NCBI GenBank assembly: GCA_021613535.1
Contig: CP075497.1
Location: 5,084,001 to 5,148,000 of the forward strand
Origin: Adineta vaga
Taxonomy: Eukaryota; Animalia; Rotifera
Length of the DNA: 64,000 bases
Direction of reading: 5' to 3'
Below the pieces are notes generated by a model. That model made no database searches. It was not told the DNA's origin and worked only from the letters and a program-made list of their open reading frames with translations. Both the position numbers and the translations under genes were made by a program. Numbering within the stretch: the stretch's first letter is position 1; every line of letters starts with the position of its first letter. This document shows positions 1-64,000 of the stretch, piece by piece.

Positions 1-726
1 AATAAGAAAAAGTGTACACTCGAGAATCAGACTCGACTGACGACATCCGTTGTTCGCGTAATTTGACTTTTCCTTAATTGTACGGAAACGAAGACAGAAA
101 AAGACTAATTAAAGACGTTTGAAATATGATGACGATGTTATGTTCGCTTGGTCAAGAACATCAGGAACTAACGAATGTCTCCTAACATTTAAATCGATTC
201 TTGTCAACCTGTCTGTATATATTCAATCAGACGATTAATTGAGGAAATGAAAACAAGACGAGACTTTTGATGATGCCATAGGGAGACATTTTCTCAACAA
301 AAATGATATATTCAAAGAATAAGACAAAAAGAAAGAGGAAATTCATTATCATTAGTAACAACATTCTTTGTCACTTTACGTTGTACTATTATGATTTACT
401 CTAGTGATTCAATAGATTTGTAATGTAGTTATTTCTCATCAATATAATAGAATAAAAAATGAATCAATATTTGATTTTTTTTATATATATTCTAACTTAC
501 TATGACAAGTACTCTTAACATAGATTGTATATGTAATTTAGTTAACATTTTTCTACATGATAGATGTTGCTTGAACTAGTGTCTTACATGAATGTCAAGT
601 TGAATTGAGGTGATACTTTCTATTTTATGTTCTTAGAAGAAAATGTTATAAATTAACTTGCTGATAAAGTAGATTTTAAATAGAAATCTCTTGAATTTTC
701 GATGAATGAATGATTGAATATGTATT

Positions 727-1627
727 TTATTTTGAGAGAAAAGATGGTTCAATTACAAATGAAAATTCATCATAAATATATTCATCATATTTTCCATCAT
801 CTGTCTTCTGTGAGCTAGATTTTACATTCATAATATCATGCATGGCTTTTGTTGCTTTGATAATCAATTTAGGTTGAACATTTGGAATATTATGACCTGG
901 TAATATAGATCAACTTTTGAAGTCATTTTTGCTAATTTTTCTAATGAAATTAGATAATCTTGAAGATTTGTTTCTGGTCGATAGAGAAGAATTGGACCTT
1001 GATAAAAGGTATCACCAACAAATAATAAACGTTGTTTTTCATCAAGAAATGAAATAGAATCTGGTGCATGACCTGGTGTTGAGATAATTTCTAATTCATG
1101 ATCATGTCCAAGAATAATTCGATCACCTTCTTTGACATAGTTATTTATTTGGAAAGGATGGATACGATAGGTTTTACGGTTGAAACCTTTTGGTAAATAT
1201 TTTTCCCAAATCATGCCTGGTTGTAATTCGTTTGAGCTTCGTCAATTGAACCTTTGGCATTCTGTTCAGCAAATTCAGAATGAATACCATAGAGTGAACC
1301 AGAAAAACGCCAATTATCACCAACATGATCATGATGAGTATGTGTATTGATTACTTTCAATGATGTAGATGAAGGAATTAAAAATTCAACTATTTTTCGA
1401 ATATTTTCAATTCCCATTCCTGTATCAATCAGAAGAGAAGATTGAGAACCAATGACAAGATATGATATTGACTCTTCCCAATGATATGGTTCATAAATAG
1501 CAAAAACAGTAGGACGAATACGATAAACTTCAAACCATTTTTGAGATGGAACTGTAACGCGTTCGAGAAGAGAATATTGTGGTCGTGGTAATTTTGAACA
1601 CCAAGCTGGTTTTGTTAAAGAAGACAT
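727..1627 (-). pseudogene. MBL-fold metallo-hydrolase (glyoxalase II/beta-lactamase-like), bacterial-type, interrupted by two 1-bp deletions (pseudogene or consensus error)
   Basis: Motifs LLIDTG, NTHTHHDHVG (HxHxDH), TPGHAPD and FVGDTF lie in ORFs 1211-1627 and 864-1214. Adding one base near 1231-1233 joins them (EAQ-N-ELQPGMIWEK). Adding one near 904-906 restores LPGHN and runs to TAA at 727-729. No coding introns; probable 46-bp 5'UTR intron at 1632-1677. Confidence 0.8.
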
Positions 1628-1925
1628 CAGCCTAAATTAATCTTTGTATAGTTTGACTCAGAATGATATGAACATACCTTTTGGAAATCAATCGAAAGCA
1701 GCATTGATGTATATTCAACATTGTTTATTGAGAAGTTATTCGAATACGAATATTCTATTTATACGTAGTATCATGAGCAGATTTGTCACAGTTTCGATGA
1801 TATCAAAGAAAAAGATAAAATTCTTTCATAATCAAAAGTGAAACTAATACGAAAAAATAAGATGACTCAACATAAACTGTTTACCGTTTATTATTTAAGA
1901 AAAGGTCTCTTATCATGAAAAAAAA

Positions 1926-3352
1926 CTATATTTTCTTATTTGTCATGTTCTGTGTTTTGACAGAACTCTTATTTGCGTTTTTCTTACGAATCTGTTCCAG
2001 AATTTTTTGTTCTTGTTTATACATTCGATAAATGCCGGTGATAATCGTCAAGATAACTGCACCAAAATAGAATGCAAATAGTACAGCAATATCAACATTA
2101 AGTTTAGTATATGAACCAAATAATAGATGACGACCTGCACTAAAACAATGATATAGAGGTAAACCATATCCAACATGATAAAATCTATTCTGTAATTCAA
2201 TAGTTATATTCGTTGACGATGCAGAAAGATTGATAATAAGAAAAAGTGTCAAAGCTATTTGAGCTAAAGCACCTAAATTAATAACAAACAAACTAATGAT
2301 AACAGTAAATGTTACGGTTGCAAGCCAATTAAAAAGCCAAAAACGAATGAATGGAACAGATTTAGTAAAATTAGCAAACCATAATACACATAGACTATAA
2401 ATTAGAGATATAATGAGACCATTAAAAATAGTATTAATAATACGAATGAAGACAATATCAATGATTTTTATTTTGCCAGCAAGTGGTTGAGTTATACGTA
2501 TAGCCATACCGACTAAACTAAGCATAATTAACCATAGAAATAGATATCCTAACGATGTAGCAAGAACACCAGCATAAGGTGTTGCTGGATGTAAATTTTT
2601 ATTTGTATAACTAATAGGTAAATATGTTTTATTTGCGAGCGATATAGCTGCGATAATATTAGTTGGCGTCATATTAGAATATTGAGTTATTTGAGATTGA
2701 AGATAACTGGCATAACGAACACTAGCTACAGCAATAGCTGCTCTGATTGGTGGCAGTACATAACCATTAATTGTATTAAAATTACGACCTTCATCATAAA
2801 CTATAGTTACTGCTGAAGAAGGTTGATAGACACTATCTGTTAGATTTCCATTGAGAATAGATTGAAGAATACGATTAAGACGATTACTAATATTCGGATT
2901 CATGAAGACAGAAGCCCAGGCTTTTCCATCTTCGATTTGATCATCGATAGATGATGAAAGATCAGATGGTTGCTGAAAAATCCAATTTAACGTTTGATTA
3001 CCTGATGGTGTATTATGAAATGCTTCCAGAAAGTAACTACCTGCTCGACCATCATCAAAATTAGTGACAAATACATCCAATGATTCAGTATGCCAAATTG
3101 GATTCTACAGAATAATAATTTTTCGAAAACAGTTCAAATGATTAAGTACATTATGATTATATTAATACATACCACACCACTTCCAAGGTAGATAAGTGCA
3201 ATGAGAAGTATAAGTATCCAAAAGAGAACAGATGATCGAATCCAATAGATAATTAATTGACGACGTATTTTCGTTACTTCAGTATCATTAGACCATAGAT
3301 GACGTGGTAAAGGTATTCTTGATGCCTTTTCACTTATTTTTGTAGAGAGCAT
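1926..3352 (-). CDS. SNG1/DUF3533-like polytopic membrane protein (ABC-2-type permease-like), paralog A
   Basis: N-terminal TM ending IYLGSG, intron 3105-3172 (GTATGT..TAG), then NFDDG, GKAWASV, YDEGRN, several TM helices and C-terminal RFYHVGYGLPLYH...RHLLFG typical of fungal SNG1-like proteins. Confidence 0.75.
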
Positions 3353-3523
3353 TTGAAAATATGCGTTCTATAAAGATACAAATAATTAAAAATAATAACA
3401 ATGCAAAGATTATTGGTAAAATATAAATACAATAATAACAACAGAATACATTCAACGAAGCGTAAATAACTTTACCTTTTCCTCTTTTGTTGATCAAAGG
3501 GCGTATATTTTACTTATCAAACA

Positions 3524-5022
3524 ATGCTTTATGGTTATCGTGTAAGCTATATAATTGCAGACGATCCATCGTCGTATCAAACACCCAATATTGAACCTGT
3601 ACACATATGGAATTCATCAAAGGAAGATATTGTTACCATACGCAAGAAACTTCTTCGTCAGTGGTTTTTTGCTTCGATTGAACTCTGGATTCTTATTTTT
3701 CTTATCACATCAATATATTTGGGATCTGGAAGTAATCCAAGTCAGTACACAAATAATCTAGATATTAATATTATTGATTTCGATGGTGATCTCGCAGGTT
3801 ATTATTTCATCAATGCTTTTCGACAAACATTATCTGGTAATTTGACTTTGCATTGGCGTTATAAAGATTCAAGTGATTTTAATCATAATATCGATGAAAC
3901 ACAAAATGAAGTTGAACATGGGAAAGTATGGGCTGCTGTTGTACTCCGCACAAGTACTACACGTCTCATCAATGAAACATTATCTGCTCTTACGGATACA
4001 ACAACAACAATAACACTTACATCACCATTTATCATCACATTACCTATTCTTGTTATATACGGAGATGGACGTAATAGTTTCACAATCAATAATTATGTTT
4101 TACCACCAATACGATCAGCTATAGCTGTAGCCAGTAATCGATATGGCCAGTTTATACGTGATACACTGATTAAGAATCTTTCCTCGTCGATAAACTCTTC
4201 GAAAAATTCTAGTCTACAATTATTGAATACATTTCGACTTGGATCACTTCTTGTTGATCCATTAGGAGCGAAATATCAAAATCTTCATCCTGCTTCTCCT
4301 TTTGTTGGTGTGTATTCGTTTTTTTCTGAACAATGAAGAACAAACTAATTCTTTTCAGGTCAATTGGCTACAACACTCGGTTATATATATCTTTATTTAA
4401 TCTCTGGGATGATTGTTGGTGGTACGATCAAGTTTCTTTCACAGTTCGGTATGTTTATTCATTATTTATTACTAACTTATTATTGATTAGACAAAATTTT
4501 ATTTTCTATCTATTTCTAGTAGGGAAAATTCATTGGTTTGATTTACTTTTCTATCGTATTCTCAATGGTTTTTTTCAAGCGTTTATAATATCACTTATTT
4601 ATTCATTAATCGTTCTTTGGTTCTTCGGCATGAACTCCGGTAGTCTTTTCATGCGTTATTGGATGTTTAATTGGTTATCAATAATGGTATTTGGTATTAT
4701 TATTGTTCTATTCACAATCAATCTTGGTCTTCTAGGAAATTCTCTGTTAACGATTTTCGTTATTCTTATGCTTGCGAGTGCTACATTTCAATTATCGCTT
4801 GAACTTTCACATAAATTCTATCGTTATGGCTATGGATTACCACTTTATCATATTATAAATGGTGCAAGACATCTTCTATTCAACTCATATTCACATTTTG
4901 CTCTTGATATTGGGATACTTCTTATCTATTTAGCTGTTCTTTGGATAGTAGCTATTGTTACATCTATCTATTGGATGAAGAAACAAGAGAAAACAATTGT
5001 GCAAGAAAAGGAACAAAAATAA
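3524..5022 (+). CDS. SNG1/DUF3533-like polytopic membrane protein, paralog B
   Basis: Same motifs as paralog A (IYLGSG, DFDGD, GKVWAAV, YGDGRN, YVLPPIRSAIAVAS, NLHPASP, FYRYGYGLPLYH). Introns 4308-4358 and 4449-4519 join the two ORF-track fragments in frame. Confidence 0.75.
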
Positions 5023-5560
5023 ACGACAAAAAAATAATATGTAACTTCAATTTCAGAAGTTGATAAGTGAATCTTTTATCAAGAGTGATATAAATTAAAC
5101 TAAGATTTTAAAGATTCATTGTGACTTTTCTTCTTTCGCTAGCATAATAATTAATCTAATTCTCACATTGATTATGATCTACTGTAATTTTATTGCATTT
5201 GTTCATACTATTGGTAGATATTTTCATAGAATCAAAATACGTATGTCTTCTTCCGGAACGTCATCATCTCACATCTATTACTAATGATCTACACACAGCT
5301 ATAATTACATATCTAAATCATGAATTTTTTGTAATTATATCCTTGATTATTCATTACTAGAGGATTTTACGGAATTAGAACTATATCTTCAACTACATAT
5401 TTGCTGTTGATTACTCTTTCAAGACTGAAGTGGTACAAGTTTTGAAGATCGATTGTAAAAGAAAATTTTGATATTTATTAAATAAAGAAGACGAATAAAA
5501 AGGAAGAAGACAAAACACACCAAAAGAAAAACACATTCGTTTATATTCAAAATCATTGCT

Positions 5561-7058
5561 TCATCTGGAACAAGATCTTTGTTTATTGAACGATTGTGGT
5601 TTAACATTTTCATCATCTTCTTGTTCTTCATTATGTTCATTAACTGGGGTTGAACTACTCGATGGCAAACAATGAGTCGCTTCAGATATTGTCAAAGGAG
5701 ATTCAGGTGAAGTTGATATTGACCGACAACGTTCATCAAATGATGTTGGAAACATTTTTTCCGGAGTTGACGAAGATGATGATTGAAGTAATTGTGAAAA
5801 AGGATTAAAATAAATCAATGGAAGTGTTGGAGGAGGTGGTGGTGCTGGTAGATTATTATAAACTTGTTCCTCAGATCGATGTGAACTAACTGAACTACAA
5901 GTACTGCTCTTACTACTTGTACTACCACTTGTGGGTAATTGAACAGGTGGATTTCGACTATGATCAACGGATGATGATGTTGATGTTGATGACATTTTTC
6001 GTGTACCTAATTTATGTTCCGCTGCTTCAGCGTTTGATATATTTTCTGTTTTCTTCCATTTTGTTCGACGATTTTGAAACCTAATTAAACAAAAACCAAC
6101 GTGATACATAAGATCTTTTTTATTATCCTTGAAAATTATTAGAAAATTAGTCAACAATTCTGGTTTAAAGAATAAAACGAAACATACTTGACATCTATTC
6201 ATTGATGTCTAGACAAAAATGATTAATATCCAAAAGAAACCTTTTTTTCTTTTCTCATTCTAACTCCTACTGTGGAAATATATATTGATATCATATCAAT
6301 AATAAACTGTCGATCAAAAAATTAACGTTCAGTTTCTATTTATGATAAGATCTGTTCAATAAATAATCATTCTATTTCTATGTAAATTATAATTAATTCT
6401 ACTCGATTAGAATGTTACATTTCAGTTTAATTCATCTGTCATTATCAAAACAAGGAATGACGTCGTCGTTTTTTCTTTCTTCTTTTACTTTCATTCTATT
6501 CTTGTTTGTTAATTAATTATTAGTCAGTTCATATTCTCCTTATTTCATACGTACCAGATTTTAACTTGAGTTTCGGTAACAGTGAGTAAAGTTGCCATCT
6601 CTGCACGTTCAGTTGATGAGAGATATTTCTTATCTTCAAATTTCTTTTCCAATTCAAAAATTTGTTTACCAGTAAATGTAGTTCGTGCTTTTTTCTTTTT
6701 CTTCTTTTGAGGATTAACTAATAAATCTCCATCATCACTATTTGAAAGTGATCGACAACGTTCTATGAAAATAAGAAGAAAGAAAAAACACACAAGATTA
6801 TTTTCATTAGAAAATCGTCCAATACAAACCTTTGTGATTTTTTGTTGGATATGAACAAAGGTCATTTGTTGTTGATGTTTTTGAATCTGCAAGTATATCA
6901 TCAATATAAAATCGGGTGATACGATTATTTGTTGATGGACGATATTTATCTGTATAATGATGAAAATGACGATTTGACGGTATATTTAAAGATAAAAATG
7001 GCCATGTTGTTGTATAACGTTGATAAAGATCATTTGTAGATATTGGCATCATTGACAT
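5561..7058 (-). CDS. NK7: NK7-class homeobox transcription factor (ANTP class, NKL subclass)
   Basis: Homeodomain [48 protein letters not shown]|[10 protein letters not shown] followed by [13 protein letters not shown], closely matching Drosophila NK7.1 including its EAAEHK tail. eh1-like motif RFYIDDIL in exon 1. Three exons with an intron of ~6081-6553 inside the W codon. Start codon uncertain. Confidence 0.85.
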
Positions 7059-10000
7059 GATCGAAGAAAAGAATGGTGTAAGAAAATCTGAAGAGATGTC
7101 GAATATATAGAATATCAACTAATCATATTAAGCGATGGGCACTTTGTGCAAACGCGTTGGCTTTTACTATGACGATTAACAAATTATCAGATGTATATAT
7201 AAAGATAAGATAGCCTCGAGGAATGTCAAGAGAAAAAGGAATGAGAAGAAATGATCATTTGATATCTATCGGTTCTTTCTATGATTGGTTAATCTATTCA
7301 ACATATTAATGAACCAATCGATTAATCTACCTGTTGCCCAATCTCAACGACTTACTTTTCTTAATAGATATGCAAACCTAGAGATGAGATATATACGTGT
7401 GTGTGTCTCTGTCAAACACACACACACTCTCTCTCTGTCTCTCTCTCTCCTCTCATTTGACTTGATTTCTTCCGCTGCATCTTTTACCGTCAAATTCAGT
7501 CATGTGTGAGTAGTGAGTAGCAGCAAAGACGAATCATCGTCACCATCATCCCTCATCATCTCTTCCTCTTCTGACTGCTAAACTCACGCGCGTCAAATTA
7601 CAATTGTCAGGTGTACAAGAGAAGGAAAAGATGATGATAATGCTCCGTTTATTTTCAACGAGCATCAAGCGGAAAGTTGGAAAAGCTTAATGGCTACTAC
7701 AATTTTATTCTCCTTCTTCTTCTTCTTCTATATAACAACGACTAATTGAGAGTCGGATGATGATAATGATGATCATTTCAAATTATCATTCATGCGAAGT
7801 AATATACATACGTCAATAAAAGATACTAAAAACGAGAATGTCTTACTAATGATAATTGATACTTTAGTATATATAATCATTGATCAAACAAAACGTTGTT
7901 GTTTGACTTGTTATAAAGGAAAACCATTAGACTAATGAAGTTAAGTATAGAATAAGAAAAATATTGAGATTATTTTAATCTACATTTTACATTCGGATTA
8001 GTCACTTTCATTTGACTATTATAAATATATGTGTACGCATGAACAAGTAGACAGAGAGGTGTATTAAGTGAGTAATATCGTTCCACTTAGTCATTCTTGT
8101 TTTAACATTACTATCTTCGAACTCATCATCATCATCGTATAGATATTATTTTTCTATGTCTCTCTCTCTCTCCTTCTTATCTCTTCATTTTACTTATAAG
8201 GCACAATCAATTTGAGAGGAAGTATGAAAGAGTTGTTGTTCGAGCAGCAATTAGAGACATTAAATAGGTTCCGCTCTGGCACTCTACGACGTTGTCATCA
8301 TCATCATCGAATCGTGGATAGACACATAGACGACATATAAAAAAAAGAAGAAATAAAGAGAAAAAGACGAAGAAGATATTTTATTCTAATTTGTATACTG
8401 GTGTGATGCTTCAAGCTTCTCACTCACCTTTCTACTTCATTCTATTGTCTGATGTCTATTCAAGTAATTCTAAAAACGTTTATATAATCAAATTGACAGA
8501 TGAATATATTACTAGAATAACTAATAGATATATCTATCTTTCTACCTGAAGAAACAAAACGATAAAGTAACGATGACAAGTCATGAATAAGTAAAAGATA
8601 TATATATCTATCTATAAAAATTTCTCTCTTTTTGCTTCCACTTTTCTCGATGAATATTAATTATAACTGTTTCGATGATAATAATTATGGCTTTATTAAT
8701 CTGAGAAATTAAAAACAGTGTCGATAATTCCGATGACCCTATATATAGAATGAAGATAGATTTATTTAAAGATAAAGAAAGAATGCAATTCTCACTTGCT
8801 CTTGTCGTTTTATATAAATAAATAAATAAATGATATTCATGTTTGTCTTTAATAGATAATCCAAAGAAAAAGAAAATGGAATTCCAACTGTGTCAGATAC
8901 ATTAGTGTAACTATGTAAAGAATCTTGTAATGTATACGATCAATCGAGAAAGAAAAGCATGAGTTATATTTTGAATGATGAATCTATTGAAAAGAGATAG
9001 GAGGTTTGTTTATGATTAACGTGAATTGATCAAGATATCTCTAAATGATGGCAACTAGCTCTTTTGCTTCTATTTCAAGAAAGTTAGATCAACAAAAAAA
9101 ACACGACGAAAGAAGAAAGTGATGCAAGCCATTTAGTATGAATAAGATAATAGACGATAAATATCAATCGCTTTGACCATGTCAAACATCTATGTATATC
9201 AATCTGCATCGATAGAGCAAAGTAGCAGCATATCAACAATCAGATCATCTGGAGCTAATCATCATTGATCGATTGGCGGTATGATTTTCCTTTTTTTTTT
9301 GAGAAAATGTAAGTGAACAATATTAGCTTCACCGAAGGCGATTCTTTGAAGAAGAAATATGTCGATGCACTTTACGTTGCCGACATGACCAGGATTATTT
9401 CATTTATACCATATGGAACGAATTGTTTTGTTTTTGATTAATTTTAGTATTTCAAATGGAAAAGAGTATTTGATATTTTTCTAATATTTATCATCAAATG
9501 TATGATAACATTCTTTCTCTAGTTCTTACTATTAACTACTTAAGAGTATTAAAATAGTTGAGAGCATAAAAACAATTTGATGTCAATTCAAATAGGTATG
9601 ATTTGAAGAATTACATTTGATGAAAATGACAGATAAACCCTTTCAAATAAAGAGAAACTTTTCTGATTTCTCGATGAATACTTTCATATTTTGTCAGCAT
9701 ATTTCAACTAATAACATCATTCTATATAACTGACAAATTTCAATGTCATGATAGTTTAATTGTCAAACAATCGAGTGTTTCTTCTCGGGAAAACTAATGT
9801 AAACAAGATTTCAATCATTCATTTGATAATTGTTATTCTCATAGTCTAGGAATCAACAATACCATTTTTCTGTATGGGTTCTTTCTACGTTCTAGTCAAA
9901 GACATATATCGGCCTAATCGTTTATACATTAACCAGTCTTTTATTTGTTTATTATTGTTCTCTATCTTTATGTATGCATGCATACCAAAACGAACGGAGG

Positions 10001-10658
10001 GACGAAAAAACAAGTTTGAATCAATTAATAATCAAATACAGGGACAATGCGGGAGAGAAACAAAAATCAAATATCCGGTATTCAAAGTCAATATGTATGT
10101 AACACTTATATAGAATTCTATTGATAAGAAGTGCTTTTATTTTTGAAGAAAAACGATTTAGATTAATACAATGAAACAGATATTATTAGACATATCATTA
10201 ACATAGACTAACAAAATACATCGAATGAAAAGTTTGATTTGTAATATGACTAAAGGACATTATATTTTTTCCTTGTAAGCAATCGATAACATATGTTAAA
10301 CCATTGCTGATCTCTCATAAAACCAGTAGTAGTAGTAGTAGTAGTGTTTATGCTGTTAAATTTTCTGTAGAGTTCGATATAGTTCTTGATTAGTTTCCTT
10401 TTCTTCTTTCATGATAAGACTACTATCTGTTTAATCAATTATCACTCAATAACATTAGCCACGCATTCAATCAATATCTTCAGTCTCAAGAGAATCTTGA
10501 CGCGATTATATCGTGTCAGGAAGAATATTTATCAGACACGCATATATTCACACGTATTTTCAGATAGATATAGAATATTATATAAGTGAGTACAAACGAG
10601 AAATGTAAAACACATAAAAAACTTTTTCTCTGTCAACATCCATTAATACTAACAGATT

Positions 10659-10712
10659 TCTTCTTCGTCGTCGTCGTCTTCTTCGTCTCCTTCTTCTTCT
10701 TCTTCTTCTTCT
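10659..10712. repeat. (CTT/CGT)n trinucleotide microsatellite
   Basis: ttcttcgtcgtcgtcgtcttcttcgtctccttcttcttcttcttcttc seen directly; it produces the spurious poly-Arg ORF. Confidence 0.85.
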
Positions 10713-11479
10713 CATCAAGTCATCGTCTTTGACGTTTGCGTTTGACTCCCGTTTTTCTTCGACTATCTCGCTTTTCTTGACTTGCTTGTTAAACAGCACA
10801 AGTGTTTGCATTAATCATGCTCGTTGTCTTTCTTTTTGTTGGACATCAACACTCGAACGAACAAAACGAACGATCGATCGATCCTTAGGAAAGATAGAAA
10901 GAGAGAAGAAAGGAAGAAAAAAAAGGAAGAAAAAGCGTCGTGATGAGAGAAAAGAGAAATTATCTGAATTCTTTGTTAACTGATTTAGTCGTAATAAGAG
11001 ATTATTTCCGTGTATGTCAAAAAAACGAGTAAAAGATATTACTGTTACTGTGTCATTAGCAGGCAGCCTCTCTTGATTTCCTTTGATGTTCATTCTCTGC
11101 GGCTTTTTCAATCTATTTCTTCTTGCGTTCGTCTCCGACTATCTCTAATTGTTATATATACATCTCATCCATGTACAAAGATTCTTTTCTTATTTGCCAT
11201 CTGATAATGCATCGGTTTTTTTGAGTGACATTTAATAATACATGGGCGATAGAAACGGCCAGATGATAATGATGATGGGAACATAGTATATCAGTGGTTG
11301 ACATTTGTTTTCTTCTTCGTAACAAAACAAAGACAAAATCACATGGACCTATTCGCACTAATACTCATTACTATCACAGCGGTTACCATTTGTGGAATTT
11401 GTCTTTTTATTTTTGTTTGTGCTTTTCAACCAAGATTTTTACGGTATATTTTTTTAAAAAGATTGGTATAATCATCACC

Positions 11480-11824
11480 ATGTTTTTCTACTTATTTAGT
11501 AAATTACATGGTAGAACAAGTCGAGCATTTCAAGATACAGAATCTAATGTATCATCGAATAAAAACGAAGAAAATCTTAGTATTAAAAGTCTTGATTTAG
11601 CTTCAACAGCAACATCAGTCGCTGGAATTGATCGAGATAAAAAAGCTTATTTAAAAGCTTTAGAACGAAGTCTTCGAACTGGACAGCCAATTCAAAATCT
11701 TGAAGATAATGATTCAATTAATGACAATTTATCACATTCAAAACCATCAAATTCTATTTCGCGTTTTATTAATAAACATATACGTCGAAAAACAACTGTC
11801 GGAAATGATAACACTGATTCATAG
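11480..11824 (+). CDS. Small hydrophilic hypothetical protein (~114 aa)
   Basis: Open frame MFFYLFSKLHGRTSRAFQD...DRDKKAYLKALERSLRTGQPI...DNTDS* with codon usage like neighbouring genes. No domain recognised. Confidence 0.5.
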   Translation: MFFYLFSKLHGRTSRAFQDTESNVSSNKNEENLSIKSLDLASTATSVAGIDRDKKAYLKALERSLRTGQPIQNLEDNDSINDNLSHSKPSNSISRFINKHIRRKTTVGNDNTDS

Positions 11825-11837
11825 AACAAAACAAACA

Positions 11838-12956
11838 TTACTGTTTTTGGTGCCATATTAATGAATCATTTGGATCTACATTACCACCACTGATAATAAC
11901 TGCTATGTTATGAAGATTTGCATCAAATGTTTTATATTGCGAAAGTAACGCACCAAGTGATAATCCCGCCGACATTTCTGTTACTAATTTCAAATGTTCA
12001 AATGCAAATTGTGTTCCATCGATCATGACTTGATCCGAAACGGTAAAAACTTGTTTTTCAATAAATGAACACATTATTGGGAATGTTAGCATGCCACATT
12101 GTTGTGAACGACATGCTAAAGTATATTTTATGTTTTATTTTATTTTAATAATAAAAAACAATAGGAAGAAGAAAATCTAGGTTAAAATCAATTACCTTCA
12201 CATTTTGTATCAAGAAATCGAGGCGGTTCCGGCCATAAACGTTTACTTTCAAAGAGACATTCTTCAAGCATTTTTCCATCTGGTACACAAGCATAAATAC
12301 GAATCTTTGGATTGATGTATTTTGCATAGAGAGCAATCCCACTGATTAAACTACCACTACTAACTGGAACTAGAATAGCATCCAGATTTGGAACTTGTTC
12401 AAGTAATTCGACAGCAATTGATCCTTGTCCTAATCAAAAAAATGAAAAATTTCAATTAAATATACAATTTCCTACCAGCAATCACATCCGGATGATCAGC
12501 TGTTGGTATAATAAAATAATCACGTTCTTTACTAATCTGTGAACACATTGCTATTCGATTCAATGGTCCTACTTCGCATGTCACTACTTCACCACCATAC
12601 TGTTTGATAGCATCAATTTTATATTGTTCTGTATCATTACAAACAACAATAACACTTGGCCGTTTCACAAGTGATGCTGCATAGGCGACACCTATGCCAT
12701 GATTGCCTGAAGAAAAGGAGACAAAACCTTTTAAATTTGGTTCAATTTTCATTGCATTAAGAATGGCATTCAATGCACCACGAAGTTTCACTGAACCAGT
12801 TAATTGCAAATTCTCACATTTTAAGAAAATATTTCGCCCAGTTAATTTATTTAATATTACATTTGTTAACACAGGTGTAACAGGCACCGAAACGGAACGT
12901 AAATGACTTGCTGCAATATGAATTTGTGCCAAACTTGGAGTCTGTCTATCATCCAT
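11838..12956 (-). CDS. PLP-dependent serine/aspartate racemase family enzyme (fold type II)
   Basis: KCENLQLTGSVKLRGA (PLP lysine), FSSGNHG, DVIAG|QGSIAVEL, KRLWPEPPRFLDT (invertebrate racemase-like segment), ISGGNVD. Introns 12430-12475 and ~12116-12195. Confidence 0.85.
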
Positions 12957-13745
12957 ACGTGTGTGTGTATGTATATAACCTTCGTTAGGTAAAAAAAAGA
13001 AAGTAAAACGATACTCTAGTTTATATCGTTAAATATTCTTACACCTACATGTCACATTGTTTCAATGTGTGTAAGAACGAAAAGAATGTACAAAATCCGT
13101 ATCTATCCTGACGAATAATTGATAGAGAAAAGAAAAAGAAAAGTGATGTACCAAACACTCAGTCTTGTTTATCCTTCAATCGTTTTGCTATATGTATATG
13201 TATTAAACTAATAGAATATCTCGTTTATACAATATATTTATATGTATATATTATATTCGATAGAGATAAAAAATACTTCATCTTTCTTTTGGTTTCCGCT
13301 TTGAAAAAAAAGCACGCTCAAGCATAGACATTAGCAGAACACAGAAGAAAGAGAGAGAGAGAGAGAAAGAAAGAAAAAGACAAAAGCGAAAATTTTTCAA
13401 CAGTGGGTAGGTTGATACAGAAGAAAAGAAGAATGAAAATTTGAATTCAAATACAATGATACACACTCAATAACAACAAACAAAGATTTGAAGAGAAAGT
13501 AAAGATAGAAACGACAAAATTTGTATTATCCACAGTGCCGATTGACAAAGAAAGAGAAACAGTGAGTATATGTAATGATGATAATAGTTGTGTCCTATGC
13601 CAAAAATCACTGTACAAAAAGAAAAAGAAGAAATAGAACCGAACCGACAACCCTAAATAAAACTGAAACTGATCGAAAGACAATTATTTTACAATAAACT
13701 TACAAAATGTAACTGTTCTTGAGCAAATAATGCCGTTTGATGGAA

Positions 13746-16736
13746 TTATTTTCTCATTTGTTTATTAGTCGTATGTCTTGTACGACGATTGAAAAAACAA
13801 CAACATCTAAACAAAAGATCCATTAGTAATTCTTTAATGTTCTATAGCAATAAAAAGCAGAATCATATTCTTAGCAGCTAAGTTTATAGAAGAGCTATAT
13901 TTTCATTTTATTTAATTAAACCTACACGAATGAGGATAACCATCTTTTCCAATATCTACAAAAGTAGGATTTTCTTCGAGAATTATATCATACACCAAGC
14001 TAAGTCTAATATAATCGTTTTCTCCCAGATCTACATCTTACATTTTACTAGTAGAATTAGTGTCATTCGAAAATAACTTTTCATCGACAGTTTTACGCCT
14101 AGAATAAATGCATAGTTGTTCATCAATGGAAAAATAAACAACTCCCATCACCAAATTTTCTCGAAAGATCAAGTCTTCATTCAAAATAAATCATTTTTAT
14201 CGACTTACTTCGTATCACTAATCACTTCTGCATTGGGCGTCGATGTTGGAACATTATGTCCCTGATCTCCTCGAACGGGTCGTTCATTATCATCGTCAGG
14301 AACATTGATAGGCTAGAACAAAAAATCAAGATTGATTGATTTCTTATAATTGAAATTATATGATTTCAAAAGAAGACACAGTCATTCACCGACAACGATC
14401 AAAATCAATGGGAAAAATCTATTCATTAAACAGACAAAAGACTTGGAGAAAGATAAAGAACAAACAATCATAATAGGTGAATAGACGAGATTTAATTGAA
14501 TATACCTGCATTGAACCATGTACTTGTTGTGTTGATGCCGACAGATGAGGATTTAAAAAAGTCGTCTGAGAGGGAGGGAAAGAAATTTGCATTATTATCG
14601 TTTTCTTTTTAATATGATGAAATTTGATTTGATCACGATAAAAGAAATTTGCACTTACTTTATTCGTTGCTCGTGGCGTTGGACTAGATGGAATATCATG
14701 TGGATTTGTTGACGAATATTGAGATTTTCCAGCAGTGCTCTAATCAGATGTATATTGACGTGTGTAATCAAACATACAAAAAACAATATTTTTCTCATAC
14801 TTGATTTGGATTTGGTCGCATTTTTTCCACCCAGTCAAAATTATAATCACATACGTAATTGCGTGAATCCATTAAATCTTTAAATAATTTTCTAAGATAT
14901 TCATACTAGTAGAACAAAAGCAAACTGTTTTTTATATAAAACAAAAACCAAAAACCACTTACATTTGGTGTTTCAAAGAAATCCAAATTTCGTACATATT
15001 TTAAATATTTAGCAAATTCTTCTAGAAGAAAGAAAAATACATTTAGTGTTTTCTTTTATAAAAAAATTTCTTCTGAAAGTATTACCGGGTTGATTTTGAC
15101 ATAGAACATCAATATGAGTTGCACGTTTTGTATCACCAATTTTTTGATAACGTTCTTTTAATGTTTCAGCTTTTAATCCTTGCCACTAATCAAAAACGAA
15201 GAATATTCTTATTTTACATCAATTAACATATGTTTTCTCCAATCTATTTCCGGTAACTTGATATCTCGTGATTGTAAAATATATTCTTATATGAGATCTT
15301 TACACGACATACAATATGTGAGAAAAATAAACAAATCGATTTATTATAAACAACATGAGTCAATGTAAATACGAAGTTTTGTTAAAGATTAACTTTTTTC
15401 TATTCAAACATTTCTTACCGGTAAACTACCACGTAAAAAATACATAAACATATGCCCCAATGCTTCAAGATCATCTCGACGACTTTGCTCTAAAATAATA
15501 AACCAACGAATTTTTCAATCGAAATAAAATTTCTCATGATCAAACCTTTTCCTAGATGCGTATTAATGCTCATATATCTTGCCGTACCTAAGATAATATA
15601 TTGAAGATATATTTGAAATTCGATAGAAAAACAAAATTTGAATATACCAGTTAAACTTTTATGTTCTCGGAATGGTATATGTCGACCAGTATCTGGATCA
15701 ATATATTCTTTGGCTAAGCCAAAATCAATAATATGTATTAGATGTTGTCTTTTCGTCGATGAACGACCAATTAAAAAATTTTCTGGTTTTACACTTAAAA
15801 ACAAAAAGAAGTAGAATCAAATATTTCTTTCGTTTGAAAAAAAAAGAAAGAAACAACAACTTACTCTCGATAAATTAGATTTTTTGAATGTACATATTCC
15901 ATTCGAGTAATCTATTGATTAAAGTAAAAAAAACAGAAGTATCAATATTTATTATAAACAAAAATAGTTTAACATACCAATTGTATAGCAATCATTAGGA
16001 CGGTTTTCAAGGAAAATTTTCGATCGCAATTATCAAAAAGATCTTCTAATGATGGTCCTAGTAATTCAATTACTAGAGCATTATATTTACCACATGGTCC
16101 AAAATAATGAACTTGTGGAACACCCTCTAAAAGACAGAAAAGAAGTCAACTATTTGTCTCCTAGAAATTTCTTGTTTATAACAAACCACAAGTTCCTAAT
16201 TGTCGATAAAATCGATATTCAAGATGCAATTGTGGTGCACGAGATTTCATCGGTTCCTAAAGATATATATATATATATATTTAAATAAACGTATATAGAT
16301 TGGATTATTTACTAATTTGATTGCTACATGTTCATTATTGTACAAATTTTTTCCTACAAAAGAAAAACAAACAAAATCGTTAAATAAATAATATTTTTTG
16401 AATGAATTTATGTATAAAACCTAATCGAATTTCTCCGAAATTTCCTGCACCAATTCGTTTTCCCACACGAAAATTAGGTCCAACCATAAGCATAGCATTT
16501 GGTCCTGAACTACTTGTTGCAGCAGCTGATGTTGACGTTGTTGTTGTTGTTTCATTCGATTTGTCTGTTGTCACTAAATTATTATTATTCACACTTGTTG
16601 CTAAACCAGCTCCTCGTCCATTTGTTCGACTATCACTTGGAATAATCGATACAGTTGATGCTTGTGCTGCTGTACCAGACAAATGATTACCATGTTGTTT
16701 TAAATTACTATGATTTCCTGTTTCACTTTCGTCCAT
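13746..16736 (-). CDS. CSNK1G: Casein kinase I gamma (gilgamesh-like)
   Basis: [81 protein letters not shown], and a C-terminal palmitoylation motif CCCFFNRR before TAA at 13746. Many short introns. Confidence 0.95.
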
Positions 16737-17213
16737 TCTTAACGAATTAAAGAAAGTAACAAAAGTGATGACATGATTTAATCTTAAAAGAAAAAATTGA
16801 CACACATTTAAAATGAATTTCTAAAAAAAGAAGACTTAACAACAACACATTAATGATTGTATCAAATTGACCATTGAAAGTTTTTTGTTTTGATGATCAG
16901 AAAAGCAAGAGAATCAACTATAGATGGTGGTAGAAATACCATTGACGACATCTATTTCATCTATATGAGATTAGTTTTTGTTATTTAATGCTTAGCAACA
17001 AGAGAAAGAAGAAGATGTAAATGAACGCTTGAAAAAATGAAGAACGAGTAAGAAAAAAAAATTAATTTATAAAACAAATAACAACAAACATCAATTTAAA
17101 GAATAGTGATTGAAAAAAGAAAAAAAGAACAGAAAGTTTTTTTTTCAGTTACAAGTTTTTCTTCTTCGTTGATGTATCTATAAAACTGATTATTTCTAGA
17201 AATTAATAATAAT

Positions 17214-20200
17214 ATGATTGATAATATTAATAAATTATCATCAAATCTCGATGCAACAAAGCAACAACAACAACAACAGCAACAAACAGCGGCATCACTT
17301 GCTAATTTAACAGATGATGGTATGATCTCTTTGTTTTTCTCTCTGACCTTGATGATAAGAAGGAAACAAATAAAAATGGGAATTTCATATGGAAAATCAG
17401 ATTTCCGCCGTGATTCATTAAAGATTATATATTTCATCCGTTTTTACTCGATTTTTTTTCTTGAGAAAAGAAAGTTTTTTTTAGACATTCAGAAAGTAAC
17501 TGTTAGCAACCGTCATCTGATTTGATTTTGAATAAAACCATAAAATGTCATTTTCTTTATTCTAACTACTCAACATTTATTTACTTGATTAGAACAAAAG
17601 AAAGCTTTTTTCCTAGCACTTTATATTACTGAAGACAATGAAATGAAAGAAATTTCCATTTAAATGATTTCATCAGTTGAAGGTTTATTTAATCATCTGA
17701 ACTGAACAAAACGAAATAAGTTATTTATATATATATATAAGAAAGTATGAACTTGATTGCTCTAATTCTTCCCGATAGGAACTAATATCCTTGGAATTAG
17801 ATATCTTCAGGAAAATGAAATTTCCTGTTCGAAGGAAATGGATTCAATTTATGTATTTTTTTAATGAAATGAGAAATGTTTGAATAGGATTATTGAACAA
17901 GAATATGTTTGTTAATTGGAAATAAAAGCAAATAGTTACCGTCTGAAATATTTCTATAAGCTTGAGTCGATAATTAGTATAGTTAGAAGACATTTGTTTG
18001 CTTATGTCTATAATTTTCAATGAACTTATATATATGATTTTTATTTCGCAAATTTCATAATTGGTGAATAGAAAAATCATAAGTCAATAAATTGCTTAAA
18101 GTTCTATAAAAAATTCCGTCAATCTTGAAAAGAATTGATTCTATGTTATCTTTTAAATATCTAGATGTGATTAAGATATGGGATGCTGTTTCTGCTTTTA
18201 TTGAATCGTTTATGAAACAATCGAAAGTAAAAACTAAAAGCAGCGAAATTCTATAGTTTTCTTTTGAAAAAATTTAACTTTTTATTCAAATAGGGTGTTA
18301 CTATTCCTGGTTTTGGTACATTTACATTTGTACATAAACGTATCGATGTCGGAAACAATAAATATCTTCTCATTCAGCGGCCTATTTTTGTATTTTCGGA
18401 AAAATTTGCTCAAACTCACGCATTAAAATTTACTCATTATCCTGTGAATGGTTCGATACCAATTCATCCATTGAATTATTTTTATATTCAAATGCAATCA
18501 AATTATACACGAGATCAAATTGAACAATGTGTTAAACATGTTTTACAAGTATTTAATCGTTCAGTCGCCGCACAACGTAATGTTGAATTTACATTTTCAC
18601 GTATTGGAAAATTACAAATTCGAGAAGGAAAAGTTAAAATGAGATTTTTCAAAGATTTCGTTAATGAAGTCGATGGAAGTAGAGGAAAACATCTGTTTGA
18701 TAATGCGTGCAATGTAGGTTTTTCATGTTATCAAAGTAAAAAAATAATAATAACGTTTCAACTTATATAGAGGCCACGAACATCCGATTCAGTTATGTCT
18801 GCTCGGGAAGCAGCAAGACCTCCATCAGCTTCAAATGTTGTTCTTCCACGGTACATCGTTTAATCCGAATACTTTTACTGAAGAAAAAAAAACAATCTCA
18901 TTTCATTCTAGATTGAATAGTCGTGTTGGTAATCCAGCATTACAAGCTATTCATGAAGAAAATCATAATGAAGATGAACAACAAGAAACAGGTACAACAC
19001 AAACAAAACGTATACAACAACGAGGTACTGCATGAGATATTCAATACTATTAGAATTCAAATTTGTAAACAATTTTTCGATTAGATCCATCACTTTCGAT
19101 CACAACGCTTCCAATAACACACGTTGTAACGACAATAGGAATAACTAATTCGCAAGATGAATACAATTCTGCTGCACCATTTCTTTCTTCATCAGATCTT
19201 GGTCAATTATCTTCAGCATCACTGACAGGAAAAAGACCAGCAACACCAATGGCACTAGTAAAGAAAACAGTTACTTTTCATCAATCAGAAAATGACAATG
19301 GACAAACAACAAAGTAAGGTTCTGTATACTTTTTCTTTCGATGAATTACATTTGTCAGCGATTTCACAGAATAAATTCAAGGCATTTTCGAAAATTGTAT
19401 GTTTTATACTATTAATACGAAGAGAATTTCATTGTAGACCAACGCGTAAAATAGTTTCAATATCAGGTGATTTTGATTCGCTCACTACTTGCTTTTCTTG
19501 TGTGTAAAATAATCGACATTACAATCTTATTTTCTTCGTAGTAATTCATCGAACGGTGCCATTATTCGAGCAACGAATGAAAATAGTGCTGCACTTGGAT
19601 TTAGTCGTCCATTAACAGATCGTAGTGTACGTGATCGTATATCATCTTCATTAAATGTTCATCCTGAACAATATCAACATATCAATACTTCAACCATTAC
19701 AAAACCTTTAACACCTTGCGGACATCACGGTGCTGGACAAGAACTTTGTTATCTCTGTCATCAACGTGCCAAACGTAATGTTCCAGTTTATTTACATGAA
19801 GAACGACGTATACGAGAAGCTGAAGAAACGAAATTACTTGAACAATATCGAGATAATAAAGATCTGGAAGAACAACGCAAACAAGATGTAAAAGAAAAAC
19901 TATTGAACAAGTTGAAATGATTGTAATTTCGTTTTTATATAGGCTACATTTAAAGCTGATCGAGAAGATAAACAACGGATAGCTGCTGTTAGTATTTAAT
20001 ATTGATTTTTATACGTTGAAAACAATTCATTGTATTTTTAGTATAATTTGGGTATTGCCGAAGCTACACGAGCGAAAAAAATGGAACGACCAAAAACCAG
20101 TGATATTTCTGTAAGTTCCTTTGTTATCATTAAAATGTAGAGATGAAATCTTTTTATTAGCGTTCATTTGTATTTCGAAAACGTGTACAAACTCCTCCAA

Positions 20201-21071
20201 CTTATGTGCGTCAACAAGATTTAGCTAAACAATTAGATGCTCAAATAAAATGGAAACAAGATGAAGAACGTGCCGAAAGACAAGATAAACATTTTACAGA
20301 ACGTTTTGAACAATTACAATTAGCTGAAGCGTATGATGAAAACAAAAATAATCATTTCTTTTGTTTTAAATCGAATTCTTTCTATTTCAGCTTAGCACAA
20401 GAACGTGAAACATTCCTAAGAAATAAACGACTTCATCAAGATGAACTCAAAAGTGCTTTAGATAACCAAGTAAAACTTTTGATCAGAATCATTTTCATGC
20501 ATGTATTAATTGTATTATATTAGGTACGAAATAGACCAACTGGAATTCCTGCTGTCGAAGAAGCTGCACCATTTTTTGGTGTTCATGATATGTCTACTGA
20601 AATAGTTCATGAACGTCGTTTACAAGCAATGGAAATCTTTCGACAACAGAAAGAAGCTGTTGAACAACGTCAACGTCAACAATTACTTAAACAAATGCGT
20701 GAACAAGAATATGAATCACGAGCATTAGATGCTGCGAAAGAAGAGTATGTACATATTTATGATTCATTGTTTTTTGTTCTATATGTTTGGTCTAATCCTT
20801 TAGTTTGATATCTGATCGTCGTGAACGATTTCGTCGTGCATTTACAATACGAAAAGATCTTGAAACAGATTGGACAAATGCCATGGGAGAAAAACGTCAA
20901 CGTGATCAAGATGAAAGAACACATGTGTATGCTCCTCAAGGTGTACTAGTACACGAACAGTGTGATCAATACAAACGTTGTGCTCAATGTCAACGTCATA
21001 CAAATAATTATGGTACTTCAAACATATGGAAAGATACACGATATGTGCCTGGAACACGTATTATGGTTTGA
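17214..21071 (+). CDS. CCDC81: Coiled-coil domain-containing protein 81 (centrosomal/ciliary, N-terminal HU-like domains)
   Basis: Exon 1 (17214-17319, poly-Q) splices to 18165 to give VIKIWDAVSAFIE..K|GVTIPGFGTFTF..QRPIFVFSEKF, FSRIGKLQIR..VKMRFFKDF, GQELCYLCHQR, then coiled coils and C-terminal QCDQYKRCAQCQR..NIWKDTRYVPGTRIMV. Confidence 0.85.
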
Positions 21072-22028
21072 AACAAAACATTTTTGAATGAATTTACTTA
21101 TTTTTTATTTATAACGAAAGAAAAAGAAAACGAGCACTTTTTTTTAGAAAAGTATATACCCGGTTATCCTATTAACAAAAGAAAGACGTGAATATGGGAT
21201 ATTTTTATGTACGTTTTTTTCTCTTCGTCTTCTTCTCTTCGTCTTCTTCTTCTTCCTTTTCTATTCATTCTATTCTTACGAATAAAATCATATCTATTGA
21301 ATATACGTATTTGATCATGATGTACTTGTCAAAAAGAGTCAATATGAATTATTTAGAGTCTTGCTCGTTGTTGAACATTATTATTACAATAAAATCAACT
21401 ACATTGATTTGTATGCACACAAACGTATGTTAAATAGACATGAAATATATGCGCACATCTCTACACGCTTTCATATGTTCAATAGTTTTTCTTACGTAAA
21501 TTAAACGCAATGGACAAGGAGGAGTAGGAAGAAAAGAAAACGATGATGGATCAACAAACTTGTCAACGAAAGTTACGATACAGATATTACTCAAGCATGC
21601 AATAAGTATTGAACATAGTTCTATATGTGTTGGTATTAATGACAATATTTTGAATAAATAGAATTAATAAATAGTTTAAGAGGTAATTAATGTTGTATTC
21701 ATGTTGAATTGAGATTTCTATTACGAAGTGACCTGAAAGTAAGACAAACACGTGATGATTTCTATTTTAGTGAGCACGAAAAGAACCTTGACCTTGACTC
21801 GATCAAACAGAACAAATCGTTCATGCTCGACCAATTAGCACATCAGAGAAGGTATGAACAAAAAAAATGAAGAAGGAAAAACGTGAACTTTTGTATTTAG
21901 AAGTGCGTAAGAAAAAAAATGTAGGAAGAAATGAAAAGCGAGAAGGGCGCAAGCACACTTGATTACACATAGGTTTGTCTGTTCTTTCGTGCATCTTCAT
22001 CATATAACGGAGAAGAACCTGTAATCAT

Positions 22029-23237
22029 ATGATGAAAGTCGCGTTTGCTTTTCGTCCATTTCCGGCCAACTATAAACCAACATGTGATGCTAGTAAGATA
22101 CCTTCGTTCTTAAACAAAAAACCTCCATCTATTTTAATATCAGCTTTACCTGCTTCACCTTCATGGCATTTTCCATTACAAACATCTTCATCAATTCCAT
22201 ATATTTCTACTTATCAACGACATGTATCAACGATTCATGTCAATGGTATACCTTATACAGTAATGCGTTTACTTGGAGAAGGACTTCATAGTCGCGTGTA
22301 TGCAGCATACGATTCTCGAACGAATCAATCTGTTGCTATCAAAGTTGTTCAAAATATTGATCCAGTCGATAGACATGAAAATTCGAAAATGTTCTTTAAA
22401 GAAATTCGTTACTTAACAAAATTACAACCACGAAATCCTTATGTTATTCGAGTTTATAATCATGAATATGATACAAAAACTCAAACGGGTAAAATTGTAA
22501 TGGAAAGTGGACATGATTTTCGTTTTATGTTACCATTGCAAGTATCACCAAAACAAAAGAAAATGTCGACAACACAAGCGAAATTCTATTGGGCACAAAT
22601 GGTCGATGCAGTTGCTATATTACATCGCAATGGAATTGTTCATTCAGGTACAAATTAAAACATAGAAAGATTTAATCTGATCAATTTCCAATAATATTAT
22701 TTATAGATATTAAACCAGAAAATTTCATAATGACAACTGGTGATCAACTTCGTATTATTGATTTAGGTCTTTCATTTCGTATTTCACCGTCACAAACATC
22801 GGTATTAAGACCATTTGCAGGTAAAATGAAATTTTATTCTTGTTCTTTTTTTAAAATTCAAACTGAATGTTTTAGGCACACCAGAATATATGCCACCTGA
22901 AGTATGTCAAATTCAAAATGGACGATTTTCTCGTCAAGGCCGTGCATCAGATATTTGGGCATTAGGTTTGTAGAAATGTTACGATATAAAATAAAGGTAA
23001 ATTCTTTGTTTTCTAGGTGTACTTCTTTTTGAAATGGTTTTTGGTTATCGACCATTTGAACATATTCAAGATAATTTTGAAAAAATGTCTTTTATTGCTC
23101 GATTAACACAAAATCCAGTCATACCATCAACAAATAATCCTCATTTACGTGATGTTCTTCAACAATGTCTGCAAATCAATCCAATGGACCGTCCTAGTGC
23201 TCAGCAATTATTACAACATCCTTTTCTTTGCCTTTAA
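22029..23237 (+). CDS. Ser/Thr protein kinase, Mps1/TTK-like kinase domain with a short N-terminus
   Basis: LGEGLHSRV, VAIK, HS|DIKPENF, IIDLG, GTPEYMPPE, SDIWALG, DRPSAQQLLQHPF. Introns ~22648-22706, 22822-22875, 22966-23017. HSD catalytic loop, YWAQMVDAV and MPPE resemble Mps1. Confidence 0.8.
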
Positions 23238-23943
23238 GTTCTCTTTTTCTTAAAAAAATCCAAGAATTGATTATATACTATGTCTAATTGTTGAATTCGT
23301 TTTCTTTCCTTATATTCCTTGATTTTTTTTCTTAATACTTTTTAATAAACTATATTGACTGCATAAAACAAAGGATCTGGTCATATCGAAAATAAAAAAC
23401 TTGAAACGAATGAGAAATGTCCGAGTGATACAATGACATCTGACTCTATCATCTTATATTATCCAATTATTTTACATATGAATAATTATCAACGAAAAAA
23501 GAAATGTTTATTCAACCGTAACGAAAAAATATTTTCATTCATTTTGCACTTTTATCTTATTCATATTATTATCATCAAGTCATGGACAGAGAAGGTATGT
23601 TGAAATTTATGAAGATCAAACTTTTTCTCCTTTGTTTTTTCTTTTTTCCTCATAGAAACACCAACCAACGATGATGCTTCAATTCCATTAATGGATAATG
23701 AGAATAAAAATATGTTGAATTCCATGTATCAAAATATGGACCCATCTTCGATGTCATTAACGGATGGAGGTGATTATGATCCAAGTAATTGTGAAACAAG
23801 ATAATTAAGAAAACTTTATGAATAGTATCTATGTTTTTTTTGTCTTTCTCTGCTGAAATTTTTACATATATTTGAAATTTAAACTTGCGAAACAAAATAA
23901 AAACAAAAGAAAGAAAGAAGAAAAGAATGTTCGTCTGTTATCT

Positions 23944-26900
23944 TCAGATTCGAAAGACATGTTCATCTTGTTGTGATGAAATATTTGACGTTGATGATGG
24001 TGGACGGTCAACATTAAGTACGAGATCTGTACAACTATCAATAACAGGTAATTCTCGAAGATCAGCAGCTGTTTGAGACGAATTATCATTTTGATTTTGT
24101 GTGAATGATGGTGAACGACGTGAAAATGTATTATTTCCTTTATCAATTGTTTGAACAAATGATTGAACAGTTGATGATGATATTGACGCTGTATCATCGA
24201 TAACAACATCTTCAAGATTAATAATTGAATTATCACGTTGTTTGCTTGCAAAACGAAGAAAAACCTTTGAAAAAGAGATCATAATAATTAGAACAATTTC
24301 GTTGAAAATCTTTTTTCACATACGTGTTCAAGTGTTGTTTGAGATAATGAATAATCCACAACATTCATCAATGATTTATTTCTTTCAATAAATCCAAATA
24401 TTTTCGATAAGGAATATGATTTTGGAATATTATATTCTAATCGTGTTCCATGTTTTTCCTAAACAAAAAACAAAATCTCCTCTAAATCTTCACAAAAAAT
24501 CTAAACTTTGATATCAAACCGTCATAGTTGCATCAGTAAGATATTGTTGAACAATATTTGATGCAACTTGTATGGATGATTCATGTTCAAGACGTAATTT
24601 CAAATAATAACCAGTACCAAATCGATGTTTTAAATGTTGTGGTGTACCAAAACATTTAAATTGACCATTAACCATGATAGCTAAACGTGAACATAAAACA
24701 TCACATTCAGTCATGGAATGTGACGTTAATAATATTGCTTTGTCTTGTTTTTTTGCATTAATTATATTATTCCAAACTATACGACGATTTCCAGGATCTA
24801 AATAAAAATCAATGATTTCTGAAATTCTACTAAAATGATTTTATTACCCATTCCATTTGTTGGTTCATCCTAAAATAGAATACAAATCAATTTATTTTAT
24901 ATCATTCAAATTGTAATAAATATTTACCAATAAAATTAAATCCGGTTGACCTAACATGGCAACAGCAACGGATAATTTTCTAAACGAACAAATTGTTTTT
25001 ATTAATCTTAAAATATTTATTTTCATTTACCTTCTCATTCCTCCACTGTATGTTCGTATAACTCGATTTGCAAATGATTCCATATGAAATTTTCTCAATG
25101 TTAAATTCACCACATGTTCACGATCAGTTATACCAATCAATTTTGCATAACACATTAATGCTTCTCGACTTGTCAGATAACCATCGACAGCATCAAATTG
25201 TGGACAATAACCAATCGAACCGGGATGTTCACGTGCTTGATGACGAATTTGTTTTTCATATAAAAGACAATCTCCACTAGTTGGATGAACATCACCTAAG
25301 AACAAAATTCATCAAATAGATTTCAATTAAATACATTCAAAATAATATATTTACCGGTGATCATTTTGAATGTTGTTGTTTTACCCTAAAAGAATTCGTG
25401 AGAATTATGATGAAGTGAGAAAAAAAAGGATTTATCTTACTGCTCCATTTATTCCCAATAAACCAAAACATTGACCTTTGGATATTCCAAAACATAAATG
25501 ATCAACTGCTAATAATGATTGACCAGTTGCACGTCGAAAAAGTTTTGTTAAATTTTTTGCTTGTAAAATATCATGACTGGTATCATTTCCATACAATACT
25601 CGATGTCGTTCTTCCATGACATCTCGATCAACAGCTGTTTCTGGTGGTGGAATCTAAATAATTCACATATGAAATATTATTTTAATACACTAAAGTACGT
25701 TGAAATTACTTTATAAAAAAAATTTGGTAATCGAAGATCTAGATCAAGTATATATGTTATGATTAATGCAACGAAACCCACGATAATCATTGCTATGATT
25801 CGATCACCAACAAGTGACATTGAAAATGGATTTACATAAAGATCAGCATCGACTGTACGACCAAAATCAGCCATTAATTCATTACGCATTAGATGAACAA
25901 GTCCAGAACCGAGACAATAAGGTGGAAATATAAGAAAGAACCGTGATAATATTGTTTGTGCTCGTACTATTCCAGGTACCCATGCATATAATGTTAACAT
26001 TAAATCAGCTATACAAGTTATCATGCCCGAAAACATCCAAAGACAAAATGCAGCCATAAAAGCTGTACCTGTATCTTTAAAAAGTCGAACTATACAATAA
26101 ACTAATGGTATTGATGACCAGCCGTAAAGAAATAATAAACAAAATATTGCTCGAGTTGTCAGTGCACGAGAATTAAATGCCGATATATTGAATATTTTTA
26201 TTAAAAGCATTGTTAAACTAATTAAAATCAAATAGTAAACTAAATCCCAAATAAATGTTGATACCCAATAAACTAAATACAAATATATTTCATTTAGTTT
26301 CTCATATGATCAATTTCTTACCTATTGGTTTAACACCACAAATAAACATTAAACGTTTTTCTTGTGTTACATATTCTCTTACAAGATAAAGAATAACAGC
26401 AGCTGGTACAAATGAATATGCGCAAAGAACAGTTATTGCAACACCAAAATCCGATATACGTTGTTCAAGTGATTGTTGAGATAATAGATCACTATTCAAT
26501 GTAAATGGATGACTATAAGTTGATATACCAAATTTTTCAGCTGTTTTAGGATCCGATGTTTTCGAACGAAGAATCAAATTATTCATAACATTTAAATAGG
26601 ATGGTAAGGCATGATAACCTAAAAGAACAGAAAAGAATATCTTTTTGTTGTATGAGAGATTCAAAATTATCTTTAGAATACCTTTATTATTGAACCAAAC
26701 TAATGCGTGACTTCGATTATGATAATCATCTTCAATTTGTTCACCAAATGTTAAACCACCATAGCTAAAAAATTAACGAATATTTTTATCATGCAGAAAA
26801 AGAATAAGTTGATTTCATACCGATTATCAGTGAATGCATGATGACTTTTCAGTAAATATTCATTCAATGGAAAATTGTTCATATCATATAACTAGAAATA

Positions 26901-29900
26901 AATCAATAAATAGAAATTTAGTTTTTACAAAATATATTTTTCAAACGAACCACAATGCCAGATTTTGTCTTTCGTGTTGGTGGTCGTCCAAATGAGTCTG
27001 CTGGACAAATCTAATCATTAATGAATGGTAAATATCGAAAGATAAGAAAAAAAAACCGAAGTAGTTCAATTGTTACTTGTAATGCTTTTGTAAAACAGTC
27101 CGAACATCGTGCATATTGATTATAATCTGTTGAATCGGGTGGTACATAAAAATTCTTATCTCCTTCTCCACATTTATACGGTCCTTTCGTAGATGCTGGT
27201 GGTGCATCTTTCATACAAGTTGTGCCAATATTTGGATATGAACTATTTCTTAGTCGATCATCAAGACGTCGTGCAATTGGATCATTACTATTGAATAACC
27301 TGAAATAGAGTAAATTATTTTTAGCAAAAAAGAAAAAGAGAAAAAAATTGAAATTTTTCGCTTCAAGAATAAAAATAATTATGAAGTTAGGAATGTAAAA
27401 AAAAATATTTCTCGCCAAATTTCAATCGAAAAAGAAAAACCAAGGAAATTATATGTTTCTTATAGAAGTCAACAACAACAACAACAACAACAACAGCAAT
27501 ATCTTCCATCAAGATCTAATTTGTTTGCGTTTTTTGTTGGTAGATAAGTACATATGCTGCTTTACTGATCACACTATCTTCACTAATATCTGATACATAT
27601 GAATCATCAAATGAATGCCATTTTCTATCAACAGAATTCTTAGCATGCGCTGTATAATGTCCACCACCTAATCCACCCATATGATTACTAACACCAATTA
27701 AATCGTATTTCGCTGTGCTTTTTTCACTTGAATTTAAGACGAATTGTGAAAGATCTAATTCACGTAACGGACAATCAATGAAAGTATCGATTTTATCGCG
27801 ATAATAACGTGTATAATTAAAACGTTTCAATTGAACGATAAGAATTTTCGGTAATAACCATAAATCAAACTTTTTTGTTGCTTTTTTCAATTGTTTACAA
27901 TTTGGACAACTCCAAAGATCATTATCGGATAAAGTTTCTTTCGTAGTAAAATATCGAAAGCAATCTAATAAAGTCGTTACTCGTTTTGGTTGACCATCTT
28001 TTCGATTGTTATTCTCAGTTAATAGACGTTGATTTTTTTCATCTTCCTCTCGTCTGTCTTCTTGTTGTTTTTTATATAAATCGACAACCGTTGATGAAAC
28101 TTCCACAACCAGTTCCACATTCATACGACCGAAGTCAATTGGTTCATCCAGATAATTGGATAATAATTTCAATTGTTGATGATAATTTTGACTTGTTTGT
28201 AACGACGCAGTATACAATGGTTTATCCGATGATTTAACGGAAGATAATGGAAGAAAATTTCCAATAACTTTCTAAAAAATATCGAAAGATTGAATTGAAT
28301 TTTTTTAAGAAAACAAAATATCTTTAATTTTACCTGTAAAGCATCTTGAACATGTTTTCCAGTACAATTCTTTCTCGGCACAGACAAATAAATAGGTAAA
28401 CCAAAGTTTTGACGATAGTTTCCTTCTCGAAATGTACATGGCATTAAAATATTTTCTTTTTTTTCACCTGTTATTGGATCAGGAACTTCAAAGAAGACAA
28501 CTTGATCACGATCCAGAATACGTGTTAGAGGAGTATTGTCATTATATTGTAAATGTATTCGATGATTATAAACTTCCGCAGAGAGAATATAATCTGGTTT
28601 AGGTTGATGTCCATCAAAATCTGCTGCCTTTGTTAAATCTTCTTCATCATCTTCTTCATTATTTTCATCTGGATAGGCGGCATCTTTCGATTCTGATTGA
28701 TCTCCAATATCCATCGGTTTTTCTTGATTAGTTTTTTTCTCTTTTGGCTGAAAACGACTACAAAATGCGTCAACTAAATTCGATACTCGACTGTGTTCAT
28801 CTATTTTAATATGATACGATTTAATTTGTCCATTAATACGAACATAATCGATTTTATACGTTCGAATCTTTTTCTTATTTGGTAATGGTAAACTTAGAAA
28901 ACAGATTGGATCAAATGTACGTGCTTTTGTTTGACATGTTAAACATTGTACAACTGATTTGATTTGTCCATGAAAAAGTTCATGAATCTTTGATTGATTT
29001 CGTTTTCGATAGTATTCCCAATCTTGTGCTGCTAATGCTGCATCGTCTAATGTACCATCGTCATCTTTTTTCTCGACATATGGTTTTTGTTTTACAAGAT
29101 TTAAATCTTCATGTAAACCATCGAGTAAAAATGACATAAATTCTTGTGAATCTTGTTGAGCATAACCACTAAATTGTGGTGCATATCGTGCAACGTTATG
29201 TTTTAAAGATTTTGGTGCGCAATAACTTGTTTTGCCTGACCACATTTCATGAATCAATTCACCATATGCTTGAGCAACATCACCTTTCATACCTAATGGA
29301 TTATTTCGATTGATATGTTCTCTATACTCATCGTCAAAAAAATACTTGGTTAATTCTGGAACATTGGATAAACATTGCAAAGCTGAATTCATAAAACATG
29401 TATTACCCAAATTTGTTAAACCACAAAGTCCTTGAACATATAGTGTTCTTGATGAATTAGCACTTCGTATAGCCAATGGTTTCGATTCATATATGATATA
29501 CGCATCTTTGATTAAATCAATATCTTCGAGAACTGCATCGAATGGTTCATCGATCACTTCCCAATTCGAACCTTGCTCATTAGTAGATGCATATAAATAA
29601 TGGTTTGAGGTTTCCAAAATATTGAATTCATTACATATAGTTTTTTTTAAATCTTCTAATTTTGTTCGACGACTACGATAGATTTGTCTGCACTTTGCAT
29701 TGGCTGCTCGTGATTCACGAAGTCGTAATGGTATAAGAAATGTTTCGATTACAGCATCAAAATAATTGCCTTGTTTAACAGCTTTTCGAACAATTTCAGT
29801 ACCATTTTTTTTATGTGTTTCCAATAGATTCTCAAAAAGTTCGTAAGGTATAAATGTATAATCATTGCCTTCAACAGCATCTGCGCGAAGTTGAATGTTT

Positions 29901-32900
29901 TGTGGATGATTATCTTTTGAGTGAACTGCTAATTTAGTGAAATCTATCTCACCAGGATCTGTAACAACTTGTTCATGGGATTCTTCCAGTCCAACAAAAC
30001 GCTTCCAATGTTCCAACCATTTGGCATCAATAATCACATATTTATCACCAATTTGTGGTTCCTTAGAGAGCCATTTTTTATATTTTTCTAACTGCTCGGC
30101 TGGCATCGTTGTATTGACTAGTTTTCTTTTTTTGTTTAATAAAATACTCAAGAAATTCGTGGTGAAAAATTATTCAGAAACGACACGAACGGCAAATGAC
30201 TAAGGTAAAAAGTGTCGTCGTGTTTTCGATACCGACAATATTTAGTCAAAGAATCGGTGAAAAAAACCAACCGCAAATATTTGCATAGTGCAGAAAACGT
30301 TCGTATTACTCAGCATAATGCATAAGAAGAAAAACAACATGAATTTCATCACAATGTCATCATTACAACTTCCGTGGAAGCTAGGCAATTTTTTTAGAAG
30401 AATCTTTTCTTATTTTTATCATGGATCATCAATCTCATAGAGAGAGAAAGATTGAGAGAATCAGAACTAATGCAATTTGACAAGATGCATAGATGACTCG
30501 ATTGGGTAATCTATGGAAAGAAGAAGTATCGCATAGTAAGTAATGTAATATTTTGTTGTCTTTCCTTTGCTCATTCAATCTCATCATTTCAAATAGATAA
30601 AAAATGATCGGTGGTGTTTTTATCTATAATCACAAAGGAGAAGTACTGATTTCGGTAAATCTAAATTTGATTTTCCTATTACGAAAGAATGATTTTTTGA
30701 AAATTCCATTTTAGCGTGTTTATCGTGATGATATTGGCAGAAATGCTGTCGATGCATTTCGTGTTAATGTTATTCATGCTCGACAACAATCACGTTTTCC
30801 GGTTGTTAACATAGCACGAACAAGTTTTTTCTATACAAAACGTTCCAATATTTGGTTATGTGCTGTTGCAAAACAAAACATTAATGCAGCTATGGTCTTT
30901 GAATTCTTAAATAAAATGATTGAGATCATGCAATCTTATTTTGGTAAAATCAGTGAAGAGAATGTTAAAAATAATTTTGTTCTAATCTATGAATTATTGG
31001 ATGAAATACTTGATTTTGGTTATCCACAAAATAGTGATACAGGTGTATTGAAATCTTTTATCACTCAACAAGGTGTTCGACCAGTAACACGAGAAGAACA
31101 AACTAATGTAACTGCAGCTGTCACTGGACAAATTGGTTGGCGTCGTGAAGGTATTAAATATCGTCGAAATGAATTGTTTCTTGATGTTATCGAATCAGTC
31201 AATTTACTTATGTCTCAACAAGGTCAAGTTCTAAGTACACATGTAGCTGGTCGTGTAGTCATGAAAAGTTATTTATCGGGTATGCCCGAATGTAAATTCG
31301 GTATTAATGATAAAATAACTGTTGACAATCGTACAAAAAATTCAACAGATTCAACGAATCCAAATAATAATACAACAAATGGTTCAACAAATCCAACAAC
31401 AACAAAAACAGCAATTGCTATTGATGATTGTCAATTTCATCAATGTGTTAAATTATCAAAATTCGAATCGGAACATTCAATTTCATTTATTCCACCTGAT
31501 GGCGAATTTGAATTAATGCGTTATCGTACAACAAAAGATATTAGTTTACCATTTCGTGTTATTCCTCTAGTAAGAGAAATAGGTCGAACAAAGATGGAAG
31601 TTAAAGTTGTAGTCAAATCCAATTTTAAACCAACATTAATTGGACAAAAAATTGAAATACGCATACCTATTCCACCAAATACCTGTGATGTACAATTATT
31701 ATGCATGAAAGGTAAAGCAAAACATAAAGCATCGGACAATGCCATCGTTTGGAAAATGAAACGTATGGGTGGAATGAAGGAATCACAATTAAGTGCAGAA
31801 ATTGAATTAACTCCTAATGACAAGAAAAAATGGAATCGTCCACCCATATCAATGAATTTCGAAGTACCATTTGCGCCGTCAGGTTTTAAAGTTCGATATC
31901 TTAAAGTTTTCGAACATAAATTGAATTATTCCGATTCGGAAACAATTAAATGGGTAAGATATATCGGTAAAAGTGGCTTATATGAAACACGTAGTTGATC
32001 AATCAAAATCAGACAAAAAACATTTATTTTTCATTGTACAACTTCAGTGTTGTTTATTAATTCTTCCCTTTACATTTCAATCGATAGTCAAATTCATTCC
32101 GTGCTTGTTTTCTATTTCTTAGTCGATCTCTCTCCCTCTCTGTTCTCACCTCTCTATGTAATTTCTTTTCTTTTTCTTTCACTATTTATAATAATATGTA
32201 TGTATGTATGTATAACTTACTTAACAAACATTGCTGATTGATCATACATTGCTGGAGTTAATAACCATGGCCGTTGGAAGATTTGAGATGGACGTACCAG
32301 TGTAAAACCCATGGACATTGCAACAAATACCAGTGGAAGGATAAGATGTGAAAGAAAAACTTTCCAATTACGTTTTGTATGATGAAAACGTTTTAATAAT
32401 AAAGTTTGAAATTGATGGAAATATAGTTTACGACCCATAACTCGAGCAGGTCTTGTTAAAGGTGCAAGAGTTACATTAGATGTTGTAGGTAAATGAGCTG
32501 TACTGCTACTAATCGTTGATATACCTTAATAGAGAGAGAATAATGAAGATAAATTTGCACCATTAATTATGACATTTTTCATCAGTTAAATTAGATTGAT
32601 ATGTTGTTTATAGAGTGAGAATGTTTGCTTAACTAATCGAACTTCCGATTTCTTTTTTGTTACTTCTAAAAACTCGCTTCCTCAGAATTAATTCACTATA
32701 CTAGATTTTCAGGAATTCTACATGAGTGATCAGAAAACAGTAATCGTCTTATCCAATTAGAATATTCAATGATAGGTCAATGTATTTGCAGTAGAATAAA
32801 TCTTTTCTATTCAATCAACATACCATCCATAGTTGCATTGGATTCTCCACCTAGACCACTATCATCACTTCGAGCAGATGAAAAAGGTGTTTGGTCAATG

Positions 32901-35900
32901 ATAATTTTCGGTATTGTTGCATTATCATTTGATTCATCCATTTTTCCTTGATCAGCTAATTCTGTTACCCAGAGAAAAACTTCTTCAAGTGTCGTATCTG
33001 ATATTCCATAATTTCCAATAGCTAAACGTTCTTTACTAAGTTCAAGTTGTTTAAAAAGACTTTCAAATTTATGTCGTTGTTCATGTTTAAATGAATATGT
33101 TATTTCACTTCCAATATGTTCTCGAAGTGTAGCATCAGGCATTTCTTGTAAGATGAATGTATTCACGTCTTTAAATTGTTTACTTTCTGCAATAAAAGAA
33201 GAAAATGATAATCAAATTCAATGATATTTGTGTTATATAATCTTTACTTACCCACAACTTTCATTTTATTATTCATTTTAAGTTTTAAATCAATTGTTAA
33301 ACTATAACCTCGACCAAAACGTTTCTTTAAAAACATGGATGAACCACTGCATAATAAACGACCTAGAAGAAAAAAAGAAGTTGATTTCAAAGGCTAATCT
33401 CTTTTCTTATCTTTAACTAACCTTGATGAATAATAGCAATTCGATCACTTAAAGTATCTGCTTCATCAAGATAATGTGTTGTTAAGAGAATTGTTCTTCC
33501 AGTTCTATGTTTAAATATAACTTCCCAAATACTTCGTCTTGCACATGGATCAACACCTGACGTTGGTTCATCAAGAATAACTGTTCTTGATCCAGCAACA
33601 AATGCGATACTAACTGAAACTCTTCGTCTTACACCACCAGATAATGATGACACAGGTTCATGTTGAAAGATCCATAAACCCATACTACTCAGTAATCTAT
33701 TCATAAAATAACTTCAAATAAAAACTTAATTAATACGATTGAACTTACTCATTTATATCTCGATCTAATTCTTTTGAACTCATATTTCCTTTCAAGCGAC
33801 CATAAAATTGTAGATGTTCTCGAACAGTCATAAAATCAAATAGAATATCTTCTTGTGGACATAAACCCACATTTTTTCGGATTTGTTCATATTCCGTTGT
33901 TATATCTCGTCCATAAATACTTGCTGTACCATTTGTCGGAGGATAAATTCCTGTTAAAACATTAATTGTTGTTGTCTAAAAATGCAATCAAAGTAAGAAA
34001 TTGATGATCGGAACAGAATCTCTTTACTTTTCCAGCCCCATTATGTCCAAGCAGTGCAGTTATTTGATTTTCATAAAGTTTTAAAGATAGATTTTCTACT
34101 GCTTTCTTTTTATCACTATAATGTTTTGATAAATTTTCAAATGAAATTCCAACTTGTAAATCAGTTGGTTCCTGTTCGTTATTTGGATCAATTTCTAGAA
34201 AAAAACAAAGATTCAAATGAAATTATATTCTCAGTTTTTTTCTTTCTTACGTTTCATTCGAACAGTAAATGGATTTGGTTGATGATCACGTTCAATATGA
34301 AATGATGAATTTAAACCATCATGAAACTGAGCTCTTCTCTTCCAAAAACACCATGTTGATGGTAAACATGGAAACCATAATGGTTTCGTTCGAGCATTTT
34401 TACCCGGTAAAACTGAACGAATATATTTGCCAACTAAACCATAAATTATTGAATCAACTAACATCATTACACAAGCAATGCCAAAACTCATTTGATCATT
34501 TGGAAATATCGTTTTAAAAACTGTATTCCATTGAATACCTTCACCTTGATATTCAAAACGAGTTAAATATATCGATGCATAACCAAATGCTGTAGCACTA
34601 GACAAACTCTAGATAAAAAAGAGAGATTTAATGAAAATTATCGATCTCAAAAGAATTGATTTCAATCAACATACGATGAGTAATTTATGACCTAATTGCA
34701 TTTTTGTTTCAAGAAACATAACAAGAATAAATGGAAGATACGAAATGAAATAAATCAAAATGCCGCATAGTGTTGCTAGATTTGCTTTAGTAAAAAACGC
34801 ACTCACTAAATATCTAAAACATTTCCAATCAAATAATTTCAATTAACATTCAAAACAATTTCATTCACAAACCCGAGCATTAATGCTGACAAAGCTAAAG
34901 TTAGTAATGGTGCTATTGTGACAGTTAGATCTGATGCAGGATAGATTCCACCATATTTGAGAACGACTAGAATACAAACGATTTCAATTTCGAAAGACGT
35001 ATATTCTTCAAATTTATACCAGCAACAATAATTGAAACAATAACCATTGGTATAAATGAAGTTATTAACCAAGCAATAAAATTAATAGTAGAATTAAGTC
35101 CCATAATTTTCATTGTCTAATAACAAAACTTCTTTTTTTACTTAACTATAAAAATTTGTGATCATTACCTGTTCTACATTTCTTTCACGTTCACGCATTA
35201 GATTTTTTATCGATACACCCAATGTTGCTAAATAGTACAATACTTATTCTAATCAAAACTCAAGTATAGATCTCTACCTGTCCACATTAATGTTCCCAAA
35301 ATGGGTAAGATAAAATAATTCACATACGATGACTCTTTTCCACTAAATTGAAGAAACTATGCAATCGAAATTCATTTAAAAAATACAAACTTACGGATCA
35401 CCACGATAACATGGATATGGCATCAATTGCATATATACAACTGGATTTGTTGATGGTTTACCTGTATCTTCAAAGTGTAAATCGATCACTGCTCGTTCAA
35501 TTAAATCTTGTAATTGTATAAAACCACGTAAATAATGCATTTCACGAAAATAATCATTTTCCGGACCAGGAAAAAACAACCAACTTGTTAATTGTTCAGT
35601 TGTTCGTACACTATCTACATCCATACGAATTTTAATATGAATATGTGGTGGAAGAAAATTTGCATTTGGATTCGAACTATTTAAATTCGAGAAGACAATA
35701 CCTATGAATTTTTATCAAGAGATAAATCAAAAATTTGTTCGAGATAGTAAGAATGCTTTTTAATTACCAGCAATGACCATTCGATTTCGATGAAGTTCTT
35801 TTGCACGTTCAACAAGTTCATTTTCTGATTGAAGTGCTTCAAATCGATTTAATTCAATACATGGTAAATAATCACTAAATTGTTTCATAATAACTTCAAT

Positions 35901-38900
35901 ATTTTTCAAAACATCAACATTAGTTGTACCACCGAAATTATCTAACATTGATGTTATTGATTGAATATCAATTACATCCATTCCAATGATATTACTAAAT
36001 AATTCTTGAAAGAAATGATTCGATAAAACTTTCTAAAAGTAAAATTATCAATAAGAACTAATCGAACTCAAAATAAAAAGATTTGTTTACCTTAATATTA
36101 TTGGTATTTTGTAGATTGCCTAGTAGAGCCGTTAAATTTAGTGGTGAATTAACCCAAGTTTTAGCAAATTGATGAATTTTATCTAATTCTTCAAATGTTT
36201 TATTAACCTTAAAACGAAAAAATCATGATCTACAATTCAAAACTATTCAATTCTACCTTTGCAATAATTGCATTTGCAACAGGAGTAGCTGGTGCATATA
36301 AAATCTTTCCCATAATCAATGGTTTAATCAATGGCCAGACAATATAACCTACATCACTACTTTGTTCAATACTTCGTCGAATATCCGAACAATCAACTTT
36401 ATTATCTAAATATACGATATTTGAAATAAGTTTAATTAAAAGATTTTCTTTGTTAAACCTTCTTCAATCGATTCTGAAACACGTTGATGTATTGTTGTTT
36501 CTGTTTCATTAGTTTTCTTTAATCCATCTTTATTTTGTTCCGTAAAAACTTCTTCATCATATACTTGTCGTTGCGGATTAGATGGCTTATCAATTTCTGC
36601 ACAAAATATATTCGTTATTTTAGCAAATTGATCTTGATCTAAAGAAATTGAATTCAATTAGTTTGTATTTTTCTTTTTCTTTCACATTATTTCTTACTTC
36701 CTGATGTATCTTCTTGTGGATTTAATCGTTTAACACGTTTTAATAATTCATTAACATCATTAACAATTGGACCCACTTGTTTGAAAATACCGATTTCTTT
36801 TTCATCCATATTGACTAAATCAACTATATATCGACCACCATTTTTAACAAACTTAAGAGAAATAGACGATAAAAAAAACATGATATGAAAGAGAAATATT
36901 CTTTTACCATTTGTAATTTGTCAGGTATGAGAAGATGTTTCATGAATGATTTCAAAAGATTCGTTTGATTTTCTAATGACATTTCACATAGATATTTAGA
37001 TAATTTTTTTACATCAAATTTTTCATGAAATTGTAGATAAGGCCACGTTTTATAGATAGTTGTATTTAATAAATCAACATTGCAAACTGTTTTCTGATAA
37101 TCGGCATAGAGATTGAATAATATCTAAAAATAACAGAATAAAATGTATCGAATGTAAAAAAGAATATTGAATAAACTAACGATTGGATCTTTGAAAAGTC
37201 GAGCTTGTTCTAAAAGTTGAATAGTTAACGTAGGAAATCCATAATCACGTCGAAGTTTGTTTAAAATAAATGTAAAATTTTTGAACACATCTCTCAAAGG
37301 TACTAACAATAAAAATAAAATGAAAATTTGTTTTTCATTCCCTTGTTCAATCTACTTACATCCATTTAGATTTTCTTGTAAAATAATACTTAATTCATGG
37401 ATTGTTTGAAGACCATCAATAATCGATAGGATCATTTTTTGCATATTTTCATCCGGTAATGCCCAGAAATATTTCTCAACCAAATGTGAAACACTAAATC
37501 AAACCAAACAAAGATGTATTCTTATTTTCAAATACATCAAACTTTTCGTTTACTTCGATCTTAATGCGTCGAATTTTGGAAGATGAGTTGTAAAATTCAT
37601 GAATAGTTTATAGATTTCAATCGGTGATACTTCTTGTTGATTAATACCATTGACAAGTTCCATTAACCATTGATGTTCATTAATTAATTGTTCGAAATCT
37701 GCTTTCATAAATGGCATTTCATTAATTAAACGTTCAATATCCAATCCATTATATTTCTACGAAATTCAAATTTAGTTTTCGAAAACTTCTTCTTCTTAAC
37801 TTACTTTCATTTCTATTGGTTTACCATATTGTTCAATAAATTGTTGATAAGTTTGATTGTAGAGAAGTTCACTTCGACATAAAGTCCATTCTAATGTATC
37901 CGGTGAATCATGAAATGAAACCGCATATTTTTTTATTTGATTTTGATCACAAAAGATGTTTTTCAATTCACCCGGTGAATTTAATTGACCCTTTAAAAGT
38001 TACAAAGAAAAAATTCATTTCTTTTTCTTTTCATTCGAATTCAATTCTTTACCAATCTTGTATTGAAATACCATTGATTCAATGATGGTATACTTCGATT
38101 CTGTTGTAAAAACAATGTGAAATTATTGGCATCTTCAATCATATCATTGATTTGAACGAATTTAAATGTATTTTGAGAAAATATCGGTGCAAATATTTGA
38201 ATTAATGGTGTTATTTGTCTAATCGATTGAAGAATTGACATATCACCAAATATAAAACGAAATAGACCAGGTAGAATTTTTAAACGTTCAAGTGTTTGTA
38301 AAATTGTTTGTTTTAAACAATCAATTGTATCGAGAGTAATAGTATTATGTTGCATAATTTGAGCTAAATTTTGATAAACTTGAATGTTTTTCACAACATC
38401 AACAATCAATGAACAACTGAATTTTGCTTGGAAACCGTTTTGAATCAATTCACGAATCTTAAATAAGAAATGAATTGTTCAATATCTCGATTTCATTTTC
38501 ATTTACTTACTAATCCGACTGTTTTATTTAAACGAAGAAATTGAGAAATTTCGGCATAATCACTATTTGGATTTTGTACACAACGAATACGATTTGTTGA
38601 GGTTATGATTGTCATAAATGTATTAACTAATTCCAGTAAACGTCCAATGCCGAATATATAATTCAGAACTGGATCATTCGGAATCAAATTAATCAATGGT
38701 TCTAAACAAAGAAATTCGAGAGTTTCCGGAGAAAATGAATTGAACATTTTGACAAAATCAGGAATCATTTCCAAAGGAGAATCCGATGTTTGAGATTTAC
38801 CAAGAAGACCAGATAAAATGTTCAATTGCTACAGAGAAATCAAATCAGAAAAATAACAAAAAGAAATTTCAACTTACACGTTTTTGTCGTTTAACCCATC

Positions 38901-41414
38901 GATTATAATCGGTCATATTCGCTGGGATTGCAAATGATCTTGTTATATTTGAATTAAGAAAATTATTAGTATGTAATAATGTTGCCCAATCAATATATCG
39001 AGCTCGAACTCGTGGTTTAGTTGTTGTTAGAATATTCGACATATTCATCGTCGTTGTTAAACGCATCATCTAGAACAAAATATCATTGGAAAACATTTCG
39101 CTCTCACCTTTAATAACTTACTTTAGTTGGAACTGGTGTTGTTAAAAAATTATTAATTTGATTGACATTATTCACAATATTATCGATTGTTCCACGTGGA
39201 ATTCCTGCGATGACCGAAACAAGCTGATCAAAATTGACTAAAGGTGTTAAAATCGGTATGGCAATATCTAATGTATTAAAAATAGGCATTTTTAATAAAT
39301 CCGGATTGAATGTTCTTGTCATTTGTTTAACGAAATTATACGAACTAAAATAATAAAAAATAATTCAATGCAAAAATCACGAATTCAAATCTATTTACGC
39401 ATAAAGATTAAGTCCAGCTGTTTTTGTTCTTGTTAATAATTCACTCACTGCTGAAACACTATCGAATGTTAAACGAAGATCATTTTCAAATGATCCAGCT
39501 TTATTAACTGTAAATAATATATTCGCTAAACCTTCGAATACCATTGGTGAAAAACGCATATCATTGAAATACTTTTGTAACTAAAATAAAATGAAATAGT
39601 ACAATAAATTCAATCGAAAAAATCATTTACCTGATCGAAACGAATGCCACTGATTAAATTATTATAAATCGAATCTACATTATTATGAGTACCACAATAT
39701 CTATCCACGCGATCTTTTAAATTTTGTGATGTTGCATCGTCTAAGATGAATAAAGTCCAGTAACCGGGTTGAAGACATATAGCTCGATGTTTTGCTACAC
39801 CAGTTATTTTTCCGACAAGATATTCTGCTAACTGAAAAAATTTGATTTGAAAAAAAAGATAAGAAAGAAGAAATCTTACGACAAGAAAATTGATTTTCGA
39901 ATTTAATATTTGACTTTCAATTTTTTTCGATATAGTCAAATCGGATTGTAAAATTATATTCAATGGTAAACTACGAAATAATTCTTGTGCTGTGATAGTT
40001 TGTGCTAAACATACAAATATAGTTTTTAATAATGAACAAAAGATTCGAATATTTATTCTCACTCATATTATCATAACGTTGAAGAAAATCAACAAACATT
40101 TGAGTGATTTCATATAATTGTAAAATAATACGTTCTTCAGTTATTATATGTAAATCAGATAACATTTGACCGGCACTAAAATGTGAACATAAGATTCAAT
40201 CTTATCAAAGATGAATTCTACTAAAGTAAACTTACAGTTGTATTAAATCGCGTTGATTCTGTATTAATTCAATGATTTGTATCAAACGTGGAAGAATTCG
40301 TACAATTTCTGTCATATTTGGTATATTTTGTAATAATGCTCCATATACACTTAATTGTTTAACTGTTTGTTCTAAATCTCTTAATTGTTGAATCTTATCT
40401 CTAATATCTTGTCCATTGATTAGTTGTGAAAGATTTCCAAACTAATTCGAAAAAAGAAAAGAAAAAGATTACTTTGCAATTACTTGAAATTAAACATTAC
40501 ATATCCATCTAATGTTTCATGATTTAAATCATTGATAAATGTACTTAAATCCATAGTTAAATTTCGAATATTTAATTGACACAATGCTTTAATAGCGATA
40601 TCTGCATTATTTGAATTATCAATCGTAAGAATATGATTGAGAAAACTCGTTCGACAGAATGGTTCTAAATTAATTGTTTTATTAAATGTATTATAGATTT
40701 CTGTTAGATCAAAAGATCCATTCAGAAAATGATCAATTAAATCATTGGACAATCCAGTTAAGACTAAATCATTTTTCAATCTTTTTGTATCATTAAATAA
40801 ATCCGACATGTAAAATTTTCCATCCAGGATTTTTTGTAAAAACGTATCATTGAATGCATTATTAATACGATCAACACTACGTGTTAGATTTGGTAAATTG
40901 TATAAGACAGTATTTACACCTTCGGTTTCAGTTAATCCAAGTATACCATCATAAACAGATGGAAGACTACAAAACAAAAGAAATTCGTTTCGGAAATCTA
41001 TGTGTCGTTTGACTTACTAGTTTCTTAGCGACGATGTTTGAGCATCGAAGGGCTTTAAACGACAGCTAACATTTGTATTGCACAAAAAGCTTTGAAGAAA
41101 ACCAATGGTACCACTGTTAGGTAATGGCATAGGATTGTGATAACCTATTTCAATAAAAAATAAATAAAATTTTAATTTGTTTGAATAAGAAAAAACTTAC
41201 ATGCTGGTCGATCTTGAATAGGTGAAGTTTTTCGAACAATTGCAACAATAGAAAAAAGTAATAGAGGCCAAGCGATTTCAAAAACAAAAAGAACCTAAAG
41301 GAAAAACATAGAATGATTATTTTGTTGTTAAAATAATAAAAAAATAGTTACCGGTTGTCGACGACGAAGTAGAAAATTCTTTTTAAATAATATTCGAAAT
41401 TGTGCAAATGCCAT
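23944..41414 (-). CDS. Full-length ABCA-subfamily lipid transporter with a very large first extracellular domain
   Basis: Start [21 protein letters not shown]|[54 protein letters not shown]1: [35 protein letters not shown]. Second half: WFNNK|[13 protein letters not shown]2: GINGA|[19 protein letters not shown]|[10 protein letters not shown]. Over 40 exons; intron 27300-32220 contains two other genes. Confidence 0.92.
27470..27498. repeat. (CAA)n microsatellite in the USP 3' region / ABCA intron
   Basis: caacaacaacaacaacaacaacaacagcaa seen directly. Confidence 0.8.
27516..30106 (-). CDS. Ubiquitin carboxyl-terminal hydrolase, USP4/11/15 family (DUSP-UBL-USP), nested in the ABCA intron
   Basis: DUSP ([20 protein letters not shown]), Cys box [38 protein letters not shown], His box [34 protein letters not shown]. 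Single intron 28272-28333. Confidence 0.93.
30604..31998 (+). CDS. AP2M1: AP-2 complex subunit mu, nested in the ABCA intron
   Basis: [17 protein letters not shown]|[77 protein letters not shown]. One coding intron 30655-30714 and a probable 5'UTR intron 30536-30596. Confidence 0.97.
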
Positions 41415-41560
41415 CTAGAAAGATAGACAAGACAATGAATACTCAAATACAATCATTCGAATGATGAACAAGACAGTAATTATCAATAGACAGAGAAACA
41501 GAACAAACTTTGATCATCCTATATACATATATATTGGCACTTACTTGTCGTTGACCGAAC

Positions 41561-41635
41561 GTATGTATGTATGTATGTATGTATGTAGGTATTGTTCATT
41601 ATTTGAACGAAAAGATGCAATAATCACCTTTCTGT

Positions 41636-41670
<35 letters not shown>
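41561..41670. repeat. (GTAT)n and (CT)n microsatellites upstream of the ABCA start
   Basis: gtatgtatgtatgtatgtatgtatgta at ~41561-41588 and a (ct)n run at ~41640-41670. Confidence 0.8.
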
Positions 41671-41677
<7 letters not shown>

Positions 41678-43408
41678 CCCCCATCTGCGACAATAACATC
41701 AGCATGAGCACGTGTTCATGTAAGCTTCGAGTAAATACGCATCAGTCTGTCTATTCACGATGTGATGAATACTTTTAAGAAAGAAGAAAGAGACAGAAGA
41801 AATATTGTCTATATGTATATCTATCAATTCTAATCGTCTTGCAACACGAAGAAGAAGGTGTAAATTAATCAATACAAACATTTCGACAAACTCGGCTTCA
41901 TAATATTCATGCAAAATGATACTAGTAGTGTTCAAATAGAAGCTTAACATATTCGAACATATAGATATGTGTATATCGATGATGAATGAAGGTCGATTGA
42001 TGTCTAAAAAAAACAACATAACGAAAAAAAATACTTACATGAAAACAATACTTCGAATAATATTAAATGCTTTTTTACATAGACAAACAAGTAGACATGA
42101 TTGCACAATGATTAGTTGAGAATTTTCTTAACAAATCTCTCTTTTATTTCTAATGTTGATCCTCTCACACTCGAGTTTATTCTATATATTAAAGCGAAAG
42201 GCACGTCATCAGTCTGTTTGATAAAATACAGTTCTCTTTTTCTTGTTCCCTCTTCTTCTTCTTCTTCTTCTACTTTTCGTTTAGATCATTAGCCATCCGC
42301 ACACCTACATTTTGTTCTCGTGAGCACTTTACTTACCATCATGTCATTCGTTATGTGATGGTATTGTTGTTCTTTCGTAATTTGATCATTACCTCTCCTA
42401 TTTCATGAAAAGCTGTTTTGTCATTTTTCCTTCTGAATGTCCATGACATTACTCATTCGTTTTCAAATTTCAATTGAGAAAAACGATTAAAACGAAGAAA
42501 AAAGAATGAAACGAATAAGCCTAGTAAAAACGCAAATAATAGATCACCTGTCTTTTTCTCTTGTTGGACCAATATTATTTCTCGACAAATCAATGTTCTA
42601 CACTATTAACATCAATGGATGAATGTGTAAATGAGTTCGACGAACAAAAGTTTTGTCGTACTAGTAGAAATAAACTGGTCAATATTTGTTAATTGACATT
42701 GTATTAAAGACAAATGAAATGCATTTTCAATGGCATTGATATAAATAAGAAAAAAAGAGATCGAATTGGATAAGATTAGATTCGTACTTCATTCATAAAA
42801 CAACATAAAAGTATTGGTTTTAAGTGCTAAAAGTTCAGTTTAGATGATATAAGAAAGAAACAATAGAATTTTATGAAATACAATTAACTTAAGGTAAACT
42901 TAATATTCGAATTATAATAAATGGTACTATCTATTTTTTTTCTAATATTGAAAGTCATGAATTAATCTTATGAATCAATTTCATAAAGTAAAACATCACC
43001 AAATGACGTCTCTATATATTGACGGAAGAAGCTCACATTTCAATGTATTTGTATTCGATTTTGTTGTTACTAATACTATAATTTTTTTCGCTTTTTTTTT
43101 CTATCACGAAATACCGTCATCGTTACCATGGAATAAAAATCAACAAATCTGACTAACTGATATTCTATCCATACTCGTTTATTTTTTGTATCAACATTAA
43201 AATTGATTAACTATCCATAGATGCCACTATCATTATCCTATAGCTATCAACAAAATATATCTCTTTCTTTTATCAATGGTCACTAAGCGACTCGGTTTCG
43301 AGTACGGTTGATATGATCATATCGATGCATAGTCATTAGAGATAAGTTCTGTTGAGAAGAGTGTCAAATGATAATAGACAGATACTGTTAACTTTCATAA
43401 TATTATCG

Positions 43409-45967
43409 ATGGATACTAAAGAGAAAACGATGCAAAAGTTATTAGATGAAATTGATCAAGTTAAAATTGATATTAGAACTTATGAAGAAGAAACGATAGA
43501 TGACGATGATGATGATGATGAAAGTCAAACAGAAATAAGAAATTTCAATGAACGTATTATCAATCTTCAAAAACAAATGAATGCGATGACCAAAGAATTA
43601 GATCCCGATTGGCCAGTAGAAACATTTGATCAAGTAAAACAAAATGCATTGAAAATTTTATTCAATCTTTCTGAAAGATTAAATCGAATCAATCAACATT
43701 TGGAAGAAACAACTTATATCACTCCACGACCATTTGTTCCTTCTACTACAGATGAAAATATAAAAGGAGTACCATCAGCGGATAATAAGAGAATAACTAC
43801 ATCTAATACTACTACAGCTAAACAAATTAGCTCATCATCATCATCATCATCATCAGAATCGTCAGATGCTGAAACAATAAGTGATGAAGAACAAAGCGAG
43901 GAAAATTTAGTTGTAGTGACAGATAGAAAACAAGGTAAGAAGTTCTATTCATATCGTGTGATAATTCTTTGTGAATATATTTAGAACAACTAAGTTCATC
44001 AAATGCAGTACGAAACATAGAAAACTCGACATTCAGTGATGAAATTGATAGTGAAAAAGAGGAAGACGATCAGTACATGAATGATAATCCTCAAGAAAAA
44101 ATTAAATTTGACAATAAAAATGGTGTCATTAATCCTAAGCATCAATCACGAACATCAACCCCACTTTGGAGTAATAAAAATCCACCGTCAATTGATCTTC
44201 GCTCTTCTTCGTTCTCATCTTCGTCATCATCAGCAGTAATAGCATCAGGAAATTCTGCTTCGTCAATTTCATCCGATCGGCATAAAACAAGAACTTCCAA
44301 ACAACCTGCAAAACAAAATCATACAACTGACGATTATTCATCGACTGACGAAGAAGATTTGTCAAGTAGAGTCGATACAAGTTTACAAAAACTTCGAATC
44401 AAGAGATACCCACCAGGAACACCATTTCGTGTTCTACACGATTTAAATGGTGCTGAAATTGATGATTTAACCATATTTAAGGATGAGATTTTAACTCTTG
44501 TAAAACAACAAGATGATGATTGGTGGTTATTTAAAAATGCTCAAACTAAATTAGAAGGTTTAGTACCTATTAATCATATTAAACCTTGTTCGGAAACATT
44601 CAATCAATCAAAATCAACATCACTTGTTAATGTATTAAAATCAAATAATGATATTCCATCAGGTTTTATTCCATCAAGTTTAGGACCATTAACTCAGCAA
44701 GATCAATATAAATTATCGTATACACTTATTCCAAAAATGACCGAATCAAATTTGACCTTTGCTGATTTACATTGGCAGTATGATGCCGATCGTATTAATG
44801 TTCAAGCACCAACCTATCAAAAAATTTTGATTATCCAAAAATGTGCGAAAATACCAAAAATTAAAGAGAAAAATGTATGTGCTTTAAAACTAACTACTTG
44901 TTTGTGAATATTCAAGATTTTTTTCTATTTAGGTTAACGTAAAAAATCGTTGTATTCGTATATGTCTTTATGATGGTTTTAAGATAATTTCTAATATCCA
45001 TTCGAGTCGAGTAAATGTATCTAAAAAATTGAATACCAATGATTTAACTGAAGATTGGAAAGTCGCTGACTGTAACGAGGAAACATTTATTGATGAAGAA
45101 TCCCGATTTCTTATTCGTTCCAATGAATATGATCCGTCAAAATCTTTACATTTACTTATTGAATTATCACTATTATGCGAATCTAAAACTAATAAACAAA
45201 CCTGTGAGATTGGATGTGGATGGATTATGGTTCCACTCAGTGATGATCATAATCACCCATTGGATACTAGTATAACAACGAAATATAATAAACATTTACA
45301 TGGTGGACATTTTCAAGAAACAAATATGTTACTTGATTCTCAATATAAAAATCTTCATTCACATGGTTTATCCGGACAACTTGATCGATATAAACAAGCA
45401 CGTATTCGATTCTCAATAGAATCTCGTGAAAAACATTCGAATACATTTTATAATCAATTACCATTAACATCAATGATTATACCGATAAATTTAATTTCAA
45501 TACTTGTATTTTATCGTAATGAACTTGCTTATCAATTACAAAAACGTTCTTCTTCAAGTACAATATCGACAATACCATTACAATCGATCTTTCTTAGTAC
45601 ATTTTATCAAGCACTTGAACAACCAGAACTTATTTTTATATTACAAATATTGTATCATCGAGAAAAAAAATTAACCGATCAAGAACAACAACAAGAATTC
45701 ATTAAAATTTATGAACTATCTGTTTATCCACTTTTATTTTATCGTTCATTACCAACATATGATTTCCATAGTATACAAACGATCAATCTTCGAAGACAAT
45801 TGATTCAAGAGATGTTGAATAAACAACTACAGAAGAATGTTAATCAACCTGACATTCTAGCATTATTACTTGATCCAATATTAACCGATAAATGGACACC
45901 ATTCACAACGGATGAGATATGTTTTTCATTACAAAAATATGTTCATCTTACTAGATCTTTCAAATAA
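43409..45967 (+). CDS. NPHP1: Nephrocystin-1-like ciliary transition-zone protein
   Basis: N-terminal coiled coil, acidic tracts, SH3 domain (FRVLHDL..DDLTIFKDEILTLV..DDWWLFKN..EGLVPINHI), then IPSGFIPSSL..LIPKMTESNLTFADLHW, RICLYDG..ISNIH and EIGCGWIMVPL of the nephrocystin homology domain. Introns 43935-43984 and 44875-44931. Confidence 0.85.
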
Positions 45968-46060
45968 TAGTTTAATAACTGTGTTTTTGAAAAATAAATG
46001 TTTATAACAATCTTTATTAAAAAAGAATTAAGCTTGATTACAAATATGAAACTCGACGAA

Positions 46061-46683
46061 TTATTTTCGTGCAAAATCAAAAACTGTTTTCATTTCATCC
46101 CATTGTAATTGTTTCAGACGATCTTTTTCTTGATCATTCTCTTGTCTTTCCACTTGTTCACAACGATCTACAAATGCTTGAGCACGTTTTTGTGCTTCAG
46201 CTAATTTTGCACTAGTCGATAAATTATTTAGATTCTTTTCATTACTAAATCCATTGTATTTCTTTGTCAAATAAACAGATTGAAATTCTTGACTTTTCAA
46301 TTGACGAATCCACCATCTAAACAAACACGAAACTCAATCAATAAAATATTTTCTTTTCTTCGATTTTTATACTTTGCATTCCAATAATCTCCTTCTCGTC
46401 GATGAAGTATATAATGTAAATAATCAGCTAGTGCATGTCCACCATGTTTTTCTACAATATCATGACATGAACCGATATCATCATTGAATAAATGAAGATT
46501 AGCTATTGCAAATAACGGATTTGTTGAATCTTTTTCTAATCGAGCTATATTATCATGTAATGTTTGATTCCATGGTGTACTGCATACTCGTTTCGATGGA
46601 TCAAGTGGTGGTGGAGCAAGTAAAGATGGTAGGGGTGTACGAGAGAGAAGAAGTTTTGAAATTTCTTCGAAAGTAGATACCAT
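46061..46683 (-). CDS. Uncharacterised helical protein of a bacterial/fungal-type family (LHxxNDD...H...HxxxHRREGDYxNAKxW)
   Basis: Intron 46317-46372 joins the two ORFs: ANLHLFNDDIGSCHDIVEKH..ADYLHYILHRREGDYWNAK|WWIRQL. I recognise the motif from microbial hypothetical proteins; function unknown. Confidence 0.7.
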
Positions 46684-47034
46684 TTTAACAATCAACGAAA
46701 TCTAGATGAATTCTAAATTATTATATTCTACTGCTATTCCTATTGCTAGATTTTCGACCAATCAGATGTAAGATTCATATAATCAGCTGTCGATTATTTA
46801 TTACTCTAAAGATAGAATCAGTCTGTTATACAAATCAATACATAACATATAATTCCTCTTACATACTATCCACTCTACCATAACAATAAATTTATACTTA
46901 CTTATTTGTAAATGCTACAAATTATTAATATATATTTTTTGAACCAATACAAAGCAAGCTCCTTAGCATAGTAAAGTTTTTTTTTGTTATTTTTATTAAA
47001 AAAGAAATCAAAAGAGTGAAACAGTTATTCTTTC

Positions 47035-50000
47035 ATGGAGAAAGATATACGTAATCGTTTTCCTAATGGTACATCCTCTGCTTTTTTATCATCACAAAAT
47101 TCTTCAACGACAACAAAAAAACTTGTTATTAAAAACTTAAAAAGTTAGTCATTTTTCCATTGCAATTGAAACGAATTCTTTTGATTTTTGAAAAAAAAAA
47201 TTAGATTCTTCATCAACACCACCGGATTATTTTGAGAAAATTTGGCCATTACTTAAACAAGCACTTTTAGCTATTCTTAATGGTACAACTAGTCCAACAA
47301 ATGAAGAACAACTCTATCGTCATATAGATCATTTATGTACAATATCAACAAATGAAACGAATTCATCACCACCTTATCTTCTTTATGAAAATTTGAAAAA
47401 AGTACTCGATGATTACATACAAACTTTATTACCAATGTTACTCAGGTTTTTTGTCTTTTAAAGGTTTTCTTCTCCTAAACGATTAATCGACTTTTTCTTG
47501 TAGTGAAATGGGAGATAGTAATGACTATTTACGATTACTCAATTCAACTTGGAATGATCATACTATTCGATCCGTATGTAATATCTATTAAATAAGCATT
47601 CGAATAACCTGTTTTTTTTAAGACGCTTATTCGACAATTGTTTATTGTTCTTGATCGAACCTATGTTTTACATGCCATAGTACCTAGTATCTGGTATGTT
47701 TTTCGAACGAAATGTGTATGATCAATTGTTATTGAGAATTGTAGGGAACTTAGTCAAGATTTATTTCGACGTTATATAATGCAAAATTCGATTATTTCAA
47801 ATAGGTAGAATAAATATTGAAAGGAATAAATAAAATTCATGATATTTTAGATGTACAACTGGTTTACTCAAATTAATTGAACAAGAAAGACGAGGTGAAA
47901 CAATTGATCGAAATTTGATTAAAAATCTTATTCGAATGTTAATTGATCTTCATGTAAGTTCTATTCATCGACTATATTTTTTTGATCAATCTGTTCTTCT
48001 TTGTATAGCTTTATAAGAAAGATTTTGAACCATCTTTTCTTCAATCAACTGAACAGCTTTATCATAATGAAGGTCGTCAATTAATTCAAACATTAGAATT
48101 AAGTCAATATCTTTCACATATTGAACGTCGTCTTTGGGAAGAACAAACACGTATTAATAATTATATCGATCAATCGACAAAGTACTTCATAGTTTTATTC
48201 TCTATGAAAAATGATTTATATTTTTCTTTCAATTTAGACTTCAATTAATTCATATTGTTGAGAATAATTTAATTACCAGTCATATTAAACAAATGCTTTC
48301 GAAAAATTTCGATACACTCATTGATGAAAATTGTTTTTCATCAGTTGCTTTAATGTATGATTTATTTCTTCGAATTGGACTTAATGTTATCAATGATCTT
48401 CGTGAAGCATTTGGAAATTATATCAAAGTAATTGAAATATTGTCCTGAAAAAACAAAAATTTTGATTTGATTTTTCCTTTTGAAAGATTCGTGGTCGAAC
48501 ATTGGTTATCGATCCTGATAAAGATGATAAAATGGTCGATGAATTACTTGATTTTAAAGAAAAACTTGATCGATTTCTTCATGAATGTTTTCATAGTAAT
48601 GAGAAATTTTCAAATATACTCAAAGATTCATTCGAATATTTTATTAATCAACGTTTAAATAAACCAGCGGAATTAATTGGTTTGTAGTGGTATACTTTCT
48701 CGTTATGAATCTTATCGTTCTTGTTTTATTTAGCTAAAGCAGTTGATGCAAGATTACGTACTGGAAATAAAGAAGCATCGGAAGAAGAATTAGAAAAAAT
48801 CTTAGATAAATTACTTATCTTATTTCGTTTCATTCATGGCAAAGATGTTTTTGAAGCTTTCTACAAAAAAGATTTAGCTAAACGTTTATTAGTTGGCAAA
48901 AGTGCATCGGTTGATGCAGAAAAATCCATGTTACTTAAACTTAAACAAGGTTAACATCATGAGATTGATGAAAACTAACAAGACAGCTTTTCTTTTTCAT
49001 TTGTAGAATGTGGAAATGTATTTACAGGTAAACTTGAAGGAATGTTTAAAGATATGGAACTATCCAAAGATATTATGACTGCATTTGAACAGGTAAGAAA
49101 TGCTTGTCATATATTATCTTTGTGAATCAACGAGAATTCTTTGATATATTTTAGTATATGCATGGTCGTGGAACACCAGGAAATATTGGAATATCTGTTT
49201 GTGTGTTAACAATGGGTTTTTGGCCAACATATCCAACTGTCGGTGCTGTTCTTCCACCTGAAGTAATGATAGTTTGATTTTCTTATCGTAACTAAAAATC
49301 GTTTTTTTTTTATAGTTTTGTCGGTTACAAGAAATCTTCACTACTTTTTATTCAAGTAAATATTCAGGACGTAAACTTCAATGGCAATATACATTGGATC
49401 ATTGTTTGCTCAAAGGATGGCTTAAAGAAAAAGTTAGAATTAATTTTATATAATTGTTAAAACATTTGGTTTTATTTTTAGTCAATGAAAGAATTTCATG
49501 TATCACTTTATCAAGCACTTGTTCTTCTACTCTTTAATGAACATAAAGATCTCAATTATACAGATATTTACGAACAGACAAAAATTCGTTCGTATTATAT
49601 TCGTTTATATTTCTTTGCTTATTTTCATTTGAATATTGTTTAGCTGCAGCTGAATTACAACGAACATTACTATCATTAGCATGTGGTAAAATTCGATTAA
49701 TGAATAAAAAACCATTGGTAATTAATCATTTTGTTTTTTTTTTGTTGTTAATTTTATTTTCGAAATCCTTTTTTATAGACGAAAGAAATTAATTCAGATG
49801 ATCGATTTACATTAAATACTTCATTTGATCATAAATTAATTCGAATAAAAATCAATCAAGTTCAATTAAAAGAAACGGTTTGTAAACAATAATAGTTTCT
49901 TTCTCAAAGAATTCTTTCTTTAGCCTGAAGAGAATAGTTCAACAACAGAACGTGTCGTTCAAGATCGACAATATCAAATCGATGCAGCAATTGTTCGTAT

Positions 50001-50223
50001 TATGAAAACGCGTAAAACATTATCACATGCTCAATTAATGTCTGAAGTCTTCTCACAATTAAAATTTCCGATATCTGTAAGGAATCGATTTCAATCAAAT
50101 TCATTTCTTGCATTTCTCTTTTTTTAGACATCACTCGTGAAAATACGTATTGAAAGTTTACTTGAACGTGAATATATGAAACGATCAGAAGACAGTGCAA
50201 ATGTTTATGAATACGTTGCATAA
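47035..50223 (+). CDS. CUL4: Cullin-4
   Basis: [10 protein letters not shown]-terminus, [21 protein letters not shown]|[65 protein letters not shown], neddylation motif [23 protein letters not shown]. About 15 short introns. Confidence 0.95.
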
Positions 50224-50390
50224 TGTAGAAATTTGTAATTATATGTTTACAGAAATATTTATTGCATCCGTCCTATTTTTTCTTTCGTGTTTTGTCGACC
50301 TATGTTTATTTTTCTTTCTCATTTGTAACCATGCGCTTTTTGAAAAACGAATAAAAACCGAGTTTGTTTTTGCTTCTAGATTAAAAAAGT

Positions 50391-51761
50391 ATGGTACGCT
50401 TATTACGTTATGGAACAATTTTCGGTCCACTAAAAGATCGATGGAGATATTTATACAAAGAAAATTTATATCAAAGAAGAATCGAAGCTGGACCTGAACC
50501 TGAACGTTTTCGATCAGCTTTAATTAACTGGTAAAATTACATTGTTTGAATGCAAACAGAAGATAAGTTGATTGTTGTTTTCTTCTTTCGAAAGGAATTA
50601 TGATGCTGAATTGTATGCATGTACACATCGATTTGGAGAAAAGATGAATATCGATACATTAAGACATGCTATGACTGATGCTTCATTTTTGAATCAAATT
50701 ATTAAACAACGAACTGAAGCAGGTATAACTTATCACATAGGATTGTAGGATAGTCAACGAAACATGTGCGTATGTTTTCGTTAGGTCTTGCGGCAACTGA
50801 TCAAACAGCACTATCATTTACACATAATGGTGAATTAGCAAAACGAGGTATGGCATAGAACGAAATAGAAATATCGAATTTATGATTATTTATCATTAGG
50901 TGAACAAATTACAGAAGAGTTTCTTCGGAAAGCTCTTCGATATTGGTATCCAAAACTTCCACAAGAAGGCATTGAGTATATATTTTCATAAGAGTTACTA
51001 TCAACTGATAATTTCATTCTAGTGCTGTGACACAATTTCTCATTTCGGAATCAACAATAGCGTTTATTAGTTCAAGACTTGGATTTAAAACATTAATTCG
51101 ATGCGATGTAAGTTTAGTTTTAGTATTGTTTTTCAAAATATTTATAAAGACTTTCTTTTCGAGATTCCATCAAGCACCAATAATGCTCAAAAATGCTCTT
51201 TTTGCTTTTATTGGTGCTATTGAAAATAATAATGTTTGCTGATTTCTTTTACTTTTTGAATCCATTTATTGATTTCTATTTCATATTCAAGGATCGATCT
51301 CGAGCTGAAGTATTTGTTGCTGATTTTATTTTAACACATCTAGTCGGCAAAGATATCAATGAAATATGGCATGTCAAAAATCCAATGGGTTTACTCACGA
51401 AAGTTTTAGAAGAGAATGGACGACAAGCACCTGAATCTCGGTTTGTTAATATTATCGAATAAATACGATCATAATTCGTTTTTTTTTAAATAGATTGATA
51501 TGGGCAACAGGTGTATCAAGTGTATTATCAACATACGTTATAGGTGTTTATTCTAATAAAGAATTTCTTGGAAAATGTAAAGTGAAATTAATTATTTGAT
51601 AATGAATGTGATTTCTTTTTGTAGGCGCCGGTGCAACAATTTCTATAGCTGAAGAAATGGCAGCTCGTGATGCATTACGTCGTTTATTTGAAACGGATGA
51701 AAAACGAGCACCAATTCCATTTGACAAACTTTATAAAAAGGGATTGTTGATGGATAAATAG
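50391..51761 (+). CDS. MRPL44: Mitochondrial ribosomal protein mL44 (degenerate RNase III + dsRBD)
   Basis: GPEPERFRSALINW|NYDAELYACTHRFGE, HNGELAKR, YWYPKLPQEGI, KNPMGLLTKVL..PESR|LIWATG..YVIGVYSNKEFLGK, AEEMAARDALRRLF. Confidence 0.85.
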
Positions 51762-52266
51762 ATAGGAAAATCAGTTGTTTGATGTTTTTTTTTGTTTTTC
51801 ATTTCTCTGTAATCAGATCCAAAGAAAATACATACACAGAGCTAATTCTTAGCTCAAAACTATTCATAAAGACTTATTCTTTACCTTACCGCAGCGAATA
51901 TCGAAGAATGTTGGCAAGTTAGACAGATGTCGTGGGGTATTTTTAACAATTTATTTCATGATCATCTATCTACATTTTGTTTTTGTTTATTATTAAGATA
52001 TCGATTAATTTACCAATTAACGAATACATTGAACTAATTTTTGTGTGTATACATACATACATATACGTATAGTAAAGTAATATTATTATTTTCATCGAAT
52101 ATGTTTTGTCATTGACATGTTGAAGGTTTTTTTATTCACGTGCTCACGCACACAGCGTATGATGAAGAAATGATACTCATCTGAGTAGTCATTGGTGCCC
52201 TTCGAGGACAAGCAAATATCGAAGAAACAATTTGAAGCGTTTTTTACTCCCATATAAAATAGAACG

Positions 52267-53928
52267 ATGCATTTTTGGTCAAAACTTCTCCTTTCTCCGA
52301 CTTCAAAAGCATCTCGTTTTATTTTTACTCGCTAGTAAGTTAATCTTTTATACGCTTCTTACAATACAACACGTTCTATTCTTATTAGTGCACATACTAT
52401 TGAAGGACCTGAACCAGCTTATCATCAGATTGTATCAGGTTATCAAACTTACAAACATGAAAATGAATCTTTTCCCTTAAAATATAATAATAAATCATTG
52501 AATGAGTTTCAACTTGCATATGAAACATGGGGTAAATTGAATGTGAAGAAAAATAATGCTGTTCTTATCTTTACTGGCCTTAGTGCGAGTTCCCATGCAA
52601 AAAGTCATGATGTATGTATTTTATTTTATTTTTTCTTGAAATCAATTCGATTCTTTAGCAAAATACTAAACCTGGTTGGTGGGAACAAATAATTGGACCA
52701 AATTTAGCTATTGATACAAATCATTTTTTTGTTATCTGTTGTAATCATCTTGGCGGTTGTTATGGATCAACGTAGGTTTTCATTCATATCAAATTAATTA
52801 AATGAATCATTGTATTTTATTAGTGGACCATCATCTATCGATCCGAAAACAAATAAAGCATATGGCACTTCATTTCCTATGCTATCTGTCGAAGATTTTG
52901 TTCGTTCTCAATTTCAATTACTCAAACATCTAGGAATTGAAAAAGTATATTATGAGAAATAATTGTAAATATTTGATTTTGTTCTGTTTTTTTTAATAAA
53001 AGCTTCATGCAAGTATTGGTTCATCTTTGGGTGGAATGTGTTCGATTCTTTCTGGTCTTCTATTTTCGAAAAATGTTGGCAGGTTAGTCAACTATTCTTC
53101 CATTGTTTTATCGTTTGTTATAAATCATTTCTCTAGAGTTGCAACTATCTCATCCTGTATTTCACCTTATCCAACAGCCATTGCTCTACGATATTTACAG
53201 CGAAAAATGATAATGACTGATCCAAATTGGTATGGAGGTCATTATTATGATAAAGGTGCGTATCCACTTGAAGGAATGCGTATTGCAAGAGAGATTGCGA
53301 CATTAACGTATCGATCTGGACCGGAATGGCTTGAACGATTTGGCTTACGTCGTTTCAATGATAATATTAATTTATCACCAACATTCGAAATCGAAAGTTA
53401 TTTACAATATCAAGGATTAACATTCGCCAAGAAATATGATCCAAATTCATTGTTATATATCTCGAAAGTTAGCAAATGACTCTATACATGAATATGCACA
53501 GTTGAAAAAATTTATCTAGGCTATGGATCTATTCAATCTAACAGAAGATTATGAGAAACCATCTGATGCATTATCACAAATTCAATGTCCTGTACTAGTC
53601 TTAGGATCTCAAACGGATATTCTCTTTCCAATTTGGCAACAAAAACAATTAGCTGAAGGATTGATCGAAGCTGGTTAGAAAAAAAGAGGACTGAAAATGA
53701 ATCGACATTCTCTAAGAATATTTCTAGGGAATGCTAGTGTCACTTTCTTTGAATTGAACAGTATATTTGGACATGACACATTTTTACTAGATGTTAATGG
53801 TGTTAGTACTGCTCTTAAAGTAAGCAAGTGAATGAAAAGTTAGATAATTATCTGATTTCTTGAATTTTTTAAAGGGTTTCTTGGAAATATCAGCTTTATC
53901 AATTGAAGAAGAAGAAATGGAAACATAA
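52267..53928 (+). CDS. MetX-family alpha/beta-hydrolase acyltransferase, Cys2-type serine O-succinyl/acetyltransferase, probably mitochondrial
   Basis: [18 protein letters not shown] (serine-type signature, not HALTG), [18 protein letters not shown]|GPSS, nucleophile [25 protein letters not shown]|[22 protein letters not shown]-rich N-terminus. Multiple short introns. Confidence 0.88.
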
Positions 53929-54109
53929 ATTATGAAAACACAAGCGTGCAATATATACAATTTGTTATAGTTTATTTATTGCTCATTCTTTTCTTTTAAT
54001 TTAATTCCAGAATAGAACCTTTTTTGTATTAAAAGTTAAGATTATGTTTTAAAAAAAATGATTTTGATGATAAACAAAACTATTTTTGGTTGATATAAAA
54101 TAAAAACAG

Positions 54110-54180
54110 TGCACTGGCCGGGAATCGGACCCGGGTCGCCCGCGTGGCAAGCGAGCATTCTACCACTGAACCACCAGTGC
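54110..54180 (-). tRNA. tRNA-Gly(GCC) copy 1 (T-loop TCCGATT)
   Basis: GCACTGGTGGTTCAGTGGTAGAATGCTCGCTTGCCACGCGGGCGACCCGGGTCCGATTCCCGGCCAGTGCA folds as a cloverleaf with anticodon GCC; T-run terminator follows. Confidence 0.92.
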
Positions 54181-54407
54181 TTGCTGTTCGTTTCTGTATA
54201 TAATATCTTGCACATTCCAGCTACTTAAATGACATATAAAAATCAGATTATCGAATGAAGATTGTGCAATCAGTTGGACTCAAATCGTGAGGAAAAAGAA
54301 AACTTGAATCGAGTCTATATATATATACAACATGGAACACAACATGTATGAGATAATGACATGCTGGATCGATTACACTCTTTTACGATAAAATGACGAA
54401 AAAAACA

Positions 54408-54478
54408 TGCACTGGCCGGGAATCGGACCCGGGTCGCCCGCGTGGCAAGCGAGCATTCTACCACTGAACCACCAGTGC
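54408..54478 (-). tRNA. tRNA-Gly(GCC) copy 2
   Basis: Identical 71-nt sequence; oligo-T terminator. Confidence 0.92.
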
Positions 54479-54920
54479 TTGCTGTTCGTTTCTTTGTATA
54501 ATATCGTGCACATTCCAGCCACTGAAGTAACTTATATAATCAGATCATCAAATGAAGATTGCGTAATACAAAACCTCTTTTCCAATTGAGCTCTAACGGG
54601 AGACCTTCCTTGGCGAAAAATATGCAATTCAACAACTGCTCTGTTGATAATGTGAGAAAGGTAACTATTATTTTGGAAATTGAATAATCACTGATTTAAT
54701 ATCAAAAAGCTAGTTGATGATTTTAGGTGGATTAAATATACTTTTAGCAAAAAAGAAATATACCACTAATCTGAGGTATCGAATGACTCAAAGGTTCTAT
54801 TTTGTCAAAAAAAGAAAAAAATCAACTGAATCTTTATACAACATGTAAGAAAGTATGCATGAGACAATCACATGCTGGATTCATTCTATTCTTTTTTTCG
54901 ATAAAATGAGGAAAAAAACA

Positions 54921-54991
54921 TGCACTGGCCGGGAATCGGACCCGGGTCGCCCGCGTGGCAAGCGAGCATTCTACCACTGAACCACCAGTGC
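54921..54991 (-). tRNA. tRNA-Gly(GCC) copy 3
   Basis: Identical 71-nt sequence; oligo-T terminator. Confidence 0.92.
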
Positions 54992-55219
54992 TTGCTGTTC
55001 GTTTCTTTGTATAATATCGTGCACATTCCAGCCACTGAAATGACATATAAAAATCAGATTATCGAATGAAGATTGCGCAATCAGCTGGGCTCAAACCGTG
55101 AGGAAAAAGAAAACTTGAATCGAGTCTATATATATACAACATGGAACACAACATGTATGAGACAATCACATGCTGGATTCATTCTATTCTTTTTTTCGAT
55201 AAAATGACGAAAAAAACAA

Positions 55220-55290
55220 TGCACTGGCCGGGAATCGGACCCGGGTCGCCCGCGTGGCAAGCGAGCATTCTACCACTGAACCACCAGTGC
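55220..55290 (-). tRNA. tRNA-Gly(GCC) copy 4
   Basis: Identical 71-nt sequence; oligo-T terminator. Confidence 0.92.
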
Positions 55291-55736
55291 TTGCTGTTCG
55301 TTTCTTTGTATAATATCGTGCACATTCCAGCCACTGAAATGACATATAAAAATCAGATCATCAAGTGAAGATTGCATAATACAAAACCTCTTTTCCTATT
55401 GAGCTCTAATGGAAGACCTTCCTTGGCGAAGAATATGCAATTCAACAATTACTCTTTTCATAATGTGAGCAAAGTAACTAATACTTTAGAAATTGGATAC
55501 GATCACTGATTTAATATCAAAAAGTTAGTTGATGATTTTAGGTGGATAAAATATACCATCAGCAAATGAAACATATCACTAATGTGACACATCGAATGAC
55601 TCATAGATTTCATCCTGAAAAAAAAGAAAACTTGAATTGAGTCTATATCTATATATAACATGTAACACAGTAGGCATGAGACGATCACATGCTGGATCGA
55701 TTACACTCTTTTACGATAAAATGACGAAAAAAACAG

Positions 55737-55807
55737 TGCACTGGCCGGGAATCGGACCCGGGTCGCCCGCGTGGCAAGCGAGCATTCTACCACTGAACCA
55801 CCAGTGC
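55737..55807 (-). tRNA. tRNA-Gly(GCC) copy 5
   Basis: Identical 71-nt sequence; oligo-T terminator; its 5' flank differs from copies 1-4. Confidence 0.92.
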
Positions 55808-56244
55808 TTGTCTTCTAATCCTTTATAAATAAATCATTTCATCATCAATCAATAGGCGAAATAGGGTTTTCGATTTTTTGTGAGGTAATGGGGAATTTAA
55901 TTCTATGGCAAATTAAGGGTGGGGGTTTGAATGAGGACGAGGGCGTAGGTAGGATTGATGTGAAAATATTCTATCCTAATCCTCAAAACCCTTCAAAGCA
56001 GATCAGTCAATAAATGAATTTATAGTTAACATGCGTGCTATTAGTGTCATTTAACTTAAGATCAGTATTAAATACTATGCATATATGCATGTGATATATA
56101 GTTTTTTTTCTTTCATCTCTCATGAAAGACCATTCGCAAACAATTGCATTACATATCCAGCAATATATTACAATTATATGAATGATGGATAAGCATGGTA
56201 CAACATTGTTCATCGAACTTTCTTTCTATTTTCATGATTGCTAA

Positions 56245-56315
56245 GCACTGATGGTTTAGTGGTAAAATGCTTGCTTCCCACGCTAGAGATCCGGGTTCGA
56301 TTCCCGGTCAGTGCG
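56245..56315 (+). tRNA. tRNA-Gly(CCC)
   Basis: GCACTGATGGTTTAGTGGTAAAATGCTTGCTTCCCACGCTAGAGATCCGGGTTCGATTCCCGGTCAGTGCG. Perfect acceptor stem, canonical TTCGA, anticodon CCC, one T-T mismatch in the anticodon stem, TTTTT terminator 2 nt downstream. Confidence 0.85.
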
Positions 56316-56501
56316 GATTTTTGAAAACATTTTTTTTTCTCTCGTTTTGAATTTTCCTATGGATAAAATTCTCCCTAATCTGAACAATTTATTATTACAT
56401 TAATAATTTAACATTCTATTGCACTGTAAAATAAAGTTTAAGAAAATGAATAATAAAAAAGTGTTGAAAAATTTCAGTCATTCACAAATGCAAAATTATT
56501 A

Positions 56502-58557
56502 CTATGAATCATATAGTCGCTGTTGTTGTTGTTGAGCATTATTTAGAGCTTGTTCGAGTTCTTTTAAATTAATCTCTAATAATTTAACTTCATCATCACG
56601 TCCAGCTATCTGAGCTTGTCTGATATATTCCGTTACTTGATATACTTGTTGAACAAGTGGATTAAGTTCCTGGGCTTGTGCTAATAAATTACGATCAACT
56701 GTTGGTCTCCATCCAGATATTTCTGGTTTGACTCGCGTAGGAGAATCAAGAGATATGATTCGTGATGCTAATTCAGCTTTTGCCATACGTTCAGATTCAT
56801 TTCGTTCTTCGACTAATCGTATTCGTTCATCGCGCGCACGTTGAATATCCTCTTCACTAGGTACACGTCGTGTTGAAATGGAATAGTTTTGTAATAGATG
56901 TATTGCATACATTCGAATGTTTCGACAAAGTGCTGCATAACGAATTTGAGATGGTGTATCATTTTCATCAATATTTGGACATGATTCACCTAATTTTGCA
57001 ATATATTTACTAAATGAAAGTATAAATAGATGAGATTTTTAGAAAGATATTTGTGAACTTACGATGTTGTATCAATCGTTTCATAGCACGATGTTAATCG
57101 ACGATATAATCTTTGACCATCAATCAATTGATGTTTTGTTTCACCAGCTCTAGAAAACCGAAAGTTCTTGTTTTTCGATTATTATCTTCAAAGTCTTACA
57201 AAAGAGATTCAATAATAGCTGAATATGTTGGATGAATTTTAGTAAGTTCATTTTGTGCTTCAAGAATTTTCTAATGAATGAAAAAGGAAAATGAATAATC
57301 GTTTCAACATTCATTGAATAATTTACTTCGTAACGAAGAAAAACTTCATCTTTATCAGTTTTCTTAAAAACGATTTGATCGTAACGTCGTTGTAATATTT
57401 GTCGACAAGCATGACAAATACGAAGATAATCTTCATTATTTCCTCCATCTTTTAAATTGAAATTCGATTCATCAACACCTGTTGTTGATACTAAACTAGT
57501 TAAACTATTCGAACGTTGAAGAGTTACACCATTTGTTGTTGATTTATTTGATAATGATGATAGATTTGGTTCAATTAAATATCCTAAAAGTATTTTTCAG
57601 ATTAATAATAATGCTAATCATATACAATATCAATGTTATTTCTCAAGAGATTCCTATCGCTTATTCAATTAATAACAATCATTAAATTGAAGGATATTCT
57701 TGCACTTGATAATCGATACTTAACATGAAGGAAAGAAAAACTTGCCATTCTATAATTATACTACACTAAACTGAGCAGAAAGTTTCAAGGTATCTTTTGC
57801 TTAAAAGCACCATATGTATGTCGTACAAGACTTTTACTTACGAGCCATGGAAAATGGAAGAAATTGTGAACATTCATTACATATAACAAACCCATCCAGA
57901 CGACAATGATGTTTTCGTCGAGATAATCCAAATGATTTAGCGCACGATGGACATAAAGATACTTTCGAATCATCTATCCAATCGACGATACGTTGTTCGT
58001 ATTCTACAAACAGAAGAAATCGATGATAAAGAAATCTTAATTTTATTTAAAATTTATACTTCGACGTTCTTTTGGATTAGAACTTTTTGGTACATTTTCA
58101 TCATTACTTGTCAATCGTTCCAATCGAAGTAGAAGACATGTTGCTTCGAGAGATATTTGATCATGTTTATTCTTTCGAAATTTTTTAAATTCTTCATTAT
58201 GTGAAGAAATATATCCATATGGTGAATGCTGTTGTTGTTTCGTAGAAGAATCAGATTGATCACATGAAAAATATTGCGCATAAATATTGGATTGTTCATT
58301 TGGAATTGTAGTAAAATTATCTTGAACACTTTTTATCTTTTGTTTAGCGAATGAAAACAAACCTAGAAGAACGGTCAAAGATCGAAAATTTCAAATATCC
58401 AAACGAAAAGTCAATAAATTCTACCTTTAACAGTTGATGAAGGTTGTTTCATATGTACATCTTGAAAATGTACATGTAACATTTCCATTGTTGACATATC
58501 CAGATGACATTGTGGACATATAAAACCTTCTCGAACATCATTTATCGACATTAGCAT
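56502..58557 (-). CDS. RBSN: Rabenosyn-5 (C2H2 + FYVE + Rab-binding helical hairpin)
   Basis: REGFICPQCHLDMSTMEMLHVHFQDVH, LLLRLERL, EQRIVDWIDD..CPSCAKSFGLSRRKHHCRLDGFVICNEC...RICHAC, C-terminal NPLVQQVYQVTEYIRQAQIAGRDDEVKLLEINLKELE. Confidence 0.9.
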
Positions 58558-58824
58558 ACTTTTCTTGCTGAATAATGGTGTCGTGTATGTTATGTTTGAA
58601 CTTATCTTTGTACTGCAACACTAGCGACATCTAATAAAAAACTAAAAACAAATAATATTTGAAAAAATATATTGTTGATGAAAGTAAATTAAGAATTATG
58701 AAAATTTAATTTTAGATTTAAAAATTCATAGAAAAATAAACAGTTTGAATAAATACTCCAATCATTTAATAGTAATTACTTACTGTTTATTTTTTCTTCT
58801 TTAATCATTTCACGTTGCTTAGTC

Positions 58825-61051
58825 ATGGAAGATCTTGGTATGTCTTTTGTTTTCATCTCATATCCAAAAAATTGACTTTGTTAATTTAGATCAACTTTTG
58901 GCTGAGTTACAAAATGTTAGTCAACGAACAAGAAATATCTATGAAAATAATGAAAGTGAAACTCGATTGGAACCTATTGTGCTTAATCGAAATCCACCAG
59001 CACATCGAACACAGACATTGAATTTAATTCGACCAGATTCAATGATTGAACCAGTTGGTTTCTCAAAAATTTAAAGAAATATTTCAGAAAAATGATGTTG
59101 TTATTTTTTTTGTATATTTCTAGGAACCAGTGGTACCACCTAAGAGTGTTAGTGAACTAGATCAACTTCTTGAAGCACTTAGTAAAGCAAAAGAAACAAT
59201 GAAACGAGAAATGCAAAGTAGGTTTTAAATGGAAAATATCCATCAAAAATGTCATGTTTTTTACAGATCAACAGACATCACGCACAGCCTCGACGCCAAC
59301 ACAATCAGTTAATGATGTTGACGAATCCTCGAAGAAAAATACAAAATCCATTGATGATTTAATCGAAAGTTTGAATGATACAACTGAAACGATAAAATCG
59401 AATTCAAGAAAGAAGTACTGAACAACAACAAAACAATCTTCTTGATATCAAATTTCTACTTGATAGATCATCAACGACAAAACATTCATCGAAAAAATCA
59501 TCAGCAACAAAAGAATTAGAAAATCTCATGGAATCATTAAGTAATTTCAAACTTTCACCACAGGTGAGTGTTTTTCTCTTCCCGATAACGGAACCATTCA
59601 TAAGAGATGTTTTTCTCTTCAATAGTCATCATCAACTCATGTTCCACCATGTTTATCACCAACATCTGAACAAATACCATCGAAAAAAATATCACCCATT
59701 CCACAACAATATCCAGCTTGTCATTCTTGTCAACAGCCAATTATAGGACAGGTAATTATTTTTGAAATTTTTTTAGAAAGATATTGATCATCTTTCGATA
59801 TAAATTTCTAGCGAAAAACAACGTATGTAATTCATTGAATGATGGTTGTTAGGGTTTCTTTCTAGCCTCGCGCTCTGCTCTAACTAATCATTCTTTTTTT
59901 CAATAAAATTTATTGAAATGATGTTGTTTTTTTCTTTTGTTTTTTGAAATAGATTATCACAGTACTCGATCGATCATATCATCCAGAACATTTACGTTGC
60001 ACAGCTTGTAATATTGAGATTGGTCGAAAAGATTTCTATGAAAAATCTGGTAAACCTTATTGTGAACTTGATTATCGACGTTTGTTTGCGCCCAAATGTG
60101 CTCGTTGCGATCAACCAATTATTGATGTAAATTAAATAATTCATTTTTTTTCTTCATCCAAATGAAATCATTTGATTTTCATAGGTAATGATAACAGCAT
60201 TGAGTCGAAATTGGCATCCAGAACATTTTCTTTGTGAACTATGTCAACGACGAGTTGGTGAAGATGGCTATCATGAAAAAGATGGCTATGCTTATTGTCG
60301 GTAGGTGAAATATTCGCTGCTATAAAACGAAAAATAATATTGATTTTCATTCAGAGATTGTTATATGAATAATTTTGTTCCAAAATGTCTTGGTTGTAAA
60401 CAGACGATTGTTGATACTTATATTCAAGCCTTAGGTGGCCATTATCATAAAAATTGTTTTGTTTGTCAAGTAAATATCAATTAGTTTCTGCTCGTAAAAG
60501 TCTGAACGACAATTCATAGCTAGACACATCATGTAATTAGAAAAAACTTCTATTCAGTAGCTGTATATCTCTTGAACAATGGAAGATTTAGATTTTTATT
60601 ACTGTACTCAAAAATTAATTTGACATCTGCTTGTATGAGAGTAAGAAATTTCAATTGCGTGAATATTTATTCAAGAATTAATGAAAGTAAATGTCATCTG
60701 ATAGTTTTGATTGATTTCATCTTAGGAATGTTCACAACCTTTTCTAACTGGTTCATTTTATGAACATGATCATCAACCTTTATGTGAATTACATTATCAT
60801 CAACGACGTGGTTCACTTTGTTCATCTTGTCAGAAACCAATTGGGTAAATTCGTTTTTAGTTTTCCTGCAATAAATAATATCTCTTTTCTTCTTTTTCTC
60901 TAGTGGTCGTTGTATAACCGCCATGGGTAGAAAATATCATGTTGAACATTTCATATGTTCTTATTGTACACGTCAATTACAAAATGGCACATTTAAAGAA
61001 TATCAAAATAAACCTTATTGTCATCCTTGTTTTATCAAATTATTTGCTTGA
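58825..61051 (+). CDS. PXN: Paxillin/leupaxin family LIM adaptor
   Basis: LD motifs MEDL|[26 protein letters not shown] and [16 protein letters not shown], then four LIM domains ending [21 protein letters not shown]. Confidence 0.9.
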
Positions 61052-61191
61052 ACAGTCTTTCAATATAGATAGTGTATCAAATCGAACAAATAAATAAATG
61101 AATAAATAATTGGAGAGAATTTATTTCGAAATGACATGTTGCTTTTGTTTTTCAGATCTAAAAGATAAAATCTTTCATTCATCATTGAAAA

Positions 61192-63147
61192 ATGCAACCA
61201 ATGATTATTATTCTTAAAGATGGTACTGATTCAGCACAAGGCAAATCACAAGTCTTATCAAATATCAGTGCTTGTCAAGCTGTTGCTGAAGCTATTCGTA
61301 CAACATTAGGTCCACGTGGTATGGATAAATTAATTGTTGATAGTCGTGGTAAAGCAACAATTTCCAATGATGGTGCAACTATCTTGAAACTATTGGAAGT
61401 TGTTCATCCAGCAGCACGTACACTTGTTGATATTGCTAAATCTCAAGATGCTGAAGTTGGTGATGGAACAACATCAGTTGTTTTATTAACAGGTGAAATT
61501 TTGAAAAATGCTCGAACATTTATTGATGATGGAATGCATCCAACAATTATCATTCGTGCTATACGAAAAGCGACAGCTTTGGCAACAAAAAAAGTCAAAG
61601 AAATTGCTGTTAATGTTAAAATCGATGATGTCAAGTAAGAAAACGAAATATTTTTTATTTAAAAATTTCGTTTGCTTTTCTATAGAGAACAACGAGTATT
61701 ATTGGAAAAATGTGCCCGAACAACATTGAGTTCGAAATTAATCGCCCGACAAAGAGATTTCTTTGCTAAAATGGTTGTTGATGCTGTTCTTATGTTAGAT
61801 GAATTACTTCCATTAAATATGTAAGTTTGAATAAGTAATCATATAGATAAAATCAGGTCTTTTTTCTTAGGATTGGAACGAAAAAAGTAACCGGTGGTTC
61901 ACTTGAGGTATAGATTCTTATAAACAAAATCAAGGAGTTTGTTTATTCTTTTCATTTGTAGGAATCACGTCTTGTCGATGGTGTTGCATTTAAGAAAACA
62001 TTTTCATATGCTGGATTTGAAATGCAACAAAAGAAATACTTAAAACCAAAAATTGCTTTACTCAATATCGAATTGGAACTTAAAGCTGAACGAGATAATG
62101 CAGAAATTCGTTTAGATAATGTTGCAGTAAATTTTACGAATTACTTTCCATACATTCTTTATGAAATTATTTCAAATTTTTATTATATAGGAATATCAAA
62201 AAATTGTCGATGCTGAATGGTCAATTCTCTATGGTAAACTTGAAAAACTTCATGCAGCTGGTGTTAATGTTGTTCTTTCTAAATTACCCATTGGTGATGT
62301 TGCAACACAGTATTTTGCTGATCGGTAAAATACGGTTGTGTATTTTCTTTTCAACTGTTACTGTTTGTTGCTGTTGTAGAGATATGTTCTGCGCTGGTCG
62401 TGTACAAGAAGATGATCTTAAACGTACACAAAAAGCTTGCGGTGGTGCAATAATAACAACAGTAGAAAACTTGAATGATCCAGCTCAACAAGTATTTGGT
62501 ACCTGTGAAATTTTAGAAGAAATGCAAATTGGTTCAGAACGTTATAACTTTTTTACCGGTTGTCCAAAAGCTAGAACAGCAACAATGATCTTACGTGGTG
62601 GTGCTGAACAATTCATTGATGAAGTTGAACGTTCATTACATGATGCCATTATGATTGTTCGACGTGCAGTCAAAAATGATTCGATTGTTGCTGGTGGTGG
62701 AGCAATTGAAATGGCTTTAAGTCGTACTTTACGAGAATACAGTCGAACAGTAGCTGGTAAAGAACAATTAATCATTGCTGCATATGCTAAAGCATTCGAG
62801 GTTATACCAAGACAATTATGTGAAAATGCAGGTTTTGATGCAACAAATATTTTAAATAAACTTCGACAAAAACATGCTGAAAGTAGGAATTACATGACTG
62901 AATTTATCTCTTTTTTCTGATTATTTGACTTCTCATAGATAATACTTGGTTCGGTGTTGATATTATGCATGAAGATGTTAGTGACAACTTTGCTGCAGCT
63001 GTTTGGGAACCAGCTGTTGTAAAAATTAATGCTATAACTGCTGCAAGTGAAGCTGCTTGTATGATTTTAAGCGTTGATGAAACAATTAAAGTACCTAAAT
63101 CAACAGGTGAACCATCGAATGCTGCTAAAGCCATGAATATGGTTTAA
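61192..63147 (+). CDS. CCT7: T-complex protein 1 subunit eta
   Basis: [112 protein letters not shown]. Confidence 0.97.
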
Positions 63148-63594
63148 ATCAAGATGAATGAATGATGGTGACTTTTGTTATTCTTGTTATAATTGTTAAA
63201 CGGTTTATTAGTCACTTCGTTTGTTTTTTGTAGGCTTCTGTGTGATGTGTGTTTTTTCCCATCTTCTTTTTTTCGAACTACAGTTAAACATGTTACACTT
63301 ATAAAGCAAACGCTTAAGCGTCTAATATCTTCTTTTTTTATTAACAAAAAATATAACCCGATCAAACAAAAAAACGATTCTATTAAATTTTTTCATAAAA
63401 TTTTTAATTTTTTTTAAGGGAATCGTTGAAATGATGTCAGAAAAGTTTTCTTCTATACATAGTCATAAGACAAATATTATCTTTTGTTATTTGAGTAAGA
63501 ATCAAAAGCAAAATAAGAACAAAGACACACATATTTATCATTTGCAAAAGCAAAGATTTTATTTTTGCAGCTTTTTTAGAATACACGAATAGTT

Positions 63595-64000
63595 ATGTCA
63601 ATATGTCTTCCTCATACGATTAAATACCAATTAACCTGTTGTCCATCGGTACATGATGTTCCATCTGAAGTAAATGATTTATTCATTAGAAAGAATATTA
63701 TTATCATTTATATTCTACGAAATTTAGATCAATGCTGCGACAGTCTTCGCTGTATCCGATACTTGTTTACTTCTAATTAATAATGGCATTGATCGACTTC
63801 TTTTATTTGATCTTTCCTTATCTTCATTAAAAATACATGATATCAATTGGCCTAGTGATATTTATGGAGCTATTCGAGACATTTGTTGGGCGAAATATAT
63901 CAATACATTTTTGATCTTAGGAGAAGATGTTCTTTGTTCATATTCTCCTAACTCAAATCAATTAGTAGTTCAAGTAGAAAATCCATCTCTTAACGATCGA
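63595..64000 (+). CDS. Partial hypothetical protein, beta-strand-rich (possibly beta-propeller-like), runs off the window
   Basis: Exon 63595-63669, intron 63670-63727, then an open frame to the window end: INAATVFAVSDTCLLLINNGIDRLLLFD..INWP..GAIRDICWAKYINTFLILGED. Confidence 0.6.

Follow-up and report, generated by a model that had tools for sequence, protein, structure and literature searches.

In the 64,000-nucleotide stretch of Adineta vaga DNA analyzed here (the window), whose origin is borne out by the identity of 842/842 residues to a named protein, an ABCA transporter gene carries, within a single intron of 4,921 bp, the coding regions of two other genes, AP2M1 and a USP4/11/15-type deubiquitinase (USP), and this nested arrangement was confirmed in the sequence. 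The two ABCA halves are most likely joined by cis-splicing of one long ABCA transcript that runs through both guests, a reading to which a probability of roughly two in three is assigned. Cis-splicing is favored because the halves are collinear, lie on one strand and are 4.5–4.9 kb apart, an arrangement which it needs and trans-splicing does not. Possibly, the two transporter halves derive instead from two separate transcripts. No paper on this locus was found in searches on Adineta or rotifer nested genes, bdelloid ABCA and AP2M1/USP15 nesting, most subscription journals and supplements being outside the search.

ABCA Host Gene and Its Intron 36

The host gene was predicted from the window sequence as a 50-exon model on the minus strand encoding 3,206 residues. 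Forty-seven of its 49 introns measure 48–66 bp (median 56 bp), close to the 50–70 bp given in a preliminary description of this DNA; the other two are of 299 and 4,921 bp. Joints in RNA contigs confirmed nine of the short or 299-bp introns as well as both guest introns, and the remaining 39 ABCA introns are predictions. Exons 1–36 (32221..41414, minus strand; aa 1–2335), delineated with the model and hydropathy and showing 73–82% identity to the Rotaria protein P0006, encode TM1, a first extracellular domain of ∼1,550 aa, TM2–6, NBD1, R1, and TM7, with four introns supported by RNA joints. Exons 37–50 (23944..27299, minus strand; aa 2336–3206), with five such introns, encode the rest of the second extracellular domain, TM8–12, NBD2, and R2. 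The chain holds the domain complement of a full ABCA transporter, with ABC2_membrane_3, ABC_tran, and R domains each present twice, one set identified in the 3′ half (P0012) and the other in the Rotaria orthologue of the 5′ half (P0324); ABC_tran was also found in the window's own ABCA exon at 33695–33420. Of 45 long ABCA matches, 39 aligned as a single, collinear piece over the exon 36/37 join. By the known topology of ABCA proteins, the second extracellular domain crosses the membrane by way of TM7. TM7 sits in the 5′ half and is absent from the 3′ half. Since neither half alone has the full topology, the product of the joined mRNA would be a lipid-transporter-like protein of 3,206 aa, transport being suggested by its family. 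It shares with ABCA12/ABCA13-like full transporters a pair of TMD-NBD-R halves, an unusually long first extracellular domain, and a sequence collinear over the join, a likeness drawn from the names of the matches, but identity around the join is only ∼26–36%. The comparison with PDB structures covered ABCA1, ABCA4, ABCA7, and ABCA3.

Intron 36 (27300..32220, minus strand) is a phase-2 GT-AG intron, and the coordinates of a contig from RNA run X12 match its exact removal. Its donor is AA/GTAAGT (first intron base 32220) and its acceptor TTTCAG/G (last intron base 27300), and the translation across the join reads …AMFV-K-LFNSND, as expected from the earlier proposal that the ABCA frame stops at 32220 and resumes in phase at 27300. 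When 14 acceptor-like AGs in the intron were scanned, the one at 27300 yielded the longest open frame past the donor (96 codons; the runner-up, 57). Immediately inside the donor, the sequence contains a simple repeat.

Guest Genes AP2M1 and USP

The coding region of AP2M1 (30604..31998, plus strand) is antisense to ABCA, contains one intron (30655–30714) and encodes a 444-aa AP-2 mu protein with Longin (PF01217) and mu-homology (PF00928) domains according to Pfam; many proteins named as AP-2 mu match it with ∼80% sequence identity. The USP coding region (27516..30106, minus strand) lies on the same strand as ABCA and encodes 842 aa, with one intron (28333–28272). Its protein has an N-terminal DUSP domain (PF06337) and a split UCH domain (PF00443), the Cys and His boxes being present in the translation, and its best matches among solved structures were USP4, USP15, and USP11. 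In USP4/11/15, a UBL domain follows the DUSP domain; no UBL family scored in the Pfam scan of the guest. The start codons of the two genes are arranged head-to-head, 497 bp apart, and both the identities of the guests and the spacing of about 500 bp proposed earlier were upheld. The spacer (30107..30603, no strand assigned) is likely to act as a bidirectional promoter, and ∼95 bp of it beside AP2M1 are conserved in L001, a contig of a divergent metagenome rotifer whose spacer is 217 bp.

Both coding regions (USP, 30106–27516; AP2M1, 30604–31998) lie wholly inside 32220–27300 and occupy ∼81% of the intron, leaving 216–222 bases at each end. The preliminary description placed two complete genes in the intron; this holds for the coding regions only, because RNA contigs cross both borders unspliced, and the guest transcripts likely overlap both of them, in which case the nesting is not a clean one. 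The AP2M1 3′ UTR probably extends beyond the ABCA donor and reaches exon 36. A candidate distal poly(A) signal for it, AATAAA, is located opposite exon 36 (32398..32403, plus strand) and is also found in L001, and the computed end of a contig from run X14 lies close to it, near 32421. Synonymous conservation was not raised over aa 2262–2335, the candidate overlap of this UTR with exon 36 (37/60 vs. 940/1620, p = 0.34); it was raised only around the AATAAA (18/22, p = 0.017), a region picked after the fact.

Conservation Across Bdelloids

The same gene order and phase-2 splice sites were found in three metagenome contigs (L001, L003, and L004), which are nearly identical and were counted as one organism; the equivalent intron in L001 is 4,462 bp. 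The acceptor is also retained in L011 and L033. For five named bdelloids, this order may be deduced indirectly, from the adjacency of their accession numbers. No ABCA evidence came from Didymodactylos or Brachionus. From these sequences, the layout appears to persist over two bdelloid genera.

RNA Evidence at the Join and the Borders

The RNA evidence was drawn from seven RNA-type runs in the form of assembled contigs, i.e., simplified graphs that carry no strand, phase, or molecule continuity. The joint listing skips simple repeats and the ABCA donor falls in such a repeat, hence the listing has no 27299–32221 entry and the join was read from the coordinates of the contig record. The absence of a transcript linking the ABCA parts, named in the preliminary description as a possible refutation, was not found: the 32221>27299 splice is an exact fit in an X12 contig and is indirectly indicated in X13, giving one direct and one indirect case among the seven runs. 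In the X12 contig (2,966 nt, depth 43.4), record positions 1–37 correspond to 32262–32226, 482–776 to 26616–26322, and 777–1049 to 26272–26000; the spliced model predicts positions 37, 482, 776, 777, and 1049 exactly. A depth bin of 37.1 agrees with a stop at 27299 (37.08 vs. 37.91). The joined form is the sole surviving X12 path through the acceptor, which no X12 contig crosses unspliced, and in X13, contigs join where the spliced and unspliced paths diverge, exactly at the donor.

Unspliced RNA was observed at both borders. Contigs of X12, X13, X14, and X16 run unspliced across the ABCA donor, and USP RNA continues unspliced into ABCA exon 37 in X11 (record 1) and X14 (record 11); in these two runs, the path that survives across the acceptor comes from USP without splicing and is then spliced from ABCA exon 37 onward. 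No X10 contig covers the donor, and X17 has scarcely any ABCA coverage. Contig depth in X11, X12, and X14 was 17–43 for the 3′ half, 19–36 for USP, and 3–9 for the 5′ half; the depth of the 5′ half in X10 was 23.7. Heterozygous sites are visible in the RNA contigs, among them sites near 32426 and 32478 on one side of the intron and near 27173 on the other.

Motifs and Signals at the Intron Ends

A 13-base motif located 119 bases past the donor (32090..32102, minus strand), overlapping the putative AP2M1 3′ UTR on the other strand, is common to the window and L001; an equally long shared word occurred in 4 of 1000 shuffles, and its 9-base core is single-copy in the window. The motif TTATTCYYGAA (27362..27372, minus strand) occurs 39–73 bases ahead of the acceptor in all four sequences from which it was derived (the window, L001, L011, and L033) and is single-copy in the 64-kb window. 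Two sense AATAAA, 163 and 193 bases past the donor (32023..32058, minus strand), are candidate ends for a 5′-half RNA; L001 is without this pair at that place and has an ATTAAA at +118. Neither AATAAA nor ATTAAA was found before the acceptor in any of the four sequences. AATAAA was sparse on the sense strand (3 vs. 7.7; 1 vs. 4.8), a comparison confounded by coding sequence, and ATTAAA was not depleted in L001 (6 vs. 4.5).

Complementarity between the intron ends, evaluated as duplex energy, was no better than in shuffles, 41/200 and 121/200 of which were as strong, and pairing between the two conserved motifs ranked 14th–38th among ∼150 sites. No conserved U1-binding pseudo-donor was detected, a site with 7/9 consensus matches being located ∼45 bases past the donor in L001, whereas the first 535 intron positions of the window contain no such site. 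Nor did a strong donor (7/9 matches) occur downstream of the USP intron, ahead of the acceptor, in either the window or L001. The search for small RNAs in intron 36 found none, its one Rfam match (E = 0.94) falling under the gathering score.

Discussion

If the ABCA halves are joined by cis-splicing, the following course may be envisaged. The AP2M1–USP block would have been inserted into an already old intron in a bdelloid ancestor, the spacer serving as a bidirectional promoter for both guests. A weak USP 3′ end would let the host polymerase through, with USP RNA that reads into ABCA exons 37–50 and codes only for the USP protein as a by-product, and AP2M1 RNA, antisense to exon 36, would terminate no sooner than the ABCA donor. 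The joined mRNA would then be translated into the 3,206-aa lipid-transporter-like protein of ∼360 kDa. The mutual regulation and the functional link through endocytosis and deubiquitination suggested in the preliminary description gained no support. The lack of poly(A) signals before the acceptor in the four sequences and the sparse AATAAA on the sense strand were counted in favor of cis-splicing; the small number of runs showing the join, the unspliced paths in several runs, and the two sense AATAAA past the window donor were counted against it.

Considerably less probable, yet to be taken seriously, is intragenic trans-splicing, in which ABCA would be made from two promoters: a 5′ half from its own promoter, stopped just past the donor by head-on AP2M1 transcription, would be joined to the acceptor on a USP read-through RNA carrying the 3′ half. 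Such an RNA is consistent with the X11 and X14 contigs that run from USP into spliced ABCA exons, and the lack of a strong donor between USP's intron and the acceptor, the sense AATAAA pair, and the conserved motifs at both intron ends also accord with it, as does the reported trans-splicing of spliced leaders in rotifers (PMC4824033). A 3′-half depth near that of USP and above that of the 5′ half in X11, X12, and X14 is a weak hint in the same direction, but 3′ bias may explain this pattern, and X10 shows a well-covered 5′ half. The intron ends, moreover, show no special pairing and the motif pair is not top-ranked, the strong pseudo-donor of L001 is absent from the window at the same threshold, the AATAAA pair is not kept in L001, and the halves are collinear in every species examined. 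A mostly split gene, with the join as a minor form, is improbable; here a truncated 5′ half would accompany an operon-like USP–ABCA RNA with a leader added at 27300, giving two half-transporters. Unspliced paths predominate in several runs, and public models show the halves as separate proteins. An in-frame stop is also present right at the donor in the window, L001, and 11/11 5′-half models, although a phase-2 donor of the form GTAA or GTGA creates such a stop by itself. TM7 is missing from the 3′ half, and a conserved start of its own with a complete product was not found for it: 5 of 20 models, which all belong to Rotaria sp. Silwood2, have Leu in place of its first methionine, Met2365, and the 28 codons ahead of it remain conserved at the protein level. 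The X12 path likewise speaks against a split gene.

A USP–ABCA fusion protein as the true product was rejected as very improbable. Such fusions are found among the models for Rotaria sp. Silwood1 and Silwood2, R. socialis, R. magnacalcarata, A. steineri, and A. ricciae, but the junction varies among the eight inspected, which show four or more of them, none of the eight GT sites within the final 150 bases of the window USP has the phase 2 required by the acceptor, and no USP-to-ABCA joint was present in four runs. An assembly mis-join, named in the preliminary description as a possible refutation and for which the simple repeat inside the donor might be invoked, was rejected as most improbable of all, being contradicted by synteny: the order recurs in the independent metagenome contigs and is implied in the five named species, and RNA contigs cross both borders.

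The closest known case to the ABCA locus is intron 22 of human F8 with F8A and F8B (PMC3211038). It too is the host's largest intron and holds a divergent pair with an apparent bidirectional promoter, whose sense-strand transcript extends into downstream host exons; F8B, for which mouse has no equivalent, arises by in-frame splicing of a short first exon to F8 exons (PMC3211038). In contrast to F8B, the sense guest here encodes a whole enzyme of 842 aa that ends at a stop of its own, and its read-through is unspliced; the two guests are genes conserved widely, the other host introns are of ∼56 bp, and the layout is seen in two bdelloid genera. Mammalian nested genes also lie within long host introns in either orientation, and intron retention and cryptic polyadenylation are known near them (PMC11694760, PMC3192792). 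Same-strand nesting, described earlier as rarer, is so only weakly in a recent mammalian survey of all biotypes, where opposite-strand pairs are slightly in excess and the two shares are broadly alike (PMC11694760). Of the mammalian pairs with orthologues, only 25–31% are retained between human and mouse, and nested genes in mammals are enriched in noncoding types (PMC11694760, PMC3192792), unlike the two housekeeping protein genes that fill most of the intron here. Exons of one protein may also ride on separately promoted RNAs, as in Drosophila mod(mdg4) and lola and C. elegans eri-6/7 (PMC4387717, PMC4824033). For mod(mdg4), the absence of a strong donor upstream of the acceptor is a stated requirement (PMC4387717). 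The ABCA intron shares with mod(mdg4) and lola such a free acceptor and a conserved 13-base motif in its 5′ part, but this motif is not a pseudo-donor, no conserved pseudo-donor or pairing was detected, and the halves are collinear.

All bdelloid models obtained divide the ABCA gene, and several of them combine USP with ABCA in one fused protein, some under the name ubiquitinyl hydrolase. No public model joining both halves was among those obtained in searches that extended to 2,000 residues or to one representative per 50% cluster, and such models may exist. The locus corrects annotation, in respect of split ABCA models and likely false USP–ABCA fusions, and further such loci may be hidden by gene finders adapted to very short introns. 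It also locks three genes together, as relocation or loss of either guest endangers the host, which may explain the retained order. It offers a compact and conserved natural test in which a spliceosome used to 56-base introns pairs sites 4.9 kb apart over two active genes, and one that may distinguish cis- from trans-splicing in animals that possess spliced-leader machinery, a test made direct by the heterozygous sites seen in RNA contigs. If only cis-splicing operates, the locus would be an unusual yet understandable case of nested genes; if trans-splicing does, the tail of a housekeeping mRNA would be an obligatory supplier of parts for an unrelated gene, conserved across genera.

The ABCA Gene and the Genes Within Intron 36

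The minus-strand ABCA frame ends at 32221, where GTAAGT follows, and is picked up again at 27299 after TTTCAG, reading G-LFNSND with a phase 2 join. A splice-aware path, with intron 36 given as input and the remaining introns picked by score, gave a 50-exon model with its ATG at 41414 and its stop codon at 23944, encoding 3,206 amino acids without internal stops. As had been described (introns mostly of ∼50–70 bp), 47 of the 49 introns measured 48–66 bp, the others being one of 299 bp and intron 36 (32220–27300) of 4,921 bp, the donor of which is of usual strength (outscored by 12 of the 48 others). Hydropathy was ABCA-type: a single helix at the N-terminus precedes a very long first loop, which is followed by a cluster of helices, NBD1, TM7 (aa 2290–2308, directly ahead of the break), and a second cluster. 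The product presumably transports lipids. The 299-bp intron (32525–32823) lies directly before exon 36, was seen spliced in RNA, contains a plus-strand AATAAA at 32795, and is seemingly missing from the metagenome contig L001, where the alignment is unbroken. The first extracellular domain (∼1,550 aa; 36000–41000) is the least-checked part of the model because the Rotaria protein P0006 lacks aa 320–708 in the alignment.

Intron 36 holds AP2M1 (30604–31998, plus strand, 444 aa) and a DUSP-UCH deubiquitinase (USP; 30106–27516, minus strand, 842 aa), whose top solved-structure matches were USP4, USP15, and USP11. The divergent pair about 500 bp apart noted in the preliminary description was thus located inside this single intron, with 497 bases between the start codons and 222 and 216 bases left at the two ends. 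Both are taken here to be housekeeping genes. A second, diverged AP2M1, likely an ohnologue, was present among the RNA contigs of all four runs compared (53 differences in 621 bases; matching 31032–31988), with other sequence past its stop. Further RNA contigs matched just a short spacer piece near 30405–30411 and continued into unrelated sequence. R. socialis has additional 656-aa USP models (P0036, P0039, P0040, and P0041), close to the nested USP, shortened past the N-terminus and likely recent duplicates.

The neighboring genes, listed by position, were assigned by Pfam as a metallo-beta-lactamase-fold gene (864–1636; PF00753), a convergent pair of long-exon DUF3533 genes (1926–5022), a PLP-dependent dehydratase or racemase (11838–13028), CCDC81 (18294–20808), a protein kinase (22008–23237), an SH3 protein, nephrocystin-1-like by eye (43346–45967), a cullin (47192–49792), and a CCT/TCP-1 chaperonin (61189–62920). 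DUF3533 is known mainly from fungi and bacteria, and horizontal acquisition of the pair is therefore possible. ORFs at 52166–53479, resembling homoserine or serine O-acyltransferase by eye, gave no Pfam match in the two pieces scanned and are possibly a foreign gene.

RNA at the Join and at Both Borders

Seven runs were used as assembled Logan contigs; none is recorded as RNA, and they were treated as such since spliced introns are present. The joint table lacks the 4,921-bp intron because a simple repeat covering the donor is skipped. In run X12, a contig of 2,966 nt (depth 43.4) places its positions 1–37 at 32262–32226, 482–776 at 26616–26322, and 777–1049 at 26272–26000, the two sets of coordinates being assigned to one contig from its length, depth, and strand. 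Positions 37, 482, 776, 777, and 1049 are exactly those expected from the spliced model, and the bin depth of 37.1 agrees with the contig departing from the genome at 27299. In X13, the 5′-half contig has 8 letters past 32227, an unspliced contig begins at 32248, and their 30-letter overlap ends at 32219, the exact parting point of the spliced and unspliced paths. A transcript joining both ABCA parts, on which the preliminary description hinged, is therefore supported by a contig fitting the 32221>27299 splice and by branching at the donor. Logan contigs are described, in the part of the source available, as non-branching paths whose simplification discards weak paths and contigs <150 bases (bioRxiv 2024.07.30.605881); hence, a missing join in other runs is weak evidence.

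Unspliced RNA was found at both borders, which complicates this picture. One 5,816-nt X11 contig extends from the 5′ end of USP across its spliced intron, continues unspliced over 27300, and enters spliced ABCA exons; an unspliced X14 contig also crosses 27300. In X16, the donor is crossed unspliced up to 32330 at a depth of ∼31 vs. 3.9 for the ABCA 5′ half, and an X14 contig was computed to extend to ∼32421, slightly beyond a plus-strand AATAAA at 32398 common to L001. The border evidence comes from X11, X12, X13, X14, and X16 (X10 and X17 being uninformative there), and a contig over two genes is not proof of one transcript; the contigs also carry no strand.

Conservation of the Arrangement

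ABCA residues 2365–3206 are 100% identical to a named Adineta vaga protein. The order ABCA 5′ half, antisense AP2M1, USP, ABCA 3′ half recurs in the metagenome contigs L001, L003, and L004, which are near-identical and taken as one organism (USP ∼60% identical to that of the window; splice sites AA|GTGAGT and TTCTAG|G; intron of 4,462 bp). L011 has USP ahead of the same ABCA acceptor, and the acceptor is present in L033. Accessions for AP2M1, USP, and the ABCA 3′ half run in step in A. steineri (CAF1169315, CAF1169333, and CAF1169350), R. socialis (CAF3362741, CAF3362752, and CAF3362763), and R. magnacalcarata (CAF2134782, CAF2134780, and CAF2134777). A single Silwood1 contig carries the 5′ half (CAF3401041) and USP plus the 3′ half (CAF3401063); Silwood2 has CAF2387249 and CAF2387265, respectively, as well as a 5′ half (CAF2949961) with AP2M1 (CAF2949976). 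Numbers running in step are indirect but consistent indications that these bdelloids share the gene order. An assembly mis-join, which would have undone the earlier claim, is excluded in practice by the metagenome contigs together with the stepwise accessions. The nested feature is real, conserved, and expressed.

Joining of the Two Halves

TM7 contributes to ABCA topology, and the 3′ half lacks it. The 28 codons from the acceptor to the first 3′-half methionine are protein-conserved, and in L001, L011, and L033 their third positions vary most. Five of 20 models, all from Silwood2, have leucine in place of this methionine. All 11 fetched 5′-half models end at AMFVK, the stop produced by a phase 2 GTAA donor. 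Database models fusing USP to ABCA, some named 'Ubiquitinyl hydrolase 1,' occur in six bdelloid species (P0001, P0003, P0004, P0017, P0030, P0046, and cluster members); their junctions differ, the window has no in-phase donor for such a fusion, and the joint was not found in the RNA contigs, so that they are likely gene-finder artefacts. On these grounds, the joined protein is most likely the functional product and the public models artefacts; that the halves are mainly split is very improbable.

The join is probably made by cis-splicing of one long pre-mRNA (probability about 0.68), in which the host polymerase would have to get past oncoming AP2M1, the divergent promoter, USP's own intron, and the USP 3′ end. 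Consistent with such passage, AATAAA and ATTAAA are absent from the stretch ahead of the acceptor in four of four sequences, sense AATAAA is scarce in both introns (window and L001; confounded by coding sequence), and the ABCA donor spliced to USP's acceptor would hit a stop after 34 codons. If the USP 3′ end is weak, this would account for the read-through as well. Trans-splicing of two pre-mRNAs is rather unlikely. The USP read-through RNA carries a free ABCA acceptor with no strong donor upstream, which, in the part of the account available, is what mod(mdg4) trans-splicing needs (PMC4387717), and rotifers possess spliced-leader trans-splicing (PMC4824033, PMC12460157, each in part), but neither excess pairing, a conserved pseudo-donor, nor an Rfam RNA was found as a guide feature in intron 36. 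Near each end of the intron lies a short conserved motif, and either motif may be part of the guests' 3′ UTRs. In L001, a donor-like site (∼5498–5506) ∼45 bases past the true donor scores 10.1 vs. 6.0, and its use would add a stop.

Comparison With Known Systems and Age of the Intron

Nested genes are common, with 25–31% human-mouse conservation in a mammalian survey, as far as the accessible part goes (PMC11694760). The same survey only weakly bears out the view that same-strand nesting is rarer, as an opposite-strand bias exists but is slight. Intron retention and cryptic polyadenylation are known forms of nested-gene interference (PMC3192792, in part). The most similar layout is that of F8 intron 22, where F8A and F8B are divergent and F8B runs on into the last F8 exons (PMC3211038, in part). 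In contrast, the ABCA guests are two complete, widely conserved genes occupying most of an intron with very short margins, in a host of otherwise tiny introns, with RNA overlap at both borders and a layout kept across Adineta and Rotaria. No published account of the ABCA/AP2M1/USP locus was found in the part of the literature covered.

Exon 36 was matched by 150 representatives. The joined region could be aligned with 45 long proteins, 39 of them unbroken across the join; the named proteins among 10 matches looked up included ABCA12 and ABCA13 of vertebrates as well as proteins of molluscs and chelicerates. Of 96 short matches, 43 had a recognizable motif past TM7, and 17 of these end 14–19 residues beyond it, like the rotifer exon (two of the 17 being rotifer-like). 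Read as single-exon gene calls, these sequences suggest that the position of intron 36 is likely older than the genes it now holds.
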